From an uncultured Lachnospiraceae bacterium (GTDB lineage: Bacteria > Bacillota > Clostridia > Lachnospirales > Lachnospiraceae), in NCBI GenBank assembly GCA_947643615.1, contig CANRWO010000011.1, forward strand, positions 10,195 through 74,194: a stretch of DNA of 64,000 bases, read 5' to 3'. Shown piece after piece: positions 1 to 64,000 of the stretch. Each line of letters opens with the position of its first letter. The first letter of the stretch is position 1. The notes under the pieces were generated by a model. That model did no database searches. It was not told the origin of the DNA and was given only the letters and a program-made list of their open reading frames with translations. The position numbers and the translations under genes are program-made.

Positions 1-6
1 GATTAT

Positions 7-1434
7 ATGAGAGAACTTAACGAGGACAGAAACAGGGATATTGCTTGGGAAGGTTTGAAGGGAAATAATATTACCGCTGCGGAGTGGAGCGAGATGGAAC
101 GCATTGCGGAACTTTCCAACGGACTTGTTCCGTTGGAAGAGGAAGCAATGAGGGCGGCAGCCTCCGGTGACCGGGAACAGGCAATTTCTTATGTGTTTGG
201 CGAAAAATATGAGGCTGACATTGCAGTTATCAGTTCACAGACGGATGCAGCTATTGATCAGATTCAGGAAAGACTTGACAGTAAAAAAAGTTTTTTGGTA
301 ATCGTGCAGACAATCGTAGAATTTTTGTTTGTATTGTCTTTCTTATATGTGATACGACAGATTATTGCTACCATCAAGTTTTCCAGGGAGGAGCTTTTGG
401 TTCCTATTAAAAAGGTTTCCAACCAGATGGTGGCCCTGTCGGAAGGAGATTTACACGAAGCCTTCGATATGGAAGCGGATGACAGTGAGGTCGGAAAAAT
501 GGTTGCTGCCATCCATTTTATGAAGGAAAACCTGGTTAAAATCATTGGTGAGATTACAACAGTATTGGAGCAGATGGGTAATGGGAACTATGATATTACC
601 TTGGAGCAGAACTATGTGGGAGACTTTTCTGTGATTAGGGAATCCTTCTATAAGATTAGCCAGGAAATCAGGCATACTCTGCGCAATCTCCGTGAAATGT
701 CGGAGCAGATCCAGAGCGGATCCCTGCAATTGGCAGATGCGGCAACAAACCTGGCAGAGTCCAGCACCATACAAGCTACGACGGTTTTTGATCTTACTAC
801 TTTAGCGGAAAATTTATATGCGGACATGGACAAAAACTCCAATGATGCCCGAGAGTGTGTGGAAATTGCATCCCAGGCGGGCATGACGCTGGCAGCAGGT
901 AATGAGAAAATGCATGAACTGAAAGATGCCATTGGCGAGATAAGGAAATGTTCTGAGCAGATTAATACCATTATCGGAGCTATTGAAGATATTGCCACAC
1001 AGACGAACTTGCTTTCTTTAAATGCGGCAATTGAAGCAGCCCGTGCGGGAGAAGCCGGAAGAGGTTTTGCCGTGGTGGCGGACCAGGTTAAGAATCTGGC
1101 GGAGGAATCGGCCAAATCCGCAAAAGAGACCACTCAATTGATCGAGACTACCGTAGCAGCAGTGGAAAAGGGAAATATGATAGCTGATGAGACAGCTGAG
1201 AACATGAGTGCAGTTATAGGAGGTGCAAAGCTTGCTACCGAAAAAATGACCCAGATCTCCGAGTTGTTAAACCAGAATGTAGAATACATGAAGAAAATAG
1301 ATGTAGATTTGGGTAACATTTCAGCTGCGGTGGATGACAATGCCGCAACAAGCGAGGAGACAGCTGCAATCAGCCAGGAACAGAACGGGCAAGTGGAGCG
1401 TATGGCAGAACTGATGGACAAATTTGTGATCTGA
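7..1434 (+). CDS. Methyl-accepting chemotaxis protein (probably 5'-truncated by the window edge)
   Basis: TM helix, HAMP, then MCP hairpin motif [40 protein letters not shown]; frame is open back to base 1. Confidence 0.95.
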
Positions 1435-1537
1435 CTTGAACGTGTTGGACCGATGAAATATAGAATCTCACAATCCTGAATTGAGTGCCCGCTCAAGCGG
1501 GCAGATGGGAGTTTATGTAGAAAAGGGCAGCGGAGGA

Positions 1538-2092
1538 ATGAGGATTAAATTGAAAAAGGGAAAGAAATTATTTTCATTATTTGCTATAATGTGTATTTTA
1601 TTAACCGGCTGCGGTGGGGAAAGGCAAAGCGGAACGGAAAAAGAAGAAAACAACCCGGCCCAAGTTACCTTTGAAGGATTGAGTATAGAAGGAGAGACGG
1701 TTTCTTCGGCAATACTTTCCGACTCAAAACTTACAATGGTAAATGTTTGGGCAACTTATTGCAACCCTTGCCTGAGGGAAATGCCCGGTCTTGGGGAGCT
1801 GGCCAACGAATATAGTTCGGAGGAATTTCAGATTATCGGAATTATCAGCGATGTGCAAGAAGGTGCCGACGAAAAGATACTGGATTATGCCACAGGACTG
1901 ATCCAGCAGACAGGCGCGGACTATACACACTTGATATTAAATGAATCCGTGTATAATGCTCTCCTAACGGATGTATCGGCAGTTCCCACCACGTTTTTTA
2001 TTGACCAGGACGGAGTCATACTGGACACTGTGGTTGGTTCCATGGAAAAGAAGGCATGGGAGGAATTGATTAATGCGCTTTTGGAAGAATAA
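1538..2092 (+). CDS. TlpA/thioredoxin-like lipoprotein (thiol-disulfide oxidoreductase)
   Basis: Lipobox LLTGC; VNVWATYCNPCLREMP CxxC motif; cis-Pro motif AVPTTFFID. Start refined to the ATG at 1538. Confidence 0.9.
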   Translation: MRIKLKKGKKLFSLFAIMCILLTGCGGERQSGTEKEENNPAQVTFEGLSIEGETVSSAILSDSKLTMVNVWATYCNPCLREMPGLGELANEYSSEEFQIIGIISDVQEGADEKILDYATGLIQQTGADYTHLILNESVYNALLTDVSAVPTTFFIDQDGVILDTVVGSMEKKAWEELINALLEE

Positions 2093-2225
2093 AAGCTGTT
2101 TCAGATGGTTATGTGGGGTGTTTACGGGAATTATATTTCTTGGTATTGGTGCTGCCTGTGGACAATTTAACGTAATTTGGAAGAAAGCAGTGATGATCTG
2201 TATGGAATGTATCGGGATAGGATGA
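2073..2225 (+). CDS. 50-aa membrane CxxC miniprotein (resembles the clostridial CD1871A-type CXXC family)
   Basis: Not in the ORF track. MRFWKNKSCFRWLCGVFTGIIFLGIGAACGQFNVIWKKAVMICMECIGIG*. GGAGG 9 nt upstream; overlaps the end of the TlpA gene; stop overlaps the next ATG (ATGA). Confidence 0.8.
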   Translation: MRFWKNKSCFRWLCGVFTGIIFLGIGAACGQFNVIWKKAVMICMECIGIG

Positions 2226-3070
2226 CAGGTAAAATGAAAAACCTACGATTGAAAGTACAGCTTCTATATACAATTCTTACAAACGGATATATATATGGAT
2301 TTCTAAGCGGCAAAATTTATAGAGGAAAAATGAAATATGCCTGTGTCCCGGGGTTGAATTGCTATTCCTGCCCCGGGGCCATTGCGTCATGCCCTATAGG
2401 TGCGCTTCAGGCTTTGTTGAACCAACAGGGATATCAAATACCTTTTGCGGCGCTTGGTTTCTTTTTCCTGTTCGGAAGCCTTTTGGGACGATTTGTCTGC
2501 GGATGGCTTTGCCCCTTTGGGTTAGTGCAGGATTTGCTGCATAAAATCCCTGTCTTCCGAAAGAGAAAAAGGCTGCCCCTGCATTCTGTATTGAAATATG
2601 GCAAGTATCTCGTCCTGTTATTGTTAGTATGTGTGGGGTCATTTTTTCTGTTTGGCGGTTATGCAAAAGTTCCTGCGTTTTGTAAATATTTATGCCCGTC
2701 GGGAACATTCTTTGGGGCAATCCCGCTTCTCGCCTCAAATGAAATGCTGCGCAGCCAGGCAGGAGGACTTTTTATCTGGAAATTGGGGATATTGCTATTT
2801 ATAGTTTTCTTATCGGTTAAAGTGTACAGGCCGTTCTGCCAGTATCTGTGTCCTTTGGGAGCAATCTATGGATGGTTCAATCGATTCAGCCTTGTGCAGA
2901 TCCATTGGGAGAAGGAACATTGCGTATCCTGTATGGCTTGTGAAAAGGCATGTCCTGTATCCCTTTCTGTGGAGGAAATATCCTGTTCTCCTGAGTGCAT
3001 ACGGTGCGGCAAATGTGTGGAAGCATGTCCGCAGCATTGCCTGCATTTTGCCAAAACAAAGAAAAAATAA
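2222..3070 (+). CDS. Membrane 4Fe-4S-binding protein (NapH/polyferredoxin-like)
   Basis: Motifs CYSCPGAIASCP, GRFVCGWLCPFG, RPFCQYLCPLG and two C-terminal CxxCxxCxxxCP clusters; ATGA coupling at 2222. Confidence 0.9.
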   Translation: MTGKMKNLRLKVQLLYTILTNGYIYGFLSGKIYRGKMKYACVPGLNCYSCPGAIASCPIGALQALLNQQGYQIPFAALGFFFLFGSLLGRFVCGWLCPFGLVQDLLHKIPVFRKRKRLPLHSVLKYGKYLVLLLLVCVGSFFLFGGYAKVPAFCKYLCPSGTFFGAIPLLASNEMLRSQAGGLFIWKLGILLFIVFLSVKVYRPFCQYLCPLGAIYGWFNRFSLVQIHWEKEHCVSCMACEKACPVSLSVEEISCSPECIRCGKCVEACPQHCLHFAKTKKK

Positions 3071-3098
3071 TTGAGTACATGGGAAAAAGGCAGTAAAA

Positions 3099-3184
3099 AA
3101 TTCACCCGTCAGACTGTTCTGCTCTGTTTAATCCGGATAATAAGTTCGGCTTAAAACAAAGCAAGGAAAGCTGACGGGTGAATT
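3099..3184. repeat. 86-bp imperfect palindrome between convergent genes (bidirectional terminator or small MITE-like element)
   Basis: Perfect 14-bp arms AATTCACCCGTCAG (3099-3112) / CTGACGGGTGAATT (3171-3184) with continued imperfect pairing inside. Confidence 0.75.
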
Positions 3185-3254
3185 CTTAATGTTAAAATAT
3201 TTTATAGTTTAATGTAAAGCTAAAATCATCCTGTTATACAAAATGTGATATCCA

Positions 3255-4901
3255 TTACTTAAGCTGGAAACCTTGGGTCTGCTCCTGAAGGAGGTTGACC
3301 TGTTCAAACAGTTCTGTGCTGACAGTTGCGGATTCTTCGCTGTTAGCGGAGTTCGTCTGAACCACGGCAGAAATCTGTCCGAGTCCTTCGGCTACTTGTG
3401 AGATAGCGGTAGCTTCCGTATGTACTGCATCGGTAATGTCGCTGATGGCGTTGTTGGATTGCAATACCAGGTCTAAAGTCTTCTGTAATGTAGAGGAAAC
3501 CTCTTCCACAATCTGGTTGCCCCTCTCCGCTGCCTTCACGGAATTTTCTATTAATTCCTTGGTAGCCTTGGCAGCCTGCTCTGACTGTCCGGCAAGGCTC
3601 CGTACCTCTTCAGCCACTACTGCAAAACCCTTTCCTGATTCACCGGCACGGCTGGCTTCTACGGCTGCATTCAGAGCAAGTATATTGGTCTGGAAAGAAA
3701 TATTCTCAATGGTGGAAATAATTTTTTCAATCTGTGCGGATGTGGAGCTTATATCCTGCATTGCGTCAACAAGCTGTTCCATCTGCTGGCTGCTGAGGGT
3801 CACCTGATCCCCCGTAAGTTGGGCATTGTCATGTACATTGGAAGCCATCTCAATATTTTGCTTTGCGCTCCTGGACAAGTCATTCAGAGTAGCGGCAAGC
3901 TCTTCCACCGCACTGGCCTGTTCCGTGGCACCTTGTGCAAGCATCTGGGCGCCATTGGAAAGATTCTTAGCATAATCAAATACTTTGTGCTCAACCTGGG
4001 TGATATTGGCCATCGCAGAGGAAAGCGAGGTGGTAAAGCTGTCAATGGATTCCTCAATGGAACGGAAATCACCAATAAAGGGAACCGAAGTGGTTACATT
4101 AAAGTTACCCATGGAAAGCTGGTGCATGATACGGTTGATATCTTCCACATACTGACTCGTCTGTTCCAGGGACTGCTTAAGGATCTTGGCCAGATCGCCG
4201 ATTTCATCATTGGAACGGTAATTCAGTTCCAATTTCAGGCAGCCTTCCTGTAAAGGCCTTGTCTTGTCAGTGATGCTCAGGATAGGCCTTACCACACGCT
4301 TCATGACATAAATTACCAGGCTCAAAAGGCAAAGCAGAGCCAGGCATAAGCCTGAGGCGGTCACAATATGCATAACGGATATGGTATAACGCATATTCTC
4401 TATACTTGCGTCATTCAGTACTGTGCCCCGTTCTATTACTTCATCCAGCAGGCCCACCAGCACGTTCAGGTTACTCTGAATCGTTTCATTATAATATTTC
4501 TGAGCCTGCTCAGGATCCTGTTCGGAAAGATCCAGCACATAAATGGCCGACTCATGAAGTTCTTTGTGCAGAGGCTCCAGTTGGGAGCGGAGGTTCAGGA
4601 TGGTTTCATCGGTAGTCCCTGCGTCTCCGTAGAGCCATTGCCCTAACACACAGCCGGTAGGATCCGTGCTGCCAGTGAATTCCGTTCCGGCATACAGAGC
4701 GTTACTGAGGTTGCTTGACCACTTGTAATGGGCCACTTCTGCCTTCTGGGCCCGTGATAACAAGACATTTACCGCAATACTGGCCTCCTCGGAACGATCC
4801 ATGTTGATAATGTTTTTGGTTGTCAGCACACTGAAAAGCAGCATGGACAAAAAGGCGGCGGCCACCCGGGTTCCAACCATTATCTTTACACTTTTGCGCA
4901 T
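3255..4901 (-). CDS. Methyl-accepting chemotaxis protein with a CZB-like zinc-binding sensor domain
   Basis: AGGAG RBS before ATG at 4901; two TM helices flank AHYKW...CVLGQW...LHKELH; HAMP; MCP motif [37 protein letters not shown]. Confidence 0.9.
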
Positions 4902-5314
4902 TTTGATTCTCCTTTTCATTTTATATGTAAAATATTTTTTTAACAAAAGATAAACCTACAGATTAAAAAAACAGCTCTGCCTTATGGTAACATAGCCGTA
5001 TTTGGTACCCTGCCATAAAATAGAACCGGAATGATCTCTAAATATTTGTATTCCCCCATACTTTAATAAAGAACTAAAAGAATATAATCTGTGGCGTTTA
5101 TAGCTATTTTATCATAGCCCAAATTTTATTTCAATACTTTCTTAAATACTTGCAAATTATTTCCAGTGTCAGCATTCGTCTTTATATTCAATTTAAGGTA
5201 TAAAATTAAGTGACATAAATGAACCAAACTGCTATAATAGCATTTAGATGCGGACGGGGCAATCCGATATATAAAAAAGAAAAAATTGCAATTATGAAAG
5301 GAGAAGTTATCACT

Positions 5315-5761
5315 ATGAAAAAAGTATATGTAAGTTTGGTATTGACGATTCTCTGTATCGTGGCAGCAGTTTATTCCAGAGGTGCTATGGATAATACCGA
5401 GGTTGAGTATACGGAGGTGGAGGTGACGGTAGTCAGCTCGGAGACGAAAGAGAGGACCGTCAAGACAGGGTCTTCAAGGTCAACCATCACCTCATATGAA
5501 ATCGTAGTAAGCTATATGGGCCAGAACTACGATCTGGAGAATGCTCATAATTCCTATTCATACCTTAAGGGGGCGACGGTTAAGGCTTATCTTGCAAACG
5601 GAAAGATGTATGCAAATGTGGAGGGTGTCCGAAATTCCACTCCTGCAGCTATCGTTTATTTTTCGACGCTGATCGGATCCTTCGTCCTGTTTATGGTGAC
5701 AATCTGTTGGTGGGCAAATGAAGTCCAGAGGAAGCATAGAGAGCGGAAGAGGAATTCGTGA
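5315..5761 (+). CDS. Small membrane protein, hypothetical
   Basis: AAGGAG RBS; N- and C-terminal hydrophobic helices around a beta-rich domain; overlaps the next gene (GTGA). Confidence 0.75.
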   Translation: MKKVYVSLVLTILCIVAAVYSRGAMDNTEVEYTEVEVTVVSSETKERTVKTGSSRSTITSYEIVVSYMGQNYDLENAHNSYSYLKGATVKAYLANGKMYANVEGVRNSTPAAIVYFSTLIGSFVLFMVTICWWANEVQRKHRERKRNS

Positions 5762-6093
5762 TGGCGAGCACCCTTGAATTTGTACAATATGCAGCAGACC
5801 AGCTTTCGGAAGCTGGAACGATTACATACCGGAAAATGTTTGGTGAATATGGAGTATATTGTGACGGAAAGATATTTGCCCTGATCTGCAATGACCAGCT
5901 TTTTATTAAAATCACGGAAGCGGGTAAGCGCATGGCGCCAGACCTGGAGTCCGCGCCTCCGTATGAAGGTTCGAAGCCATATTTCCTGATGGATGATATT
6001 GACAATAAGGAGTTTTTAACCGCGTTTGCCATAGAAACCTGCAAAGAACTTCCCATGCCAAAACCCAAGAAAGCCAAAAAAGGGATTGTGTAG
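5758..6093 (+). CDS. TfoX/Sxy N-terminal-domain protein
   Basis: RKMFGEYGVYCDGKIFALICNDQLFIK is typical of TfoX_N. Confidence 0.85.
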   Translation: MMASTLEFVQYAADQLSEAGTITYRKMFGEYGVYCDGKIFALICNDQLFIKITEAGKRMAPDLESAPPYEGSKPYFLMDDIDNKEFLTAFAIETCKELPMPKPKKAKKGIV

Positions 6094-6225
6094 GGAAATA
6101 CCATGGTGGCTGCCGCGAAAGAAATTTCTTCAATAACAATACGTTGCATTTTGAATGTGTGTGTAATATAATCTCATTTATAACAGAAATCGGTTCATGA
6201 AAGAATCATTATATTTAAAGGAGAA

Positions 6226-7845
6226 ATGAATGCTATGGGAGTACAGGCGAAAGGCAACAGGGACTTTTTTTCGAATTTTGATGAAAAAACGATTCCGTTG
6301 GTCCAAATGATCCTGGACGGAATGCCGGGAGGCTTCTTTATTTATCATGCGGATTCGGAGGAAGAATTGCTCTATGCAAACAAAGGGATGCTGCGGATCT
6401 TCGGCTGTAACACGGAAGAGGAATTCCGAAACCTGACAGGGTATACTTTTAAAGGGATGGTGCATCCTGACGATATTGACCTGGTTAAAGAAAGCATTAC
6501 AAAGCAGATTGCAGACAGCGTATATGACCTGGACTATGTGGAATACAGAATTGTCCGGAAAGACGGGAGCGTGCGCTGTGTGGAAGATTATGGGCATTTT
6601 CTGCGTACGGAAGCATATGGAGATATCTTCCTGGTATTTATGGAGGATACCACTGACCGGGTGGAGCAGAACCTTTCCCCGGCGGCAATGCGCCGGGCAG
6701 AATTGGCGAAAAGCGCTTTCTGGTCCAATATGTCCCATGATATCCGTACCCCGTTAAATGCGATTATCGGTTATACCGAGTTGGTCAAAAGCCATATTAT
6801 GGAACCGGACAAAGTCAACGAGTATAATCAGAAAATATGTGTATCCGGTGAACAATTGCTTTCCGTCATAAATGAGACGCTTGAAATTACCCGTATGGAA
6901 TCGGGTAAAGTCGATTTGGTGGAGAGCCGGTGTAACCTGGTTGACTTACTGTTAGACGTGGAAAAAGCAATGATGCTGGAGATGGATGTAAAGTCTCTGG
7001 ATTTCTTCTTGGATAAGACCGGCGTAAGACGCTTTGCGGTGATTGCGGATTATGTGAGGCTTAAGGAGATTTTGTGCCAGCTGCTTGACAATGCGGTGAA
7101 GTATACAAATCCGGGTGGAAGCATTTCTTTGACGGTAGAGGAGGAAAGCAGTGACCTTCCGGATTACGGTATGTACCGGTTTATTGTGGAGGATGACGGC
7201 ATCGGTATTTCAAAGGAATTTATAAACAGCCTTTTTATCCCCTTTAAGAGAGAGAACGACGTTATGCAAAGCGGAGTGTCGGGAGCAGGACTAGGCCTTA
7301 CGGTAGTGAAAAATATGGTGGATCTCATGGGCGGGGACATAGAAGTGGAAAGCGAACCGGGAAGGGGCAGCAGGTTTACGGTCAGTCTGCGATTGAAATT
7401 CCAGGAAGGACAGAATTCGGATGTCATGCCGGGGCCTAAGTTCGGGGAAGACGGTACGGTGGGAAAAAGGATCCTGTTGGTTGACGATAATGAGATCAAT
7501 TTGGAAATTGCGAGAGAACTGCTTATCGCACAGGGATTTCTTGTGGAATCGGCCGAAAATGGCAGTAAGGCGCTGGAGATGGTAGAGCACTCCGAACCGG
7601 GTTACTATGACCTCATTTTAATGGATGTCCAAATGCCGGAAATGGGAGGGCATGAGGCTGCAAAAGCCATCAGGCAGCTGGAGAATAAGGAGTTGGCGCG
7701 GATCCCCATTATAGCCTTGTCCGCCAATGCATTTCCGGAGGATTACCAGAAGTCCATGGATGCAGGAATGGACGCACATTCTCCGAAACCCTTTGATATA
7801 CAGGAGCTGCAGGAACTGATTCAGGATATATTGAACAAAAGGTAA
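6226..7845 (+). CDS. Soluble hybrid histidine kinase (PAS-HisKA-HATPase-REC)
   Basis: PAS (MVHPDD...EYRI), H-box MSHDIRTPLNAI, N/G boxes, receiver ILLVDD...LMDVQMP...KP. Confidence 0.92.
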   Translation: MNAMGVQAKGNRDFFSNFDEKTIPLVQMILDGMPGGFFIYHADSEEELLYANKGMLRIFGCNTEEEFRNLTGYTFKGMVHPDDIDLVKESITKQIADSVYDLDYVEYRIVRKDGSVRCVEDYGHFLRTEAYGDIFLVFMEDTTDRVEQNLSPAAMRRAELAKSAFWSNMSHDIRTPLNAIIGYTELVKSHIMEPDKVNEYNQKICVSGEQLLSVINETLEITRMESGKVDLVESRCNLVDLLLDVEKAMMLEMDVKSLDFFLDKTGVRRFAVIADYVRLKEILCQLLDNAVKYTNPGGSISLTVEEESSDLPDYGMYRFIVEDDGIGISKEFINSLFIPFKRENDVMQSGVSGAGLGLTVVKNMVDLMGGDIEVESEPGRGSRFTVSLRLKFQEGQNSDVMPGPKFGEDGTVGKRILLVDDNEINLEIARELLIAQGFLVESAENGSKALEMVEHSEPGYYDLILMDVQMPEMGGHEAAKAIRQLENKELARIPIIALSANAFPEDYQKSMDAGMDAHSPKPFDIQELQELIQDILNKR

Positions 7846-7861
7846 TAGAGGTAATATTGCA

Positions 7862-10408
7862 ATGAAAAACAAAACTTCTCGCGTCCTGATAGGGAGCTTT
7901 GTTCTGATGCTTGTATTATGCGCGTGCATTTTTTTCTTTCTGATGAACCAGATGGCGGAAAAAAGCGGGACTACAACAGCAGAGATCAGTGATTTATATA
8001 TGGAAAGAATGAGCGCGCAGATGTCGAGCCATTTTCAGACTACTATTGATATCAAGCTGGCGCAGGTAGAGAGTATCATTAAGACTATGCCGCCTGACGG
8101 AAAGCTCCAGGGTAAAGAACTGAAGGAAAGTATGTATATCAGCGCCATTGCGAGGGAGTTCAAGTTCCTGGCGCTTTTGGCAGAAGACGGAAGTTTCGAG
8201 ATGATCCTTGGGGATCTGGTGTCCATACCCGATACGGAACCGTTTCTGGACGACCTGAAAAACGGGGATAAAAAGATAGCCGTGGCAGAATCTTCGAACC
8301 AGGAAATGAGCCTTGCGCTGCTGGGTGTCCCCTGTGGGTATGATATGAATGACGGAAGCAAAAGCGTGGCTCTGGTGGGAGGCATTGACCTGGACTACAT
8401 ATATACTACACTGGCCCTGAATGACGGGGACGAAGAATCCTACTCCCACATTATCAGAAGAAACGGCGATTTCGTTATGAAAAGCAGCGTGGCTGCGGAA
8501 AATAATTTCTACGAACGGATTTATGCCACGGTAAAGAGCACGGACAAAAAAGATGCGGAATATTATGAGAACAGTATCCGGGAAGCTATCATACGCAGAA
8601 TGCATTTTGCGGACATAGTGACTACCTATGACGGGACGAAATGCTTGTATGTTACTCCTCTTGCCTATTCGGAATGGTACCTGGTAACGATCATGTCTTT
8701 TGACGATCTGGACCATATCGTACAGAGGCTGGATGACCAGAGGCTGTATGCGTTTTTGCTGGCGTTGCTGGCAATGTTCCTTCTTTTTATTATCGTGTTT
8801 GCCCTGTATTATAGAATGTCAAAGGCGCAACTTGCCGAGACAGAGGCGGCACGCAATGAAGCTATTAAAGCCAACAAGGCTAAGAGCGAGTTCCTTTCAA
8901 ACATGAGCCACGATATCAGGACTCCCATGAATGCCATTGTGGGTATGACTGCCATTGCCACGGCAAATATTGACGACAGGAATCAATTGACGAACTGCCT
9001 TAGGAAAATCACCCTTTCCAGCCGCCATCTTCTGGGGTTGATCAATGATGTGCTGGATATGTCAAAGATCGAGAGCGGAAAAATGACGCTGAACCCTGAG
9101 ATTATTTCCCTCAGGGAGACGATGGAAAGCATTGTGAGCATTATCCTTCCTCAGACCAGGACAAAAAAACAGAAGTTTGAGATTTCTATTTCAGATATCC
9201 TGGTGGAAGGGGTGTATTGTGACAGTGTCAGGTTGAACCAGGTGTTGATTAATTTTTTGTCTAATGCATATAAATTTACTCCGGAAGGCGGCGAGATACT
9301 TTTCTCGCTAAATCAGGAGGAATCCCCCAAGGGATACCGCTATGTAAGGGTCCATTTCCGGGTGAAGGACAGCGGTATCGGTATGCCCCCTGAATTTCAG
9401 AAAAAGATATTCGAGTCTTTTTCCAGGGAGGATAACGCCCGGGTAAATAAGACGGAAGGTTCGGGCCTTGGTATGACAATCAGCAAATACATTGTGGATG
9501 CCATGGAAGGGACCATTGAGTTAAAGAGTGAAGTCAACAAAGGTACCGAATTCCACGTGACCATTGATATGGAGAAAGCGGCTGGGAAAGAAGCGGATAT
9601 GGAGCTTCCCGGCTGGAATCTGCTTTTGGTGGGTAATAAAGAACAGGCCTGCAGAGAGACGGCAGCTCGTTTACAGGAAATGGCTGTGAACTGTGACTGG
9701 GTTACAAATACCGATGCGGCTGCGGAAATGGTGGAGAAGCGGCAGAAGCAGCAGGATGCTTACCAGATTATGTTGTTTGACTGGGGAGGGGACGAAAAGG
9801 GCGGTTTGGAAGCCGCCGGGAAAGTCCATGGGATACTCGGGAAAGATGCTCCTATGATACTTGTCTCAGCCTATGACTGGAGCGGCATGGAGGAAGAAGC
9901 ACGGGTTGCGGGCATCAGCGGTTTCCTCCAGAAACCTTTGTTTAAGTCTACCCTGTACCATGGCCTGCTGCAGTACATGAACCCGGAACAGACAGTACAG
10001 GAGGTACAGAAGGCGCCCAGGGAAAGTTTTGATGGCGTCAGGGTTTTGCTGGCAGAGGATAATGACCTCAACTATGAGATTGCCAGGGAACTGCTTACCA
10101 GCCGGGGTATGGAAATCGAGTGGGCGGAGAATGGGCAGATTTGTGTAGAGATGTTTGAAAAATCACAGGTAGGTTATTATCAGGTGATTCTTATGGATAT
10201 CAGGATGCCTGTTATGTCAGGGTATGAGGCAACCCAGGAAATAAGGGCCCTCGAGCGTCCCGATGCAAAGCTGCCGATTATTGCCATGACGGCGGATGCT
10301 TTTTCTGAGGATGTAAAGAAATGCAAGGAATGCGGCATGAATGACCATACTTCAAAACCTATTGATATGGATGCATTATCCCATATATTGGCGCATTATC
10401 TGCGATGA
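7862..10408 (+). CDS. Membrane hybrid histidine kinase (Cache-like sensor, HisKA, HATPase, two receiver domains)
   Basis: Two TMs; MSHDIRTPMNAI; DSGIG...GSGLG; first REC degenerate, second canonical (LAEDND...LMDIRMP...SKP). Confidence 0.92.
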   Translation: MKNKTSRVLIGSFVLMLVLCACIFFFLMNQMAEKSGTTTAEISDLYMERMSAQMSSHFQTTIDIKLAQVESIIKTMPPDGKLQGKELKESMYISAIAREFKFLALLAEDGSFEMILGDLVSIPDTEPFLDDLKNGDKKIAVAESSNQEMSLALLGVPCGYDMNDGSKSVALVGGIDLDYIYTTLALNDGDEESYSHIIRRNGDFVMKSSVAAENNFYERIYATVKSTDKKDAEYYENSIREAIIRRMHFADIVTTYDGTKCLYVTPLAYSEWYLVTIMSFDDLDHIVQRLDDQRLYAFLLALLAMFLLFIIVFALYYRMSKAQLAETEAARNEAIKANKAKSEFLSNMSHDIRTPMNAIVGMTAIATANIDDRNQLTNCLRKITLSSRHLLGLINDVLDMSKIESGKMTLNPEIISLRETMESIVSIILPQTRTKKQKFEISISDILVEGVYCDSVRLNQVLINFLSNAYKFTPEGGEILFSLNQEESPKGYRYVRVHFRVKDSGIGMPPEFQKKIFESFSREDNARVNKTEGSGLGMTISKYIVDAMEGTIELKSEVNKGTEFHVTIDMEKAAGKEADMELPGWNLLLVGNKEQACRETAARLQEMAVNCDWVTNTDAAAEMVEKRQKQQDAYQIMLFDWGGDEKGGLEAAGKVHGILGKDAPMILVSAYDWSGMEEEARVAGISGFLQKPLFKSTLYHGLLQYMNPEQTVQEVQKAPRESFDGVRVLLAEDNDLNYEIARELLTSRGMEIEWAENGQICVEMFEKSQVGYYQVILMDIRMPVMSGYEATQEIRALERPDAKLPIIAMTADAFSEDVKKCKECGMNDHTSKPIDMDALSHILAHYLR

Positions 10409-10430
10409 ATACTTGATAAATAATGTTAAA

Positions 10431-10464
10431 AAAAGGAAACGGCGCTGTTGCATCGTTTCCTTTT
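10431..10464. terminator. Bidirectional intrinsic terminator
   Basis: AAAAGGAAACG-N12-CGTTTCCTTTT between convergent genes. Confidence 0.85.
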
Positions 10465-10484
10465 ATACATTTAATTCAGAAGAA

Positions 10485-12473
10485 TCAAGTCCTCACGTTT
10501 GAATGCTTTTTCCGAATTATTTTCCGGCATGTTTTATAAACAAGGAGGATCAGCAGGATCAGGATTGCCAAAATAATCAATATCGCTGCCATAATCATAA
10601 ATGCATATTTATTAGGAGCTTTCAGTAAATCCTTCAGGGCAGTGCTGTCTTCCACTATTTTCCTTCCCTGGGGGATTGCATAAACCTGCGGAATGTTGGC
10701 AATACCGTCTCCGTCGGTATCTTCAAAGGATTCCATGTACCTTGCAAAAACAGTCCAGGCTTTTATTTCCCGGCCGTTTTCCGTGATAATGGCATCCTCG
10801 ATATTTTCTATGGGAGTGCCGTCCGCAAATTTGGGAGTCACGGATAATAATCCGTAAGAGACATCTGTCACGGCGCCCAGCATCTGTCCGCTGTAAAGGT
10901 CTCCCACTACACGGTAGAGCCTGTCATCTTCAATCTCCACACGGTTACCGTCGTGATCCCGCAGATAACAGTCCGTGACCTTATTCAGGATCAGGCGGTT
11001 TGGGTTATATGCAAATTCCAGGCCGGAGGTATAGAGCCTGGCATAGATCATGAGATCCGATATGGAGGCATCAATCTCCGCTACAGTCTTCAACTCTTTC
11101 CCTGTCAGATAGACGCTGATCACAGGGTATCCGGGTATTTCGTCAAGGCCGATGCCCAGGGAAAAGGAGTTAAATACATCAGTCACGGTAATATCTCCGG
11201 AGGGATAGGTATCCCGGACACAGCCATAGGGCACAATCGCCACGTCTACCGGATGCCCATCATATTCTGCGGCATTTTCCACAGCATATACATAGGAGTC
11301 AGACATAAAATTGCCCAGGTTCTGGTCCGTATGAGTCGCAGCCAAGTCCTTGTGCGGACAGAAGCTTACGCTGCTCTGTGCCAGCACTTGATCGTTGGTA
11401 TAACCGAATTGTGAAAGGTATACGGTGTCCACCAGATCCATCAGGGAGTCGATTTTGTGCTGGGTGGCGGGGTCAGGTTCAATCTCGTCCGTAATGGGGA
11501 TCAGTGAGTAATCCCCTCGATTTACATCCATGATCCATCTGCCGTTTTCCATCTGGCGCATGGTGAGGTAACCCAGATATTTGCCGTATTCACCGGCAGA
11601 TGCGATATAAGTATCGCCGTGGCGGATGGGTTCTGTCAGCTGGGAATGGGAGTGGCCGCTGATAATGAGGTCGATAGCGGGAACGCTCTTGGCAAGGACC
11701 TCGTCCTCCGATTTGCTCTCGTCACTGCTTGTGCCGCTGTGTGAAAGGCAAATGATCATGTCTACGTCCTCTTTCTCCTGGATCTCCTTTACAGTTTCTG
11801 CAGCAGCCTCGGATATATCCTTGAATTTCAGCACACAGGTAGGCGCACAGGCCAGGGCGTCTTCCCCGAAAACACCCAGGATGGCAATCTTTACATCGCC
11901 CTTATCCACCACGATATAATCTTTCATGCCGTAACGGTCGAAAGCATCCTTTAACAATCTCTGGTCCTCTGTCAACCCTTCCGATTCCATGGTTTCCCAA
12001 TCAATGTTACAGAGCACCATAGCCGGAACCGGTTCCCCGGAGCTGGCGGCGGCATCAAGGGCGCCAGCGAGGCCTTTTGAACGATAGTCGAATTCATGGT
12101 TGCCCAATGTGGTAGCCTCACAACCCATGGAACCCAGCATACGCAGTTCCGCGGACTCACTGCTGAAAATGGCCTGTACCAGGGTGCCCATAGAGAAATC
12201 TCCGGCATCCAGGATCAAAGTGTCCGGGCAGTATTCCTTTTGCCGTTTGATCAGCGCATTGATACGTGCAAAACCGCCTGTGGAAACTTCTTCCCCGTCA
12301 ACAATAGTGGAAAAACTGTCCAGATGGGAATGGGTATCATGGAAAAACATTATATCCACAGACTTCGGCGGAAAAGTTTCGTCCCTGCTTCCTGCAGCTT
12401 CGGCAACGGAAATGCGGAGCAATATCAATATTGACGCAAGGCAGAATACGGACCATTTAAATACATGTCTCAT
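10485..12473 (-). CDS. Surface 5'-nucleotidase / UDP-sugar hydrolase family protein with C-terminal membrane anchor
   Basis: Signal peptide; metallophosphoesterase motifs DTHSH, DAGD, GNHEFD, SHSG, GHSH; 5'-nucleotidase C-terminal domain; C-terminal TM plus basic tail. Confidence 0.92.
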   Translation of the reverse strand: MRHVFKWSVFCLASILILLRISVAEAAGSRDETFPPKSVDIMFFHDTHSHLDSFSTIVDGEEVSTGGFARINALIKRQKEYCPDTLILDAGDFSMGTLVQAIFSSESAELRMLGSMGCEATTLGNHEFDYRSKGLAGALDAAASSGEPVPAMVLCNIDWETMESEGLTEDQRLLKDAFDRYGMKDYIVVDKGDVKIAILGVFGEDALACAPTCVLKFKDISEAAAETVKEIQEKEDVDMIICLSHSGTSSDESKSEDEVLAKSVPAIDLIISGHSHSQLTEPIRHGDTYIASAGEYGKYLGYLTMRQMENGRWIMDVNRGDYSLIPITDEIEPDPATQHKIDSLMDLVDTVYLSQFGYTNDQVLAQSSVSFCPHKDLAATHTDQNLGNFMSDSYVYAVENAAEYDGHPVDVAIVPYGCVRDTYPSGDITVTDVFNSFSLGIGLDEIPGYPVISVYLTGKELKTVAEIDASISDLMIYARLYTSGLEFAYNPNRLILNKVTDCYLRDHDGNRVEIEDDRLYRVVGDLYSGQMLGAVTDVSYGLLSVTPKFADGTPIENIEDAIITENGREIKAWTVFARYMESFEDTDGDGIANIPQVYAIPQGRKIVEDSTALKDLLKAPNKYAFMIMAAILIILAILILLILLVYKTCRKIIRKKHSNVRT

Positions 12474-12675
12474 AAGACCACTCCCTTATCAGTATAAGAT
12501 ACCGGAAACCCAAACAACCGGCTGTACCTCTGTGCGCAAACACTTGAAATACAATTATATGCTTTTTATTATAAAAAATCAAATAGAAGAGGATATGCGT
12601 AACAAACCCGGGCAGCTGTGGGTATACATTGCAGAATCGGACGGAAACTAACGGCTGTTGCGACATGGGAGCTTG

Positions 12676-12684
12676 TGGTATAAT
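12676..12684 (+). promoter_or_regulatory. Extended -10 promoter element upstream of the GH3 gene
   Basis: TGGTATAAT, a perfect TGnTATAAT, 40 bp before the ATG at 12725. Confidence 0.6.
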
Positions 12685-12724
12685 AAGGCTATTGACCAAA
12701 TATTTGTTACAGGAGGGTTTCAAC

Positions 12725-15160
12725 ATGCAGAAATGGGCCAGGGCGCTGTATCAGCCTATGCTCCCTATGGGGAAAGACGGAAGAAGGGTCACGGAATGCG
12801 AAGAGCATATCCGGCTTTCCAAGGAAGCGGCAAAGGAAGGGATGGTACTGTTAAAAAATGAGGACGGCCTGCTTCCTCTGGCAAGAGGCAGTAAAGTAGC
12901 GCTGTTTGGAAAAGCAAGTTTTGATTATGTAAAGGGCGGAGGGGGAAGCGGTGACGTAACGGTTTCCTATACGCGGAATCTGTATGAAGGCTTGAAGAAA
13001 AAATCGGATCAGGTGGCAGTTTTTGAGGAATTATCCGATTTTTATAAGAAAAATGTGGAAAAGCAATATGAGGCAGGGAGCGTCCCGGGACTCACGGTGG
13101 AGCCGGAAGTCCCGGCGGGGCTGTTGGGAAAAGCGAGAGCCTTCACGGATACGGCAATCATTGCTATCAGCAGGTTTTCCGGGGAAGGCTGGGACAGAAG
13201 CGTACAGTCCCTAGGACAGAAGCTTGTCAATGTGGAGGACCGGAATCTTTATGAAAAAGCGGAAAGAGTTTTCGAGAAAGGCGATTTTTATCTGAGCCGA
13301 GGGGAAGAAGCCATGGTGTGCACAGTAAAGAAAGCTTTTCCGAAGGTAATTGTCGTTATGAATGTGGGCGGTATGGTAGATTCCTCCTGGTTTGCCCGTG
13401 ACCCGGAGATACAGTCCGTGCTGATGGCATGGCAGGGAGGTATGGAGGGCGGACTGGCGGCCGCAGAGCTTCTGGTAGGGGAAGGGAACCCCAGCGGCAA
13501 GCTGGCGGATACTTTTGCAGGCAAGCTTGAGGATTACCCTTCCAGCGGGAATTTTCATGAGTCAGAGGATTATGTAGATTATACTGAGGACATCTATGTG
13601 GGTTACCGCTATTTTGAGACCATACCGAAAGCTGCCGATAAGGTGAACTATCCTTTTGGCTATGGATTGTCCTATACAAGTTTTTCCCTGGGATCGCCTC
13701 TGGCGGAGCAAAAAGAGGATTACAAAGAGGGTTACAAAGAAGATTACATAGAAGTCACGGTTCCCGTATGCAATACCGGTAATGTCCCGGGAAAAGAGGT
13801 AGTACAGGTATATTTCAGCGCCCCTCAGGGGAAGCTTGGCAAGCCTGCAAGGGAATTGGCCGCTTTCCGGAAGAGTCGGCTTTTGAATCCCGGGGAGACC
13901 CAGGTAATATTGGTCCGTTTCCGGGTAAACGACATGGCTTCTTATGATGACTTGGGGAAGATTGCCGGGTCAGCATATGTACTGGAGCAGGGGACTTACC
14001 GTTTTTATGTGGGCACTTCAGTAAGGGATACGGTGGAAACGGAGTTTACCCTGGAGATTCCTGAGGACTTGGTTACCCGGCAGCTCTCCGGTAAACTGTC
14101 CCCCACATCCCTGAAAATGAGAATGCGTGAGGACGGCAGTTATGAAGAACTTCCCCAGGGAGAACCCCATGACACGGATGCAAATGCCCTGGAACCTCCG
14201 GCGGAAAAGGCAGCCGGGTTTGCCCCGGCCATAAAGGCCCATGACAGATACAAACTGTGGGGAGAAGAAAAGAAAGTACACACTTTTGATGAGGTTGCAG
14301 GGGGAAGCGTGTCTCTGGAGGAGTTCATGGCACAGCTTTCCGACGGACAGCTGGCGGATTTATTGGGCGGGCAGCCGAATACCGGAGTGGCGGACGTGTT
14401 CGGCTACGGTAACCTGCCGGAATATGGCGTTCCCAATGTGATGACAGCGGACGGCCCTGCCGGTCTGCGGATCCTGCCAAACAGGGGCGTCTGCACTACG
14501 GCGTGGCCCTGTGCCACTCTGCTGGCATGCACATGGAACCCGGAACTGGCAGAGCAGGTGGGGGCAGCAGGAGGAGCGGAGGTCAAGGAGAATAATATTG
14601 CCATGTGGCTTACTCCCGCTATTAACATCCACAGGAGTCCCTTATGCGGCAGGAACTTTGAGTATTACTCCGAGGATCCACTGCTTACGGGTAAGCTGGC
14701 GGCAGCCATGGTCAGGGGGATCCAGAGCAACCGTGTAGGCGCTTCCGTAAAGCACTTTGCCCTGAACAATAAGGAAACAAACCGTAAGAACAGCGACTCC
14801 AGGGCATCGGAGAGGGCCATCCGGGAAATTTATTTGAGAGCTTTTGAGATTGTTGTCAAGGAGGCTGACCCCTGGTGCATTATGTCCTCTTACAATATTA
14901 TCAACGGACGCCGGGCATCGGAGAACAGGGAGCTGTTGGAAGATATTCTGCGCGGCGAGTGGGGTTTCAGGGGAATGGTGACGACCGATTGGTGGACTGC
15001 AGGCGAACATTATAAAGAGACGAAAGCCGGCAATGACGCCAAGATGGGATGCGGATATCCGGAAAGGCTGTTGGAAGCAATGGAGAAGGGTGTTTTGAGC
15101 AGGGGAGAGATGGAAGTATGCGCCCGGAGGATCTTGGAAATGATCTTGAAACTGGATTAG
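12725..15160 (+). CDS. GH3 beta-glucosidase, permuted domain order (GH3_C, FnIII, GH3_N)
   Basis: AGGAGG RBS; VLLKNE, SGKLADT, EVVQVY, DGPAG, GRNFEYYSEDP, KHFA, TDW nucleophile motif. Confidence 0.93.
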   Translation: MQKWARALYQPMLPMGKDGRRVTECEEHIRLSKEAAKEGMVLLKNEDGLLPLARGSKVALFGKASFDYVKGGGGSGDVTVSYTRNLYEGLKKKSDQVAVFEELSDFYKKNVEKQYEAGSVPGLTVEPEVPAGLLGKARAFTDTAIIAISRFSGEGWDRSVQSLGQKLVNVEDRNLYEKAERVFEKGDFYLSRGEEAMVCTVKKAFPKVIVVMNVGGMVDSSWFARDPEIQSVLMAWQGGMEGGLAAAELLVGEGNPSGKLADTFAGKLEDYPSSGNFHESEDYVDYTEDIYVGYRYFETIPKAADKVNYPFGYGLSYTSFSLGSPLAEQKEDYKEGYKEDYIEVTVPVCNTGNVPGKEVVQVYFSAPQGKLGKPARELAAFRKSRLLNPGETQVILVRFRVNDMASYDDLGKIAGSAYVLEQGTYRFYVGTSVRDTVETEFTLEIPEDLVTRQLSGKLSPTSLKMRMREDGSYEELPQGEPHDTDANALEPPAEKAAGFAPAIKAHDRYKLWGEEKKVHTFDEVAGGSVSLEEFMAQLSDGQLADLLGGQPNTGVADVFGYGNLPEYGVPNVMTADGPAGLRILPNRGVCTTAWPCATLLACTWNPELAEQVGAAGGAEVKENNIAMWLTPAINIHRSPLCGRNFEYYSEDPLLTGKLAAAMVRGIQSNRVGASVKHFALNNKETNRKNSDSRASERAIREIYLRAFEIVVKEADPWCIMSSYNIINGRRASENRELLEDILRGEWGFRGMVTTDWWTAGEHYKETKAGNDAKMGCGYPERLLEAMEKGVLSRGEMEVCARRILEMILKLD

Positions 15161-15199
15161 CGCCAAAGATAATTTTAAGAAAATTTAATGTTTCCTTTC

Positions 15200-15228
15200 G
15201 TGACATACTATAGAAAGTGTGGTATGTT
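15200..15228 (+). promoter_or_regulatory. Putative sigma-A promoter for the LCP gene
   Basis: GTGACA-N17-TATGTT with TG at the extended -10 position. Confidence 0.6.
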
Positions 15229-15304
15229 GTTAAGAATAAGGCGTCTGGCAGGTAAAACAGTGTTTTTATGGAAGCATGGGCCGGGTCGGCACAACCTGAG
15301 ATGC

Positions 15305-15343
15305 GAGTGGCTGTCTGCAGATTTACCGTGCAGGTAGCCATTT
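15305..15343 (+). terminator. Terminator-like hairpin in the 5' leader of the LCP gene
   Basis: TGGCTGTCTGCA (15308-15319) pairs with TGCAGGTAGCCA (15329-15340), 12 bp including 2 G-U; followed by only TTT. Confidence 0.55.
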
Positions 15344-15381
15344 CACAATCTTGATACCGTTCTTAGGAAAGGGCATAATGT

Positions 15382-16899
15382 ATGAGCAGGGAAACGGAAA
15401 ACGAAATGAGACAGATCCAGCAGGGGTTGGAGGCATTTCTGCAGCAGGAACTCCGGGAAATAGAGGCGGAGGGCGTACAGCGGCAGCCGGAACCTCAGTT
15501 GTATACCATGGGGGAAGAAGAGACAGATAAGGAGTTGGACATCATAGGAAACACATCCGGCAGGAAAAAGGTACCGACAAAAAAGCAAGTGAGAGAAATC
15601 GATTATGAAGAAGATTATTATGAAGATGATTATATAGAGGATTGGGACAGTCCCGAAAGAGCGGCAAATACCGGGCAAAGGCGAAGGCAGGGAGGGACTT
15701 CGGGAAATCGGCAGGCATCGGGCCGCAGGCCTGCTTCCGGCCGCCAGCCGTCACAGAGCCGTAATACTGCCCCGGGCAGCACACCGCCCCAGAGTCGCAG
15801 GCCTGCTTCCGGCCGCCGTTCGGAGCAATCGGGGTATTACCGTGACAGGGAGGATTATTATGAAGAACCGGCAAAAGCCTCCCGAAAACAGGATAGGAGA
15901 AGCGCACAAAGAGAACCCTCCAGGCAGACAAAGGGGCAGCCTGGGAGAAAGAAAGGATCGGCGCTTAAAAAGCTTTTGGTCACGGCAGTGCTTTTGGTGG
16001 CGTTGGCAGGCTTCGGACTTCACTTTTTGGTAGGTAAAGTATACGGCAAAATGAACTATGAAGAAATTGCGTCGGTGGCGGACCTTCCCATGGAGGAGGA
16101 TGGGGTGGTCAATATTCTGCTGATTGGAAACGATTCCCGGCAAAACGGTGAAGACGGACGGTCCGACGCTATGATCCTGCTGTCTGTCAGCAGCAAAACC
16201 AAGACGGTTTATATGACATCCCTGTTAAGAGACATGTATGTGGAGATACCTGGGCATGACGGCAACCGTTTAAACGCCGCATATTCCTTTGGGGGTGCGG
16301 AGCTTTTGATGGAAACGGTGGAACAGAATCTGGATATTCCCGTGAACCGGTATATGCTGGTGAATTTTGAAGCCTTTGCCAACCTGGTGGATGCCGTGGA
16401 CGGAGTGGACCTGGAACTTACCACCGAGGAACTGGAGTATGTGAACGGATATCTGGTGGAGTATAATATGCTCACAGGCCGGCCCCAGGGAACGGACAAT
16501 ATGGATACAACGAAACCCGGCCTGGTACACCTGAATGGGCCACAGGCCCTTGCATATTGCCGGAACCGCTACATTGGCACGGATTTCGGCCGCACGGAGA
16601 GACAGCGCAAAGTGCTCACCGCGGTGATCAAAAAGCTTCCCAAGGCAATCGGTACCAACTATCAGGCATTGATTGACGGGTTGATGCCCAACCTTACTAC
16701 CAACCTGACCCAGACCGAGTGTTTCCGCCTGAGCCTTATGGCGGGCAGGCTCCTGACCTATGACATTGTTTCGGACAGCATCCCTCAGCCAAATACCTAC
16801 AAGAATGCCACGATCCGTAAGATGGCGGTATTGGAAGTGGATTTTGAAGCCAATATCAAATATTTGAAGGAAAAGATTTACGGTGAAACGGGAAAATGA
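15382..16899 (+). CDS. LCP (LytR-CpsA-Psr) family cell-wall glycopolymer transferase
   Basis: Long low-complexity cytoplasmic N-terminus, TM, then NILLIGND, GRSDAMIL, RLNAAY, DFGRTERQR. Confidence 0.93.
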   Translation: MSRETENEMRQIQQGLEAFLQQELREIEAEGVQRQPEPQLYTMGEEETDKELDIIGNTSGRKKVPTKKQVREIDYEEDYYEDDYIEDWDSPERAANTGQRRRQGGTSGNRQASGRRPASGRQPSQSRNTAPGSTPPQSRRPASGRRSEQSGYYRDREDYYEEPAKASRKQDRRSAQREPSRQTKGQPGRKKGSALKKLLVTAVLLVALAGFGLHFLVGKVYGKMNYEEIASVADLPMEEDGVVNILLIGNDSRQNGEDGRSDAMILLSVSSKTKTVYMTSLLRDMYVEIPGHDGNRLNAAYSFGGAELLMETVEQNLDIPVNRYMLVNFEAFANLVDAVDGVDLELTTEELEYVNGYLVEYNMLTGRPQGTDNMDTTKPGLVHLNGPQALAYCRNRYIGTDFGRTERQRKVLTAVIKKLPKAIGTNYQALIDGLMPNLTTNLTQTECFRLSLMAGRLLTYDIVSDSIPQPNTYKNATIRKMAVLEVDFEANIKYLKEKIYGETGK

Positions 16900-16956
16900 T
16901 ATAATGACCATATTGAGGGTAAAAAGTCTTTTTTGTTTACAGGAGGGTATAATGAT

Positions 16957-18243
16957 ATGGGCGGCAAAAAGAAAATAAACGGAAAACTCATTGTTGCTTT
17001 ACTGACTGTTTTTGCATCATTTTTTGTAACACAGTTTATTATACTAATGTTGTTGTCAGCAGATATTATCGGCGTTGTGGTTGCCATGATACTGACGGTG
17101 GTGGTTATTCTGGCGGTTATGTCGCTGATCGTGGGCGTTCTGTGGTCCATCTTAAGTCCTATCCTTTCGGTATTTGACAGCAGCCTGGCAGCAGGCGCCG
17201 GCAACAGCAAACTGAAGCGCAGAATCGACAAGCTTGCCTCCCGTAATGACGACGTCGGGGAAATGATAAGGACGGCCAGCTCCATGGTCAATGGCCTGGC
17301 ATCCGTCACAAAAGGGATAAAGGATACGATTGGTGAACTGGAAGAAGTGTCAACCGGGTTCCAGCAGGTTTTTAACGAGATGGAGTCTTCCATGCAGGAT
17401 ACCTCTTCCAAGATGGGGACCATTATCAAGAATACCGTATCACAGGAAGACTATACGCAGGATATGAAGGGGAAGATCGACGCCATCGGCCTGGCGGTGG
17501 AAAATGTAAACAGCGGCATCTGCAACCTGTCTGCAAGCGCGGATATCCTGGAGCGCAGCCAGAATGACGCGGCGCGCATCATGAATGAACTGGTGGAGAT
17601 AAGCAGGGAAAGCAGTTCGGCCATAGAGGAAGTCAGGAACCAGACCAACAGGACCAATAAGTCGGCACAGCAGATCCGCACTGCCACGGAAATTATCGCA
17701 GGGATCTCAAGCCAGACCAATCTTCTCGCACTGAATGCCAGCATTGAAGCCGCAAGGGCCGGAGAGCACGGAAAAGGATTTGCCGTAGTGGCGGAGGAGA
17801 TACGTCTGTTAGCCGATCAGTCCAAGGAGTCAACGGAGCAGATCAACAGCATTGTAAACGACCTGATCGCCAATTCCGGCATCAGCGTTGATATCACGGA
17901 GAAAGTGTCCAGCGCCTTTACGGAACAGAACAGAAAGGTGGAGGAAACAGGGCAGATTTTCAAATCTCTCAATGCTGAGATTTTAAAAGTAGGAAACATT
18001 ATCAAAGACATTCATTCCGAAATGACGGATTTAGATAACCATAAGACCGTCATTGGGGACAGTATCAATTCCATGGTGGATTTTGCCCAGGAAAATGCGC
18101 AGTATGCATCTGCCACATCGGATAATGTAGACGGGCTCAACGAAATGGTTGACAGCTGTACGGGAATGGTAAAACAGGTTGCGGGAGCGTCAGATAAACT
18201 TGCCGGATACATAAAAGAGTTTGACCTGAAAGGCAGGATATAA
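16957..18243 (+). CDS. Methyl-accepting chemotaxis protein lacking an extracellular ligand-binding domain
   Basis: GGAGG RBS; adjacent TM helices with almost no loop; HAMP; [37 protein letters not shown]. Confidence 0.88.
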
Positions 18244-18261
18244 TCGAAGAGGTGATGTGAA

Positions 18262-18570
18262 ATGGATGGTATTCTATTTATATTTGTCGGGATAATGTGC
18301 CTCTATGTGGCGGTTAAGACCTTCAGTTCACCGGAGCGCAATAAGGTGTTTAACAAGCGCCCCATTGATGTGGTGGACGTTAAGAAGTACAATCAATTCT
18401 GTGGTGTATTGATCTTAGGATTTGGCCTGGTGGCAGAACTTACTATTGTGGCCATGACCCTTACCACAGGGATTGTCAGCACTTTGTGCACAGTAGGCAT
18501 TATTGTGGAAGCTATCCTGGTGGTCTATATTTATCAGAAATTTGAGCTTCGTTTTTTAAAGAAACGCTGA
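18262..18570 (+). CDS. Small three-TM membrane protein
   Basis: GAGGTG RBS; three hydrophobic segments; 18 bp after the MCP stop. Confidence 0.75.
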   Translation: MDGILFIFVGIMCLYVAVKTFSSPERNKVFNKRPIDVVDVKKYNQFCGVLILGFGLVAELTIVAMTLTTGIVSTLCTVGIIVEAILVVYIYQKFELRFLKKR

Positions 18571-18667
18571 AGTTCACATAAATTTTGTGCCTGCGGCTGC
18601 ATAAGTTTAAAGCATCTGCCTTATGCCGTTGGGAATCTGCAGGCAGTGGAAAGGCATCGTTATTAAA

Positions 18668-19846
18668 ATGAATTTAAACAGTGGAAAAGTTCTGGCAGTT
18701 GTATTGTCGGCTGTGGGAGCCTGTCTGGCGGCAGGCTGCGCCGGCGGTACACAGGAGGAAACGTCTGTGGCTGTACTCCAGCCTCAGCCGTTGAAAGACA
18801 TCAGCGATGTCACGGAACCTTCGTCTTTACCGGTATCTGCGTCGGCCGAAGAACCTTCAATGGAGGAAAGTACCGCTTCGGAGGAAGAGGGATCCCACAT
18901 TGTGACAATTACCATTTCCGCTGCCGGTGATGTGACTTTAGGCACCCATCACCAACAGGACTACTGGTATTCCTTTCGCCAGGCCTATGACGAGGCGGAG
19001 GATGAGAGTTATTTCTTTGCCAATGTTTATGACATTTTCAGTTCGGACGATATGACGCTGGTTAACCTGGAGGGGCCGCTGACGCTTGCGGAGGAGGCCA
19101 GGGAAGGCCAGGTCTACAGTATCAAAGGAGACCCCCGGTATGCGGATATACTCACTGCAGGCAGTGTGGAAGCGGTGAGCTTGGGTAATAACCATATGAT
19201 GGATTACCTGGAGCAGGGCAGGAATGATACGGTCCAGGCAGTGGAAGAAGCGGGCATTGTTTATGCCTATGAGAAGACGGTGGGTATTTATGAGGTGAAG
19301 GGTATCCATATCGGTATGATTTCCGTCAATGAAGTGTCCCAAGGATATCTGGTGGAGGATACCATACAGAAAGGGATCGCCGAACTGCAGGAGCAGGGCG
19401 CAGACCTGATCCTGGTGAGCTGCCACTGGGGAGTGGAGAGGGAATACTGCCCGGAGGATTACCAGAAGATCCTGGGAGAAAAGTGTATTGATTGGGGAGC
19501 GGATCTTGTGATAGGGCACCATCCCCATGTGCTCCAGGGAATCGACGAATATAAGGGAAAATATATCATTTACAGTCTGGGAAATTTCTGTTTTGGCGCC
19601 AATCGTAATCCACCGGACAAGGATTCCATGATATTTCAGCAGACGTTTACTTTTATAGACGGGGAAAAACAGGAGGATCAGGAGATTCGTGTAATTCCCT
19701 GTTCCGTCAGCTCCGTGCCGGAGCGCAATAATTTCCAACCCACCCCTGCAGAGGGCGACGAGAAGACCCGTATTCTGGGGAGGATCAATGAATTCAGCCT
19801 GGAATTCGGTGTACAGTTTGACGGGGACGGGTATCGGTTGTGGTAA
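18668..19846 (+). CDS. CapA-family metallophosphoesterase lipoprotein
   Basis: Lipobox LAAGC; AAGDVTLG, NLEG, LGNNH, HWG, GHHPHVLQ, YSLGNF. Confidence 0.88.
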   Translation: MNLNSGKVLAVVLSAVGACLAAGCAGGTQEETSVAVLQPQPLKDISDVTEPSSLPVSASAEEPSMEESTASEEEGSHIVTITISAAGDVTLGTHHQQDYWYSFRQAYDEAEDESYFFANVYDIFSSDDMTLVNLEGPLTLAEEAREGQVYSIKGDPRYADILTAGSVEAVSLGNNHMMDYLEQGRNDTVQAVEEAGIVYAYEKTVGIYEVKGIHIGMISVNEVSQGYLVEDTIQKGIAELQEQGADLILVSCHWGVEREYCPEDYQKILGEKCIDWGADLVIGHHPHVLQGIDEYKGKYIIYSLGNFCFGANRNPPDKDSMIFQQTFTFIDGEKQEDQEIRVIPCSVSSVPERNNFQPTPAEGDEKTRILGRINEFSLEFGVQFDGDGYRLW

Positions 19847-19907
19847 AAGCAGTAATATGGGTGTTAGAGAGAGAGCAGAGGACAACACATGGAAAACGGA
19901 GGAAAAC

Positions 19908-21044
19908 ATGGAAAAAAGAAAACTGGAAAAACTGGGAATTGAGACTTCGTTGTTGGGGTTTGGCTGCATGCGCTTTCCCGTGACAACAGAGGGTGGAATT
20001 GACGAGCCGGAAGCGGAGAAGATGATGGACAAAGCCATCGCTGCCGGCGTAAACTACATTGATACGGCGTATCCCTATCATGGAGGCGCCAGCGAGCCTT
20101 TTGTGGGAAAAGTGCTGAAAAAGTACGACAGGGGCAGTTTCTTTCTGGCCACCAAGCTGCCGGTATGGAAAGTGGAGAAAATAGAAGATGTGGATGCCAT
20201 TTTTGAGGAACAGCTTGAACGGCTGCAGACGGACTACATAGATTTCTACCTTATGCACGCCCTCAATAAAGACCGTTTTAACCGGGTGCTGGAAATAGGA
20301 TGTATCCAACGCCTGGAACAGCTGAAGGAGGAGGGTAAGATCCGATATTTGGGATTCTCCTTCCATGACGATTATGAGACTTTTGAGAGGATACTAAACT
20401 ACAGGGATTGGGATTTCTGCCAGATCCAGTTAAATTATATGGACGCCAATGAGCAGGCGGGCCTGAAGGGTTATAAACTGGCGGAGGAAAAAGGTGTTCC
20501 CATGGTGGTCATGGAACCTGTGAAGGGCGGATCTCTGGCTGCCTTCGCGGAGGATATAACCGGCAGGTTTGGCAGCCTTGACCCGGAGGCGTCCGTAGCA
20601 TCCTTTGCATTGCGCTGGGTGGGGAGCTTACCGAACGTTAAGGTGATTTTAAGTGGTATGACTACTATGGCGCAGGTGGAGGATAACCTGAAGACCTTCC
20701 AGGATTTCCGGCCCTTGTCCGAAAAGGAACAGACGGAAATAGATGAGATTGTGAAGCTGATCAACAGCCGTGTGCAGAACGGCTGTACAGGCTGCAATTA
20801 CTGTATGCCCTGTCCTGCGGGCGTGAACATCCCCGGCAATTTCCGGGTTTGGAACACTTATCATATGTACCAGAATTATGGTATGGTGAAAAACAGATGG
20901 GAGAAAGACTTGGGAGAATCCGCACAGGCAAAGAATTGTGTGAAGTGCGGAAAGTGTGAGCAGGCCTGTCCCCAGAAGCTGTCAATCCGTGAAGACCTTG
21001 CAAAGGTACAGGCGGATATGGACAGGAAAGAGTTTATCTTATGA
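19908..21044 (+). CDS. Aldo/keto reductase with C-terminal 4Fe-4S dicluster
   Basis: LGFGCMR, YIDTAYPY, ATKL, LGFSFH, MEPVKGG; CTGCNYCMPCP and CVKCGKCEQACP. Confidence 0.92.
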   Translation: MEKRKLEKLGIETSLLGFGCMRFPVTTEGGIDEPEAEKMMDKAIAAGVNYIDTAYPYHGGASEPFVGKVLKKYDRGSFFLATKLPVWKVEKIEDVDAIFEEQLERLQTDYIDFYLMHALNKDRFNRVLEIGCIQRLEQLKEEGKIRYLGFSFHDDYETFERILNYRDWDFCQIQLNYMDANEQAGLKGYKLAEEKGVPMVVMEPVKGGSLAAFAEDITGRFGSLDPEASVASFALRWVGSLPNVKVILSGMTTMAQVEDNLKTFQDFRPLSEKEQTEIDEIVKLINSRVQNGCTGCNYCMPCPAGVNIPGNFRVWNTYHMYQNYGMVKNRWEKDLGESAQAKNCVKCGKCEQACPQKLSIREDLAKVQADMDRKEFIL

Positions 21045-21124
21045 CGGCAGCCTGAAAATGATATTTGCATTGCCTGAAATTAACATTTTGATGGCCTAAT
21101 AAATGTTGGAGAGGGGACATTGCT

Positions 21125-22015
21125 GTGGAGAAGGCTTTCAAGCTGGATTTTGAAAATGATAAAATTGGCAGCCTATATGTAAACTGCTGTGGCTGTTCAC
21201 AGACAGAGAGCCTCCACAGCTTTGGCCCTGCGTCCAAACCCCATTATCTGATCCACTATGTGCTGAGCGGCAGGGGAATTTTCCGCTTTCACGACAAGGA
21301 ATACCGGCTGGAGGCGGGATATGGTTTTCTTATCCAACCCAATGAGCTGGCTTTTTATCAGGCCGACGGGGAGGAACCCTGGAGCTACCTGTGGGTGGGG
21401 TTTGGGGGGAGCCGTGCGGAGGAGTATCTGACAGCAATGGGACTTTCCGCCAGGCATCCTGTTTTCTCCTGTCCCAGGGATCAGGAGTTGTACGCTATTG
21501 TGCGGGACATGATGGAACATAATACCTTCGGCGTGGCGGATGACCTGAGGAGAAACGGCCAGCTGGGGGTCTTTTTGTCCGTTTTGGCAGAAGGCGTCGG
21601 GGTGGTGGCGAAGGACGAGGGAGATAAAGGGAACCAGTATGTGAAGAAAGCGGTGTCGTTTATTCAGAGTAATTACTGCAATCCCATTAAAGTGACGGAC
21701 GTGGCCGACTATGTGTGCATCAACAGGAGTTATCTGTATACACTCTTCCAAAGCTATCTGGGGATGTCCCCACAGCAGTTTTTGACTACTTTCCGTATTA
21801 CAAAAGCGAGGGAGCTTTTGGATTCCACTTCCTATCCCATTGAGAGCATTGCCCTTTCCTGCGGCTACAGTGACGCACTGGTGTTTACTAAGGCATTCCA
21901 TGCCATGAAAGGTATGTCCCCCTCCCAGTACCGTAAGCAGAGCCACCGGGAAAATTCCAGGGAGCAGCTGCAAGCGGTGGAGAGCCTGGTGGCGGAGCTT
22001 CTGAAGCCGCATTAA
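21125..22015 (+). CDS. AraC-family transcriptional regulator (cupin sensor, MsmR/MelR-like)
   Basis: GPASKPHYLIHYVLSG cupin domain; C-terminal double HTH (IALSCGYSD...F.KAF...GMSPSQYRK). Confidence 0.92.
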   Translation: MEKAFKLDFENDKIGSLYVNCCGCSQTESLHSFGPASKPHYLIHYVLSGRGIFRFHDKEYRLEAGYGFLIQPNELAFYQADGEEPWSYLWVGFGGSRAEEYLTAMGLSARHPVFSCPRDQELYAIVRDMMEHNTFGVADDLRRNGQLGVFLSVLAEGVGVVAKDEGDKGNQYVKKAVSFIQSNYCNPIKVTDVADYVCINRSYLYTLFQSYLGMSPQQFLTTFRITKARELLDSTSYPIESIALSCGYSDALVFTKAFHAMKGMSPSQYRKQSHRENSREQLQAVESLVAELLKPH

Positions 22016-22066
22016 TAAAAACAGGATAGGCGGTGTCCGCAAGGATATTCTTTAACTCAAATTCGG

Positions 22067-22100
22067 AGCATCCACTTTGGAGTGGGTGCTTTCCCTTTGT
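22067..22100 (+). terminator. Intrinsic terminator after the AraC gene
   Basis: AGCATCCACT-TTGG-AGTGGGTGCT followed by TTCCCTTTGT. Confidence 0.7.
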
Positions 22101-22213
22101 ATTGTCTTAATATCATTGAGTGTGAAATATTTCAAGGACTTTATGACAAAAATATTTTTGTTTTTAAAACCTTTTCCCCATATAGCAGGTTATATATATT
22201 GTAAGAAGTAATA

Positions 22214-22481
22214 GATTGAAAAATAAGTCTGACGACTTTATTTTTCAATCGGCAATTTGAGTCAGAGCCTCAAATATGCCCTGATTGCAGATGAGAAATC
22301 GCCTGCGCGAATTTCTCATCGCGTGTCATCGCAGTAAACTGCTCTGACATGGAGGATTAGTGTGAAAAATCACTCTGATGTGCTGATTTTCACACACAGA
22401 TTTGTGCCGGAGCGTCACAAATTTGTTTGATGGCAGACGCAAATTTGATATTTGCGTCGCCCCGTCGCGTAAACGCTCCGG
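22214..22481. repeat. Intergenic cassette of six or more stacked hairpins (REP/MITE-like element or structured RNA)
   Basis: Hairpins at about 22214-22250, 22251-22280, 22290-22320, 22324-22349, 22360-22395 and a long-range CCGGAGCGT/ACGCTCCGG stem enclosing a GACGCAAAT/ATTTGCGTC hairpin. Confidence 0.6.
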
Positions 22482-22592
22482 AATGGGGATTAGTATAAAA
22501 GATAATGGCTGTTTTGCAAAAATATGCAAAGCTGCCATGTCGGCCATAACAGGTAAAATTATGGCGGGACTGTTTACTTGAAAGGAACTGTC

Positions 22593-23204
22593 ATGGACGA
22601 GCGTCAATGGATCAATGCCATTCAGAAGGGAGATAAACGGTATCTGAAGGATATTGTCGAAAAATATTACGATGATATCTTCCGTTTCTGCGTCTTTCAG
22701 TCGGGCAGCAGAGAGGACGCCTATGACCTGGCACAGGAAACTTTTCTGCGGTTTATTCGGTATGTGGAAGGCTATCATTACCGCAATCTGAAGGGGTATC
22801 TGCTGACCATTGCCATGAACCTGTGCAGGGACTATTTGGTGGAAAAAGCCAGGCGCGGGGAGAGGGAGGTGAGCTATGACCGGAAATTAGACCGAGATAA
22901 TTCGTCGGAAAGGGATTCTATGTGGGCAGTCTGCCAATCCCCGGAAGCATATTTGGGGAGATCGGAAAAGTCTCCCGAATCAGAATTTATGGAAAAGGAT
23001 GTACATGACCGCTTGATGGAAATGTTGTCCCGCCTCCCGCAAATGCAGAGAGAATCACTGATCCTCCATTATCTGTACGACATGAAATACCGGGAGATCG
23101 CGAAGCATACAGGAGTCACTGTTTCAACGGTGAAATCCCGTATAAAGCAGGGAACGGAAAAATTGAGAGGGTCAATCAAAAGAGAAGATTTCTTTGCGAA
23201 TTAG
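22593..23204 (+). CDS. ECF-type sigma-70 factor
   Basis: Region 2 AYDLAQETFLRF...YLLTIAMNLCRD; region 4 MKYREIA...VSTVKSRI. Confidence 0.92.
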   Translation: MDERQWINAIQKGDKRYLKDIVEKYYDDIFRFCVFQSGSREDAYDLAQETFLRFIRYVEGYHYRNLKGYLLTIAMNLCRDYLVEKARRGEREVSYDRKLDRDNSSERDSMWAVCQSPEAYLGRSEKSPESEFMEKDVHDRLMEMLSRLPQMQRESLILHYLYDMKYREIAKHTGVTVSTVKSRIKQGTEKLRGSIKREDFFAN

Positions 23205-23294
23205 AACCTCTGAAGTGTTTTACCATGGGGGCCAGTGTGGAAAGGCATTGTTGTTAAATAGGGCAGGGAAGCCTTGTCCGGGAACGGGGTGCAA

Positions 23295-24158
23295 ATGGAA
23301 CAAAATAAAGAAGTGCAGGAAAACAAATTGGAAAAACAAAAGATCAGCAGGAATAAGACTTTGGGACAAATGACGTACGAAGAAATATGTGAGGAAACTC
23401 TGCCGGAAGAGGGTGATATCTGGAAAGCGGCATCCCAGTTAAGGCCGGATCCTCATAAAAAACAAGAATCTCTTTTGCATATCCTTAGCAGCATTGATTC
23501 AAAGGATATTTACAGTGCTCCGCCCTTCAGTGAATTGCTGCTGATCCAGCTGCAATATCTCTCCCCGGTATTTTGGATACTTCAGGGGGGAATGCTTTTG
23601 GGCCTGATGCTGTTCTTATTCCGGCTTCCGTCCAAGGGAGGGGAATTGACGGATTACCTGTGGTGGAGTTCCGTTGCCGCGGCATGGCTGGGCGTATTGT
23701 CCAACGGCCTGTTGGGCAGGCATTTTTCCAGCGGAATGGCGGAACTGGAGCAAAGCTGTTATATTAATTTGACCCAAATGTGGACAATACGGATGATCCT
23801 GGTCACCGGTGTGGATATCTTTGTCCTTACCGTATTCAGCGGTGGCATTGCATTGCGCACGGATACCTTTTTCGGAAGGGTTGCGGTGTACCTGCTTGTC
23901 CCTTTTATACTGTCCAATGCCTGCTGCCTGCTGGGAGCAAGCGCCATCCGGGGCGGTAAGGGGAAGTATATCCTGGCGGCTCTGGCAGTGCTGACGGCGT
24001 TGGTTGCTGCGGCGCCCTCCTTTTTACCAAAGGTATATACAGCCGCCTACTTGTGGGTATGGTTTGGAGTGTTGTTGTTAGGGACATTGATTTTTGCGGG
24101 GCAAATCAGGATCTGCTATAGCAGAATGATAAGAGGTGAAATGGTATGCTGGAATTAA
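23295..24158 (+). CDS. Polytopic membrane protein (anti-sigma or ABC permease-like)
   Basis: Cytoplasmic N-terminus then about six TMs; MAELEQSCY motif; overlaps the ATPase gene. Confidence 0.75.
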   Translation: MEQNKEVQENKLEKQKISRNKTLGQMTYEEICEETLPEEGDIWKAASQLRPDPHKKQESLLHILSSIDSKDIYSAPPFSELLLIQLQYLSPVFWILQGGMLLGLMLFLFRLPSKGGELTDYLWWSSVAAAWLGVLSNGLLGRHFSSGMAELEQSCYINLTQMWTIRMILVTGVDIFVLTVFSGGIALRTDTFFGRVAVYLLVPFILSNACCLLGASAIRGGKGKYILAALAVLTALVAAAPSFLPKVYTAAYLWVWFGVLLLGTLIFAGQIRICYSRMIRGEMVCWN

Positions 24159-25021
24159 AGCTTGAAAAGGTTTCTAAGGTATATGGCAGTAAGAGGGCAG
24201 TGGATGGGATTGACTGTTCCCTGTCCTATGGGGTGTACGGCCTGCTGGGGGCAAACGGGGCCGGAAAGACTACCCTTCTGCGCATGATATGCGGTATTTT
24301 GGAAGCCACGGAAGGAAGGATCACTTGTGAAGGAATGGAAATCAGGAAAATGGGGGCCCGGTATCGCAGGCTGCTGGGATATCTGCCGCAAAACTTCGGC
24401 TATTACCCGGAGTTTACGGCCAGGAAGTTTCTCCTATACCTTGCGGCCTTGAAAGCCATTCCCAGGGAAGAGGCCAGTGAAAAGGTGGAGGAATTGTTGC
24501 AGTTGGTGGATTTGGAACAGGTAAAGGATAAAAAGATCAAAACCTTTTCGGGGGGAATGGTCCGCAGGCTGGGAATTGCACAGGCGTTGCTGGGGGATTC
24601 TGAGATTCTGATTTTGGACGAACCTACGGCGGGCCTGGATCCAAAAGAGAGGATAAGGTTCCGCAACATTATCAGCGCCCTTTCCAAGGAACGGATCATC
24701 ATATTATCCACCCATATTGTGTCAGATGTAGAGTACATCGCGGATAAAATACTATTGATGAAGGACGGCAGGCTGTTGTCTGCAGGCGATATCGGGCAGA
24801 TGCTCGAACAGGTCAGAGGAAAAGTCTGGGAATGCTGTGTCAGGCCGGAGGAGGCGGAAAGCTACCAGGCAAAGTTTTCTGTCAGCAATCTTCGTAATAC
24901 GGAACAAGGGGTAAAGCTGCGGATTGTGTCAAATGTATGTCCTCTTCCGGAAGCCGTGCCTGCGGATCCTGACCTGGAGGATGTATACCTGTATTATTTC
25001 AGGGAGGTGGGAAAATCATGA
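24146..25021 (+). CDS. ABC transporter ATP-binding protein
   Basis: Walker A GANGAGKT, signature FSGGM, Walker B ILILDEP, H-loop STH. Confidence 0.95.
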   Translation: MLELKLEKVSKVYGSKRAVDGIDCSLSYGVYGLLGANGAGKTTLLRMICGILEATEGRITCEGMEIRKMGARYRRLLGYLPQNFGYYPEFTARKFLLYLAALKAIPREEASEKVEELLQLVDLEQVKDKKIKTFSGGMVRRLGIAQALLGDSEILILDEPTAGLDPKERIRFRNIISALSKERIIILSTHIVSDVEYIADKILLMKDGRLLSAGDIGQMLEQVRGKVWECCVRPEEAESYQAKFSVSNLRNTEQGVKLRIVSNVCPLPEAVPADPDLEDVYLYYFREVGKS

Positions 25022-26142
25022 TGAAACAAGAAATATACCGAATACTTTGCCGTAAGATTCTGTGGCTTGCAGTCCTTGTGGCAACCGCGTTTTCCCTTTA
25101 TTATGAATTGACCTCTCTCTGGCAGGATATGGCGATTCACGACGGGGAGATATATCGGGGTTGGGAATGCAATAATTATAACAGGAGGATAACAAAGGAA
25201 TTTGCCGGTCCGCTGACGGAAGAAACCATACGGGAAATCTGGGAGAAGTATGGGGAACCGGTGAATAATTACGGCTATAGTAATAGATATGAAGATCTGG
25301 TACAGTCTGCAGGGCAGGAAGGCTATGATAATTACTGTAATACTTTTGTGGCCCGGAAATTTGCCGAGAAAATAGAAAAGGAAGACGGCACGGTTTCATT
25401 TATACTGCCGGAGGACCTGTCAGGAAGCCGTTACCTGGACGGAAGTTATACTTTTGGCTATGCAGGAGGTTACTGGAGTTATTGGGACTGTTACCTAATA
25501 GCGTTTGTAATGGTATCTATTGTGGTGATTATTGGGGTTAGTCCGACCTTTTCTGAGGACTATGCTTTTCGGACGGCGGATATCATCCTGCCTACGGCCA
25601 AAGGGCGTTTTCGAGCCTGGTGGACGCGTACGGGGGCAAGCTTTCTCTTTGCTTCCGCCTATTATTGGTTTATGTCCGGGATTACTTTTGTACAGTGCTA
25701 TTTGCTTTATGGCCCGGATGGACTGTCCGTAAGCTGCGGGTTGACCTACTTTCCATATTTTATGGGGCAGGACAGTGACCCGATTTGGAAAGCGCTTCTG
25801 ATATTGCATTTGGGAGGATGGTTTTCCATACTGGCGTTGGTTTTGCAGATACAGGCCATATCGTCGGGATGTAAGTCCAGCTTTGGGTCTTTGCTGTGGT
25901 CGCTGGCGGCTTTCCTGGGTCCCATCGCCGTGATCAGGGTAGTTCTGGATAATCTGCCTTACTCTGGGTTGGTCAGGTGGTTGAAATATTTTGGATACAG
26001 TATGCCCTTTTCCTTCGCTGGGATGTATCTGCAGGCTCCGCCCTCAGGGAAACAGATCGTTGTTACACTGGCTTTGGCCACGGTTGCACTGACAGGGGTA
26101 CTTGGAGCTAAGGGATGGTGCAGGCATCAGGTGAAAAATTAG
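25018..26142 (+). CDS. ABC transporter permease
   Basis: N-terminal TM, extracellular loop, then about five TMs; ATGA overlap with the ATPase. Confidence 0.8.
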   Translation: MMKQEIYRILCRKILWLAVLVATAFSLYYELTSLWQDMAIHDGEIYRGWECNNYNRRITKEFAGPLTEETIREIWEKYGEPVNNYGYSNRYEDLVQSAGQEGYDNYCNTFVARKFAEKIEKEDGTVSFILPEDLSGSRYLDGSYTFGYAGGYWSYWDCYLIAFVMVSIVVIIGVSPTFSEDYAFRTADIILPTAKGRFRAWWTRTGASFLFASAYYWFMSGITFVQCYLLYGPDGLSVSCGLTYFPYFMGQDSDPIWKALLILHLGGWFSILALVLQIQAISSGCKSSFGSLLWSLAAFLGPIAVIRVVLDNLPYSGLVRWLKYFGYSMPFSFAGMYLQAPPSGKQIVVTLALATVALTGVLGAKGWCRHQVKN

Positions 26143-26163
26143 GGAAACGCTTCAGCGTTTCCC
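26142..26163. terminator. Hairpin at the end of the ABC operon
   Basis: GGGAAACGCT-TC-AGCGTTTCCC. Confidence 0.6.
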
Positions 26164-26371
26164 CAATTCCTCCCAGTCTTCTCCGTAATAGGCTAATAAT
26201 AATTTTAATCTATTGTATTTTATATTTTTGTGTGCCTTCAATTCCATGTAAAATCTACCCTTTATACCCTATTTCACACATTACTTCGGCAGAGAATTTT
26301 GTAATTATTGCAACGTCCGCTCTATTCGGACATCCGATCTTGGAAACGTAAAATAACATTTTGACAGGTTC

Positions 26372-26407
26372 AAAAAACAAATGGATGTGGTAATCCATTT
26401 GTTTTTT
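26372..26407. promoter_or_regulatory. Perfect 15-bp-arm inverted repeat in the galK upstream region (terminator or operator)
   Basis: AAAAAACAAATGGAT-GTGGTA-ATCCATTTGTTTTTT, between TTGACA (26361) and TATAAT (26410). Confidence 0.6.
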
Positions 26408-26462
26408 TGTATAATAGAATCATAAGAATGCAAAGTATCGCAGGATACGGATTGGAGAAGGT

Positions 26463-27626
26463 ATGAAGGAGATTATTTTGAAGAAGTTCGCGGAAGTGTT
26501 TGGGGATGCGGAGGGAGCCAAAGCGTATTTTGCGCCGGGGCGTGTGAACCTGATCGGTGAACATACCGACTACAACGGAGGCCATGTGTTTCCCTGTGCC
26601 CTGACCATCGGTACATATGGTGTAGCAAGGAAGAGGGCAGACAATAAGCTACGGTTTTTTTCCATGAATTTTGAGCGGCTGGGTGTAATAGAGTCTTCCC
26701 TGGAGGAGCTTGTCCCTTCGGAAAAAGCGGGATGGACAAATTACCCAAAGGGGGTGATATGGGCATTTGGGGAGAAGGGCATGGAAGTTCCCTGTGGTAT
26801 GGATCTGTTGTTGAACGGAAATATTCCCAACGGTTCAGGCCTGTCTTCTTCGGCTTCCGTTGAAGTCCTGACAGGGCATATTCTGAGGGATTTCTTTGGA
26901 TTTGAGGTGTCCAATCAGGATCTGGCGCTGATCGGACAATATTCAGAGAACAATTTTAATAAGGTAAACTGCGGTATTATGGATCAGTTTGCCATCGCTA
27001 TGGGCAGGGAAGATCATGCGATTTTCCTGGATACGGCAGACCTTTCCTATGAATATGCGCCTATTGCCCTAAAGGGCGCGAAGATTGTCATTGCCTGCAG
27101 TAACAAAAAGCGCGGACTGGGAGATTCCAAGTACAATGAACGCCGCAGCCAGTGTGAGACGGCTCTGGCAGAGTTAAAGCAGGTGATAGACATCCAATCT
27201 CTGGGGGATTTGGATGAAGATACCTTCGAGAAGCATAAATCGGCTATAAAGGATGAAGTGCGTGTCAGGAGGGCAAAGCATGCCGTATATGAGAACCGCC
27301 GCACCATCCGTGCCGTGGAAGCATTAAAGGCGAATGATGTGGAACAGTTTGGGCAGTTGATGAATGCCTCCCATGTATCTCTCCGGGATGACTATGAAGT
27401 CACCGGAACCGAGCTGGATACCCTGGTGGAGGAAGCGTGGAAGATTGACGGCGTTATCGGTTCCCGCATGACAGGGGCAGGCTTTGGCGGCTGCACCGTC
27501 AGCATTGTGAAGGATGGGGCCATAGATGCTTTCATTGAGAAGGTGGGGAAGGCATATCAAGAGAAGATCGGATACGCCGCCGACTTCTACGTGGTGGAGA
27601 TTGGGGACGGCCCCAGAACCCTTTAA
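26463..27626 (+). CDS. galK: Galactokinase
   Basis: APGRVNLIGEHTDYNGG, GSGLSSSA, CGIMDQ, GSRMTGAGFGGC. Confidence 0.97.
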   Translation: MKEIILKKFAEVFGDAEGAKAYFAPGRVNLIGEHTDYNGGHVFPCALTIGTYGVARKRADNKLRFFSMNFERLGVIESSLEELVPSEKAGWTNYPKGVIWAFGEKGMEVPCGMDLLLNGNIPNGSGLSSSASVEVLTGHILRDFFGFEVSNQDLALIGQYSENNFNKVNCGIMDQFAIAMGREDHAIFLDTADLSYEYAPIALKGAKIVIACSNKKRGLGDSKYNERRSQCETALAELKQVIDIQSLGDLDEDTFEKHKSAIKDEVRVRRAKHAVYENRRTIRAVEALKANDVEQFGQLMNASHVSLRDDYEVTGTELDTLVEEAWKIDGVIGSRMTGAGFGGCTVSIVKDGAIDAFIEKVGKAYQEKIGYAADFYVVEIGDGPRTL

Positions 27627-27746
27627 AATTCCGCCCCCTTTTTTCATTTGAGAGCAATCCGCATCAACAGAAAACAACTTATAGCTTTAACAGTTAAATT
27701 TAGCGGAAAATAGGAAATAAAAACGGAGAGAGGAGAAGATGCAGAT

Positions 27747-29246
27747 ATGATTCAGACAAATATCAGAAAATTAGTTGCCTATGGCGTCCGGACAGGACTG
27801 GTGCCTGAGGAGGATGTGACCTATACCACCAACAGGCTTTTAGAGCTGTTTGGCTTGGAGGAACTGGAGGAGACTCCCGAAGAGGTTTCCATGGCGGTGG
27901 AGGAGCTGGAGGGTGTGCTTTGCAGCATGTGTGATTATGCGGTGGCCCAGGGAATGATCGAGGACAGTATCGTGTACCGGGATTTATTTGACACAAAGAT
28001 CATGAGTATGCTGATGCCACGTCCCAGTGAAGTGATTCGTGAATTCCGGGAACTGTATGACAATGTTTCCCCGGAAGCTGCAACGGATTATTACTATAAG
28101 CTTAGCCAGGACTCCGACTATATCCGCAGATACCGCATCTGCAAAGATAGGAAATGGGTGTCACCCACCAAATACGGGGATTTGGATATAACCATTAACC
28201 TTTCCAAGCCGGAAAAGGATCCCAAAGCTATAGCGGCGGCAAAGAACGCAAAACAGTCCGGGTATCCGAAGTGCCTGCTCTGCAGGGAAAATGAGGGATA
28301 TGCGGGTCGTGCCAACCATCCTGCCAGACAGAACCACCGGATTATTCCCGTTACCATTAACGGCAGCCAGTGGGGATTCCAGTATTCGCCTTATGTATAC
28401 TATAATGAACATTGTATTGTATTCAATTCTTTACATACACCCATGAAGATTGAGCATGCCACATTTTGCAAGCTATTTGATTTTGTAAAGCAGTTTCCTC
28501 ATTACTTTGTGGGATCCAATGCAGATTTGCCGATTGTAGGGGGTTCTATTTTAAGCCATGACCATTTCCAGGGGGGACATTACGAATTTGCCATGGCAAA
28601 GGCTCCTGTGGAAAGGACTTTTACCGTAAAAGGATTTGAGGATGTGGCAGCAGGAGTGGTGAACTGGCCCATGTCGGTGATCCGTTTAAGCGGTAAGGAT
28701 ACAGACCGTATCATTGCCCTGGCGGATGTGATTCTGGAAAAGTGGAGGGGTTATACGGACGAGTCGGCATTTATCTATGCAGAGACGGAGGGTGAGCCTC
28801 ATAATACAATCACTCCCATTGCAAGAAAACGGGGAGAGAACTTCGAGCTGGATCTGGTACTCAGGAACAACATAACTACTAAAGAGCATCCCCTGGGCGT
28901 ATACCACCCTCATGCAAAACTGCATCATATCAAGAAAGAGAATATCGGCCTTATCGAGGTTATGGGCCTGGCAGTGCTTCCTGCCCGGCTGAAAGGAGAA
29001 ATGGCAAAGCTGAAAGAAGCCATTCTTGCAGGAACGGATCTGCAGGCGGACGAGGATCTTGCAAAACATGCCGATTGGGTGAAAGAATTTTCTCCTAAAT
29101 ATGAGAAAATAGATGCCCATAATATCGACGGCATTATTGAGAAGGAAATCGGACTGGTATTCATGGAAGTATTGGAGGATGCCGGAGTCTACAAGAGGAC
29201 GGAGGAAGGACAGAAGGCATTTGGCCGGTTTTTGGAAAGTTTATAA
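27747..29246 (+). CDS. galT: Galactose-1-phosphate uridylyltransferase (Gram-positive type)
   Basis: ITINLSKPEKDPK, YPKCLLC, SNADLPIVGGSILSHDHFQGG, HHIKKENIGLIEVMG. Confidence 0.96.
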   Translation: MIQTNIRKLVAYGVRTGLVPEEDVTYTTNRLLELFGLEELEETPEEVSMAVEELEGVLCSMCDYAVAQGMIEDSIVYRDLFDTKIMSMLMPRPSEVIREFRELYDNVSPEAATDYYYKLSQDSDYIRRYRICKDRKWVSPTKYGDLDITINLSKPEKDPKAIAAAKNAKQSGYPKCLLCRENEGYAGRANHPARQNHRIIPVTINGSQWGFQYSPYVYYNEHCIVFNSLHTPMKIEHATFCKLFDFVKQFPHYFVGSNADLPIVGGSILSHDHFQGGHYEFAMAKAPVERTFTVKGFEDVAAGVVNWPMSVIRLSGKDTDRIIALADVILEKWRGYTDESAFIYAETEGEPHNTITPIARKRGENFELDLVLRNNITTKEHPLGVYHPHAKLHHIKKENIGLIEVMGLAVLPARLKGEMAKLKEAILAGTDLQADEDLAKHADWVKEFSPKYEKIDAHNIDGIIEKEIGLVFMEVLEDAGVYKRTEEGQKAFGRFLESL

Positions 29247-29291
29247 GTATGAGAAAGCAAGTTTTACGCATTTAAAATCGGGGGGGGAAGA

Positions 29292-30341
29292 ATGCCCACA
29301 AAAGTGAAATTGTTTTTATTGCTCATTGGCCTGCTGGTTTTATCCGGCTGTCAGGATAATAGTGATTTTTCAACGGATATCGTTGTCAATGAAGGAAGCA
29401 GCAAGGAATCAGCGGAAACGGAAGAAAGTGTAATGGCTGAATCCGTCCCGGATCCGCCAAAACCATCGGAAGTTCCCGTAAATTCCGAAGAAGAGGTTAT
29501 CCGCTATCACAGAGTAGACGATATTGACATATCTTTGTCCACTCACCGATGCCAATCCGATGGGGAAAATTTATATCTCGTTTATGGGTCGGCCGGAGAA
29601 CCGGATTTGTATGTCATGCCTATAGGCGCTGATGAACATATGCGGGCCAATATAGATAATCCGGAGGGAATGGTGGTCTGCCATATTGCCATAGACATAT
29701 ATGGAAAGAAACATATACTTGTGGCAGGAAATGATTATGAAGAGTGGTATATCTGGCGCCTAAATGATAGTAACCAAGTAGAGGAAGCGGTTGATGTTTC
29801 CGACTATTTTGAAATCAAACAGATGGCACACTGGTTTTTGGTCGATAAGGAGGGTAATTATTACCTTCAATGGGTCCTCAGCAGGGACGGGATCATTGTT
29901 GACAGAGAAGGGGCGCTGAAGCATAGGTTTACGTTGGAATCACTTGAAACCCAATGGACATATGAGGCCGCGGTGGGGAAAGACGGTCTAATATATGTGA
30001 TTTATAAGGATGATGACGCGAGGGTGAGGATTGGTGAGTTTGATGTGGAAAGCGGTTCTATCATAAAGGAGGACTCGCCGTTTTATTTTACAAGTGACGA
30101 GATTTTTGATGGGATGTCCCGCGGCACAGATACAAATATTTTATTGTTCAGCCGATACAGCGGTGTGTGGGCCTATGACCATGAACAAGGCATTCTCGAA
30201 AACAGGGTGCCGTTATCGGATATGGGCCTTACCCGTGAAGCGGAGTCTTTCCCTCTCACATTTTTGCCGGATGGCCGATTCGTTTTGCTGGAGGGAGGCA
30301 AAGATGGTCTCCATATTAAATACATACCGGCAGGAAAATAA
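29292..30341 (+). CDS. Acidic lipoprotein of unknown function (beta-rich, propeller-like)
   Basis: Lipobox LLVLSGC, low-complexity linker, repeated short beta-strand motifs. Confidence 0.75.
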   Translation: MPTKVKLFLLLIGLLVLSGCQDNSDFSTDIVVNEGSSKESAETEESVMAESVPDPPKPSEVPVNSEEEVIRYHRVDDIDISLSTHRCQSDGENLYLVYGSAGEPDLYVMPIGADEHMRANIDNPEGMVVCHIAIDIYGKKHILVAGNDYEEWYIWRLNDSNQVEEAVDVSDYFEIKQMAHWFLVDKEGNYYLQWVLSRDGIIVDREGALKHRFTLESLETQWTYEAAVGKDGLIYVIYKDDDARVRIGEFDVESGSIIKEDSPFYFTSDEIFDGMSRGTDTNILLFSRYSGVWAYDHEQGILENRVPLSDMGLTREAESFPLTFLPDGRFVLLEGGKDGLHIKYIPAGK

Positions 30342-30411
30342 GGAATACAGAGATAAATAGATATGTTTTAAGTGTGGGCGGAATGAAGAGCATGCAGGAA
30401 AGGAAAACAAT

Positions 30412-32109
30412 TTGAAATTTTTACTGGCAGCCATCAACGCAAAATACATACATTCCAACCCTGCAATATACAGCCTGCGGGCTTATGCGGGAGAGGAACT
30501 GTGGCCGCATATTGAACTTGCAGAGTATACCATCAATCAGCCGATGCAGGAGATTCTGGCGGATATTTACCGCCGGAACCCCGATGTCATCGGCTTTTCC
30601 TGCTATATCTGGAACTGGCGTATGGTACAGGAATTGCTGGCGGAATTGCCCAAGGTTCTGCTGGATACGCAGATTTGGCTGGGGGGTCCGGAAGTTTCTT
30701 ATGATGCGGATAAGCTTTTGGGCAGATTTCCCTATGTGAAAGGTATCATGGTTGGAGAGGGGGAGTCTGTTTTTCGGAAATTGATGGAATATTATACATA
30801 TCAGGGAAAAGAACCTTTTTACCTGAAGGATGTGCCCGGACTCTGTCTCAGGAGCGGTTACACCCGGCCCCAGCAGTTGACGGATTTGAGTACGATTCCT
30901 TTTTTATATAAGGATCTGAAACCTTTTGCCAATAGGATCCTATATTATGAGACAAGCAGGGGTTGTCCTTACAGGTGCAGTTATTGCCTTTCATCCATTG
31001 ATAAGACGGTCCGTTTCCGTGATATCAGTGTAGTAAAGAAGGAGCTGCAGTTTTTCCTGGATCATCAGGTGAAGCAGGTGAAATTCGTAGACCGTACTTT
31101 TAACTGCAGGCATGATCACACCATGGAAATATGGCAGTATATCCAGGAACATGACAATGGCGTCACTAATTTCCACTTTGAGATAGCCGCAGATATCCTT
31201 AGGGAAGACGAGATTGCTCTGCTGAATAAGCTGCGGCCTGGACTGGCACAGCTGGAAATCGGCGTACAGACTACAAATCCCGATACATTGCGGGCAATCT
31301 GCCGCAGTATGGATCTCGGCCGGCTGGAGTCCAATGTGGCGGCGGTACATGCAGGGAAGAATATCCATTTGCATTTGGATCTGATCGCAGGACTGCCTTT
31401 TGAGGACTATACAAGCTTCGGGCATTCTTTTAACAGGGTATACCGGATGAGGCCGGAACAGCTGCAGCTGGGGTTCCTAAAGGTGCTGAAAGGTTCCCTG
31501 ATGCATGAGAAGGCGGAGGAATACGGCATTTTTTACATGGACACCCCGCCCTATGAGGTTCTGTACACGAGGTGGCTGCCCTATGAGGATGTGCTGCGGC
31601 TCAAGGGCATTGAGGAAATGGTGGAGCTGTATTATAACAGCAACCAGTTTACCCATACCCTGCCTGTGCTGGAAACCGCATTTACGGATCCCTTCGCTAT
31701 GTTTGAAGCTTTGGCGGAATTCTACAGGGAGAGGGGATATTTTGTGAATAGTCCGGCAAGGGTTTACCGATATCAGGCCCTGCTGGATTTTGCCTGCCGG
31801 TATGACGGAGGCAGAGAGCCGCTCTACAGGGAGCTTCTGATTTATGACATGTATCTGCGGGAGAACCTGAAAAGCAGGCCGGATTTTGCCAGAGATCCCG
31901 TGCCCTATAAGGACCGGATCAGGGAAATGCTATGGAAAGAGGGCCGGCAAAGGAACCTGACCCATATAGAGCCTTTTGTATACCCGGTGTGGGATGCGGA
32001 GAGAGTAAAGGCTGGGGAAAAGAACAGGGAGGAAGTGTTTGTGCTCTTTGATTATACGGTGCGCAGTCCCCTTACCCATGAGGCGGCCGTGGAATGCAAA
32101 AACGGATAG
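30412..32109 (+). CDS. B12-binding radical SAM protein
   Basis: N-terminal B12-binding domain (GFSCYIWN, LGGPEVS); RGCPYRCSYC; DLIAGLP. Confidence 0.92.
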   Translation: MKFLLAAINAKYIHSNPAIYSLRAYAGEELWPHIELAEYTINQPMQEILADIYRRNPDVIGFSCYIWNWRMVQELLAELPKVLLDTQIWLGGPEVSYDADKLLGRFPYVKGIMVGEGESVFRKLMEYYTYQGKEPFYLKDVPGLCLRSGYTRPQQLTDLSTIPFLYKDLKPFANRILYYETSRGCPYRCSYCLSSIDKTVRFRDISVVKKELQFFLDHQVKQVKFVDRTFNCRHDHTMEIWQYIQEHDNGVTNFHFEIAADILREDEIALLNKLRPGLAQLEIGVQTTNPDTLRAICRSMDLGRLESNVAAVHAGKNIHLHLDLIAGLPFEDYTSFGHSFNRVYRMRPEQLQLGFLKVLKGSLMHEKAEEYGIFYMDTPPYEVLYTRWLPYEDVLRLKGIEEMVELYYNSNQFTHTLPVLETAFTDPFAMFEALAEFYRERGYFVNSPARVYRYQALLDFACRYDGGREPLYRELLIYDMYLRENLKSRPDFARDPVPYKDRIREMLWKEGRQRNLTHIEPFVYPVWDAERVKAGEKNREEVFVLFDYTVRSPLTHEAAVECKNG

Positions 32110-32227
32110 AAAGCCGGTTCCATGTACTTTATGAATACATACAATATATAAATCGGTTATATTTATAATGCAAACAGCATAAAATGTCTCTGGATGGAGT
32201 TAAGGAAGGGTTGGCTGTTTTCCGTCC

Positions 32228-32842
32228 TCAGATATCGGGATACGTTTCTTTCAAACGGTTTATGATGATATTGCGGTTGGAAGAGTGGAGTCCGTTTGCC
32301 GTATCCTTTAACCACTGGATCCTGTCGCTCTCCCGCCGGGAGACATAGTAATCCGCCAGCTGGTAGTAGGTGCGGCTGATATCGGTGCGGGTGGTTATGG
32401 CAAATTCCATGAGGACGGCAGCTTCATTTACATAACCTGCAGCTATCAGAATATCTGCCCACTTCTGCAGCGTGCGGACAAGAAGGGTGTAATTCTGGTC
32501 GTACTCTGTCAGTACGGTAATATTGGCTGTGCCGTATTCCAGTTTCAGGTCAGTGTTGGAATAGCCGGTGAGATTTACAATCTTTTGGGAAGTCAGGTGT
32601 TCTATGATACCGATGCAGTCCATTACTTCCACATCTTCCTGCAGAATATGGGTGGGAAATGATTCCAGGGGGATGCTGATGTAATCCAGGTTGTCCAAGG
32701 ACTTCCTGCGGACGGAATTTGCCTGCCGCTCCCTTTCCCAGAAGCTTTTTTCGTTATTTTGCTGGAGCTTGCTCTGCCGCTTGATGCGGACGGAGAGAAA
32801 GATAATAAACGCAATTAAACTTGCACAAAATGCTAAATTCAT
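32228..32842 (-). CDS. Hypothetical protein with N-terminal membrane anchor
   Basis: N-terminal TM followed by a helical domain ending in a TPR-like segment. Confidence 0.75.
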   Translation of the reverse strand: MNLAFCASLIAFIIFLSVRIKRQSKLQQNNEKSFWERERQANSVRRKSLDNLDYISIPLESFPTHILQEDVEVMDCIGIIEHLTSQKIVNLTGYSNTDLKLEYGTANITVLTEYDQNYTLLVRTLQKWADILIAAGYVNEAAVLMEFAITTRTDISRTYYQLADYYVSRRESDRIQWLKDTANGLHSSNRNIIINRLKETYPDI

Positions 32843-32887
32843 ATATAATATCCTTTCAGAGTTTTATTATATTCAAGGAGAGAAAAA

Positions 32888-32995
32888 ATGTTACGTTTCA
32901 ATAATAAAAAGACCCAGCAGCGAGTGTCAGCGGTAATTGTTATTATACTGGTGCTTGCAATGGTCATTCCCACTTTAACATATTTTTTAGGTTAA
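32888..32995 (+). CDS. 35-aa single-pass membrane miniprotein
   Basis: Not in the ORF track. AAGGAG RBS; MLRFNNKKTQQRVSAVIVIILVLAMVIPTLTYFLG*. Confidence 0.7.
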   Translation: MLRFNNKKTQQRVSAVIVIILVLAMVIPTLTYFLG

Positions 32996-33095
32996 TTCAA
33001 TGTGGGGGAAGGACTAAATCGAACAGTGAAACCCCTGCATCCATAAAAGCGGCTGCTGATTGTGGTGCAAATTGTTGAAAGGCATGGTTGATTAT

Positions 33096-34580
33096 ATGGC
33101 TATATTTTTGAAGAAAATATCTGAGAGATTGTGGATTGCGGCACTGGCTGCAGTTATGGCGCTTTCTTTTGGTATGACTGTCCAGGCCGCGGAAAGCAGT
33201 ACCATTAAACCCGGTATCTTTGCCGGGGATATCGAACTGTCGGGCATGAGCGCCGACCAGGCGGAAGCGGCTTTGAACACATACATAGAGGGTTTAAAGG
33301 AGGCGGAGATCACGCTGCTTGCGGGCGGCAACCATCCGGTGGTGGTGACGGCAGGCGATCTGGGGATCCGGTGGAGTAATCCCGAGCTGATAAATGAGGC
33401 CCTGGAAGTAGGAACCCACGGGAACGTGATAGAGCGTTACAAGATCTTAATGGATCTGGAACATGAAAATCTGATATACCCTATTAAACTTGATTTTGAC
33501 TTACAGGCCATTAATGACATACTCACAAACGAGTGCGTGAAGTATGACGTAAAGGCAGTAAATACAGGGTTGAAACGTGAAAACGGAGAATTTCAAATAA
33601 TAGAAGGCCAGACGGGGTATTCCCTGGATGTGGAGACATCCATTGACCTGATCTATGACTATCTGACCATGGAATGGGATCATGAACCATGCCAGATCGC
33701 GTTGGATGTCACAGTGGAGGAACCTAAGGGCAGCGAGGAGGAATTGGCGCAGGTTACCGACGTGCTTGGAACGTTTTCCACTTCTTATAAGACATCCGGT
33801 TCTTCGAGAAGCGCCAATGTGGAGAACGGCTGCAATTTAATCAATGGGGTTACGCTGTATCCCGGGGAAGAGTTTTCCACTTATGAGGCAGTTGCGCCAT
33901 TTTCCGAGGCAAACGGTTATTATATGGCAGGCTCCTATATCAACGGTAGAGTGGTAGACAGCCTTGGAGGAGGGATCTGCCAGGTATCCACCACATTGTA
34001 CAATGCCGTCCTGCTCTCCGAGCTGGAAGTTACGGAGAGGCATAACCATTCCATGATAGTGACTTACGTAAATCCTTCTGCCGACGCGGCTATTGCGGAA
34101 AGCTCGGGCAAAGATTTCAGGTTTGTCAACAACCTGGAGTACCCTATTTATATTGAAGGATATACCGAGAATAAGAGGATTACCTTTAATATATACGGGA
34201 AAGAAACACGGGATCCCGGCCATGTAGTAACCTATGAAAGCGAAGTGCTGGAAGTGATCAACCCGCCGTCAGATAATTTGATCGCTGACGCAGGCCAGCC
34301 TGTGGGATATGTAGTGGTGGCGGAAAGCGCCCATATCGGTTATAAGGCCAGGCTATGGAAGGTTGTCACGGAGAACGGTGTGGAAGTCAGCCGTGAGCAG
34401 GTCAACAGCAGCAGCTATAAGATGGTTCCCAGAAGCGCCATTGTCGGTGTAGCCACTGGTGATCCCCATGCCTATGAAGAGATTATGGCAGCTATCGGAA
34501 CAGGAAATTTAGACCATGTGAGAAATGTGGCCGGAATATTGACTGCGCCGCCGCAATATGAAGATTCAGATGACGAATAA
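33096..34580 (+). CDS. VanW-family cell-surface protein (putative PG-binding domain, VanW, G5-like C-terminus)
   Basis: Signal peptide; RSANV..GC..ING..L.PGEEFS; GGGICQVSTTLYNAVL; RHNHS; DFRFVN. Confidence 0.9.
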   Translation: MAIFLKKISERLWIAALAAVMALSFGMTVQAAESSTIKPGIFAGDIELSGMSADQAEAALNTYIEGLKEAEITLLAGGNHPVVVTAGDLGIRWSNPELINEALEVGTHGNVIERYKILMDLEHENLIYPIKLDFDLQAINDILTNECVKYDVKAVNTGLKRENGEFQIIEGQTGYSLDVETSIDLIYDYLTMEWDHEPCQIALDVTVEEPKGSEEELAQVTDVLGTFSTSYKTSGSSRSANVENGCNLINGVTLYPGEEFSTYEAVAPFSEANGYYMAGSYINGRVVDSLGGGICQVSTTLYNAVLLSELEVTERHNHSMIVTYVNPSADAAIAESSGKDFRFVNNLEYPIYIEGYTENKRITFNIYGKETRDPGHVVTYESEVLEVINPPSDNLIADAGQPVGYVVVAESAHIGYKARLWKVVTENGVEVSREQVNSSSYKMVPRSAIVGVATGDPHAYEEIMAAIGTGNLDHVRNVAGILTAPPQYEDSDDE

Positions 34581-34724
34581 ACAGCCGAAAGGAGTCCCCA
34601 ATTGCTGGTAACGATGTTCATTTCGGCAGCTTATGATTGGATGTCTGCGCAGCCATATTTGCTGAATGGGAAGCAGTATGGGATGTACCGGATAGGAAAA
34701 TAGAGTAATATTTAAGGGATAAGC

Positions 34725-35732
34725 ATGAAAATCGGGAAAATTTCGGTGAATGTTTTAAAACGGTCTGTCCTCAGGCAGATCCATACAAAACGGGAAGATG
34801 TTGTCAATGGCGCAGGCATAGGGGAAGACTGCGCCATTTTCACGTTTCCCGGCGAGACTGTGACAACGTCCTGCGTGCAGGAAGCACCGCTGATTTGGCC
34901 GGCCTGTGGGAAACTTTCCGGGGAGCAGAGATCCATTACTCATTTGATCCGGAAATGTGCCAACAATCTGGCAGCAAAAGGGGCGGAGCCAGTGGCTGTC
35001 CTGATTACTCTGCTGCTACCGGAAAGCCTGGAGGAGGCGGACCTGAAAAAGGTTATGGAGGAAGCGGACAAAGCCTGCGAGAACTTGCATATGCAGATAG
35101 CCGGGGGACAGACCCGGGTAACTGGGATGGTGAGCATGCCATACAGTGTTGTCACGGGAATCGGGAAAATGCCGTCGGAGACATACCGGAATCTAAAAGC
35201 TGCGGCGCCGGGACAGGATGTGGTAATCAGTAAATGGATCGGCCTGGAGGGAACTTCCTTTTTGGCAAGGAGATACAGGCAAAAGTTGTCGGAGCGTTAT
35301 CCTGCCTGTCTTGTGGAAGAGGCGGCAGGGTTTGATAGATATTTGTCGGTGATACCGGAGGCCGCAGTCGCCGTGAAGTCCGGCGTGTGTGCCATGCATG
35401 ATGTCTCCGAGGGAGGGATTTTCGGGGCCCTTTGGGAGCTTGCAGAAGGTGCAGGTGTCGGACTGACCATTGAACTGAAAAAGCTGCCCTTGCGCCAGGA
35501 GACGGTAGAGGTGTGCGAATGCTGTAACGTGAATCCCTACGAGTTGTTATCCGGCGGCTGTCTGCTGATGACAAGCGAAGACGGCCCCGGCCTGGTATCC
35601 GCCCTTAAGGCCCAGGGGATCCCTGCGGTAACGGTGGGGAAAGTGACGGGTAGCAAGGAGAGGATTCTGGTAAATGAGGACGAGATCCGGTATATGGACC
35701 GCCCCCAGAGGGACGGGATATACGAGGAGTGA
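34725..35732 (+). CDS. AIR-synthase-related protein (HypE/ThiL-like)
   Basis: GIGEDCA, NNLAAKGAEP, IAGGQT, AMHDVSEGG, NPYELLSGG. Confidence 0.85.
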   Translation: MKIGKISVNVLKRSVLRQIHTKREDVVNGAGIGEDCAIFTFPGETVTTSCVQEAPLIWPACGKLSGEQRSITHLIRKCANNLAAKGAEPVAVLITLLLPESLEEADLKKVMEEADKACENLHMQIAGGQTRVTGMVSMPYSVVTGIGKMPSETYRNLKAAAPGQDVVISKWIGLEGTSFLARRYRQKLSERYPACLVEEAAGFDRYLSVIPEAAVAVKSGVCAMHDVSEGGIFGALWELAEGAGVGLTIELKKLPLRQETVEVCECCNVNPYELLSGGCLLMTSEDGPGLVSALKAQGIPAVTVGKVTGSKERILVNEDEIRYMDRPQRDGIYEE

Positions 35733-35791
35733 CGTATTTGGGCCTGTTCCCGCAAGGGAAGGGTTCATACGGGAAAGGCATGGGTATAAAA

Positions 35792-36274
35792 ATGAGAGAA
35801 GAATTACTGACCGTTATTGAGAAGAACAGCCGCATTGATTTAAAGGAGCTTGCGGTGATCCTGGGCGTACAGGAAGTGGATGTGGTGAACGAGCTGGCCG
35901 CCTTGGAAGCGGAGGGTGTGATATGCGGTTATCACACATTGATCGACTGGGAGAAGACCAGCAATGAAAAGGTATCCGCATTGATCGAAGTGCGTGTTAC
36001 CCCCCAGAGAGGGCAGGGTTTTGACAGTGTGGCTGAACGCATTTACCGCTACCCTGAGGTACGCAGCGTATACCTGATGTCCGGCGGCTATGACTTGATG
36101 GTGATTTTGGAGGGTAAGACGCTTCGTGAAGTTTCCAGCTTCGTGTCCGATAAGCTCTCCACCCTGGATACGGTGCTGAGCACGGCGACCCATTTTATCT
36201 TAAAAAAGTACAAGGATCACGGGACAGTGCTCTCCCAGATCAAGGAAGATGAAAGGGAGAAGATTACGCCATGA
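35792..36274 (+). CDS. Lrp/AsnC-family transcriptional regulator
   Basis: N-terminal HTH (IEKNSRIDLKELA), C-terminal RAM domain (YLMSGGYDL); ATGA overlap with the next gene. Confidence 0.92.
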   Translation: MREELLTVIEKNSRIDLKELAVILGVQEVDVVNELAALEAEGVICGYHTLIDWEKTSNEKVSALIEVRVTPQRGQGFDSVAERIYRYPEVRSVYLMSGGYDLMVILEGKTLREVSSFVSDKLSTLDTVLSTATHFILKKYKDHGTVLSQIKEDEREKITP

Positions 36275-37449
36275 GAAATCCGTTAGCAGAGAAAGTAGTA
36301 GAGATCAAACCCTCAGGCATCCGAAAATTTTTTGATATTGTCAGCGAGATGAAAGATGCCATATCCCTGGGGGTGGGTGAACCTGACTTTGACACCCCAT
36401 GGCATATCCGTGACGAGGGCATTTATTCCTTGGAGAAAGGCAGGACCTTTTATACCTCCAACTCAGGATTGAAGGAACTCCGCCAGGAGATTGGGAATTA
36501 TGTCAGGAGAAGGCATGGCGTTACATATGACCCTATGGCAGAGGTGCTGATCACAGTAGGGGGATCGGAGGCTATCGACATAGGGCTCCGTGCCATGATC
36601 AATCCCGGGGAGGAAGTGTTGATTCCCCAGCCAAGCTATGTGTCTTATGAGCCTTGTGCCATATTGGCAGGGGCCACCCCTGTTATCATTCATTTAAAAG
36701 CGGAGAATGAGTTTCGCCTGACGGCGGAGGAATTGGAAGCGTCCATTACGGATAAGACAAAAATATTGATTCTCCCTTTCCCTAATAACCCTACCGGGGC
36801 AATTATGGAACGGAAGGATCTGGAGGCCATTGCCCAGGTGATTGAAAAGCATGACCTTTTTGTGATGTCGGATGAAATTTATGGGGAACTGACTTATAAA
36901 GAAAAGCATGTATCCATTATTGAGCTTCCGGGAATGAAAGAGCGTACAATCTTTATTAACGGATTTTCCAAGGCCTATGCCATGACCGGATGGAGGCTTG
37001 GTTACGCATGCGGCCCCAGAGAGATTATCCAGCAGATGACCAAGATCCATCAATTTGCCATTATGTGTGCCCCTACCACCAGCCAATACGCAGCGGTGGA
37101 AGCGCTGAAAAACGGTGACGGCGACGTGGCGGAGATGCGCACTGCCTACAACCAGCGGAGACGGTTTTTGATGAATGCATTCCGGGAAATGGAGTTGGAA
37201 TGTTTTGAACCCTACGGTGCATTTTATGTCTTCCCCTGTATTAAGGAGTTTGGCATGACCAGTGATGAATTTGCTACAAGGCTTTTGGAGGAGGAGAAGG
37301 TGGCGGTAGTGCCGGGCACTGCTTTTGGTGACTGCGGAGAGGGGTATCTCAGGATATCGTATGCCTATTCCCTGGAGAACCTGAAGATAGCTATCGGCAG
37401 GCTTGGCCGGTTTGTCACGAGGCTGCGGGAAGAGAAAAGGGTCAATTAG
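36271..37449 (+). CDS. PLP-dependent class I/II aminotransferase
   Basis: LGVGEPDF, PNNPTG, SDEIY, NGFSKAYAMTGWRLGY, G.FY.FP. Confidence 0.95.
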   Translation: MRNPLAEKVVEIKPSGIRKFFDIVSEMKDAISLGVGEPDFDTPWHIRDEGIYSLEKGRTFYTSNSGLKELRQEIGNYVRRRHGVTYDPMAEVLITVGGSEAIDIGLRAMINPGEEVLIPQPSYVSYEPCAILAGATPVIIHLKAENEFRLTAEELEASITDKTKILILPFPNNPTGAIMERKDLEAIAQVIEKHDLFVMSDEIYGELTYKEKHVSIIELPGMKERTIFINGFSKAYAMTGWRLGYACGPREIIQQMTKIHQFAIMCAPTTSQYAAVEALKNGDGDVAEMRTAYNQRRRFLMNAFREMELECFEPYGAFYVFPCIKEFGMTSDEFATRLLEEEKVAVVPGTAFGDCGEGYLRISYAYSLENLKIAIGRLGRFVTRLREEKRVN

Positions 37450-37461
37450 AAAGGCAAACAG

Positions 37462-37950
37462 ATGCACATAATTTTACATCAGCCGGAAATACCGGGTAAT
37501 ACCGGAAATATTGGGCGTACCTGCGTAGCTACAGGTACGTCCCTTCATTTGATCGAGCCGCTGGGGTTTCGGTTGGATGAAAAATCCATCCGCCGTGCGG
37601 GAATGGATTATTGGGAACACCTGGATGTTACCAGATACATAAATTATGCGGAGTTTCGGGAGAAACATCCCGATGCGAAAGTATGGATGGCGACCACAAA
37701 GGCAAAACAGGCTTATACGGAAGTCGCTTACGGCCCGGATGACTTTATCATGTTCGGAAAAGAAAGCGCGGGGATCCCTGAGGAAATCCTGGTGGAGCAT
37801 GGGGAAAACTGTATCAGGATCCCAATGCTGCCGGCTATCCGTTCCCTGAACCTGTCCAATTCTGTGGCCATTGTGCTGTACGAAGCCCTGAGGCAGCAGG
37901 GATTTGGGCAAATGCAAAAAGAAGGGGAGCTTCATCGGCTGCACTGGTAA
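37462..37950 (+). CDS. trmL: tRNA (cytidine/uridine-34 2'-O)-methyltransferase
   Basis: PEIPGNTGNIGRTC, RRAGMDYW, FGKESAG, RIPM, RSLNLSNSVA. Confidence 0.95.
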   Translation: MHIILHQPEIPGNTGNIGRTCVATGTSLHLIEPLGFRLDEKSIRRAGMDYWEHLDVTRYINYAEFREKHPDAKVWMATTKAKQAYTEVAYGPDDFIMFGKESAGIPEEILVEHGENCIRIPMLPAIRSLNLSNSVAIVLYEALRQQGFGQMQKEGELHRLHW

Positions 37951-38026
37951 GTACCACAAAGGCAGGCGGCTTTTACGGATTGATTGGCCGATGGTGACGG
38001 TATTGGTTAGTGGAACGGAAGGCATG

Positions 38027-38698
38027 TTAAAAAAGATCCCGGTACTGCGGATATTCGGCCAGGAAACGGTTGATGACTTGCGGTTGATCCCAATAATGCA
38101 TGGGGTATACTTTTTTCACATTGACCTGCTGTAGGAAATATAGTATGCCCTGGGCATAGGAGGATCCCAGCCTTGGGTCCAGGGGCAGAAAGGCGGCGTC
38201 AATGGCGCGGCCTTTTAATTTCGCTATCTGGGCGCGGTAGCTGCCTCTCATCTGCTTCCGCTCCTGTTCCGTGTCTGTTTCCCTGCCCCAGTCATTTAAA
38301 TCTCCCCCATGATAGATAACGCCTTCCCGGCACTCCAGCAAAAAAGCAACGCCCCGGTCGGTGGAGAGCAGGGTTTCCAGGTGAGTGCCACAGGGCAGCG
38401 CATATACCCGGCTGTGATAGACCTTAAGGAGTTCTGCTCCCGTATGGGGATAACGCTTTTCGGGAATGTCGTTAGGCAGGACGGCATATACTTTTTTCAT
38501 ACCCCGGTTGGAAAGGATGGTAAATATCTCGGGGTTATAATGGTCTTCATGACGGTGGCTGACAAGGGTGAAGATTGGTTTTTCCGTGTCCAATTCGGGC
38601 AAGTTTCCCCTGTAATAATCGAATAAGTAGTAACAATCGGAGGTCTCAACCAGAAAGCAGCTGTGGTAAATGTAAGTAATCTTCATAAATCTTTTCAT
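38027..38698 (-). CDS. MBL-fold metallo-hydrolase
   Basis: HSCFLVE, SHRHEDHY, YHGGDLN, PMHYW. Confidence 0.88.
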   Translation of the reverse strand: MKRFMKITYIYHSCFLVETSDCYYLFDYYRGNLPELDTEKPIFTLVSHRHEDHYNPEIFTILSNRGMKKVYAVLPNDIPEKRYPHTGAELLKVYHSRVYALPCGTHLETLLSTDRGVAFLLECREGVIYHGGDLNDWGRETDTEQERKQMRGSYRAQIAKLKGRAIDAAFLPLDPRLGSSYAQGILYFLQQVNVKKVYPMHYWDQPQVINRFLAEYPQYRDLF

Positions 38699-38782
38699 AC
38701 CTTTCTAATATCTGTTATTTTAGCATAAAAAACCATTTTGTGAACAGAATAAAAGAAATGAAGACGGGAAGGAGAGACAGCA

Positions 38783-39697
38783 ATGAAGTTTGACCGAAGG
38801 GCGCCGGGCGAGGGAGTGGAGGCAGCCTGCAGGCTGGAAAACGGGAAAGCAGTGCTGGAATGGCGTTTTTCTTTTCTGGAAGGGGAGCATGAGGAAGGGG
38901 AGGACACACTGACACTTGCCATGCGGGACAGGGAAGGAAAGACGGTGCTTTTATGTATGCAGAAGGCGGATGAAGAAGAACTTTTAATGTCTGTCGTACT
39001 GCAACCCCGTCTGTGGAGTTGTGAGCAGCCGTATTTGTATGAGGCAGAGGCAGTATTGCAGGATTCTGCGGGAAAAGAAACAGACCGGCTTCGGAAACAG
39101 CTTCCCCTGCGGGAATTTGTCCGGGATCCCCGCAGGGGATGGCTCTTAAACAGGGCAGAATTCGTGCTGAAAGCAGTGGAGTATACCATTCCCATGTACA
39201 CCTCCCAGACGGAAAAGCAAAGGCTGGTATTGAGCGATTTCCGGCTTTTGAAAGAGATGGGTGCAAATTGTGTCCATACGGACCCTTCCCTGTGGAAGTT
39301 ATGTGAGAAGCTGGGATTCCTTATTTGGGATAAAAGCATGGCGGTAGCCGGGGAAGAGCTTCCCTGCCTTACAGGGGAAGATACCCACAGCCTATCCTTA
39401 AAACAGACATGCTCCCTTTTTTATGAGTACAAGGCAAAATGGAGTGATGAACCTTTTGTATACATTGCCCCGGACCAAATAACAGTTCTCCCCTCGGGGA
39501 ACCTGAGAGTTACGGTATATAGCAACTGCTGCAGGGTAGTCCTGTATTCGGACGGCATATTGTATGAGTTCCAGTCCGGAAGCGAAGAATTCATTTTCTC
39601 GGAAGTCCCGGCAAAAGGCCCCTGCGTTATGCTTTCTGCGGAAGGGGACGACTGCAGCATGTCCCTTTCTTTCCATAAGACTTTTCCCTTAAAGTAA
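38783..39697 (+). CDS. Short GH2-derived protein apparently lacking the catalytic core
   Basis: GH2 motifs LW...PYLY, D..LLKEMGAN, LCEKLG.LIWD, YKAKWSDEPFV, VYSN, but only 304 aa and no WxxxNE motif. Confidence 0.7.
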   Translation: MKFDRRAPGEGVEAACRLENGKAVLEWRFSFLEGEHEEGEDTLTLAMRDREGKTVLLCMQKADEEELLMSVVLQPRLWSCEQPYLYEAEAVLQDSAGKETDRLRKQLPLREFVRDPRRGWLLNRAEFVLKAVEYTIPMYTSQTEKQRLVLSDFRLLKEMGANCVHTDPSLWKLCEKLGFLIWDKSMAVAGEELPCLTGEDTHSLSLKQTCSLFYEYKAKWSDEPFVYIAPDQITVLPSGNLRVTVYSNCCRVVLYSDGILYEFQSGSEEFIFSEVPAKGPCVMLSAEGDDCSMSLSFHKTFPLK

Positions 39698-39864
39698 TAT
39701 TGCTGATACAACACAATTCTGTCGCATCCGCAAAATGTTGACAAGTTTACTTGTTACATGTACCATGCTAATAAGGGGATTTTTAGGGAAAATTCCCAAT
39801 ACTAAAGATAAAACACACGGTACAGCTTGGAGTACTTTAAATTGGTACTGGTGGAAGGAGCTCT

Positions 39865-40203
39865 ATGGTTTTTCATAACGAATCGTTCACAATAGATAAT
39901 CTCTGGGATAAGATCGTAGAGAAGGAAGGACAGAGTTTCCTGACGAAAAAAGGCCTGCCGTTTATATATTCGATCAAGGGAGGGGAGCTTTTCACGGACA
40001 GGAGGGAACGCTCCATTACCAGAAGCACTTTTGAAAAGGCATATGAGAAGCTTTTCCGGGATCAGGTGGGGGAAGGCGCCCCGAAAAGAATCGTTGGCCC
40101 CAAGACTCTTAACGTTTACGGAGCGCCCTATGTGTGGGCGGTATTTACGGGTATTGGCATGATTGAGGAGGAGCAGTACGTTCAGCAGGAAATGCAATTT
40201 TAA
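39865..40203 (+). CDS. Small hypothetical protein
   Basis: AAGGAG RBS; upstream TTGACA-N17-TACCAT promoter; coherent globular sequence. Confidence 0.7.
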   Translation: MVFHNESFTIDNLWDKIVEKEGQSFLTKKGLPFIYSIKGGELFTDRRERSITRSTFEKAYEKLFRDQVGEGAPKRIVGPKTLNVYGAPYVWAVFTGIGMIEEEQYVQQEMQF

Positions 40204-40214
40204 GGAGCTTCCTG

Positions 40215-42275
40215 CTACAGCCAGAAAGCAATCAGGTACATTGCTTTGGAATACAGATCCGGCCGGGTATTCCTCAAAGAGCTTCCGGTATCTACGAAAA
40301 AGAACATGCCCTGGAACATAACTTCTGTGACCAGGCAGACTAATAATAAGGTGGTGAGCCATTTCCTTGCGGAAGGGTCCATCATTTTTTTTGTGTTCGA
40401 GATCATCCAAACGGAAAGCAGTGCAGCCAGCATGATAAACAGCGAAAAGTCGTTGAAATACCGCCACAGGAGGCCGGACATTTCTGTGTCGGCAATAAGG
40501 ATTACAAGGGCGGAAAGCAGGCTGCATATGGACATGAGGCAGGGCAGTTTCTGGGCGCCGGAAAACTTCTTCCGCAAAAACAGCGCCGGAAGCGCCAACC
40601 ATGCGAAAAGATGGGTGGCAAATATGCCTCCCGGGGTGTACTCCTGGATGGTCACACCCATGTACTGCGTGGTGGTATACAACGCTTCCGTAAAAGGGAA
40701 ACGTGAGACCAGCCTCATGAACTGGAACAAATAGATAAATATCCCCAGGGGGATCCTTCCCCATACCCAGCCGCGGTATCTCATATCGTTGGCTGTCAAA
40801 TTGTAATTTGCGCCAAAATCAAAGACAGATCCAAACCGGATATAATTGTAATACATCAAAAGGGCAGCCACTGTAATCACAGGCGCCGCGGCAGTAAAAA
40901 TGGCCTGCCAACCTTCCTTTTTCCTGTAGAAGTCCCTGGAAAACAAATACTTACCGAAGAGGGCAACAGGAAACACGGCGAACAGCAGCAGCTGGGGTCG
41001 GCAACCTGCCGTCAACGCGGTAAAGAAGGAACCGGCAGCCAGATATTTTAGCGAAATACGGTCTTTTTCATCCGCCCGGAGGAAACACCAGAGTCCCAGC
41101 ATACCCATGGCAAGTCCTGTGACGATGGGCACGGTATACAGATCAGGCCGCTTTGCCATGTAAATAAGGTTACTGCCCAGGAGAAATGTCTCCCCTGCCA
41201 GAAACCATATGCCCACAGAAAGCTTGGGAAACCACTTTTTTACCAGCTCATGCAAAGTGCCGTATATACCCAAAAGCAATAATGCCAGCGCAAAAAATAC
41301 CGCAATATGGTTGGGCAGGCCGCCGCCCGTGAAAATATGGTAAGGGAAATAAAACAGCAATACAGGGACCACGCCAAAGTATACATAGTATTTTCCGTTA
41401 AAATATGCGGTGTCCCAGGCACATGTGGCATTGTTTCGGATCAGGATATCTTCCCGGAGATCTTGGTCATAGGGATTTACCATCAGCCGGAAGGCCTCCG
41501 CAGGTTCCTCCGGTAAAGAGACAGAACCCTCCCGGAAGGCTTCTGCAAGCTCCTGATACTGTTTATAATGCTCCGGGATATCCCATGTGCAGCTCGGATC
41601 TAACCCTGTCAGTTTCCAAAAAAGCGCCACATGGGCCAGGAACAGAAAAGCAAGCATTGCCGTCCGCAGGGAAGTAGGAATCTGAAGGTAGGAAATGCGG
41701 TATAGCTGTGAGGAAGGCCGGAAAAGGTACAAAAAGCACAGCGCGAAAAATAACCCTGCCATCCGCAGAACGGAGAAGTACAAGGGAATGACCGGGTTCA
41801 GGCTTATGTCTACGGATACGGAAGGGCAGGGGGGAAGGTTTGGGAGAAATCGCAACCCCTTACAGTTTCCATATAAATGGTAAATATAATAACGGCTCCT
41901 GGGTTGGTTTGACCAAAGCTCATTAATAGGCAGGGCATATTCAAAACTGTGGCCCTCGTCCGTAGCATACTGGTAAATAGAGGTGGCAACGGGCATAACG
42001 GAATCCGCGTCGTTTATTGTAACGTTGAAACGGGCAGACTTCAGGTTCAGGTCAAGATCCGGTATCCTTATGGAATAATCCCCGTCACCCAGGGAATAGG
42101 TTCCGTCCCCATTGGGAGTATAGGCGTCCCCCAGAATAATCTCCCCGGGGATAACCTCATGGTTGCCAAGAGTCTGCCAATGCTTGTAATTAAAAAGGAA
42201 AAGCTCTGCCAGGAAGCTGACTGAAAACAGCAAAATATAGGGAATTATAAATTTCTTGTCTAATTTTCTGCCCAT
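40215..42275 (-). CDS. Large polytopic membrane protein (GT-C glycosyltransferase-like)
   Basis: About 13 TMs with extracellular loops; YYVYFGVVP, DFG.NY, RY..D motifs. Confidence 0.7.
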   Translation of the reverse strand: MGRKLDKKFIIPYILLFSVSFLAELFLFNYKHWQTLGNHEVIPGEIILGDAYTPNGDGTYSLGDGDYSIRIPDLDLNLKSARFNVTINDADSVMPVATSIYQYATDEGHSFEYALPINELWSNQPRSRYYIYHLYGNCKGLRFLPNLPPCPSVSVDISLNPVIPLYFSVLRMAGLFFALCFLYLFRPSSQLYRISYLQIPTSLRTAMLAFLFLAHVALFWKLTGLDPSCTWDIPEHYKQYQELAEAFREGSVSLPEEPAEAFRLMVNPYDQDLREDILIRNNATCAWDTAYFNGKYYVYFGVVPVLLFYFPYHIFTGGGLPNHIAVFFALALLLLGIYGTLHELVKKWFPKLSVGIWFLAGETFLLGSNLIYMAKRPDLYTVPIVTGLAMGMLGLWCFLRADEKDRISLKYLAAGSFFTALTAGCRPQLLLFAVFPVALFGKYLFSRDFYRKKEGWQAIFTAAAPVITVAALLMYYNYIRFGSVFDFGANYNLTANDMRYRGWVWGRIPLGIFIYLFQFMRLVSRFPFTEALYTTTQYMGVTIQEYTPGGIFATHLFAWLALPALFLRKKFSGAQKLPCLMSICSLLSALVILIADTEMSGLLWRYFNDFSLFIMLAALLSVWMISNTKKMMDPSARKWLTTLLLVCLVTEVMFQGMFFFVDTGSSLRNTRPDLYSKAMYLIAFWL

Positions 42276-42404
42276 ATGGTAAAAATCCCTTTCGTTCTTT
42301 TAGAATTGCAACGTCCAGTTTATCATATTTTGTCGAAAAATAAAAGTTTCACCTGATATTTCTGTGTTTTTCGGTTATCTATGAAGATAATTTATTGCTT
42401 TATA

Positions 42405-42432
42405 TTGACATTATAAATTTATAAGGTATAAT
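42405..42432 (+). promoter_or_regulatory. Consensus sigma-A promoter with a perfect palindrome in the spacer
   Basis: TTGACA (42405) - N16 - TATAAT (42427); the spacer contains TTATAAATTTATAA (42411-42424). Confidence 0.7.
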
Positions 42433-42535
42433 TAAAAATATAATATAGTATTACAGAGAAGGGGTGATTCCGTTGGAGGATGCGATAAAAGTTGTGACAT
42501 AATTGACTTTTAAGGGTATAAAGGAGGAAAGCTAT

Positions 42536-43369
42536 ATGAATAAAAAGATTATTTCTGTTTTTCTGGTTTGCGGAATGTTAATTTTACACAGTTTTTCAGT
42601 CCTTGCAGCAACTCCAACGACAGATTTTTCCGGTCATATGGAAGATATCATAATCCAACAGGCGCTTGCATTGGATCAGTCCTCAAATATCGAAGGAAAA
42701 GATTTTACTGCAGTAGTGTTAAGCCAAGGTGATTTGAGCATTGGTCCGCTCTCCGGTGATGCGGTTGTCACAGAACAGGCTATCCAGGCGGTAAGCATCG
42801 AAGGAGACTTAATAGAAGTAACCACTATTTTCCCGTATAAGATTACGTCTGATGGGGAACTGGTGAACAGCTTTGAATATACACCCACGCAGATTACAAG
42901 AGATAGCACGGATCCGACGACATTTGTTGATATTACCGTTACAATTGTCACATATTATGGTCAATATTTCAATTTAGATATTGCCACCTCTTTTTACAGG
43001 CATGGTGGAATAGAAGCCTATTGGAATTCGAGTAATTCTACAGCCGGGGTTTCAAACCTGTGTGTAGCATATGAGTCAGCAGGGCATATGTACCAGTATC
43101 CAGAATGCACTACAGCATCCTATAAAACTATATCATCTTTCTTAATCCAAAGAGACTATTTTATCAGTAGCTCTATTGACCAGAACAATCCTGTCAAAGG
43201 TCAGTCCTATTTCGATGGGGATCATACCATGTCCCGAAGTACTGTACTGGATTGTGCAAATGCACTTGAGCATGGGGGAATGGTTTCTGTTACATTGACC
43301 TATTCAGTGAACGGGAAGAGCTATGTTCATGACAGAACTTATAACGTATATGGAGGAGTGAGTTCGTGA
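42536..43369 (+). CDS. Secreted beta-rich protein of unknown function
   Basis: GGAGG RBS; signal peptide MNKKIISVFLVCGMLILHSFSVLA; more AT-rich than flanking housekeeping genes; GTGA overlap with the next gene. Confidence 0.8.
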   Translation: MNKKIISVFLVCGMLILHSFSVLAATPTTDFSGHMEDIIIQQALALDQSSNIEGKDFTAVVLSQGDLSIGPLSGDAVVTEQAIQAVSIEGDLIEVTTIFPYKITSDGELVNSFEYTPTQITRDSTDPTTFVDITVTIVTYYGQYFNLDIATSFYRHGGIEAYWNSSNSTAGVSNLCVAYESAGHMYQYPECTTASYKTISSFLIQRDYFISSSIDQNNPVKGQSYFDGDHTMSRSTVLDCANALEHGGMVSVTLTYSVNGKSYVHDRTYNVYGGVSS

Positions 43370-44031
43370 TAACTATGCATAGCAATTATGTGTTAAAAAG
43401 GTGGTTTATAGTGTTACTTGCAACTCTCTTCTTGTGCTCCTGCGGTGAAAGTACAACTGGATCTGAGGAAACCTCAAATCTCTTTGAGTATGCGTTGGAA
43501 ATAGAGGACGGGGTATTCTCCCCCAATCAGGCGGACTTTTTCATGAGCGTGGAGGAGGTACTCCAGTCGGCAGGGTTAGAGGAATATACTGTTATTGAAA
43601 AGGACGGTGGAGATCTGATCAGGACAAGTGTGAATATCAACGGGTTTCCTAATGAAATTACGATAGATTATGTTATAAGTGAAGATGTTAATAATCGGAT
43701 TACCGGAATACAGTATTGGACCCTGGTGGATGAAGCAGACGCGGGTGGCGTATACAATTTATTATACGAACAGGCAGTTTCCACTATGCCCGAAGCCTCC
43801 GGCAATACCATAGAGGGAATAAAGGATGGGATAGGCGCTTCATGGGAAGATAAAGAACAAAATTATGTACGTCTTATTATTTTAAATGAAAAGAATTCTC
43901 ATCCCGGGACAGATTCAGAAATAATTATATTGCAAATTGTGGCAACAAGAAATTCTTCTTTTGTGCCGGAAGACTTGAAGAGTCTCTATGAAAATTCCAT
44001 GTTGGAGAGATCAAATCAGGAAAGGCAGTGA
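43366..44031 (+). CDS. Lipoprotein, tandem paralog 1
   Basis: Lipobox FLCSC; shares identical blocks with 44086..44745. True start may be ATG 43375. Confidence 0.85.
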   Translation: MITMHSNYVLKRWFIVLLATLFLCSCGESTTGSEETSNLFEYALEIEDGVFSPNQADFFMSVEEVLQSAGLEEYTVIEKDGGDLIRTSVNINGFPNEITIDYVISEDVNNRITGIQYWTLVDEADAGGVYNLLYEQAVSTMPEASGNTIEGIKDGIGASWEDKEQNYVRLIILNEKNSHPGTDSEIIILQIVATRNSSFVPEDLKSLYENSMLERSNQERQ

Positions 44032-44748
44032 TACACGGGAAATGGTTCTCAGAAGATGTGAGGCGAAACCGGAGGAGCATGATATATGGATAAAAATAGT
44101 GTGTTAAAAAGTCTTTTGATAGCGTTGCTTGCAGTTGTCTTCTTATGCTCCTGTGGTGAAAGTACAACTGGATCTGAGGAAACCTCAAATCTCTTTGAGT
44201 ATGCGTTGGAAATAGAGGACGGGGTATTCTCCCCCAATCAGGCGGACTTTTTCATGAGCGTGGAGGAGGTACTCCAGTCGGCAGGGTTAGAGGAATATAC
44301 TGTTATTGAAAAGGACGGTGGAAAAAGAATCAGGACAAGTGTGAACATTGACGGGTTTCCGGCTCCTTTTGTATTAGATTATGTCTTCAGTGATGCCATC
44401 GGTACGCGGCTTACAGGAGTACAATATCATCTGAGCATAGTCAATAAAGAGGATGCGGATAGTGTATACAGTCTATTATACGAACAGGCAGTTTCTACTA
44501 TGCCTGAAGCCTCCGGCAATACCATAGAGGGGATAAGTGAGGGGATAGATGTGGCATGGGAAGACAAAGAGCAGAATAATGTCTGGCTTTGGTTTTTTAA
44601 TAAGGAAAATGACCACCCAGAAACAGTAGCAGAAACAATTATATTGCAAATTGTGGCAACAAGAAATTCTTCTTTTGTGCCGGAAGACTTGAAGAGTCTC
44701 TATGAAAATTCCATGTTGGAGAGATCAAATCAGGAAAGGCAGTGATAC
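43444..44748 (+). repeat. Two pairs of perfect direct repeats within the lipoprotein pair
   Basis: 168 bp: 43444-43611 = 44155-44322. 112 bp: 43923-44034 = 44637-44748. Confidence 0.9.
44086..44745 (+). CDS. Lipoprotein, tandem paralog 2
   Basis: GGAGG RBS; lipobox FLCSC; shares identical blocks with paralog 1. Confidence 0.85.
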   Translation: MDKNSVLKSLLIALLAVVFLCSCGESTTGSEETSNLFEYALEIEDGVFSPNQADFFMSVEEVLQSAGLEEYTVIEKDGGKRIRTSVNIDGFPAPFVLDYVFSDAIGTRLTGVQYHLSIVNKEDADSVYSLLYEQAVSTMPEASGNTIEGISEGIDVAWEDKEQNNVWLWFFNKENDHPETVAETIILQIVATRNSSFVPEDLKSLYENSMLERSNQERQ

Positions 44749-44806
44749 CCGTGCAGGCGTCTATTGTCTGCGGAAAAATGCGGGATTAAAAAATTAAAAG
44801 TTTGAA

Positions 44807-44836
44807 TTGACTTTTCCGGTGGAATTATGTTATATT
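44807..44836 (+). promoter_or_regulatory. Putative sigma-A promoter of the polyamine leader/operon
   Basis: TTGACT (44807) - N18 - TATATT (44831) with TG at the extended -10; predicted start near 44843. Confidence 0.65.
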
Positions 44837-44842
44837 GTGGGC

Positions 44843-45027
44843 GTATGGAGAACAGATCATTTAGAGTCTTCCATGCAAATATTTTGGCAACTGTGTTGCC
44901 TTATTGATTGAGTTAGAAGCTCAAATTTTATAAGTTGGTTACTATAAACCGGTGCAGATGCACACCTAACTTGTGAAACGGTCAATAAGAGTAGTAAAAG
45001 TAAAATATTTGCTATATAGACTCTAAA
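44843..45027 (+). ncRNA. Candidate structured RNA of about 185 nt (leader module or 6S-like RNA)
   Basis: Nested stems 44860-69/45018-27 (10 bp), 44875-85/45002-12 (11 bp), 44901-08/44981-88, 44926-38/44966-78 (13 bp, 3 G-U), plus side hairpins. Confidence 0.55.
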
Positions 45028-45108
45028 AACCACATATCTGTTTGTTCCGTATTTGTTTTGCCATCCCCTGAACCTGCGGCTGGTAAAACGGAATAACACA
45101 GAATATAC

Positions 45109-45147
45109 AAGGCAAGTGACGGTATGCGTCCCTTGCCTTTTTGTATT
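45109..45147 (+). terminator. Intrinsic terminator upstream of speD
   Basis: AAGGCAAG-T-GACG-GTATG-CGTC-C-CTTGCCTT followed by TTTGTATT. Confidence 0.75.
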
Positions 45148-45270
45148 CCTGAAAAACCTGCTGCATAGTTATTGGCTAATCAGGCATTTCACGAACCTGA
45201 TATGAGTGGCCGCTTCAGCGGACAAATGGGAGTTATCAAGATACTTTCGGAAATAGAAACGAGGATAACC

Positions 45271-46029
45271 ATGAGTGAAAAGATTTCCCTGTACGGATTT
45301 AATAACCTGACCAAATCCCTGAGTTTTAACATATATGACGTGTGTTATGCAAAGTCCCAGCGGGAGCAAAAGGACTATATTGCCTATATTGACAGACAGT
45401 ATAATTCCGAACGTTTGGTTAAGCTTTTGACCAATGTGACGGATATGATCGGAGCCCATGTGTTGAATATATCCAGCCAGGACTATGAACCCCAGGGCAG
45501 TTCCGTGACGATTTTGATTGGGGAAAAGAGTAAGATACCTGCCGGGGATACTACCGTGGCACATCTGGACAAGAGCCATATTACGGTGCACACTTACCCG
45601 GAGTACCACCCCGAGACGTGCCTGGCCACCTTCCGGGTAGATATTGATGTGGCTACCTGTGGGGAGATCACACCGCTTTCCACCCTGGACTACCTTATTG
45701 GGTCTTTCGATTCGGATATCATTACCATGGATTACCGGGTGAGGGGTTTTACCAGGGATCTGGGCGGGCATAAATTGTTCATGGACCACAGAATCACATC
45801 CATTCAGGACTATATTGCGGGAGAGACATTGCAGAAATACGACGCAGTGGACATTAATGTTTATGACGCAAACATTTTTCATACAAAAATGCTGATCAAA
45901 GATATTGATTTGCAGAATTATCTTTTTAATAGTGACGTCTATGAGCTGCCGCCGAAGACCAGGCTGGAAATTATAGACAATCTGCGGAGAGAGATGATTG
46001 AAATATTCAGCGGGAGAAATGTATATTAG
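45271..46029 (+). CDS. speD: S-adenosylmethionine decarboxylase proenzyme
   Basis: [33 protein letters not shown] self-cleavage motif, DV.TCG.I.PL. Confidence 0.95.
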
Positions 46030-46061
46030 AATTATCCGGATAAGATAAGGAAGACAGAGGC

Positions 46062-47522
46062 ATGGGGCGTTTTAATCAGGCAAGGGCGCCTATTTATGAG
46101 GCGTTGGAGGAATTCAGGAAAAACAGGGTGGTGCCCTTTGACGTACCGGGGCATAAGAGAGGCAGGGGCAACCCGGAGCTGGTAGGGCTTTTGGGGCAGC
46201 AGTGTGTGGGGATTGACGTCAATTCCATGAAACCCCTGGACAACCTCTGCCACCCCGTGTCCGTGATCCGGGAGGCGGAGGAGATGGCGGCGGAGGCGTT
46301 CGGCGCGGCGTACGTTTTCCTCATGGTGGGAGGGACTACTTCCTCGGTACAGAGCATGGTGCTCAGCGCCTGCAAACGGGGGGACAAGATCATTCTCCCC
46401 AGAAATGTCCACAGGAGCGTTATCAATGCCCTGGTACTGAACGGCGCAATTCCCATATATGTAAATCCGGACACAGATAACAGACTGGGGATCGCCCTGG
46501 GCATGAAGGTTTCCCAGGTGGAAAAGACCATCCGGGAGAACCCCGACGCGGTGGCAGTGTTGGTGAATAATCCGACTTATTACGGGATATGCTCCGACTT
46601 GCGGAGCATTGTGAAACTGGCCCACTCCCATGGAATGAAGGTTTTGGTGGACGAGGCTCACGGAACGCATTTTTATTTTGGGGAGAATATGCCTGTGTCA
46701 GCCATGGAGGCGGGGGCGGATCTGGCGGCGGTTAGTATGCATAAGTCCGGCGGAAGCCTGACCCAAAGTTCCTTTCTGCTGGTGGGAGCCAATATGCATC
46801 CCGGCTATGTGCGGCAGATCATTAATCTGACTCAGACTACCAGTGCGTCCTATCTGCTTTTGGCCAGCCTGGATATTTCCCGAAGGAATTTGGCGCTGCG
46901 GGGAAAAGAGGAATTTCGCAAGGTAACGGCGCTTGCGGAATACGCAAGGGAGGAAATCAACAGGATCGGCGGGTATTATGCCTATACTGCGGAGTTGGTT
47001 AACGGTGACAGCATATATGATTTTGACCGGACCAAGCTCACTGTCAATACGTTGGGGATTGGCCTTGCGGGGATTGAGGTTTATGATGTCCTGCGGGATG
47101 AATATGACATTCAGATGGAGTTGGGGGATATTGCAAATGTCCTTGCTTATATCTCCATCGGAGACAGGGAGCGGGATATGGAGCGCCTGATCAGCGCGCT
47201 TGTGGAGATTAAGCGACAATACCGAAGGGACAATGCAGGAATGTACACTCAGGAATATATAGAGCCTAAGGTTGCGGTTTCCCCACAGAATGCATTTTAC
47301 GCGGAAAAGGAATCTCTTCCGCTTATGGAGACGGAGGGACGTATTTGCAGTGAGTTTGTTATGTGCTATCCTCCCGGGATCCCGATCCTGGCACCGGGCG
47401 AGGAAATCACGGCGGATATCCTGGAGTACATTTCTTATGCCAAGGAGAAAGGCTGCTCCATGACGGGGCCGGAGGATGCGGATATAGAAAGGTTGAACGT
47501 TTTAAAAGAGATTTGGGCATAG
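46062..47522 (+). CDS. Arginine/lysine/ornithine decarboxylase (fold-type I PLP)
   Basis: FDVPGHK, VGGTT, PRNVH, DEAHG, SMHKSGG, TTS.SY, YPPGIP. Confidence 0.92.
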   Translation: MGRFNQARAPIYEALEEFRKNRVVPFDVPGHKRGRGNPELVGLLGQQCVGIDVNSMKPLDNLCHPVSVIREAEEMAAEAFGAAYVFLMVGGTTSSVQSMVLSACKRGDKIILPRNVHRSVINALVLNGAIPIYVNPDTDNRLGIALGMKVSQVEKTIRENPDAVAVLVNNPTYYGICSDLRSIVKLAHSHGMKVLVDEAHGTHFYFGENMPVSAMEAGADLAAVSMHKSGGSLTQSSFLLVGANMHPGYVRQIINLTQTTSASYLLLASLDISRRNLALRGKEEFRKVTALAEYAREEINRIGGYYAYTAELVNGDSIYDFDRTKLTVNTLGIGLAGIEVYDVLRDEYDIQMELGDIANVLAYISIGDRERDMERLISALVEIKRQYRRDNAGMYTQEYIEPKVAVSPQNAFYAEKESLPLMETEGRICSEFVMCYPPGIPILAPGEEITADILEYISYAKEKGCSMTGPEDADIERLNVLKEIWA

Positions 47523-47539
47523 AAAAGGAGGGTTTGTGT

Positions 47540-48400
47540 ATGGAACTTTGGTTTTCGGAGCCACATACGCCGAATGTAAAATTATCCATCCGGGTAGACA
47601 GGCAGCTATACAGCGGCCAGAGCGAGCTTCAGCAGATCGAGGTGTTTGAATCGCCGGAGTTTGGAAGGTTTCTGGTGCTGGATGGCTATATTATGCTGAC
47701 AGAGAAGGATGAATTTATTTATCATGAGATGATTGTGCATGTCCCTATGGCGGTACACCCCCATGTGAAAAAAGTGCTGCTTATCGGCGCCGGGGACGGC
47801 GGCGCGGTGCGGGAGCTTGTCCGTTATCCGGAGATTGAACGGATTGACTTGGTGGAGATCGACGAGGAAGTGATCAAGGTATGTATGGACTATCTTCCTA
47901 AAGTATCCTGTGAGCTTCGCAATGAAAAGGTCAAGATCCATCTGGAGGACGGCTTAAAATATGTGCGGTCCAAAGAAGACGAATACGATCTCATCATTGT
48001 GGATTCCACAGATCCCTTTGGCCCCGGGGAGGGATTGTTTACCAAGGAGTTTTACGGAAACTGCTACAAGGCGCTGAAAGAGGACGGCATCATGGTAAAC
48101 CAGCATGAGAGTCCGTTTTACGAGACGGACGCTACAGCTTGTATGCGCGCCCATAAACGGATTGTGGAGAGCTTTCCCATCAGCCGTGTGTATCAGGCGC
48201 ACATCCCCACTTATCCGTCGGGGCATTGGCTGTTTGGCTTTGCGTCAAAGAAATATCATCCGGTCCATGATATGGACGGGGAGAGATGGCTGGAGCGGGG
48301 ATTGGAGACAAAGTATTATACGCCGAAGCTCCATGAAGGGGCGTTCTGCCTGCCTGCTTATGTAGAGAACCTGCTCAGGAAGGTGGAAGTGCACGGTTAG
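47540..48400 (+). CDS. speE: Spermidine synthase / polyamine aminopropyltransferase
   Basis: GGAGG RBS; LVLDG, YHEMIVH, LIGAGDGG, VEID, IIVDSTDP. Confidence 0.95.
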   Translation: MELWFSEPHTPNVKLSIRVDRQLYSGQSELQQIEVFESPEFGRFLVLDGYIMLTEKDEFIYHEMIVHVPMAVHPHVKKVLLIGAGDGGAVRELVRYPEIERIDLVEIDEEVIKVCMDYLPKVSCELRNEKVKIHLEDGLKYVRSKEDEYDLIIVDSTDPFGPGEGLFTKEFYGNCYKALKEDGIMVNQHESPFYETDATACMRAHKRIVESFPISRVYQAHIPTYPSGHWLFGFASKKYHPVHDMDGERWLERGLETKYYTPKLHEGAFCLPAYVENLLRKVEVHG

Positions 48401-48469
48401 GACTGCGTGTGCCACCTGCAAAGGCGACAGAATGGATGACTTATTTAAAAGGGGAGGTAAAATCAAAAG

Positions 48470-49747
48470 ATGGCTAAAATATTGATTATCGGCTGCGGAG
48501 GCGTTGCCTCCGTGGCTATTCAGAAGTGTGCGGGAAAGGCGGATGTGTTTTCCGAGATCTGCATTGCCAGCCGCACAGTAGGCAAATGTGACGCTTTGAA
48601 GGCAAAAATAGAGGAAGAATTCCAAAAAACCGGAAGGAAGCTTCCCGTTATCACCACTGCAAGGGTGGACGCTGATCATGTGGAAGAATTGGAGGCGCTG
48701 ATCAAAAAGGAACAGCCGAAGGCAGTTTTGAACCTGGCGCTGCCGTATCAGGACTTGACCATTATGGATGCCTGCCTTGCCTGTGGTGTGGATTATATTG
48801 ATACCGCAAATTATGAGGCGGAGAATACGGAGGATCCCCAGTGGAGGGAAGCTTATGAAAAGCGCTGCAGGGAGAAAGGGTTTACGGCTTACTTTGACTA
48901 TTCCTGGCAGTGGGCATATAAGGAGCGGTTTGAAAAAGCAGGGATTACGGCTCTTTTGGGAAGCGGCTTTGATCCCGGCGTCACCAGTGTGTTTTCTGCC
49001 TATGCCCTGAAGCACTATTTTGACGAGATTCATTATATTGACATCATGGACTGCAACGGCGGTGACCATGGCTATGCCTTTGCCACCAATTTTAATCCCG
49101 AAATTAATCTGCGGGAGGTTTCCGCCAACGGCTCTTACTGGGAGGACGGCCATTGGGTGGAGACAAAGCCTATGGAGATCAAGCGGGAATACGATTTTGC
49201 CCAAGTGGGAAAGAAGGATATGTACCTTCTGCACCATGAGGAAATCGAGTCCCTGGCAAAAAACATTCCCGGCATTAAGAGGATCCGCTTCTTTATGACT
49301 TTTGGGCAGAGCTACCTGACCCATATGAAATGCCTGGAAAATGTAGGCATGCTGCGCACGGATCCGGTCATGTTCGAAGGGAAGGAGATTGTGCCCATCC
49401 AGTTTTTAAAAGCGCTTCTTCCTGATCCCGCCTCCTTGGGCCCCCGGACAGTGGGTAAGACAAACATCGGCTGTATTTTTACCGGTGTGAAGGACGGCGC
49501 GGAGAGATCCATCTATATTTACAATGTCTGTGACCATCAGGAGTGTTATAGGGAACTGGGTTCACAGGCCATCTCTTACACCACCGGCGTCCCGGCTATG
49601 ATCGGCGCCATGCTGGTGATGGACGGCACTTGGAAGAGACCGGGTGTGTTCAATGTAGAAGAGTTTGACCCCGACCCTTTTATGGAGGCCCTGAACGAAT
49701 ACGGCCTGCCTTGGGTGGTGGAGGAGAACCCGGTTATGATAGATTGA
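48470..49747 (+). CDS. Carboxyspermidine dehydrogenase (saccharopine dehydrogenase family)
   Basis: IIGCGGVA, NLALPYQDL, GSGFDPG, FATNFNPEINLRE, HEEIESL, YTTGVPA; polyamine operon context. Confidence 0.92.
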   Translation: MAKILIIGCGGVASVAIQKCAGKADVFSEICIASRTVGKCDALKAKIEEEFQKTGRKLPVITTARVDADHVEELEALIKKEQPKAVLNLALPYQDLTIMDACLACGVDYIDTANYEAENTEDPQWREAYEKRCREKGFTAYFDYSWQWAYKERFEKAGITALLGSGFDPGVTSVFSAYALKHYFDEIHYIDIMDCNGGDHGYAFATNFNPEINLREVSANGSYWEDGHWVETKPMEIKREYDFAQVGKKDMYLLHHEEIESLAKNIPGIKRIRFFMTFGQSYLTHMKCLENVGMLRTDPVMFEGKEIVPIQFLKALLPDPASLGPRTVGKTNIGCIFTGVKDGAERSIYIYNVCDHQECYRELGSQAISYTTGVPAMIGAMLVMDGTWKRPGVFNVEEFDPDPFMEALNEYGLPWVVEENPVMID

Positions 49748-49794
49748 GGAGGCAAAACGGAAAATCTTCCGCCGTGCCAGTTGATGAAAGATTG
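49746..49794 (+). pseudogene. Possible decayed 5' stub of carboxyspermidine decarboxylase (nspC-like)
   Basis: GAGGAGG, then ACG-GAA-AAT-CTT-CCG-CCG-TGC-(CA)-GTT-GAT-GAA-AGA-TTG, reading ENLPPC/VDERL, like the LPTPCYVxDE start of NspC as I recall it. Confidence 0.4.
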
Positions 49795-49821
49795 GGTGAG
49801 CAGCCGGTTATCCGGATTCCC

Positions 49822-51000
49822 TTATGTTTCATCAATAAGTTCTCCTTCAGCATTGTATATTTTTATTCCTTTGGGATAGAAATCCAAGCATGTAACCGTT
49901 TCAAGTAACATGTCGGTTAAATATATTTTATAGACCCCGGTATTTAATTGTACAATATAGGTATTGTCCGGTGAGAGTACGATGGTGGTTTCCGTAAGTT
50001 CAGGCGGACAATAATAAGCTTCCAGAGTGTACAAGTGCGATACCAGGTATACGCACACCGTCATGGCTGTCAGCAGGAAAGTGACAGCCGCTTTTTTACC
50101 CGGGGAAGTGTCGTGAAAAAGCATGATACAACGCTTTTTTAAATCACTGTTCCGTGCGTGTAAAAGGAAAGTGGAATCCTTTTTAAGGTAACCGGGTGCC
50201 TCTGAGGCAGATGCAAGAGCCTGCTTGTGCATGTATAGAAGACAGTCCGCGTACTCTTTCGTGGCAGCGGGATTTTCATGGACTAATCTTCTGTCAATAG
50301 ACATTTCCAGCAGGAGATTGGCCTGCTTCTGCAGTAGGATGCAGATTGGATTCCACCAATATATGTAAGAAAACAGCCGTACTGCAAGCTTGATGAAATG
50401 GTCGTGGTGAAAGTAATGTAAGGCTTCATGACGAAGGATATATTGCAGCTGACCGGGAGTGATGGCTATATCCTTTGGAATCAGAATGTATGGCTTTCTA
50501 AAGTAAAAGAGAGAAGGGATGTCCAACCCTCTCAGTTCTACAACACTAAAAATATTTTCTTTGTCATAACAAGTGCAAATATGGTCTAAGGGTTCCTTGT
50601 ACCGGGGCATATCCGTGGCATCTGTGCCGTATTTCAAAATATAGTTTCTGGAATGAAAACAATTCCTGGTCCCCAAAATGAGCTTGACAATAATGCCGCA
50701 GACCCATATGAGCTCAAATATACCCCAATAGGATACTCGGAACCCCCTAATATACATGCGGGTTGACTGGATGGCGGTTAGAGCCTTTGATATGGTTTGC
50801 GGAGGAATAACATTAACGGCAAAGGGGAACTCATAGGGAAAGAGCAGCCGGAGAATAGCCACTACAACTATAACTGCTAATAAATTACTGCCCGCATTTG
50901 CCATTATATTCCAATTTAGAAATGCCACAGCAATCAATATGGCGAGAATGCTGCCGGCTAAAATTGCCATGTATACAGTTGAAAACGAGTATTGCAGCAT
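49822..51000 (-). CDS. BlaR1/MecR1-type M56 membrane metalloprotease with a short C-terminal sensor
   Basis: LR...P.FP, LRHEALHYFHHDH, YWWNP, EMSID; C-terminal TM plus about 65 aa; no penicillin-binding domain. Confidence 0.85.
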   Translation of the reverse strand: MLQYSFSTVYMAILAGSILAILIAVAFLNWNIMANAGSNLLAVIVVVAILRLLFPYEFPFAVNVIPPQTISKALTAIQSTRMYIRGFRVSYWGIFELIWVCGIIVKLILGTRNCFHSRNYILKYGTDATDMPRYKEPLDHICTCYDKENIFSVVELRGLDIPSLFYFRKPYILIPKDIAITPGQLQYILRHEALHYFHHDHFIKLAVRLFSYIYWWNPICILLQKQANLLLEMSIDRRLVHENPAATKEYADCLLYMHKQALASASEAPGYLKKDSTFLLHARNSDLKKRCIMLFHDTSPGKKAAVTFLLTAMTVCVYLVSHLYTLEAYYCPPELTETTIVLSPDNTYIVQLNTGVYKIYLTDMLLETVTCLDFYPKGIKIYNAEGELIDET

Positions 51001-51039
51001 ATGATTCTCCTTTTGCCTGATTGGTCATTTCAATATAAT

Positions 51040-51447
51040 CTACCGGTTCTTATCCGTTTTCTTCTTATATTCGTCAAGTAATTGTTCCAGTTCGGCAATC
51101 TCATTTTGGGCATCATTAGGACGGTGGTCTGCCCGCAACAGAGCGCTGAACAGGGACTGGCCGGATATCAGCCTCTTGAATCGCAGGTAATCGTCCATAA
51201 ACATTTTCTCAATAATGTCAGGGGCGTCTGCAGTGGATTGAAATCTCCTGGCCAGGACATTACCGTCAATGGAAATATCCGCCACCTCGATGAGTTTAAG
51301 CTTTAAGAGCTTGCGGATGGCAGGCTGTACAATATTCACTGTCAATTCAGGCTGTATTTTAATGAGCTGAGATGCACTCAAAGGCTCCTCTGAATGAAAA
51401 ATCATATTTAAAATATTGTATTCCTTAGGATTCAAATATTTGTTCAA
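51040..51447 (-). CDS. BlaI/MecI/CopY-like winged-helix regulator
   Basis: LNPKEYNILNMIFHSEEPLSASQL...IRKLLKLKLIEV; directly upstream of the M56 gene. Confidence 0.8.
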   Translation of the reverse strand: MNKYLNPKEYNILNMIFHSEEPLSASQLIKIQPELTVNIVQPAIRKLLKLKLIEVADISIDGNVLARRFQSTADAPDIIEKMFMDDYLRFKRLISGQSLFSALLRADHRPNDAQNEIAELEQLLDEYKKKTDKNR

Positions 51448-51669
51448 ATCTATTTCCTCACTGTCTGGTCTTTTGGTCTAGTTATTTTATCAAAATATTA
51501 TTTTCCATTAGAGTGTATAATATCAATTTACATTTTTCAACAAATATTAACAAATACACTCAAAATAATTCAAAAAATACTAAATTTAAAAAATAATTGA
51601 CAAATAATGACAAGTGTGAATAATATTTTATTATCAGTACTAACCATTCTGAAAGGAGGCAGGAAAATT

Positions 51670-53487
51670 ATGCGAAGGGGTACGTATCGGACAATCTTGT
51701 CTCTGATTATGGTAATTGCTTTCTTTTTCCTGTCAGTGCCTTGCGTTGGAAATGCGACTGAGAAGACTGACGGTGGTAAATCGGTGATTTTCCTCCTGGA
51801 TGCCAGCGGGAGCATGAAGTCAAATGATCCGGACAGGTTCGTAATAGATGATATCGTACAGATGATTTACACTCTTCCCACAGAATATCAAGCGGGATTT
51901 GTAGCATACGGGGCAGAGATTACCGCGGAGCAGGGATTGGCGGGAAACGGTGGCAGAAATAATGTGGCGGCAGCCGTTAAGGGAGTAGAGTACAAGGGTT
52001 ACAGCAATGCCGGCATCGGATTGCAGCGTGCGGTTGAGTTACTTTTGGAAGATGCCGGGAAAGACAGGCATATTGTCATGTTTTCGGACGGAGAGATCCT
52101 GATGGACAGCCAGGAAATGACGGAAGCGTCCGGGGCACTTTTTCAAAGCGCAGTCGGACAAGCAGAGGAGGCAGGGATAACTATCCATGTTCTCGGCCTG
52201 GGCGAGGACATGGAAGATATGGGCAATTCTATCTTTGATGCGGCGCACAGGACCGTTGGCCAAAGCTGCCATGCTGCGCAGGCGGAGGATATCCGGAAGG
52301 CAATTAGTCAGGTTTTAGTTGAAGGACTGGCCATCAAGCGCTCCACTGTGGCTGTTGTGGAAGCAGGTGGGGAAACGGAAACGGTAGGCGTGGAGCTTCC
52401 CTATGCCTATGCCGATAAGCTTCGCATATTGCTCACCAGCAACGCGCCCATACAGAATGTAAGCGCTAATTTCCAGGCGGAAAGCGCACGGCAGTTTAAC
52501 GGAGAAAGACATGCGCTGATTGAGATAGAAGACCCTTCGGGAGGAGAATTGGAGATCCGCTTTGAAGGTATTCCGGGCAGCCAGGTAGAGATTTACGTCA
52601 TTCCCGAATATTATGTGGATGTCCGGGCGGAGGTCATTTACACGGACAGGGTGCCGGAGGAAGCCGGGGACATACAGGGAGATAATATTATGGCTGAAAA
52701 GGACGCATATTATCAGCGCACTGCCTGTATCCTATACACTTTTTCCAGAGCGGACAATGAAAATATTTTATTGTGGAATACAGATTATTTCCAGCACAAC
52801 AAGATTTCGGTCACTGTAAATGAGGAGACAAAAGAGCTGGCTTTGAATGAAGGAAGGCTGCAAATCGAGGAAAGAGTGACGGACTCCTGTATCTATGAAG
52901 CCTGGTTCGACTATTCGCAGCTTCCGGTTAATGTGGTCGGCACGGATTCTGCCAGGGTGGAGCTGGAAGGTGCGCCTCCGCTGCCGGAACCCCAAGAGGA
53001 ACCCAAGCCGCCGTACTTGCTGATCGGAGCGTCTATAGTCCTTTTACTTATCTTGCTGACAATTGTTTTGTTATGGCTCCGGCGAAGGCCCAAGCCTGTT
53101 CCGGCGCCGTTGGAGGAAAGGCCGGAACCCAGCAGATACAGTTATGTGGGGATGCTGAAGTTATATATTACCAGGACGAGAGCCGGATACGACATCCCGC
53201 CTTTATCTTTTAACCTGTTCAGGACTTCCGCGGGGAGGGTGATATCCCTGCAGGAAATCATAAAGAACTGTGATGTGAAGGAGGAGTTTGCCGGGGCGGA
53301 AGCAATTTACTTTAAGGCAGGCCCAGGCAGGACGTTGATCCTCACCAACAACTCGGACTGCACCATTATGAAGAACCGTGAGATATTGATGAAAAAGCAA
53401 AGCTATCAGCTGCCCTTGGATTCTAAGGTGGATATTTCCTTTGAGGACGAGATCAGTGAATTGACCTTTCAGTACAAGGAGGCGTAG
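51670..53487 (+). CDS. Single-pass vWA-domain surface protein with a cytoplasmic beta domain
   Basis: Signal peptide; MIDAS LLDASGSM...FSDG; Ig-like region; Pro-rich linker; TM plus RRRPK; about 120-aa cytoplasmic beta-rich tail. Confidence 0.88.
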   Translation: MRRGTYRTILSLIMVIAFFFLSVPCVGNATEKTDGGKSVIFLLDASGSMKSNDPDRFVIDDIVQMIYTLPTEYQAGFVAYGAEITAEQGLAGNGGRNNVAAAVKGVEYKGYSNAGIGLQRAVELLLEDAGKDRHIVMFSDGEILMDSQEMTEASGALFQSAVGQAEEAGITIHVLGLGEDMEDMGNSIFDAAHRTVGQSCHAAQAEDIRKAISQVLVEGLAIKRSTVAVVEAGGETETVGVELPYAYADKLRILLTSNAPIQNVSANFQAESARQFNGERHALIEIEDPSGGELEIRFEGIPGSQVEIYVIPEYYVDVRAEVIYTDRVPEEAGDIQGDNIMAEKDAYYQRTACILYTFSRADNENILLWNTDYFQHNKISVTVNEETKELALNEGRLQIEERVTDSCIYEAWFDYSQLPVNVVGTDSARVELEGAPPLPEPQEEPKPPYLLIGASIVLLLILLTIVLLWLRRRPKPVPAPLEERPEPSRYSYVGMLKLYITRTRAGYDIPPLSFNLFRTSAGRVISLQEIIKNCDVKEEFAGAEAIYFKAGPGRTLILTNNSDCTIMKNREILMKKQSYQLPLDSKVDISFEDEISELTFQYKEA

Positions 53488-53640
53488 CTTGCTTTCATAA
53501 TAAGGATCTATTCAGGACCAACCTTGAAAACACTGCGTGTTTCCTCGGCGCTTGGCTCAAGCGGCACAACCAACTGCCCGTAAAAGTACAGCCGCCTGGT
53601 TCTGGACAGTTACAAAATAAGGTAAAAGGAGAGTGGAAAA

Positions 53641-55830
53641 ATGGATACGATAAACCAGACAAACAGGACGTTGCTTCTGGACGTCATCAATCCGGATATG
53701 CCGGACCTGCTCACTCTGGTGGGAGATGTGAAAGGGATTGACAGCTTGGATGACGACAAGATGAAGGAGATCAACCAATACCTGGAATGTCACAGCTACG
53801 AAGAGATGGAGAGAAAATTTAAGCCGGTAGTGTGGTCCTTTTTTGACGCGAATTCTCAGTCTGTAAAGTATACGCTGGAGAGACCGGAAAATATGCCCGA
53901 ATCTATGTTGACGCCGATCTATCTCAATGAGTTTGAAAATTTCCAGAAAACCATCCTTTCTGTGATGCAGTCCAGGAAGGCACAGGGGCTTTTAAACACG
54001 GAGTTCAGCTATGAGAAAGTGTTGGAAATGATATCTCCCAAGAAAGTGATGGAAGATATCAAGCAGGTGCGGAAGGAGCTTCAGTACAACTATAAAAAAT
54101 TCACGGAACTGGAGGAAGGCGACCCCCAGAAATTGGACGTCGGTGACAAGCTGAACCTTCTGTTTGAGGATGCCAGCACAAATTACAATAACGTAATGGC
54201 TATGCTTCCCCTTGCCATTGAAGATATCAAGACAAGGCTGTTTCTGGGCACCAGCGAGCAACAGGGAGAGCATGCGGAAATTGTTCCCGGATATCTGTCA
54301 ATGGGAAACAATGGTGAATTAAAGGTTTTGGAAGCAAAAAAAGAAGAAAGCACAACCCTGGCGTTGCGTGATGACAATATCAACACAGGATTGATTGAGG
54401 CTATAAAGGAGGACTACCAGGCGCTGAACAATGATTCCAACGAGTATGTGCAGAATTTAGTAGTGCGTACCTTCTGCCCGTTGGTATCCACAGAGCAGAC
54501 GGTAGTCGATGTGGAAGCCGAGGTCGCCAACTATAACAGTTATTTGGAGTTTTACCGTGCCTCCAAGGATAACTTTATCAAGGTGGTAAAACCCCTTTTG
54601 GAGAAGCTTTTGGGAATACGGATGTTTTTTGACCAGTACAAAGCAAAAGCAAAGGGGATGGCGCCCACTTTAGTGGTGGCGAACATATCCCCCGAAATGC
54701 TGGCTAAAAGCTCCAACCTTCCCCGGCTGATAACTTACTTAAACACCACCAACAGTAAAAATAATTTTAAGGATACCATATGGTATGCCATATATCCCAA
54801 TGTGGCGTGGAGCCAGGATGTGACCAACCGGATCCAGAGGGAACGTTTCAAAGGGAACGTGAAGAAGGCGGGGACGGATGTGTACAGCATGGAAGCGCTG
54901 GCAACCCTGCTGGATGTGTTCAAGGACTATCGGGTGGAGACTTTCTTTTCCTTTGAAAACAGGGAGGAGACCACCTTCAATGCTTTGGCCGCGGAAGGAA
55001 TTGAGAAAGCCATCGAAAAATGTGCTTCTTTGACAGGGAAGGCATTCAGTGAATTTGCTATTCCGGTACTGCCTAACTTTACGGTGATACCAAGGAATAA
55101 GTCCGGCATTATTTTGGACAGCAGGATGAAGGTTACGGATGGCAATGTGGTAGAACTGTCCAAGGAAAAAGAAGATATTATGCGGCTTTGGATAGAGGGT
55201 GTCTATATCAACGGCGCCTATGTGGCTGCCGGTTTCCGGGCGGCCTGCCAATGCCCGGAATTTCTGAAGGATCATTTCAGCCGGACGAAGATCAAGACAG
55301 ACATGGAGCTGCCCGGAGTGCGCTTTGACATTGAGGCCGGCAATAATTCTCTGTTAGCCTATACTACCATGCCAAAGGAAATTACCGGGTTTACCAACAG
55401 CATCAAGGCACAGATCAACCAGAAGAACTTCGGTTGGGTATTCTCCTCGGAAAATGCATCCTTAAATGGGGAGGATATTACCAATATTTCCGTGTACAAG
55501 GCGAGGAACTTGCTGTATGATTCGGAACATTCCTCCTATGAGCCGGTGTACAAGACACAGGTGACAACGTACATAGAGAGGATTCTGCGGTATGTAACAG
55601 GGGATTTCAAGGAGGATAATATCAAGAATTTCTTTTCCAATAATCCTCAAAGCCAAAAGAGCAAATGGCTGGCCAAAAAGGAATGCATCAATGCCATTAT
55701 TATGGATGGTGACAGCCTGGATTATAATATTGACGATTCCAATGGAGTGTGTGAGCTGACCATATCCTTCAATGGAAGTCCCAGAAATTTGGAAGTTCAA
55801 ATCAATCGTTTGACTTCAAATATATCTTAA
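53641..55830 (+). CDS. 729-aa protein; candidate contractile sheath subunit (TssC-like C-terminal half)
   Basis: Coding status clear (GGAG RBS, long ORF). Function by eye only: LTGKAF, VYINGAYVAAG, GVRFDI, terminal beta strands resemble Bacteroidetes-type TssC as I recall it. Confidence 0.55.
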   Translation: MDTINQTNRTLLLDVINPDMPDLLTLVGDVKGIDSLDDDKMKEINQYLECHSYEEMERKFKPVVWSFFDANSQSVKYTLERPENMPESMLTPIYLNEFENFQKTILSVMQSRKAQGLLNTEFSYEKVLEMISPKKVMEDIKQVRKELQYNYKKFTELEEGDPQKLDVGDKLNLLFEDASTNYNNVMAMLPLAIEDIKTRLFLGTSEQQGEHAEIVPGYLSMGNNGELKVLEAKKEESTTLALRDDNINTGLIEAIKEDYQALNNDSNEYVQNLVVRTFCPLVSTEQTVVDVEAEVANYNSYLEFYRASKDNFIKVVKPLLEKLLGIRMFFDQYKAKAKGMAPTLVVANISPEMLAKSSNLPRLITYLNTTNSKNNFKDTIWYAIYPNVAWSQDVTNRIQRERFKGNVKKAGTDVYSMEALATLLDVFKDYRVETFFSFENREETTFNALAAEGIEKAIEKCASLTGKAFSEFAIPVLPNFTVIPRNKSGIILDSRMKVTDGNVVELSKEKEDIMRLWIEGVYINGAYVAAGFRAACQCPEFLKDHFSRTKIKTDMELPGVRFDIEAGNNSLLAYTTMPKEITGFTNSIKAQINQKNFGWVFSSENASLNGEDITNISVYKARNLLYDSEHSSYEPVYKTQVTTYIERILRYVTGDFKEDNIKNFFSNNPQSQKSKWLAKKECINAIIMDGDSLDYNIDDSNGVCELTISFNGSPRNLEVQINRLTSNIS

Positions 55831-55859
55831 ACCTGTAGAAGGAGAATGGAGGTAGAAAA

Positions 55860-56285
55860 ATGGGTTTCAGATTAACAATTGACGGCTCGGGGCCGGTAAG
55901 CCTGAGCGAAAAATGCATTACCAATGTGGAGTTTCACTCAGAGATTCCGGCAGACTCCAATGCCAGGGCTACGGACAATGGCGCAGCCTTAAAAATATGG
56001 GGTAAAATGCTTTTCTCCCTGGGAGCCGAAGCACAGGATTCCACAGTGAACCTTGCAAAATGGAGTGTGGTCCCCAGTGATTCAGCAGACTGCTACCGCA
56101 AAGCCACAGTGGAAGTAGTTGCGGCGGGACAGATTGTGCGCCAGATTACATTGCCCAATGCATTTGTCATGGAGTATTCGGAGGAACTTGATGATGAGGC
56201 CGGAGTGGGTACCTTCTATCTGCATGTAAAGCAGAAGAAGGATCTGACGGACACAGTCGCCATTGAAGGTGGATTTGACCAGTAA
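55860..56285 (+). CDS. 141-aa beta protein; candidate Hcp/TssD-like tube subunit 1
   Basis: GGAGG RBS; size, acidity and ..TLPNAFVMEYSEE pattern fit tube proteins; 62/141 identical to the next gene. Confidence 0.5.
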   Translation: MGFRLTIDGSGPVSLSEKCITNVEFHSEIPADSNARATDNGAALKIWGKMLFSLGAEAQDSTVNLAKWSVVPSDSADCYRKATVEVVAAGQIVRQITLPNAFVMEYSEELDDEAGVGTFYLHVKQKKDLTDTVAIEGGFDQ

Positions 56286-56299
56286 GGGAGGGATGAGAA

Positions 56300-56728
56300 A
56301 TGTCATTGATAGTTAAGGTTGACGGGCAGCAGAGTTTTGAAGTGTCAAAGGAGTGCGTAAAAAAGGTGAAATTTCAGACGGAAATACCTTTGGATTCCAA
56401 TGCCAGGACAAAGGATGTGGGATGTGCCCTTGAGATTTCCGGAAAGATTCTGGTAGCAACAGATGGCGATCCCTTTGACAGTACAAGGCAGCTTGCATTG
56501 TGGTCCATGGTTCCGGCAGAGAGCGCGGCGGCATACCGCCAGGTAACGGTTGAGATCGTGGAGGCCGGTGTGGTGGAGAGGAAGTATACCTTCCCCAGAG
56601 CATTTGTCATTGATTACAAGGAAGACTTTGGCAATACCGACGGCACAGGAGTATTTTCCATTGTTATCAAGCAAAAGAAGGACAAGCTGGATCTTGTCAC
56701 TGTTGACGGCGGATATGTAGGCGCCTGA
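56300..56728 (+). CDS. 142-aa beta protein; candidate Hcp/TssD-like tube subunit 2
   Basis: GGGAGG RBS; ..TFPRAFVIDYKEDF; gap-free paralog of 55860..56285. Confidence 0.5.
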   Translation: MSLIVKVDGQQSFEVSKECVKKVKFQTEIPLDSNARTKDVGCALEISGKILVATDGDPFDSTRQLALWSMVPAESAAAYRQVTVEIVEAGVVERKYTFPRAFVIDYKEDFGNTDGTGVFSIVIKQKKDKLDLVTVDGGYVGA

Positions 56729-56877
56729 AATATGTCGCCGGCTCAATGATGTACCGGTGTATTGTGTGGAGGAGGCGTGTCTGTTGGGGCGCGCCTTCTG
56801 CCAACATATATTGTTGTCTGTAATCCAAAAAGTTTTCGGGAAAGGTTTTTGGAGTGCAGGCAAGAAAGGCGGAAAAT

Positions 56878-57318
56878 ATGGAAGGTATAAAGGATTATTA
56901 CCGGATACTTGGCGTATCGGAAAATGCTGCGGAGGAGGAAATTAAGTCAGCTTTCCGAAAGCTGGCAAAGAAGTATCATCCGGACGCGCATCCTGGAGAT
57001 GAGAATTGTGAGCAAATATTTCGGGAAGTAAATGAGGCCTATAATGTGTTGGGCGATTCTCGGAAGCGTAAAGCATATGACGGGAAGCGGCGCGGGACAA
57101 AAAGCAGCGGCAGCTTTCGCCGGGAAAGCGCCGGGGACAGCCGCAGTACCGGGGAAAAGAATGTGGACTTTGAAAACATCCACAAAAGTTTTGCCAAGTT
57201 CTTTGGTTTTGACCCCAGGGCACAGGATATCCCAGATGGAGGAAAACAAAAGGGCAAATCTGCAAATCCATTGGATACTACAGAGGCGTTTGAGCGGTTT
57301 ATGGGGATAAAGAGGTAA
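56878..57318 (+). CDS. Small J-domain (DnaJ-like) protein
   Basis: KDYYRILGV...[16 protein letters not shown]...[10 protein letters not shown] with an intact HPD motif. Confidence 0.92.
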
Positions 57319-57321
57319 CCT

Positions 57322-57867
57322 ATGAAGAGAGCGATCAATGTGGCGATAGCGGTTTTTTCTATTGAGATAGCAGTCATATTGGCAGTAAAGACTGACTGGA
57401 CGGATAGCTGGTTTTGGATTATGGCTGCGGCCCTTTTTGCAATTGCGCATATGGGAATGGCATTAAGAAAGAACAGGGAAGACGTTGGGCAAAGGAAGCC
57501 GGCCTTTTCTGCGCCTGTTCTGCCGGATACGGCGCTGACAGAGGTGGCGCTCCTGGGGGAGGATGGCACCCGGCTGGCATTCTGGAATATCTATGGGAAA
57601 AACGGAATTGTGATAGGCCGGGATATCGGAGAGAACAATGTCACCATTAATTTGGACAACAGCACTTATGCAAGCATGATAGATGTAGAGCACGCTGTTT
57701 TAAATTATTCAGGGGATTGCTGGTACATAGAGGACATTTCGGAGAAAAACGGCGTCAGCATACAGAAACAGGATGGCAGGAAGTACAGGCTTGCCTATGG
57801 AAAACCTTGCAGGCTGGAAAAGGGCGATATCATTTACATTGCCCTCACACGGCTTCAGATTTTATAA
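57322..57867 (+). CDS. Membrane-anchored FHA-domain protein (degenerate phosphothreonine site)
   Basis: Two N-terminal TMs; VIGRD...IDVEHA...EKNGV, with the conserved Ser of SxxH replaced by Asp. Confidence 0.85.
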   Translation: MKRAINVAIAVFSIEIAVILAVKTDWTDSWFWIMAAALFAIAHMGMALRKNREDVGQRKPAFSAPVLPDTALTEVALLGEDGTRLAFWNIYGKNGIVIGRDIGENNVTINLDNSTYASMIDVEHAVLNYSGDCWYIEDISEKNGVSIQKQDGRKYRLAYGKPCRLEKGDIIYIALTRLQIL

Positions 57868-57897
57868 ATGCAATTAATATCAAAGGATGGTGGTCTA

Positions 57898-58422
57898 ATG
57901 GGAGAATCAAATTTAATCCGCTGCCAGAACGGGCACTTATTCAGTAAGAAGCGGTATGGAACCGTCTGCCCCTATTGCAATGTGGAGACGGAAACCAGGG
58001 AAAAGAAGGAAGTACAGAAGACGGAAGTAGATATGGAGGAGGAACTGTTCAGAGAGGATATCAAGCCGGTTTGTGGCTGGCTGGTATGCATTTCGGGCCC
58101 CCGCCAAGGCAAGGATTATAAAATCGTGCAGGGTAAGAATTTCATTGGCAGGGCGGACGACATGGATATCCAGATTCTGGGTGACAATGAGATTTCCAGA
58201 AGGAACCATGCCATAATCGTGTTTGACCCCAAGAAAAAAGAGACCGTACTCTTACCGGGGGATTCTAACGGACTGGTCTACCTGAATGAAAATGCGGTGT
58301 ACACCCCCATGACTCTTAGCAGTTACGACAAGATTGAATTGGGAAAATCCGTTTTTGCTTTTCTGCCCTTTTGCGGAAATCATTTTATGTGGGGAGAGAA
58401 AGACGGCAGCGCGCAGAATTGA
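57898..58422 (+). CDS. Zinc-ribbon plus canonical FHA-domain protein
   Basis: CQNGH...CPYC; FIGRADD...ISRRNHA...SNG. Confidence 0.88.
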   Translation: MGESNLIRCQNGHLFSKKRYGTVCPYCNVETETREKKEVQKTEVDMEEELFREDIKPVCGWLVCISGPRQGKDYKIVQGKNFIGRADDMDIQILGDNEISRRNHAIIVFDPKKKETVLLPGDSNGLVYLNENAVYTPMTLSSYDKIELGKSVFAFLPFCGNHFMWGEKDGSAQN

Positions 58423-58473
58423 GTATGAAGAATTAATTGGCTTATGTGCCAAAGCACGCAAAGGGGTATAAGC

Positions 58474-59319
58474 ATGAATACGGTTTTTTTAGTGATTGTC
58501 ATATTGGTGATCATCATTATCCTGTTGGAAATCGTGAAATGGCGGATTCCGGAAAAAGCGGAGAGCGGACCGGATACCGATGTAGGAACTTGTATGACGA
58601 TTGGAAGCAGGGATGTGCAGGAGGACCAGCTTGGAGTCATGGAGACCGCAGCGGGTATTATGGCAGTGTTGGCGGACGGTGCGGGAAAAACTTATGGAGG
58701 CCGGATTGCGGCCAGGACAGCCGTGAACACATTCCAGGATATTTTTCGGGACTATAATGCTTTTAATAACCCCCAATATTATTTCAGAAAAGCTTTCCAC
58801 TGTGCCAACAGGGAAATCCTGAAGGCTGTGGGAGATGAGAGCCGCGGTACAGCCAGCGTGGGATGTGTTATGGCCCGGGGAGGTTTCCTGTACTATGCGC
58901 TGGTGGGAAATGTAAAGGTCTGTGTATTTCGGGAAGATTCTCTAATCCCTGTGTCTGTGGGACACACGGTTGCGGTGATGGCGGAACAGAAATTTCGGGA
59001 AGGTAAGATATCGAGACAGGACACCATAGAACTGCTTGAAAACCAGAGGCTCTATAACTACCTGGGAAAAGACGACTTTCAGGATATTGAATTTTTTGAT
59101 GCCCCCATACGGCTGAAAACAGGAGACATTGTGGCGCTGATGAGCGACGGCGTGTACGACTTTCTGGGTTTTAAAGAGGTAGAAGAGATTCTCCGGGGAA
59201 AAGGCAGCTGCCGGGAAATGGCATTGGCAGTCATTGAAAAAGTGAATTGCGGAGCCGGTGACCAGAAGGACAATGCAAGCGTAATTCTGATCAGGGTGAG
59301 AAACGAGGCTGTGGGATGA
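58474..59319 (+). CDS. Membrane-anchored PP2C/PPM Ser/Thr phosphatase
   Basis: N-terminal TM; GSRDVQED, LADGAG, MSDGV, DNASV motifs all intact. Confidence 0.9.
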   Translation: MNTVFLVIVILVIIIILLEIVKWRIPEKAESGPDTDVGTCMTIGSRDVQEDQLGVMETAAGIMAVLADGAGKTYGGRIAARTAVNTFQDIFRDYNAFNNPQYYFRKAFHCANREILKAVGDESRGTASVGCVMARGGFLYYALVGNVKVCVFREDSLIPVSVGHTVAVMAEQKFREGKISRQDTIELLENQRLYNYLGKDDFQDIEFFDAPIRLKTGDIVALMSDGVYDFLGFKEVEEILRGKGSCREMALAVIEKVNCGAGDQKDNASVILIRVRNEAVG

Positions 59320-61094
59320 GAAAGCAGAATTCGGAATTTTTGACGGCGTTCACGTCTGAAGCCAGCAATGACATCAAAAATACAGATTACTTTGGTTTCG
59401 TGGAACTGGATGATTTTGCGTGCTATGTCATTGCGGACGGGATTGACGACCAGTTGGAGGCTCTGAGTGCAAGACTGGCGGTCACTGCGGCTACCAACGC
59501 ATTTTTAGAGGCCCCGTCCATGGGGCGCCGTACCGTCAAGAAATGCCTCAGGGCAGCCAACAAGGCGCTGTTGGAGGCAAAAAGCAAGACCAAACTGAAG
59601 GCATCTGTGTTGATCGTAGTCACTAACTATGTGAAGCTGCGGTATGGACAGGCGGGCAACATCAGGCTGCGTCTGTACCGCAACGGATTTTTACAGCATG
59701 CCACGGCGGATCAGTCTCTTACGATGGAGCTGGTCCGTGAGGAGAAAGTTCCCCGGGATAAAGTGGCGGAGCATATTGAGAGAAATAATTTATTTACCTA
59801 TCTGGGACAGGAGAAGGATTTCCACCCCCATGTGTCCAAAAAGATCAAGCTGACCAATTCGGACGCGGTAGCGCTATATACGCGCGGAGTGTGGGAGCAT
59901 GTGGATGAAGGGGAGCTGAAGGATTTATTTGCCGATGCCACGGACCAGCCGGAGGAGACCGTGGACGGCATGGAGGATCTTTTGCTGTCAAGGCAGCCGG
60001 GAGACTTACAGAAATATACCTTTGTGGTTATCTTCGCCAATAAATTGTTTGTAGACCCGAACCGGAAGAGAAAGATCCGCAGGGTCATTATGGCCGCTAT
60101 CCCAATCATTACGCTGATTGCAGTCGCGGGGGTGCTGCTGATGCTGCGGCATAACAGGAGAGAAGACAAGAAAGCACAGCTGCAGCTGGCTTATACGGAT
60201 ACTATAGAGTATATACAGATAAATAATTATATCAGGGCGGGAGAGACCTGTGGAAATGCCTATAGTCTGGCGGAGGAGCTAAAGGACCGGGGCATGCAGG
60301 CGGAGTTAGGCAATTGCCGGAAGCTAATCGAGGCGGTCCAGGCTGCACAGGGCCTTTTGGACGCTGAAGAGTACGCAGAGGCACAGAGCGCGTTTTTAGA
60401 GGCGGCGAAGCAGTCGGCGTATGTGGACAATTTGGGTTTGGATTATATCAAAGAAAAACTGGAATTGACGGCAGGCTATATCTCCGTGTATGACTCCATC
60501 TACCTGGGAGACAGCCTGATGCAGAACCTGCAGTATGACAGGGCAGAAGAGAAATACCTGGAAGCAAAGGCACAGGCTTTGAAGCTCTATTTTGACAGTG
60601 GGCGCAGCGCGGCAATAGAAGCGCTGGAGAAGCTGTATGAGGAACGGAGGGCACTGGCAGAGGCGGAAGAAGAGGCGAGGCAGGAACAGCTTGCAGCAGA
60701 GGAATCAGGGGCAAATTTTATTGCCCAGGGCGACGTGGTATTTGCCCAGGGAGATTATGAGAGTGCTTTGGTGTATTATACCTCTGCACTGCAAAAGTAT
60801 GAACAGCTGGGGGATGAAATCCAAAAAGAAGCAGTGCAGGCAAAATTGGATGTCACAATGCGGAAAATAGAGGATAAGGATAAACTGGCTTCGGAGGCAG
60901 ACGGGTATATGGCCCAGGCTTCCAGTGCCATGGACGCCGGGGACTATATCGGAGCAAGGAAATACTATCTGTTGGCCAGGGATGTATATGCCACCATAAA
61001 GGATGAAGAAGGGTTGGGTGAGGTTTCCAGAAAGATGGAGATGCTGGATATTAAGGAAAGCAGCCAGCCACCGGTGCAGGAAAGCGAGGAATAG
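59316..61094 (+). CDS. PP2C-like domain (degenerate), TM helix and TPR/coiled-coil ectodomain
   Basis: IADGID retained but YTRGV replaces SDG and KYTF replaces DN; TM, then tandem Ala/Tyr-rich TPR-like helices; ATGA overlap. Confidence 0.8.
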   Translation: MRKQNSEFLTAFTSEASNDIKNTDYFGFVELDDFACYVIADGIDDQLEALSARLAVTAATNAFLEAPSMGRRTVKKCLRAANKALLEAKSKTKLKASVLIVVTNYVKLRYGQAGNIRLRLYRNGFLQHATADQSLTMELVREEKVPRDKVAEHIERNNLFTYLGQEKDFHPHVSKKIKLTNSDAVALYTRGVWEHVDEGELKDLFADATDQPEETVDGMEDLLLSRQPGDLQKYTFVVIFANKLFVDPNRKRKIRRVIMAAIPIITLIAVAGVLLMLRHNRREDKKAQLQLAYTDTIEYIQINNYIRAGETCGNAYSLAEELKDRGMQAELGNCRKLIEAVQAAQGLLDAEEYAEAQSAFLEAAKQSAYVDNLGLDYIKEKLELTAGYISVYDSIYLGDSLMQNLQYDRAEEKYLEAKAQALKLYFDSGRSAAIEALEKLYEERRALAEAEEEARQEQLAAEESGANFIAQGDVVFAQGDYESALVYYTSALQKYEQLGDEIQKEAVQAKLDVTMRKIEDKDKLASEADGYMAQASSAMDAGDYIGARKYYLLARDVYATIKDEEGLGEVSRKMEMLDIKESSQPPVQESEE

Positions 61095-61103
61095 ACGGAA
61101 GGC

Positions 61104-62459
61104 ATGGCTGTGTATAGTAATGACGGAAAAGAGGTGCCGGGTTTGGAAGAAAACAGCGGATTTGATATGGAAGAATATATTAACAGGCGTATGCTGGAAA
61201 TTTCCAGCCTGGAAGACAGGGTTCTGTATAGGGAAATTGTGGGAGACGTTCTTCTGAAGTTATACCATTATAATCAGAAGTCCTATGAAAGGCTGGAAGG
61301 CAGGATACAGGGCGAAGTCAGGCCTGAACAGGGCAGCTACGCAGTATATCTGACCATGACTGACAGGGAACATTATGATGCCACGGATGAATTCATGTAT
61401 CCCATGGCGGAGGAAGATGTCCGGAAGACGGAAGTTTCCTACCAGGATATACGGGAAGCTCTGGCAGAAAAGAGAAAATTGCGGCTTTATTCCGTTTTCC
61501 TGGCTACAAGCGCCTCCAATGTATATCGCATATTGCATGAGAACAGGGAATTCCATGGGACTATCCGAACCAAGAACAGGGAGTACAAGGGAACCTTCAC
61601 GGTAGGGCGAAATGAAAAGTACCTGAATATGGTGAAGGAGCTATACTATATATTTGCCGTAAACTACCAACCCTGGATAACGGTGTGCGAAGCTTATCTG
61701 ACCAAGATATTGGACGTATATTTATGTTCCGCGGAGAGCCTGCCGGAAAAAGATGATATCGAGGAAATACGCGTTGACTTTGAGGAATATTCGGAGTCAG
61801 CCAGGAATGGAATGATACCGCTGTGGAACTTAAAGAAGATTCATGAGAAGACAAGTACTTACCCGGAACCCGGCATTGACAAGATAAATTACGAGCACCA
61901 GATTTTTTCACATCGCTTAAATGCGGACTGCGAGTATCTGGTAATGAATACGGATGTGGAAATTACTAATATCCGGCGCATGAAGGGAGATTTGCTGATC
62001 TCCTGCCCGGCTGACAGGCCCTGCGACTGGAGCCTGTACCAAGTGAATAAATGCAAAGACAGGCGCCGGTATCTTTATCCCGTATTATCCAATTGCTTTA
62101 AGGAAAGCTTCTCGGGGAGTATAACGGAAATGTACCGCAGGAGCATTAAGACGAAAGCGGAGATGGCCCGCCTGATAGAATCCTTTCCCTATGGAGAGTA
62201 TGTACATTTCATGGGAATGGAGATTGGGGAAGAACTTCCTAAGGGTTGGGAAAGCAGCAATTACAATATGGACGGCTTCATACAGGATGAGATCCGCATA
62301 GGGCATTCTAAACTGGTGTTGACGCTTTTCTTTGCACCTGTTGACAGGGAAAATTACCTCAACGAGGACATTATGAGCTTTCTGGTAACACAGGTACAGA
62401 AGCTTTTCCCGGAGTATATGTGTGTCGGGAGCATGGTCCGTGGCTTTGGAGAAGTGTGA
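61104..62459 (+). CDS. 451-aa protein; possible baseplate wedge subunit (TssF-like)
   Basis: Coding status clear; function inferred from position, size and C-terminal alpha/beta pattern only. Confidence 0.35.
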   Translation: MAVYSNDGKEVPGLEENSGFDMEEYINRRMLEISSLEDRVLYREIVGDVLLKLYHYNQKSYERLEGRIQGEVRPEQGSYAVYLTMTDREHYDATDEFMYPMAEEDVRKTEVSYQDIREALAEKRKLRLYSVFLATSASNVYRILHENREFHGTIRTKNREYKGTFTVGRNEKYLNMVKELYYIFAVNYQPWITVCEAYLTKILDVYLCSAESLPEKDDIEEIRVDFEEYSESARNGMIPLWNLKKIHEKTSTYPEPGIDKINYEHQIFSHRLNADCEYLVMNTDVEITNIRRMKGDLLISCPADRPCDWSLYQVNKCKDRRRYLYPVLSNCFKESFSGSITEMYRRSIKTKAEMARLIESFPYGEYVHFMGMEIGEELPKGWESSNYNMDGFIQDEIRIGHSKLVLTLFFAPVDRENYLNEDIMSFLVTQVQKLFPEYMCVGSMVRGFGEV

Positions 62460-62471
62460 AAGCTATGAGCA

Positions 62472-63191
62472 ATGGGCAGCGCAGAAATGAGGGTAAGCAT
62501 GAATTTTATATGGGATATCGCACTCAGGGCAGAGGGGCAGGGCATAACGGAAAGAGAAATGTTCTTTCGCCAGGCAAAAGAATACAGTCCATTTTCGGAA
62601 CAGGCATTTTCCTGTTTGAACGAAAAAGAGATTTCGGGCAGTGAGGTGGAGTTGAATCTTCTTTTTCGGTTTGCGCCTGTTTTCCAGGAAATTTTGCGGG
62701 AAGATGCGGGGGATTGCCCGGAATTTAGTAAATACCTGGTAGATGCGGCGCTACATATGATTTTATATACGGATTTAAGGCAGGGACTGACAAGGCGTGA
62801 CATCTACGTCCGTAGGGTGATGGCAGAATTGGAAGATGGAACCTTTTGGAGAGATGCGTCGGAGGACTTTAAGCTGATTCCCCGTGAAAAGAGGAATCGC
62901 CTGGCTACTTTAGTGCTGGGACAGATGGAGACAGGCTCTTCTCTTATGGGATTTCGAAGGGGCGTGGTGGTGCTGTTCCCGAATGCCATTCTCTACCAGG
63001 TCAGGGCGGACAAAAAGAAACTGCTCCTCTATCTGAAGGAAAATGAAACAGAAAAATATAAGAGAATGCTCCGCTTTGTCCAGGATATGTTTCTGCCGGT
63101 GAGCTACAGCCTGCGCATATTCTGGAAATACCACTTTGGCATCATCGGGGTGGACGAGGCGATGAAAATGGACGAAATAGCCATTTATTAG
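62472..63191 (+). CDS. 239-aa protein; possible baseplate subunit (TssG-like)
   Basis: Coding status clear; C-terminal ...FVQDMFLPVSYSLRIFW pattern is reminiscent of phage/T6SS baseplate proteins; weak. Confidence 0.35.
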   Translation: MGSAEMRVSMNFIWDIALRAEGQGITEREMFFRQAKEYSPFSEQAFSCLNEKEISGSEVELNLLFRFAPVFQEILREDAGDCPEFSKYLVDAALHMILYTDLRQGLTRRDIYVRRVMAELEDGTFWRDASEDFKLIPREKRNRLATLVLGQMETGSSLMGFRRGVVVLFPNAILYQVRADKKKLLLYLKENETEKYKRMLRFVQDMFLPVSYSLRIFWKYHFGIIGVDEAMKMDEIAIY

Positions 63192-63365
63192 TAACAGTTC
63201 AGCCATGCAATGATTCATGGATTGCGCGTGGGCGCTCGCACACAAAGCGCAACCCGTGAATTGTTGCATGAGCGGAACGCCCTCATATGAAGTAAAAGAT
63301 GAGCCGCGTAAGCGGCGTCGGCTGCGAAGCAGACGCTTTTATGAATAAGAGGGCTGAACTGTTAC
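63191..63365. mobile_element. 175-bp MITE-like element with 14-bp terminal inverted repeats
   Basis: GTAACAGTTCAGCC (63191-63204) / GGCTGAACTGTTAC (63352-63365); non-coding, hairpin-rich interior. Confidence 0.7.
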
Positions 63366-63407
63366 AATTACTGACGCACAGGCAGTTTGCAAAGGATGTG
63401 ATACACA

Positions 63408-64000
63408 ATGGATAGATATACCTATACGCTGAACCAGAAAGGCACAAAAGAGGAAAAGCTTCATTACTACACCTTGGAGGAGCTGGAACTGATGACCACT
63501 TACCAGCTTCGTGACATCTGCTGGAAGGAACAGATCATCAACGGAATCCAGGCGCCCCTGGATAAGGAGGAGCTGATCCGGCAGATCATGCGTTTCCGGG
63601 GAAGGAAAAACAACCTGTTTATCACCACACAGGATAAGGAAGGGATGGAGAGGCTGGAGGGGCTGCTCAAGGAGGCTGTCATACATGGCCTCCCCCAGCC
63701 GGTCAAAGGATGTGCCAAAATTATCGTATACAAAGGAGTTGCGGTGACTTACTTTGACCATTTTACCATTGGCTATCGTCCGGAGCTTGTAAACACCAAC
63801 GCTTTGTTGGTGAGTGGGAACCAAATTTGTGCCATCTTTCAGGTAAAGCAATACGGAGGACGGTCAGATTGCCTGTATCTGACGAAAGCGGCAGGAATTA
63901 CGTGCAGGGAATCTGCCGTGAAAAGCTACCGCCTTTATTGTATGGACCGTGCCCAGTCAGAGTGGATATACCGTTTATACCACGCCGATTATGATACCTT
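63408..64000 (+). CDS. Large protein, 3'-truncated by the window; N-terminal HeH/Rho-N-like motif
   Basis: Not in the ORF track. AAGGATGTG RBS; 197 codons with no stop: MDRYTYTLNQKGTKEEKLHYYTLEELELMTTYQLRDICWKEQIINGIQAPLDKEELIRQIMRFRG... Confidence 0.85.
   Translation, partial: MDRYTYTLNQKGTKEEKLHYYTLEELELMTTYQLRDICWKEQIINGIQAPLDKEELIRQIMRFRGRKNNLFITTQDKEGMERLEGLLKEAVIHGLPQPVKGCAKIIVYKGVAVTYFDHFTIGYRPELVNTNALLVSGNQICAIFQVKQYGGRSDCLYLTKAAGITCRESAVKSYRLYCMDRAQSEWIYRLYHADYDT

Follow-up and report, generated by a model that had tools for sequence, protein, structure and literature searches.

The element described here lies at the head of a polyamine operon within the window, by which we mean the whole 64,000-nucleotide stretch of Lachnospiraceae DNA that was analysed. 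Four genes on the + strand, assigned by Pfam and together occupying 45271-49747, follow it: speD (45271-46029; PF02675), an Orn/Lys/Arg decarboxylase gene (OKR_DC_1, speA-like; 46062-47522; PF01276 and PF03711), the spermidine synthase gene speE (47540-48400; PF01564 and PF17284), and a saccharopine/carboxyspermidine dehydrogenase-like gene (48470-49747; PF03435 and PF16653). A first-pass annotation, made from the letters of the sequence, had claimed a strong promoter just upstream of a large nested RNA structure. Such a promoter was found on the + strand at 44807-44836, as a sigma-70-type element TTGACT-18-TATATT that matches 10 of 12 consensus positions and has the TG of an extended -10 upstream of TATATT; relatives L002-L008 also have a promoter at the corresponding place. 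Placed from the promoter position, the transcript start is predicted to fall near G44843, where the helix that we designate Px begins. A strongly folding, promoter-led segment then spans 44843-45051, and an intrinsic terminator on the same strand occupies 45109-45147 (AAGGCAAG-u-GACG / CGUC-c-CUUGCCUU, then UUUGUAUU; -17.5 kcal/mol), with speD beginning 124 nt further on. In our reading, 44843-45147 forms the leader of this four-gene operon.

The predicted fold of this leader, all on the + strand, is built from helices nested around a highly conserved center. The outermost helix, P(-1), joins UAUGGAG-AACAGAU (44844-44857) to AUCUGUU-UG-UUCCGUA (45036-45051) in the minimum free energy (MFE) fold of the whole leader. 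Inside it lie P0, formed by UUUAGAGUCU (44860-44869) and 45018-45027, and P1, formed by GCAAAUAUUUU (44875-44885) and 45002-45012, both indicated by folding as well as covariation; their 3' strands are separated by the linker UAUAU (45013-45017), and GCUAUAUAGACUCU, which lies within this region (45002-45027), is nearly invariant in the family alignments. The P2 hairpin GGCAAC-UGU-GUUGCC (44886-44900), with compensatory changes in all six of its pairs, faces a 13-nt purine-rich strand GAGUAGUAAAAGU (44989-45001) whose columns are invariant, or nearly so, in alignments A1 and A3. Between these two lies an ultraconserved core (44901-44988), supported by the covariance model R1 and by covariation, in which P3 (44901-44907 with 44982-44988) closes a junction with the P3a hairpin (44908-44924) and P4 (44929-44936 with 44968-44975, including two U.G pairs), while P4 closes P5 (44937-44950) and P6 (44952-44963), and the strand AAACGG (44976-44981) joins P4 to P3. 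The alternative helix Px involves the very 5' end of the transcript, where GUAUGGAG (44843-44850) can pair either with UUCCAUGC (44869-44876), in the linker between P0 and P1, or within P(-1) with 45045-45051.

Four nested stems and a hairpin opposite a 13-nt purine-rich bubble had been described in the first-pass annotation, and all of them recur in this fold where they had been placed. The structure also extends beyond 45027, at which that description ended, reaching 45051 by way of P(-1) and being coupled to the terminator at 45109-45147. Folding of the whole leader adds P(-1), the terminator, and a spacer hairpin (45052-45092, + strand) in the interval between sensor and terminator; the spacer hairpin is lineage-specific, and its sequence is not conserved among relatives.

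The 185 nt beginning at 44843 fold on the + strand at -52.7 kcal/mol, compared with -34.7 +/- 4.3 kcal/mol for shuffled sequences (z = -4.2; equalled by none of 200 shuffles). The - strand of the same 185 nt folds about as well (z = -4.8), so that folding energy alone is insufficient to assign the strand. G-U pairs had been put forward initially as favouring the + strand, and the two U.G pairs of P4 are conserved in 89-95% of relatives; we assign the RNA to the + strand because of these conserved pairs, the promoter, the terminator and the orientation of the genes. A coding explanation of the conservation was set aside on direct inspection, the core having stop codons in all three + frames and the length differences in P2 and P6 not being multiples of three. 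An 80-aa ORF on the minus strand (44857-45099) was treated likewise, as the sequence that it overlaps varies by base pair and not by codon.

Comparison with relatives relied on two covariance models (CMs), one (R1, 150 positions) representing the part of the RNA that is present in the window, the other (R2, 229 positions and 64 pairs) its full length. R1 matches the window at 44880-45027 with 149.9 bits, and R2 aligns it end to end, over 44858-45029, with 127 bits. CM-based alignments were preferred to those from MAFFT, which had shifted P1, P5 and P6 out of register across lineages. In the CM alignment of the 3' domain (100 sequences), which like all such alignments is biased towards the model structure, 95.7% of cells are paired and 18 of 31 pairs have changed on both sides; sliding the 3' partners by 1-3 columns reduces pairing to 29-46%, and none of 500 shuffles matches the observed value, in a test that relatedness among the sequences inflates. 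With the same bias and the same inflation, the R2 alignment (99 sequences) has 92.6% of cells paired and double changes at 49 of its 64 pairs, while slid controls give no more than 40% pairing and none of 500 shuffles is as good. Covariation across relatives had been proposed at the outset as a check on the structure, and these double changes provide it.

Covariation is strong in both stems of the ldcC motif (considered below), in P2, P3a, P5 and P6, and in the inner pairs of P1, one of which occurs as AU in 34, UA in 23 and GC in 12 sequences of the R2 alignment. Support for P0 is modest (84% paired in alignment A5, with some double change at all 8 pairs). P3 and P4 are nearly invariant and show few compensatory events, and are hence weakly tested by covariation; in divergent members, P3 provides an example of compensation in the change from UUAUUGA/UCAAUAA to GUGUUGA/UCAACAU. 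Applied to long forms of the RNA, RNAalifold replaced P3 by pairing GACC with GGUC, so that the ldcC hairpin was joined to the 3' domain; both segments are invariant and so uninformative in terms of covariation. We prefer P3, because short forms that lack GACC nevertheless keep it and because three divergent members show compensation.

The RNA is widely distributed. In a DNA search of 61 relatives, 26 genomes, some of them from other families of the order, had the core (here 44880-45027) at 83-96% identity. Exact copies of the 23-mer CTTGTGAAAYGGTCAATAAGAGT (44970-44992) are present in at least 120 GTDB species spanning three classes: Bacilli, including Priestia, Paenibacillus, Bacillus, Neobacillus and Brevibacillus; Clostridia, with many Lachnospiraceae, Oscillospiraceae, Ruminococcaceae and Clostridiaceae; and Negativicutes, including Acidaminococcus. 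In the first 20 loci, the present one among them, the next gene is speD (12), a speA-like decarboxylase gene (7) or potA (1). Classification of the next gene by motif at 135 loci gave 55 speA-like genes, 31 speD, 25 potA-like ABC ATPase genes, 17 carboxyspermidine-dehydrogenase-like genes and 7 others, which on examination by eye include two further speA-like and two dehydrogenase-like genes; one divergent family member precedes speB (agmatinase). Polyamine genes thus stand directly downstream in about 130 of 135 loci, usually with a terminator in between (a hairpin followed by a U-run separates RNA and gene in 101 of 140 family loci, or ~72%), in agreement with the original suggestion of a cis-element for polyamine genes. 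Such an association, with five gene classes of one pathway and with its importer, classically marks a cis-regulator that responds to a metabolite.

This distribution also bears on the possibility that the terminated transcript of ~300 nt (44843-45147) is mainly a trans-acting sRNA, whose position before polyamine genes would be secondary. With a strong promoter and a terminator of its own, a discrete RNA would accumulate, and a relative is listed in Rfam under the name "Streptococcus sRNA SpF59". However, the RNA is present in one copy per genome, always directly upstream of a polyamine gene, on the same strand, and in five gene contexts; in addition, the co-variation of terminator and aptamer documented below is a signature of a cis-acting switch. 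The two roles are compatible, but a principal function in trans appears very unlikely.

The phylogenetic breadth and the extreme conservation raise a different question, namely whether the core is read by a small molecule at all. In a cis-acting attenuator, the sensor acting on the core could instead be macromolecular, such as an RNA-binding regulator or other protein, the ribosome, or a tRNA. About 100 nt are near-invariant across three classes, which is beyond the need of most metabolite aptamers and is similar to how RNAs bound by proteins or ribosomes are conserved, and the terminator logic would be equally workable with a protein effector. On the other hand, no regulator gene shows a consistent link to the RNA, upstream of which the genes vary by locus. 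The genomes concerned are very different, and in all of them the RNA stands immediately ahead of the gene that it regulates, in the manner of riboswitches; moreover, aptamers typically have an architecture of this kind, in which conserved strands join the helices of a junction. We therefore view a macromolecular sensor as unlikely, though deserving serious consideration.

Searches against Rfam placed the RNA in no catalogued family. No match was obtained at gathering level in the whole window, RF02440 (ldcC) and RF00013 (6S RNA) included, and at E <= 10 the leader region 44700-45320 yielded nothing above noise, the hits being RAGATH-35 (19.8 bits) and a microRNA family; RF02440, with a gathering cut-off of 37.2 bits, was matched neither in the window, nor in 44700-45320 at E <= 10, nor genome-wide. 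The first-pass annotation had offered an independent 6S-like RNA as its alternative to a switch, and a length of ~185 nt, paired ends and an internal asymmetric bubble are indeed likenesses to RF00013, while a - strand that folds equally well would suit a chance or AT-rich fold devoid of function. Unlike the rod-like 6S RNA, however, the present RNA is branched, linked specifically to polyamine genes, and followed by a terminator before the gene. It gave no RF00013 match even at E <= 10, and the genome has a genuine 6S RNA on another contig (C10:57502-57696; 64.7 bits against a cut-off of 46.4), so the 6S suggestion is abandoned. A chance fold is excluded by conservation, covariation and gene linkage. 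Taken together, a polymerase-binding RNA of the 6S type or a functionless fold would be scarcely credible here.

The relationship to ldcC proved closer than the Rfam result would indicate. The ldcC motif was described as a bulged hairpin with a possible pseudoknot, found upstream of arginine/ornithine/SAM decarboxylase genes and potA; its function was left unassigned, with a role in polyamine homeostasis proposed (Weinberg et al. 2017, PMC5737381). Both RNAs are orphans, both belong to the phylum Firmicutes, and they share the same gene associations (Arg/Orn/SAM decarboxylases and PotA); the window element, situated before speD and OKR_DC_1, fits the ldcC-type position in the 5' UTR of decarboxylase genes in Firmicutes. 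They differ in extent, RF02440 modelling 54 nt and the present RNA measuring ~170 nt in its short form and 225-260 nt in its long form, and in content, the present RNA having at least 10 helices together with a terminator switch and a toggle at its 5' end.

The basis of this difference emerges from the long forms, to which the window core is 83-94% identical. In L009-L019, RF02440 is matched at 65-71 bits (cut-off 37.2) between P1 and P2, and in most relatives an extra 55-80 nt, inserted right after the P1 5' strand and before P2, constitute the RF02440 hairpin. In the window, P1 (44875-85) is directly continuous with P2 (44886-900); the insert, and with it the conserved GAGGCCAUACGGACAGCCGGGUC bulged hairpin of ldcC, is absent. 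Among 401 genomes forming an even sample of the phylum, R1 was found in 23 and RF02440 above cut-off in 16; all 16 RF02440 matches directly adjoin R1, and 7 genomes, including the one under study, have R1 without RF02440. By sequence inspection, the hairpin is truly absent from about 20 of 134 scorable loci, in several unrelated sequence contexts. Comparison with ldcC, proposed initially as a search with the existing model, accordingly has a divided outcome: the RF02440 model itself finds nothing at this locus, and the core is nonetheless homologous to leaders that carry the ldcC motif. From these alignments, the RF02440 motif is best described as an optional inserted arm of a larger RNA family, of which the window copy is a natural short form. 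By the same comparisons, the window element is not new in kind; it is a variant of the orphan ldcC family, whose extent is several times that of the catalogued motif. A literature search found no paper on the larger RNA, nor on a ligand for it. The Rfam model would need to be extended, every short form being missed at present.

Two regions of the leader show evidence of competition between alternative pairings. The first is the 5' end, where the first-pass annotation had claimed a competing pairing of 44843-50 with 44869-76. This helix, Px, is kept throughout the family with compensatory changes. The duplex of GUAUGGAG and UUCCAUGC in the window has a predicted energy of -9.7 kcal/mol; across 57 loci the mean is -6.94 kcal/mol, versus -3.68 kcal/mol for shuffled sequences, and none of 3000 cross-locus permutations, which take no account of phylogenetic relatedness, reaches the observed mean. 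Compensatory variants are distributed by lineage (UUGGAAAG/CUUUCCAA, UUGAAAAG/CUUUUCAA and GUAUGGAA/UUCCAUGC). P(-1) has a duplex energy of -15.5 kcal/mol in the window and, within the family, of -10.25 kcal/mol for strands from the same locus against -7.31 kcal/mol across loci (z = -7.9; 0 of 3000 permutations, again with relatedness left out of account). Px and P(-1) are mutually exclusive because the same 5' strand is common to both; on geometric grounds, Px and P0 could occur together only as a pseudoknot. The conserved exclusivity of Px and P(-1) makes a switch at the 5' end plausible, and the order of synthesis, with Px completed first and P(-1) last, suggests a possible kinetic toggle that would free or sequester the tail beside the terminator.

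The second such region is the terminator. Its 5' half includes a CAAGUG motif that recurs across the family and is present in the window too. Of 117 loci, 80 have the P6-3'/P4-3' strand as the upstream segment that pairs best with this half; the P1 3' strand was also considered as an antiterminator partner and was rejected, being the best partner in few loci only. Variation of P6 among species makes the pairing amenable to a permutation test, in which phylogenetic relatedness is again disregarded: pairing energies average -12.4 kcal/mol within a locus against -10.1 kcal/mol across loci (z = -10.9), the variable part of P6 (16 nt) gives z = -6.4 alone, and none of 3000 permutations equals the observed means. 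This co-variation of the terminator 5' half with P6/P4 supports the existence of a conserved antiterminator in competition with the core.

Events at the present locus appear less clear-cut. In the window, the canonical antiterminator pairing with P6/P4 is weak (-7.5 to -8.2 kcal/mol), and the best partner of the terminator 5' half (45108-22) is 45047-61 (-11 to -14.7 kcal/mol), a segment that overlaps the P(-1) 3' strand. Even among the closest relatives, this partner is not preserved. The MFE prediction for the whole leader is the terminator state. The weak canonical pairing, the unconserved partner and the terminator ground state together leave the read-through conformer of the window uncertain.

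These features are most easily reconciled with a leader that acts in cis to turn its operon off. We consider it probable that the leader, a member of the extended ldcC family, operates as a transcription-termination OFF switch, with spermidine the probable effector. In such a switch, the ligand of the core would be a polyamine end product. Spermidine is the most logical candidate, since all the regulated steps make or import polyamines of the spermidine type; a putrescine-type intermediate acting as OFF effector would block its own conversion, which again favours spermidine. The bound ligand would lock P4/P6 along with the closing helices P0 and P(-1), leaving the terminator 5' half free, whereupon the terminator would form and transcription would end before speD. 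When ligand is scarce, the terminator 5' half would be captured and polymerase would read through. The capturing strand would be P6/P4 in most relatives, and in the window more probably the released tail 45047-45061. As the antiterminator is built from the aptamer strands P6/P4, a folded aptamer would favour termination, which corresponds to an OFF response. The Px hairpin, the earliest to form during transcription, probably sets the kinetic window of the decision.

A riboswitch-type mechanism having another logic or another ligand must be weighed against this proposal. It could be an ON switch, could respond to agmatine, putrescine, decarboxylated SAM (dcSAM) or methylthioadenosine (MTA), or could register cation or polyamine charge in general. 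The computed ground state of the window, being the terminator, would be in keeping with an ON response, since a ligand that stabilises Px would free the tail 45045-45061 to capture the terminator 5' half; MTA and dcSAM also had to be weighed in the study of a known spermidine riboswitch, a variant of the SAM-I class (PMC10853860). But the joint regulation of synthesis, of uptake (potA) and of several pathway steps is best fitted by end-product repression, and the family antiterminator uses P6/P4, so that a folded aptamer favours termination. Altogether, a different logic or effector seems quite improbable, and the OFF switch sensing spermidine is retained as the working model.

Known polyamine regulation provides the closest functional parallel. 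The SAM-I-variant spermidine riboswitch terminates transcription of speD, speE, speB and ldcC in Bacilli (Salvail et al. 2023, PMC10853860); its 13 known examples are all from Bacilli, it is the sole validated natural polyamine class, and its authors expect further classes (PMC10853860). That riboswitch and the present RNA are both found in leaders of polyamine genes in Firmicutes, and they would share OFF control by an intrinsic terminator (proposed here) and a polyamine end product as effector (known there, inferred here). Their folds are unrelated, however, differing in junction architecture and helix topology, and the 13 examples contrast with the at least 120 species recorded here. Identity with the SAM-I variant was also rejected by search, there being no match to RF00162 or any other SAM-clan family at E <= 10 in 44700-45320. 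A literature search for a validated ldcC, putrescine, agmatine, cadaverine or polyamine riboswitch returned only the SAM-I variant paper, and no ligand-binding, transcript or termination data were found for the leader RNA or its relatives. Polyamines bind RNA non-specifically, and false riboswitch claims have resulted (PMC10853860).

A more far-reaching reading may be entertained, although we hold it tentatively and give it rather less than even weight as a whole. According to it, the RNA of ~170-250 nt, and not the 54-nt ldcC hairpin, would be the aptamer of a second natural class of spermidine riboswitch, widespread and endowed with an unusual two-layer readout. Its structure would be unrelated to that of the SAM-I variant, and across Bacilli, Clostridia and Negativicutes the class would control speA-like genes, speB, speD, carboxyspermidine dehydrogenase genes and potABCD. 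In its first layer, the internal strands of P6/P4 would serve as antiterminator; in its second, a GGAA at the 5' end would toggle between two UUCC partners, in Px and P(-1). If this reading is true, the hairpin-less form in the window would imply that sensing does not depend on the catalogued motif. Since its description in 2017, ldcC has stayed an orphan; should the true sensor be a much larger RNA, the 54-nt motif by itself could give negative results in binding tests, of which a literature search revealed no report. Short forms that occur naturally, such as the present one, delimit a minimal construct for this purpose, namely 44843-45030, or its extension up to 45051. If a ligand were confirmed, the RNA would be a widespread regulator of both the synthesis and the import of polyamines in gut, rumen and soil Bacillota, equipped with an unusual expression platform.

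The unusual aspects of that platform are perhaps best appreciated beside large multi-helix riboswitches that act by transcription termination, such as the lysine and cobalamin classes. The leader RNA resembles these in its size, in having several helices meet at a junction whose joining strands are invariant, in the presence of one copy per regulated operon, and in the competition between terminator and antiterminator. It departs from them in two respects: the antiterminator strand is drawn from the internal 3' strands of P6/P4 rather than from the 3' strand of a closing helix, and the 5' end has two conserved alternative partners.

The core of the leader RNA family, comprising its conserved P3-P3a-P4-P5-P6 portion, accepts insertions at defined points. 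The P3a hairpin is 20-40 nt longer in four of the loci from relatives' genomes (L028, L035, L153 and L157), and an additional hairpin (GGCAACU..AUUGCC) lies within P4 of two others, L116 and L037. Variation is also seen in the ldcC arm (RF02440), the hairpin inserted between P1 and P2 in most relatives, which in four loci of uncultured Clostridia/Clostridiaceae (L054, L070, L105 and L122) occupies its usual position 5' of P2 in a divergent version containing …GCCCAUCGGACAGGGCUGGCC…, while a different 3' end replaces the usual P1'/P0' tail in L054, L105 and L122. These four loci may represent a separate subfamily.

In the window, the reading frame upstream of the speD start stays open as far as a TTG at 45172 (+); the conserved start of the SpeD protein, as judged from tblastn alignment with relatives, is the ATG at 45271, which is preceded by a GAGGA ribosome-binding site. 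An ldcC motif had been proposed in the first-pass annotation for positions 45150-45270, but none is present in 45172-45270.

Upstream of the leader promoter lie two lipoprotein paralogs in tandem (221 and 219 aa; 43366-44745, +), identical in their N- and C-terminal blocks and divergent in their middle parts, neither of which has a match in Pfam. A weak RAGATH-35 match (44745-44828, +) sits between the lipoprotein gene stop and the promoter. Its 19.8 bits (E = 0.37) fall short of the gathering threshold of 38.9, and it is probably either noise or the terminator hairpin of the lipoprotein gene. In the Intestinimonas-like loci L085 and L125, the next gene 3' of the RNA encodes a lipoprotein of 728-762 aa (MRRNTELKRRLTALLLTLGLVSGLAACG…) instead of any known polyamine protein; it could be an unrecognised protein for polyamine binding or processing.

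The genuine 6S RNA of the source genome is located beyond the window, on the minus strand of another contig (locus L164, C10:57502-57696), and matches RF00013 with 64.7 bits (cut-off 46.4).

What the first reader, a model, noticed from the sequence alone, without database searches (positions are those of the whole stretch)
53641..55830. 729-aa protein with a TssC/sheath-like C-terminal half on a long helical N-terminus
Seen: ASLTGKAFSEFAIPVLPNF, VYINGAYVAAG, ELPGVRFDIE, ISVYKARNL, YIERIL and two terminal beta strands (CELTISFNG..RNLEVQINR). By recollection these parallel, in order, Bacteroidetes-type TssC segments (LTG..AF, LYVPGSAALAG, GVRFDL). No separate TssB-like gene is visible upstream, so the helical N-terminal part may replace it. 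This is by-eye similarity only.
Basis: inference. Interest (0 to 1): 0.78.

Follow-up and report, generated by a model that had tools for sequence, protein, structure and literature searches.

The report
Divergent contractile sheath in Gram-positive gut bacteria
This 729-residue protein is predicted to have the fold of a contractile-sheath subunit and sits in a conserved gene cluster that looks like a type VI-like toxin-injection machine in Gram-positive Clostridia, bacteria in which no such machine has been described.

Summary
Pfam, NCBIfam, PHROGs and PDB sequence searches find nothing, and NCBI labels relatives 'transcriptional regulator'.

Two confident AlphaFold2 models were searched with Foldseek. 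The full-length model gives one significant PDB hit, VipB of the T6SS sheath (E 2e-5). The model of residues 285-729 gives four top hits that are all sheaths: Azotobacter TssC (E 8e-7, TM 0.47/0.55), two chains of the Anabaena CIS entry (one confirmed as sheath All3325) and the phage Milano sheath.

A profile comparison with 16 canonical sheaths aligns residues 583-695 to the sheath C-terminal core (E 0.0055; 0 of 100 shuffles reach the score). Comparisons with TssC (E 0.64) and TssB (E 0.07) are not significant.

The gene lies in a fixed order with two Hcp-like genes, a J-domain protein, two FHA and two PP2C proteins and a divergent Hsp70-like protein. A VgrG-like spike and a DUF4280 toxin follow. 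At least 367 species genomes encode a relative.

Best reading: a single-chain sheath of an undescribed T6SS-like system. Polymerisation and contraction are untested, and no baseplate has been identified.

The parts
53641..55830 (+). 729-aa sheath-like protein (P0001), taken as one gene
   Evidence: The ORF is confirmed. The AF2 model has pLDDT 86.7 and pTM 0.88. Its only significant PDB fold hit is the VipB sheath, 5myu_A, E 2.1e-5.
53641..53937 (+). Residues 1-99: conserved alpha/beta N-terminal module with a leading beta strand (residues 9-12); candidate TssB-like part and handshake strand
   Evidence: Residues 1-15 and 46-60 are among the most conserved segments, at 2.55 and 2.66 bits. There is a weak hhalign match to the TssB motif ..ID..NF..VM....P.L (E 0.07 and 0.01), which is not robust.
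53938..54492 (+). Residues 100-284: variable helical domain; candidate surface-exposed 'domain 3' equivalent
   Evidence: The region is helical in the model and holds the low-confidence loops. It is the least conserved region, at 1.29 bits. Assigning it to the sheath surface is inference.
54493..55827 (+). Residues 285-729: sheath-fold core (long helix, alpha/beta body, three C-terminal strands)
   Evidence: The AF2 model has pLDDT 88.3 and pTM 0.87. The Foldseek top four are all sheaths: 9n4v_A E 8e-7 with TM 0.47/0.55, 7b5h_AP E 2e-3, 7b5h_AO E 2e-2, 8foy E 4e-2. hhalign against 16 canonical sheaths gives E 0.0055 over residues 583-695.
55860..56285 (+). Hcp-like tube candidate 1 (141 aa)
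   Evidence: It is a paralogue of the next gene. Pfam TssD (PF17642) matches 9 of 21 family members, best E 7e-4. It always follows the sheath gene.
56300..56728 (+). Hcp-like tube candidate 2 (142 aa)
   Evidence: PF17642 gives E 0.098 for this copy and family-level hits. Synteny is conserved.
51607..53487 (+). VWA-domain single-pass membrane protein, first gene of the cluster
   Evidence: Pfam VWA gives E 9e-12. A transmembrane segment is visible in the translation. It lies upstream of the sheath gene in 75 of 80 loci.
56854..57318 (+). J-domain protein (154 aa)
   Evidence: Pfam DnaJ gives E 6e-26. Its position in the cluster is conserved.
57322..58422 (+). Two FHA-domain proteins (181 aa with N-terminal TM segments; 184 aa with an N-terminal Cys-rich segment)
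   Evidence: Pfam FHA gives E 1e-8 and 2e-6. The second is 67-92% identical across loci.
58444..61094 (+). Two PP2C-type phosphatase-like proteins (291 aa with a TM segment; 592 aa with a TM segment and a TPR-like C-terminal half)
   Evidence: NCBIfam Stp1_PP2C_phos gives E 3e-22 and 6e-17. Both are conserved in the cluster.
61104..63191 (+). Two conserved proteins of unknown fold (451 aa and 239 aa); baseplate candidates by position only
   Evidence: There is no Pfam hit and no meaningful PDB profile hit. Synteny is conserved.
63408..64000 (+). Start of an 873-aa divergent Hsp70-like protein (runs past the window end; L002:2603-5224)
   Evidence: The motifs AIDFGTTNTTAG, IIDCGGGTTDLS and ENGDTDFGGNNLT are invariant. 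hhalign against the genome's own Hsp70s gives E 3e-5 to 1.5e-4.

Best explanation
P0001 is the sheath subunit of a non-canonical, type VI-like contractile injection system of Gram-positive Clostridia. It combines in one chain what T6SS splits into TssB and TssC.

What is shown (from predicted structures and sequence profiles): residues 285-729 adopt the contractile-sheath core fold. The gene is locked in synteny with tube-like, spike-like and PAAR-like toxin genes.

What is inferred:
- Subunits polymerise around a tube made of the two Hcp-like paralogues.
- The conserved N-terminal strand and the C-terminal strands are exchanged between neighbouring subunits, as in the sheath 'handshake'.
- Contraction drives the VgrG-like spike, capped by the DUF4280 toxin, out of the cell.
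- The variable helical domain (residues 100-284) faces outward.
- The cluster's J-domain protein and divergent Hsp70-like ATPase take apart or assemble the sheath in place of ClpV, which is absent.
- The FHA and PP2C proteins and the VWA membrane protein gate assembly at the membrane.
For: Fold.
- The full-length AF2 model (pLDDT 86.7, pTM 0.88) has a single significant PDB hit, VipB of the contracted T6SS sheath (5myu_A, E 2.1e-5, prob 1.00). All other hits have E >= 0.19.
- The independent model of residues 285-729 (pLDDT 88.3) has four top hits, all from sheath structures: 9n4v_A (E 8e-7, TMq 0.47, TMt 0.55), 7b5h_AP (E 2.1e-3), 7b5h_AO (E 2.3e-2) and the phage Milano sheath 8foy (E 4.3e-2). 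Unrelated folds follow at E >= 0.14 and prob <= 0.16.
- 9n4v_A is a TssC homologue. 7b5h_AO is All3325, a homologue of eCIS sheaths.

Sequence.
- The family profile against 16 canonical sheaths gives score 32.7, E 0.0055. It aligns V..AR.L...YIER.iR with VWGART...FIEE.I.
- The shuffle null is 15.3 +/- 1.9 with a maximum of 20.4.
- In the same test, bona fide sheath families reach only E 0.08 to 0.42 against each other.

Context.
- The gene order is conserved in nearly all of the 80 loci that have enough flank.
- Hcp-like genes: PF17642 matches 9 of 21 family members.
- VgrG-like protein: Phage_GPD, Phage_base_V and DUF2345 hit in the correct order. The DUF4280 toxin gives E 1e-16.
- An Hsp70-like protein plus a J-domain protein are present.
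- The conservation pattern fits a sheath: conserved termini and core, variable helical domain.
Against: - Pfam, NCBIfam, PHROGs and PDB sequence or profile searches give no hit.
- hhalign against TssC is not significant (E 0.64; Viterbi score within the shuffle null). Against TssB it gives E 0.07 to 0.01, and a reversed control scores equally.
- The fold matches have modest TM scores (0.29-0.55) and high rmsd. Each model hit only one of the eight TssC-like sequences held in the PDB.
- All structural evidence rests on predicted models.
- No baseplate (gp25/TssE, TssF/G/K) was recognised in the cluster. The genome's only gp25 hit belongs to a separate eCIS on another contig.
- How a tube would cross a thick Gram-positive wall is unknown.
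- No expression data could be obtained.
Confidence: 0.7

Rival explanations
1. The protein derives from a sheath but is no longer contractile. It could be a static scaffold, chaperone or assembly platform for the Hcp-like, VgrG-like and PAAR-like proteins. Export of the toxins would then go by another route, for example lysis, a membrane channel built from the TM proteins, or Hsp70-driven delivery.
For: The fold evidence fits this reading equally well. No baseplate or ClpV was recognised. A large helical insertion of about 230 residues has no counterpart in the compared sheaths. The Gram-positive wall is an obvious obstacle.
Against: The N-terminal strand and core motifs used for sheath polymerisation are the most conserved parts. 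Co-occurrence with tube, spike and tip genes is the signature of a firing machine. Streptomyces, which is Gram-positive (own knowledge), and haloarchaea run contractile systems (PMC12237407; bioRxiv 10.1101/2024.04.11.588991).
Confidence: 0.17
2. The sheath resemblance is an artefact of structure prediction and search. The protein would be an unrelated component of an FHA/PP2C/VWA signalling or conflict system, or a regulator as NCBI's label suggests.
For: There is no curated family hit. The TssC and TssB profile comparisons are not significant. Each Foldseek search has only one hit below E 1e-3, with TM at or below 0.55. NCBI names relatives 'transcriptional regulator'.
Against: Two different models hit different sheath structures, and only sheaths, at the top of about 350,000 chains. 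An independent sequence-profile signal points to the canonical sheath C-terminal core, about 9 SD above the null. The gene sits where a sheath gene would, immediately before the tube genes. No DNA-binding domain was detected by any library.
Confidence: 0.08
3. The protein is the sheath of a released, phage-tail-like particle (an eCIS or tailocin) rather than of a cell-anchored T6SS-like machine.
For: The significant sequence signal is to phage/eCIS-type sheaths. The sheath is single-chain, as in eCIS. Fold hits include a CIS sheath and a phage sheath.
Against: The protein has no match in 50,697 phage records or 72,556 plasmids. The cluster has no recognisable tail fibre, tape measure, Pvc16-type cap or gp25, all of which are readily recognised in the same genome's true eCIS. 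The cluster is rich in membrane-anchored FHA, PP2C and VWA proteins. The best fold hits are T6SS TssC.
Confidence: 0.05

Closest known systems
T6SS sheath TssB/TssC (VipA/VipB; Pfam PF05591, PF05943)
   Same: It gives the best predicted-fold matches (5myu_A, 9n4v_A). The gene lies immediately upstream of Hcp-like tube genes. The cluster carries VgrG-like and PAAR-like (DUF4280) toxin genes and FHA/PP2C regulators. The motif order is collinear with TssC in hhalign's relaxed alignment.
   Different: It is one 729-aa chain instead of two proteins. The Pfam models do not hit, and profile-profile comparison is not significant. It has a helical region of about 230 residues. ClpV, TssE/F/G/K and TssJ/L/M were not recognised. 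The host is a monoderm Firmicute.
Single-chain sheaths of eCIS, tCIS and phage tails (Pfam Phage_sheath_1 / Phage_sheath_1C; for example Anabaena All3325, Pvc2, Afp2, phage Milano)
   Same: Both are single polypeptides. There is a significant profile match to the C-terminal core motif (VWGART...FIEE.I against V..AR.L...YIER.iR). Fold hits include 7b5h_AO/AP and 8foy.
   Different: The Pfam sheath models do not match, although they readily find the same genome's true eCIS sheath. The cluster lacks the eCIS hallmark genes. There is no phage or plasmid relative.
Cell-anchored CIS of organisms without an outer membrane: the haloarchaeal T6SS-like CIS (bioRxiv 10.1101/2024.04.11.588991) and the Streptomyces CIS-Sc (PMC12237407)
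   Same: These are precedents for a cytoplasmic contractile machine in organisms without an outer membrane (a haloarchaeon; Gram-positive Streptomyces, the latter from my own knowledge). In the haloarchaeal sheath the surface domain 3 is likewise the most variable part.
   Different: The haloarchaeal system is described with standard CIS genes (cis1-16). The present cluster shares only the VgrG-like and DUF4280 domains with known families, and it adds an Hsp70/J-domain pair.
'Unknown phage-like translocation system' of Gram-positives, postulated from DUF4280/PAAR_H2 genes next to Phage_GPD genes (PMC5349215, 2016; PMC8651086, 2021)
   Same: The cluster contains exactly that DUF4280-toxin plus Phage_GPD-like pair.
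   Different: Those papers found no sheath, tube or other CIS genes nearby. This protein and the Hcp-like pair are candidates for the missing parts.

Membership tests
T6SS TssC (VipB, PF05943/PF18945) | Sequence match to the family model | tested here: not met
   Pfam finds no hit for P0001 or for any of 61 family members. PF05943 finds nothing in the whole genome. hhalign against an 8-sequence TssC alignment gives E 0.64.
T6SS TssC (VipB, PF05943/PF18945) | TssC fold (sheath domains 1 and 2) | tested here: met
   Predicted models only. 5myu_A gives E 2.1e-5. 9n4v_A gives E 8e-7 with TMt 0.55.
T6SS TssC (VipB, PF05943/PF18945) | Separate TssB partner encoded next to it | tested here: not met
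   The upstream gene is a VWA-TM protein. PF05591 is absent from the genome. A fused TssB-like N-terminus is only weakly suggested.
T6SS TssC (VipB, PF05943/PF18945) | ClpV-mediated recycling through an N-terminal helix | not testable with these tools
   No ClpV-like gene was recognised in the cluster. An Hsp70-like protein and a J-domain protein are present instead.
Contractile sheath superfamily (phage, eCIS, T6SS) | Conserved C-terminal core shared by all sheaths | tested here: met
   The Foldseek top four are all sheaths. hhalign against 16 canonical sheaths gives E 0.0055, with 0 of 100 shuffles reaching the score.
Contractile sheath superfamily (phage, eCIS, T6SS) | N- and C-terminal strands exchanged between subunits (handshake) | tested here: inconclusive
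   The model has an N-terminal strand at residues 9-12 and three C-terminal strands at 692-720. The N-terminus is highly conserved. Inter-subunit exchange cannot be shown from a monomer model.
Contractile sheath superfamily (phage, eCIS, T6SS) | Polymerises as a helical tube around an inner tube and contracts | not testable with these tools
   This needs multimer modelling, EM or live imaging.
Contractile sheath superfamily (phage, eCIS, T6SS) | Encoded with tube, spike and baseplate genes | tested here: inconclusive
   Tube-like genes, a VgrG-like gene and a PAAR-like gene are present and syntenic. No gp25/TssE-type baseplate gene was recognised in the cluster.
Phage_sheath_1 / Phage_sheath_1C (PF04984, PF17482) | Match to the Pfam models | tested here: not met
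   P0001 gives no hit. In this genome the models find only the separate eCIS sheath on contig C26.
Transcriptional regulator (NCBI name of relatives) | A recognisable DNA-binding domain | tested here: not met
   No such domain appears in Pfam or NCBIfam for P0001 or 61 relatives. No regulator is among the fold hits.

The most novel reading that the evidence does not exclude
The cluster is a new class of type VI-like secretion system native to monoderm Firmicutes. It would have a single-chain TssB-TssC-type sheath whose helical domain is the handle for a dedicated Hsp70/J-domain disassembly machine that replaces the AAA+ unfoldase ClpV. Its baseplate and membrane anchor would be built from families not yet recognised, fired under FHA/PP2C control through a Gram-positive wall.
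Probability: 0.45. Interest if true: 0.92.

Novelty: new variant of a known kind. Interest (0 to 1): 0.82.

Why it matters
T6SS is treated as a weapon of diderm bacteria. Since 2016 (PMC5349215) and 2021 (PMC8651086), PAAR-like toxins next to VgrG-like genes in Firmicutes have prompted the suggestion of an unknown phage-like delivery system, because no sheath, tube or baseplate could be found.

A sheath candidate supported by predicted fold and by sequence profile, next to tube candidates, makes that question directly testable. The system occurs in at least 367 species genomes, including abundant gut groups such as Lachnospiraceae, Oscillospiraceae and a Faecalibacterium genome.

If it fires, it would be a previously unrecognised route of contact-dependent antagonism among gut commensals. 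An Hsp70-based recycling system would also be a new solution to sheath recycling. In addition, the result corrects a misleading database name ('transcriptional regulator').

Tried and rejected
- Pfam, NCBIfam and PHROGs on P0001 and on 61 relatives found nothing.
- A PDB sequence search with the single protein gave only a spurious 49-residue match to parvovirus NS1 (E 0.002). The profile search gave only coiled-coil noise.
- hhalign against TssC (8 sequences from an E. coli chromosome and environmental plasmids) gave E 0.64. Its Viterbi score lies inside a block-shuffle null. Only the relaxed-alignment posterior sum exceeds all 60 shuffles.
- hhalign against TssB gave E 0.07, or 0.01 on residues 1-110. 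This is above 98.7% of shuffles, but a reversed template scores the same, so I do not rely on it.
- hhalign of the Hcp-like family against three proteobacterial Hcp sequences gave E 0.057 over 15 columns, which is not useful.
- PDB profile searches for the 451-aa, 239-aa and 873-aa neighbours found nothing meaningful.
- The BFVD viral fold library gave one hit, an unannotated Myoviridae protein (E 1e-4), which is uninformative.
- The phage and plasmid collections hold no relative.
- The public runs holding the sequence are low-depth contigs of uncertain type, so nothing can be said about expression.
- The search for related loci with the wide alignment failed. A narrower alignment worked.
- The regulator reading was rejected because no DNA-binding domain was found.
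Full report
**Observation.** The ORF at 53641-55830 (+) is open for 729 codons. The first 99 residues are not helical. The AF2 model gives a beta strand at residues 9-12, a small alpha/beta module up to about residue 99, helices from 100 to 331, then an alpha/beta body that ends in three strands at 692-720. No TssB-like gene lies upstream. The preceding gene is a VWA-domain membrane protein, and the Pfam models for TssB and TssC find nothing anywhere in the 3.8-Mb genome.

**The family.**
- The protein has more than 2500 relatives at E <= 1e-3. Many are 78-97% identical and come from Lachnospiraceae. NCBI names some of them 'transcriptional regulator'.
- An exhaustive search finds 522 clusters at 50% identity. 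Nearly all are full length, at 680-780 aa.
- 367 species genomes encode a relative. They include Acetatifactor, Roseburia, Anaerocolumna, Lachnotalea, Oscillospiraceae, Intestinimonas, a Faecalibacterium MAG and Clostridium boliviensis.
- The distribution is patchy: 13 of 201 genera sampled in the family and 9 of 401 genomes sampled in the phylum.
- No relative occurs in 50,697 phage records or 72,556 plasmids.

**Sequence libraries are blind to it.** Pfam, NCBIfam and PHROGs give nothing for the protein or for 61 diverse relatives. PDB sequence and profile searches give only noise.

**Structure prediction.**
- I aligned 61 relatives at 23-60% identity (A1). The full-length AF2 model is confident (pLDDT 86.7, pTM 0.88).
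- Foldseek against 350,542 PDB chains returns one significant hit, 5myu_A. This is VipB in the contracted Vibrio T6SS sheath (E 2.1e-5, prob 1.00, TMq 0.29, TMt 0.44). Everything else has E >= 0.19.
- The PDB holds eight distinct TssC-like sequences and only one matched, so I treated this result as fragile.
- I therefore modelled residues 285-729 separately (A6, 24 sequences; pLDDT 88.3, pTM 0.87). The four best hits of this model all come from sheath structures:

| Chain | What it is | E-value | Other |
|---|---|---|---|
| 9n4v_A | Azotobacter vinelandii extended T6SS sheath | 8e-7 | prob 1.00, TMq 0.47, TMt 0.55, 460 columns |
| 7b5h_AP | chain of the Anabaena CIS baseplate entry | 2.1e-3 | prob 0.99 |
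| 7b5h_AO | Anabaena All3325 sheath | 2.3e-2 | prob 0.85 |
| 8foy | phage Milano contracted tail sheath | 4.3e-2 | prob 0.51 |

- Unrelated folds follow at E >= 0.14 with probability <= 0.16.
- 9n4v_A is a TssC homologue (E 4.5e-112 to E. coli TssC).
- 7b5h_AO is All3325, a clear homologue of eCIS sheaths. I did not separately check the identity of chain AP.
- So two models reach four different sheath structures, and no other fold competes.

**Sequence-profile tests.**
- I collected TssC and TssB from an E. coli chromosome and seven environmental plasmids.
- hhalign of the family against TssC is not significant (E 0.64).
- Under a block-shuffle null the Viterbi score is ordinary (40% of shuffles reach it). 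The relaxed alignment runs collinearly over 359 columns, and its posterior sum exceeds all 60 shuffles.
- Against TssB the best match pairs V.SF.EFL.KF.P.IY with ID..NF..VM....P.L (E 0.07, or 0.01 on the cut-out N-terminus). A reversed template scores as well, so this is only a hint.
- The family profile against 16 canonical Lachnospiraceae sheaths (PF04984 hits) gives score 32.7 and E 0.0055. It aligns residues 583-695 with the sheath C-terminal core, pairing V..AR.L...YIER.iR with VWGART...FIEE.I. One hundred block shuffles give 15.3 +/- 1.9 with a maximum of 20.4.
- As calibration, the two canonical sheath groups reach only E 0.08 against each other in the same set-up. TssC reaches 0.26-0.42 against them. 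Weak sequence signal is therefore normal between true sheath families.

**Genomic context.**
- The gene order is VWA-TM, P0001, two 141/142-aa paralogues, J-domain protein, FHA, FHA, PP2C, PP2C-TM-TPR, 451 aa, 239 aa, 873 aa. It is kept in almost every one of the 80 fetched loci that has enough flank.
- The paralogues match Pfam TssD, the Bacteroidetes-type Hcp, in 9 of 21 family members (best E 7e-4).
- Beyond the window, on the same contig, lies a 467-aa protein with Phage_GPD, Phage_base_V and DUF2345 hits in VgrG order. After it come a pentapeptide-repeat protein, an Imm11-like protein and a 523-aa DUF4280 (PAAR-like) protein with a long C-terminal extension.
- The 873-aa protein carries the three Hsp70 nucleotide-binding signatures and aligns with the genome's own Hsp70s (E 3e-5 to 1.5e-4). 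With the J-domain protein (E 6e-26) it makes a dedicated chaperone pair.
- No ClpV, TssE/F/G/K or gp25 was recognised in the cluster. The genome's single gp25 hit belongs to a separate, canonical eCIS on another contig. That eCIS has Pvc16_N, a 701-aa Phage_sheath_1 protein, CIS_tube and Phage_base_V.

**Anatomy in the light of sheaths.**
- The most conserved segments are residues 1-15 and 46-60, the end of the long helix (316-330), and the core motifs (466-480, 526-540, 556-570).
- The helical region 100-284 is the least conserved and holds the low-confidence loops.
- This is the pattern expected if the termini and core make the polymer contacts and the helical domain is exposed, as for domain 3 of other sheaths (bioRxiv 10.1101/2024.04.11.588991).

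**Interpretation.**
- What is shown, at the level of prediction and comparison: residues 285-729 have the sheath fold, and the gene belongs to a conserved cluster with tube-, spike- and tip-like genes.
- What is inferred: polymerisation, contraction, strand exchange, an outward-facing helical domain, recycling by the Hsp70/J pair, and gating by FHA, PP2C and VWA proteins.
- Rivals, with my estimates: a non-contractile sheath-derived scaffold (0.17), a prediction artefact (0.08), and a released tailocin-type particle (0.05).

**Literature.**
- Full-text searches found no description of such a system in Firmicutes.
- Two papers raised the possibility from orphan DUF4280/PAAR and Phage_GPD genes in Gram-positives, and one of them (PMC8651086) states that no eCIS or T6SS genes lay nearby (PMC5349215; PMC8651086).
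- Earlier notes of this scan on homologues left the sheath reading unproven, and one reported no structural match. The domain-level model here changes that.

**Verdict.** The TssB-replacement idea remains open. The protein is a new, very divergent variant of a known kind of protein. It probably marks an undescribed class of contractile secretion system in Gram-positive gut bacteria.

Noticed in passing
window 63408-64000 and beyond (L002:2603-5224): This 873-aa protein has no Pfam hit but carries invariant Hsp70 nucleotide-binding motifs (AIDFGTTNTTAG, IIDCGGGTTDLS, ENGDTDFGGNNLT). With the cluster's J-domain protein (56854-57318) it forms a dedicated chaperone pair, possibly a substitute for ClpV.
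   Followed up: partly
G000 contig C26:17500-37000 (L092): The same genome carries a separate, canonical eCIS/PVC-like cluster: Pvc16_N, a 701-aa Phage_sheath_1 protein, CIS_tube, Phage_base_V and gp25. The organism therefore has two unrelated-looking contractile systems.
   Followed up: partly
L002:6742-11350 (same contig, downstream of the window): Here lie a VgrG-like 467-aa protein, a pentapeptide-repeat protein, an Imm11-like 175-aa protein and a 523-aa DUF4280 (PAAR-like) protein with an unassigned C-terminal extension that is probably a toxin. The contig ends soon after, so more effector and immunity genes may follow.
   Followed up: partly
window 53641-55830 and relatives: NCBI names several relatives 'transcriptional regulator'. 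No DNA-binding domain or regulator fold was found, so the name appears unfounded.
   Followed up: yes
G043:C39:3345-5504 (a genome of the same family): The homologue there is broken into three pieces with TAA stops, and one piece lies on the opposite strand. It is probably a decayed or rearranged copy.
   Followed up: no
window 57322-61094: Several cluster proteins have membrane segments: the first FHA protein, both PP2C-like proteins and the VWA protein. The 592-aa PP2C-like protein has a TPR-like half beyond its TM segment. No Ser/Thr kinase gene was seen among the cluster genes examined.
   Followed up: no
L059 and L065 (loci): Relatives are also recorded in a 'Treponema sp.' MAG (a 4-kb contig) and a 'Pelosinus fermentans' MAG. 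This is either mis-binning or transfer outside Clostridia.
   Followed up: no
window 45172-49747: A polyamine biosynthesis block lies upstream: AdoMet decarboxylase, Orn/Lys/Arg decarboxylase, spermidine synthase and a saccharopine-dehydrogenase-like protein. A BlaR1-type M56 peptidase gene follows at 49822-51000 (-). These mark the upstream boundary of the cluster.
   Followed up: no

What the first reader, a model, noticed from the sequence alone, without database searches (positions are those of the whole stretch)
57322..61094. Paired active and degenerate FHA and PP2C proteins, with no kinase in view
Seen: FHA 57898 keeps GR, SxxxH and NG, while membrane FHA 57322 has lost the Ser. PP2C 58474 keeps all metal-binding motifs, while PP2C 59316 has lost two Asp motifs and is fused via a TM to a TPR-like ectodomain. 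Inference: a transmembrane pseudo-phosphatase receptor passes an outside signal to an active phosphatase/FHA switch that gates assembly or firing. The kinase must lie downstream, or be the housekeeping PrkC.
Basis: partly seen in the sequence, partly recalled or inferred. Interest (0 to 1): 0.62.

Follow-up and report, generated by a model that had tools for sequence, protein, structure and literature searches.

The report
Kinase-less FHA/PP2C membrane module of injector
Four adjacent genes in a Gram-positive gut bacterium pair a normal-looking and a degenerate copy each of a phosphothreonine reader (FHA) and a phosphatase (PP2C); they descend from an ordinary kinase signalling cassette that lost its kinase and became a fixed, membrane-anchored part of a type VI-like toxin-injection gene cluster.

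Summary
Genes 57322, 57898, 58474 and 59316 (+ strand) encode four proteins:
- a two-TM FHA whose phosphate-binding Ser is Asp;
- a Zn-ribbon FHA with GR, SRRNH and NG;
- a TM-anchored PP2C that keeps the four Asp of the two-metal centre;
- a PP2C-like domain joined by one TM helix to about 300 residues of TPR-like repeats, lacking the motif 8 and 11 Asp.

The motif 8 Asp is missing in all 70 loci and in 70/70 diverse family representatives. No Hanks kinase lies in the rest of the contig. Only 1 of 70 homologous clusters has one.

New here:
- The vWA protein's cytoplasmic tail is a third, degenerate FHA fold.
- These proteins are the only membrane proteins of the 18-gene cluster.
- The Zn-ribbon FHA is the most conserved protein of the cluster.
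- The "active" PP2C has decayed independently in many lineages.
- The two PP2Cs are each sister to one paralog of a clostridial cassette that carries Zn-ribbon Hanks kinases, two canonical PP2Cs, a Zn-ribbon FHA and membrane FHA proteins.

My reading: an exapted signalling cassette now serves as the membrane docking and checkpoint platform of a T6SS-like machine, with residual phospho-control through a kinase encoded elsewhere.

The parts
51607..53487 (+). First gene of the cluster: signal peptide, extracellular vWA domain with a DxSxS MIDAS motif (about 51781-52296), a stalk, one TM helix (about 53017-53073) and a cytoplasmic tail.
   Evidence: Pfam VWA E=9e-12. Hydrophobic segments at residues 30-48 and 471-489. 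The flanking charges put the tail inside.
53152..53484 (+). Cytoplasmic tail of the vWA protein: a third, sequence-degenerate FHA fold (GK in the consensus, no SxxH, no NG).
   Evidence: AF2 pLDDT 88, pTM 0.80. The top 50 Foldseek PDB matches are all FHA domains (E from 2e-4, TM about 0.5). No Pfam FHA hit. Relatives in kinase cassettes carry a canonical FHA at this position.
57322..57867 (+). FHA1tm: two TM helices (57331-57387 and 57409-57465) and a cytoplasmic FHA domain (about 57538-57864) with GR, His and NG, but Asp in place of the phosphate-binding Ser.
   Evidence: Pfam FHA E=1.3e-8. TM scan. The Ser position is Asp or Glu in most orthologs, and Ser only in L059, L061, L072 and L073.
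57898..58422 (+). FHA2zn: a soluble protein with a CxxxH...CxxC Zn ribbon (57922-57978) and an FHA domain (about 58060-58392) carrying GR, S-R-R-N-H and NG. It is the most conserved protein of the cluster.
   Evidence: Pfam FHA and Yop-YscD_cpl. Alignment to GarA. Consensus start MGESNL and motif conservation. Median identity 82%, against 79% for the sheath.
58474..59319 (+). PP2Ca: an N-terminal TM anchor (58480-58536) and a cytoplasmic PP2C domain (about 58579-59307). The Asp of motifs 1, 2, 8 and 11 are intact; the third-metal Asp is Asn.
   Evidence: NCBIfam Stp1 E=3e-22. Alignment to tPphA. 51/51 orthologs keep the four Asp. Charge flanks put the domain inside.
59316..60050 (+). PP2Cpsi, N-terminal cytoplasmic PP2C-like pseudo-phosphatase domain. 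Motif 8 Asp is Arg. Motif 11 DN reads QK. The motif 1 Arg is Asp. DGxGG reads DGIDD. GDSR reads GNIR.
   Evidence: NCBIfam Stp1 E=6e-17. Alignment to 2pk0. Motif counts. Foldseek matches to 2pk0, 2j82 and 1txo over about 246 columns. AF2 confidence for this domain is low.
60084..60140 (+). The single TM helix of PP2Cpsi.
   Evidence: Hydropathy 2.78 over residues 257-275. Part of one long helix, 248-301, in the model. Median K+R is 7 on the N-side flank and 5 on the C-side flank.
60186..61061 (+). PP2Cpsi C-terminal TPR-like helical-repeat domain, predicted to be extracellular.
   Evidence: AF2 pLDDT 85-96 with alternating helices. Foldseek best matches are LGN, consensus-TPR and Rap TPR proteins (E about 5e-5, but TM only 0.1-0.2). 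phmmer matches to designed TPR proteins. Homologs carry Pfam TPR_12 and TPR_2.

Best explanation
The four genes, together with the vWA-TM-FHA-fold gene at 51607, are a kinase-less derivative of a clostridial signalling cassette. That cassette holds Zn-ribbon Hanks kinase(s), two PP2Cs, a Zn-ribbon FHA and membrane proteins with cytoplasmic FHA domains. It was captured by a T6SS-like sheath/tube/spike cluster and became a fixed core part of it.

Shown by sequence and models:
- All FHA and PP2C folds face the cytoplasm. Four of the five sit on membrane proteins. The vWA and TPR-like domains face outward.
- One PP2C (psi) is a dead enzyme in every family member.
- Two of the three FHA folds have lost phosphate-binding residues.
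- These are the only membrane proteins the cluster encodes.

Inferred:
- Together they form the membrane-associated platform on which the baseplate, sheath and tube are docked and licensed.
- The fast-evolving ectodomains (vWA, TPR-like) report wall or target contact.
- The dead PP2C and the degenerate FHA folds act as protein-binding scaffolds.
- In this clade FHA2zn still reads a phosphothreonine, written by a kinase encoded elsewhere (most simply the PrkC homolog) and erased by PP2Ca. This would be analogous to Fha1/PppA in the T6SS threonine phosphorylation pathway.
- PP2Cpsi most likely controls PP2Ca or holds its substrate. The two genes are translationally coupled.
For: Synteny:
- The order FHA1tm, FHA2zn, PP2Ca, PP2Cpsi is invariant in 70 clusters. 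These span Lachnospiraceae, Oscillospiraceae and four further families, down to 28% identity.
- The quartet is always embedded between the Hcp-like/DnaJ genes and the p451/p239/Hsp70-like genes.
- Spike and tip parts of the cluster: Phage_GPD and Phage_base_V, and DUF4280 at E=1e-16.

Membrane and conservation:
- Only vWA, FHA1tm, PP2Ca and PP2Cpsi have TM segments among the 18 cluster proteins. Charge flanks fit cytoplasmic FHA and PP2C domains.
- Median identity to the window: FHA2zn 82%, above the sheath at 79%. The pseudo-PP2C domain is at 72%, above the active PP2C domain at 68%. Ectodomains are the least conserved.

Pseudo-enzyme status: the motif 8 Asp is absent in every locus examined and in 70/70 representatives, while TRGxW and NYT stay conserved.

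Origin:
- In an IQ-TREE phylogeny, PP2Ca (support 97/92) and PP2Cpsi (100/100) are each sister (99/94 and 99/95) to a different canonical PP2C paralog of kinase-containing cassettes.
- Those cassettes also hold a Zn-ribbon FHA with the same ribbon and the same ISRxNH motif, a vWA-TM-canonical-FHA protein and a protease-TM-FHA protein.
- One cluster (L061) still carries a kinase. That kinase scores higher against cassette kinases than against the PrkC homolog.
- The vWA tail has an FHA fold.

Phospho-control retained in this clade: 51/51 PP2Ca orthologs keep the four Asp, and FHA2zn keeps GR, S and H.
Against: - There is no experimental, expression or interaction data.
- Topology rests on hydropathy and charge counts only. 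The C-side flank of the PP2Cpsi TM helix is also basic.
- The AF2 model of the pseudo-PP2C domain has low confidence (pLDDT 30-75). The TPR fold matches have low global TM-scores.
- The 'platform' role is argued from the absence of other membrane proteins in the cluster. Such parts could be encoded elsewhere, or the machine could be unanchored.
- A kinase acting from elsewhere is assumed, not shown. Cluster-bearing genomes have no more kinases than others.
- An attempt to show that FHA2zn pocket residues co-vary with PP2Ca integrity was inconclusive.
Confidence: 0.55

Rival explanations
1. The module is a pure regulatory switch. The TPR-bearing pseudo-phosphatase senses an outside cue and controls PP2Ca. 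PP2Ca with FHA2zn then gates assembly or firing exactly as PppA and Fha1 do in Pseudomonas. The proteins are accessory regulators, not parts of the machine.
For: - The domain set matches the T6SS threonine phosphorylation pathway (review PMC13584744).
- PP2Ca is catalytically intact in 51/51 close orthologs, and FHA2zn keeps its pocket residues.
- One lineage keeps a kinase in the cluster.
- The ectodomains evolve faster than the cytoplasmic domains.
Against: - In proteobacteria these regulators are accessory and patchy. Here the quartet is present in 70/70 clusters.
- PP2Ca has lost its catalytic Asp independently in L057-L059, L062, L063 and L067-L071, yet the gene is retained.
- A kinase is absent from 69/70 clusters.
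- FHA2zn is as conserved as the sheath and tube.
- The cluster encodes no other membrane component.
Confidence: 0.25
2. The module is purely structural and independent of phosphorylation, in this genome too. All FHA and PP2C folds would be protein-protein docking domains, as in T3SS SctD, T7SS EssC and the pseudokinase EssB. The conserved catalytic-looking residues of PP2Ca and FHA2zn would serve folding or binding only.
For: - No kinase in 69/70 clusters.
- Many lineages carry two dead PP2Cs.
- FHA2zn scores better against the phospho-independent Yop-YscD_cpl model than against FHA.
- FHA proteins (TagH) are listed for Vibrio and Aeromonas T6SS, which the same table does not list under the TagE kinase.
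Against: - The four metal-binding Asp of PP2Ca are invariant in 51 orthologs spanning 53-87% identity. The motif 1 Arg is kept in 46 of the 51 (Cys in 5). That is hard to explain without catalysis.
- FHA2zn keeps the same GR and ISRxNH signature as its kinase-linked relatives.
- One lineage retains the kinase.
Confidence: 0.15
3. The four genes are an unrelated housekeeping or envelope-stress signalling operon, comparable to FhaA-FhaB-PstP of actinobacteria, that merely sits inside the cluster.
For: - Both FHA proteins give their best NCBIfam match to FhaB/FipA.
- The PP2C-TM-ectodomain architecture resembles PstP (1txo among the fold matches).
Against: - Position and order are identical in 70 clusters from six families. 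The genes are packed with 0-30 bp gaps or overlaps.
- The family occurs in only about 5% of Lachnospiraceae genera, and always with the cluster.
- The genome has its own Stp/PrkC operon elsewhere.
Confidence: 0.03

Closest known systems
T6SS threonine phosphorylation pathway (TagE/PpkA kinase, TagG/PppA PP2C, TagH/Fha1) of Pseudomonas aeruginosa H1-T6SS, Agrobacterium and Serratia
   Same: - An FHA protein and a PP2C phosphatase are encoded inside a contractile sheath/tube/spike cluster.
- A vWA ectodomain is part of the module. That PpkA carries a periplasmic vWA domain is from my own knowledge.
- The presumed role is licensing assembly at the membrane (PMC13584744).
   Different: - No kinase in 69/70 clusters.
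- Three FHA folds and two PP2C folds, with one PP2C always dead.
- Four of the five domains are membrane-anchored.
- The vWA domain sits on an FHA-fold protein, not on the kinase.
- The module is universal in this cluster type rather than accessory.
- The host is Gram-positive.
- By phylogeny the parts come from a clostridial cassette, not from the proteobacterial genes.
Clostridial cassette of Zn-ribbon Hanks kinase(s), two PP2Cs, a Zn-ribbon FHA, a vWA-TM-FHA protein and a protease-TM-FHA protein (loci L074-L082). It belongs to the kinase/PP2C/vWA linkage noted by Kaur et al. 2020 (PMC7159879) and to the 'TerY-P triad' (the latter from my own knowledge).
   Same: - The same Zn ribbon (CxNGH...CPYC) and ISRxNH FHA.
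- The same two PP2C paralogs (sister groups in the tree).
- The same vWA-TM-FHA architecture.
- The same count of 3 FHA plus 2 PP2C.
   Different: - In the cassette both PP2Cs and all FHA domains are canonical, and one to five kinases are adjacent.
- In the cluster the kinase is gone.
- One PP2C is dead and has gained a TM helix and TPR-like repeats.
- The vWA-linked FHA has decayed beyond sequence recognition.
Mycobacterium tuberculosis FhaA-FhaB(FipA)-PstP module
   Same: - Two FHA proteins, one of them membrane-anchored. FhaB/FipA is the best NCBIfam match of both FHA proteins.
- A PP2C with one TM helix and an extracellular C-terminal domain. PstP (1txo) is among the fold matches.
   Different: - PstP is active and works with PknA and PknB in the same operon on cell-wall synthesis (own knowledge).
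- Here the TM-ectodomain PP2C is dead, the ectodomain is TPR-like, there is no kinase, and the context is an injection machine.
Signalling folds reused as secretion-system parts: T3SS SctD/YscD cytoplasmic FHA-like domain, T7SS EssC FHA domains, T7SSb EssB/YukC pseudokinase-TM-ectodomain
   Same: - FHA folds without phosphate-binding residues, and a dead enzyme fold joined by one TM helix to an ectodomain, serve as structural membrane components.
- FHA2zn passes the Pfam Yop-YscD_cpl threshold.
   Different: - Here the dead fold is a PP2C, not a kinase.
- One FHA and one PP2C still look functional in this clade.
- The machine is contractile.
- The EssB and EssC comparison is from my own knowledge and was not tested here.

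Membership tests
PP2C/PPM Ser/Thr phosphatase (active enzyme) | PP2C fold recognised by family models | tested here: met
   PP2Ca: NCBIfam Stp1 E=3e-22, and Pfam PP2C_2 and SpoIIE above their cut-offs. PP2Cpsi: Stp1 E=6e-17, but Pfam is below its cut-off. Foldseek matches 2pk0, 2j82 and 1txo.
PP2C/PPM Ser/Thr phosphatase (active enzyme) | Four Asp of the binuclear metal centre (motifs 1, 2, 8 and 11) plus the phosphate-binding Arg | tested here: met
   This row is for PP2Ca (58474) only. RDVQED, ADG, SDG and KDN are present, and the four Asp are kept in 51/51 orthologs. The third-metal Asp (GDSR) is Asn.
PP2C/PPM Ser/Thr phosphatase (active enzyme) | The same catalytic residues in PP2Cpsi (59316) | tested here: not met
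   Motif 8 Asp is Arg. Motif 11 DN reads QK. The motif 1 Arg is Asp. GG reads DD. Motif 8 Asp is present in none of the 70 loci and none of the 70 representatives, and no member keeps all four Asp. File it as a pseudo-phosphatase.
FHA domain (phosphothreonine reader) | FHA beta-sandwich recognised by model or fold | tested here: met
   FHA1tm: Pfam E=1.3e-8. FHA2zn: E=2.4e-6. vWA tail: fold only, by AF2 and Foldseek, with all top 50 matches being FHA domains.
FHA domain (phosphothreonine reader) | Pocket residues Gly-Arg, Ser-x-x-His and Asn-Gly | tested here: inconclusive
   FHA2zn has GR, S-R-R-N-H (one residue longer than canonical, shared with kinase-linked relatives) and NG. FHA1tm has Asp at the Ser position. 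The vWA tail has none of these residues. Actual binding cannot be tested here.
T6SS threonine phosphorylation pathway (TPP) | A Hanks kinase (TagE/PpkA) encoded with the system | tested here: not met
   There is no kinase ORF in the window, in the remaining 8.5 kb of the contig, or in 69 of 70 homologous clusters within 10 kb on either side. phmmer with three kinases found kinases readily in non-cluster loci.
T6SS threonine phosphorylation pathway (TPP) | A PP2C (TagG) and an FHA protein (TagH) inside a sheath/tube/spike cluster | tested here: met
   Synteny table. VgrG-like and DUF4280 Pfam hits. The TagH model TIGR03354 matches only weakly (E=0.006), so this is an analogy, not orthology.
T6SS threonine phosphorylation pathway (TPP) | Phosphorylation-dependent activation of secretion | not testable with these tools
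   This needs phosphoproteomics and genetics.
Clostridial kinase/PP2C/FHA/vWA cassette | Orthology of both PP2Cs and of the Zn-ribbon FHA to the cassette genes | tested here: met
   The tree shows two separate sister relationships (99/94 and 99/95). The FHA domain is 42-52% identical, with the same Zn ribbon.
Clostridial kinase/PP2C/FHA/vWA cassette | Adjacent Hanks kinase and canonical catalytic and pocket residues | tested here: not met
   See the rows above. It is a derivative of the cassette, not a member.

The most novel reading that the evidence does not exclude
The vWA-TM-FHA, 2TM-FHA, TM-PP2C and pseudo-PP2C-TM-TPR proteins, bridged by the Zn-ribbon FHA, are the trans-envelope membrane complex of a Gram-positive type VI-like injector. 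A whole Ser/Thr signalling cassette would have been converted into structural parts that stand in for TssJ, TssL and TssM. A pseudo-phosphatase receptor would then couple wall or target contact to firing, in most lineages without any phosphorylation.
Probability: 0.3. Interest if true: 0.85.

Novelty: new variant of a known kind. Interest (0 to 1): 0.66.

Why it matters
T6SS-type machines are described as Gram-negative devices anchored by TssJLM. A 2026 review of T6SS accessory factors does not contain the term "Gram-positive" at all.

- **Membrane attachment.** If this cluster is a working injector in Clostridia of the gut, how it attaches to a single membrane and fires through a thick wall is an open question. 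These five signalling-fold domains are the only membrane-linked candidates.
- **Evolution.** The module is a clear case of a kinase/phosphatase/reader cassette losing its writer while keeping its readers and erasers as scaffolds. A family-wide bacterial PP2C pseudo-enzyme is part of it.
- **Testability.** Cultured carriers exist: Anaerocolumna jejuensis DSM 15929, Lachnotalea glycerini DSM 28816, Clostridium sp. KNHs205 and Roseburia sp. 1XD42-69. The question can therefore be addressed directly.

Tried and rejected
1. **hhalign on the vWA tail.** I compared the tail with the two FHA families. It was uninformative: the alignments have Neff below 2, and even the two true FHA families did not match each other. 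Structure prediction settled the question instead.
2. **First MAFFT placement of motif 11.** It put Tyr at the Asp position. I rejected this in favour of the HMMER placement (Asp to Gln, Asn to Lys) once deeper homologs showed DNYT.
3. **Asn of NG and the SRRNH insertion as markers of FHA2zn decay.** Rejected. Kinase-linked relatives also have ISRxNH and lack the Asn.
4. **Co-variation of the FHA2zn Ser with PP2Ca catalytic integrity.** Not significant.
5. **Extra kinase in cluster-bearing genomes.** There is no difference: mean 3.5 against 3.4 kinases per genome.
6. **A GarA/OdhI-like ETTS autoinhibitory motif after the Zn ribbon.** ET.T is conserved only in the close clade, not deeper. I keep it only as a weak lead.
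7. **Origin of FHA1tm.** Only weak matches to the membrane-tethered FHA domains of the cassettes (E about 1e-5). Left open.
8. **PADLOC.** No defence-system assignment.
9. **Literature.** Four searches found no description of a Gram-positive T6SS-like cluster or of this module. A fifth, on bacterial PP2C pseudo-phosphatases with FHA, found nothing relevant.

Full report
**Setting**

The window is C11:10195-74194 of a 3.83 Mb, 126-contig Lachnospiraceae genome. Its nearest public relatives are uncultured Lachnospiraceae and Acetatifactor.

From 51607 to beyond the window end, a tightly packed + strand operon reads in this order:
- a vWA membrane protein;
- a 729-aa sheath-like protein;
- two Hcp-like proteins;
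- a J-domain protein;
- the four genes of the finding;
- p451, then p239;
- an 873-aa protein with an Hsp70-like phosphate-binding motif, seen by eye (no Pfam hit);
- p257, then p214;
- a VgrG-like spike (Phage_GPD, Phage_base_V);
- a pentapeptide-repeat protein;
- an Imm11-like protein;
- a DUF4280 (PAAR-like) toxin.

Earlier notes of this scan report the sheath and Hcp folds as confirmed. I did not re-test them. The only support I saw myself was a below-threshold TssD hit (E=0.098).

**Observation**

- *FHA1tm (57322-57867).* Two hydrophobic helices and a Pfam FHA domain (E=1.3e-8). It has GR, His and NG, but M-I-D-V-E-H where FHA domains have S-x-x-H.
- *FHA2zn.* It starts at 57898. The homolog consensus MGESNL and a GGATGGTGG ribosome-binding site support this. 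It has a CxxxH...CxxC Zn ribbon and an FHA domain (Pfam FHA E=2.4e-6; Yop-YscD_cpl E=7e-9). GR, S-R-R-N-H and NG are present. HMMER aligns it to GarA with one inserted residue before the His.
- *PP2Ca.* It starts at 58474. It has an N-terminal anchor helix and a PP2C domain (Stp1 model E=3e-22) with RDVQED, ADGAGK, GNVK, SDG and KDN. The four Asp of the two-metal centre are present, and the third-metal Asp is Asn.
- *PP2Cpsi (59316-61094).* It overlaps the PP2Ca stop codon (ATGA). Its N-terminal 245 residues match the Stp1 model (E=6e-17). They read D-IKNTD, ADGIDD, GNIR, TRG and QKYT at the five motifs.
  - A single TM helix (257-275) follows.
  - Then come about 300 residues of helical repeats, modelled with pLDDT 85-96. 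Their best fold matches are TPR proteins, though with low global TM-scores. The PP2C-like part of the model has low confidence.

**Conservation of the substitutions**

I collected 52 loci from species-representative genomes. I added 10 more divergent loci from the same family and 7 from four other families of Clostridia. With the window that makes 70 clusters.
- The quartet is present in the same order in all of them.
- Among the 51-52 close orthologs, PP2Ca keeps all four Asp (51/51).
- PP2Cpsi keeps the motif 1 and motif 2 Asp (52/52) but never has Asp at motif 8: Arg 46, Lys 1, Gly 3, Leu 1, His 1.
- Deeper homologs read DNYT or ENYT at motif 11. That fixes the alignment: in the window Asp is Gln and Asn is Lys. 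It also shows that the motif 11 loss is specific to this clade, while the motif 8 loss is universal.
- A search of 1.84 billion representative proteins gave 159 family clusters at E<=1e-30. In 70 full-length, mutually diverse members, motif 8 is Asp in 0/70 and none keeps all four Asp. The Trp of TRGxW is invariant (70/70) and the Tyr of NYT is kept in 64/70.

So 59316 belongs to a bona fide PP2C pseudo-enzyme family under purifying selection.

**The missing kinase**

- There is no Hanks kinase in the remaining 8.5 kb of the contig.
- The genome's three kinases are elsewhere:
  - a PrkC/Stp operon on C39;
  - a 288-aa kinase on C16;
  - a kinase with its own Zn-ribbon FHA and a PP2C on C72.
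- Only 1 of the 70 clusters contains a kinase. In L061 a 301-aa kinase lies between the vWA and sheath genes, with an extra canonical PP2C upstream.
- Cluster-bearing genomes have no more kinases than others: mean 3.5 against 3.4.
- One cluster-bearing genome (G115, 96% complete) has a single kinase, the PrkC type.

**What is new beyond the finding**

1. *A third FHA fold.* The cytoplasmic tail of the vWA protein is predicted with pLDDT 88. All of its 50 best PDB fold matches are FHA domains, although no sequence model detects it. The module is therefore 3 FHA folds plus 2 PP2C folds.
2. *The only membrane proteins.* vWA, FHA1tm, PP2Ca and PP2Cpsi are the only proteins with TM segments in the 18-gene cluster. 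Charge counts place all FHA and PP2C domains inside and the vWA and TPR-like domains outside.
3. *Conservation.*
   - FHA2zn is the most conserved protein of the cluster: median 82% identity, with the ribbon at 93% and the FHA domain at 88%. The sheath is at 79% and the Hcp-like proteins at 79-80%.
   - The dead PP2C domain (72%) is more conserved than the live one (68%).
   - The ectodomains are the least conserved: vWA 46%, TPR-like 57%.
4. *Decay of the 'active' PP2C.* It is not universally active. It has lost catalytic Asp, with different substitutions, in L057-L059, L062, L063 and L067-L071. It is fully canonical, including GDS, only in L061, L072 and L073. In those three loci FHA1tm also has a canonical Ser.

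**Origin**

The nearest relatives of FHA2zn outside the clusters share the Zn ribbon and are 42-52% identical in the FHA domain. They sit in cassettes that contain:
- one to five Zn-ribbon Hanks kinases;
- two canonical PP2Cs;
- the Zn-ribbon FHA;
- a vWA-TM protein with a canonical FHA;
- a trypsin-like protease-TM protein with a canonical FHA.

A maximum-likelihood tree places cluster PP2Ca (97/92) as sister (99/94) to one cassette paralog. It places PP2Cpsi (100/100, stem length 1.41) as sister (99/95) to the other.

The pair therefore predates recruitment. Both ancestors were canonical enzymes. The psi copy decayed on a long stem branch and gained the TM helix and TPR-like repeats. The L061 kinase scores higher against cassette kinases (90-123 bits) than against the PrkC homolog (83 bits), so it is probably a remnant. 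The linkage of Zn-ribbon kinases with PP2C and vWA genes has been noted before (PMC7159879).

**Mechanism**

*Shown:* domain content, predicted topology, pseudo-enzyme status, universal linkage to the sheath/tube/spike genes, descent from a kinase cassette, and repeated decay of catalytic and pocket residues.

*Inferred:*
- The proteins form the membrane-proximal docking and licensing platform of the machine.
- The fast-evolving vWA and TPR-like ectodomains face the wall or target.
- The dead PP2C and the degenerate FHA folds act as binding modules.
- FHA2zn acts as the soluble hub.
- In this clade PP2Ca and the FHA2zn pocket are strictly conserved. A pThr mark written by a kinase encoded elsewhere (most simply PrkC) and erased by PP2Ca probably still modulates FHA2zn binding. 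This would work like Fha1/PppA in the T6SS threonine phosphorylation pathway (PMC13584744).
- Translational coupling suggests that PP2Ca and PP2Cpsi act as a pair.

I put 0.55 on this hybrid reading, 0.25 on a pure regulatory switch, 0.15 on a purely structural phospho-independent role, and 0.03 on an unrelated operon.

**Comparison and novelty**

The module works like the T6SS threonine phosphorylation pathway, but it fails that pathway's defining feature, a cognate kinase, and it is not orthologous to it. It is a derivative, not a member, of the clostridial kinase/PP2C/FHA/vWA cassette. It resembles FhaA-FhaB-PstP in architecture. In logic it resembles T3SS SctD, T7SS EssC and EssB, where signalling folds are reused as structural membrane parts.

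I found no paper describing it. Earlier notes of this scan flagged the same module in other Firmicutes genomes. I class it as a new variant of a known kind.

**Limits**

- There is no expression, interaction or biochemical evidence.
- Topology is predicted from hydropathy and charge counts only.
- The PP2C-like part of the PP2Cpsi model has low confidence.

Noticed in passing
window 49822-51447 (- strand): A BlaR1-like M56 peptidase sensor (392 aa) and a BlaI-like repressor (135 aa) lie directly upstream and divergent from the cluster, so the cluster starts at 51607. The names are by eye from the sequence, not from a family search.
   Followed up: no
L061 (G078:C34) 15957-16862 and 19018-19773, - strand: This is the only cluster of the 70 with its own Hanks kinase (301 aa, with HRD and DFG intact), lying between the vWA and sheath genes. 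An extra canonical PP2C lies upstream. PP2Ca in this locus is fully canonical (GDS).
   Followed up: partly
L069 and L070 (G342:C1, about 3.165 Mb and 3.203 Mb): One complete genome carries two near-identical copies of the whole cluster about 38 kb apart. In both copies PP2Ca is catalytically dead (motif 1 Asp is Thr, motif 8 Asp is Ser).
   Followed up: no
L060 (G043:C2) 13189-14163: In this lineage the Zn-ribbon FHA gene has moved to after p257. It encodes a 324-aa protein with two tandem FHA domains, GK instead of GR, and no Ser.
   Followed up: no
Genome contig C72:60-7902 (L004 covers part of it): A separate locus in the same genome holds a 585-aa Hanks kinase, a double Zn-ribbon FHA protein (204 aa, with GR and SRVH) and a 241-aa PP2C, interleaved with NrdD/NrdG-like genes. 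It is a further candidate for a kinase acting on the cluster from elsewhere.
   Followed up: partly
L074-L082 (for example L081 8379-14972): A clostridial cassette of Zn-ribbon kinases, two PP2Cs, a Zn-ribbon FHA, a vWA-TM-FHA protein and a trypsin-like protease-TM-FHA protein. Some genomes carry up to five kinases in a row (L079). Its function is unknown.
   Followed up: partly
L001 17779-19350 (C11, just beyond the window end): A DUF4280 (PAAR-like) protein of 523 aa with a long C-terminal extension, presumably the toxin. It is preceded by an Imm11-like gene and a pentapeptide-repeat gene. The last ORF runs off the contig end.
   Followed up: no
window 59316-61094, residues 293-301: An invariant extracellular juxtamembrane motif, YTDTIEYIQ, and several Tyr-rich invariant positions occur in the TPR-like domain. 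This suggests a conserved ligand or partner surface.
   Followed up: no
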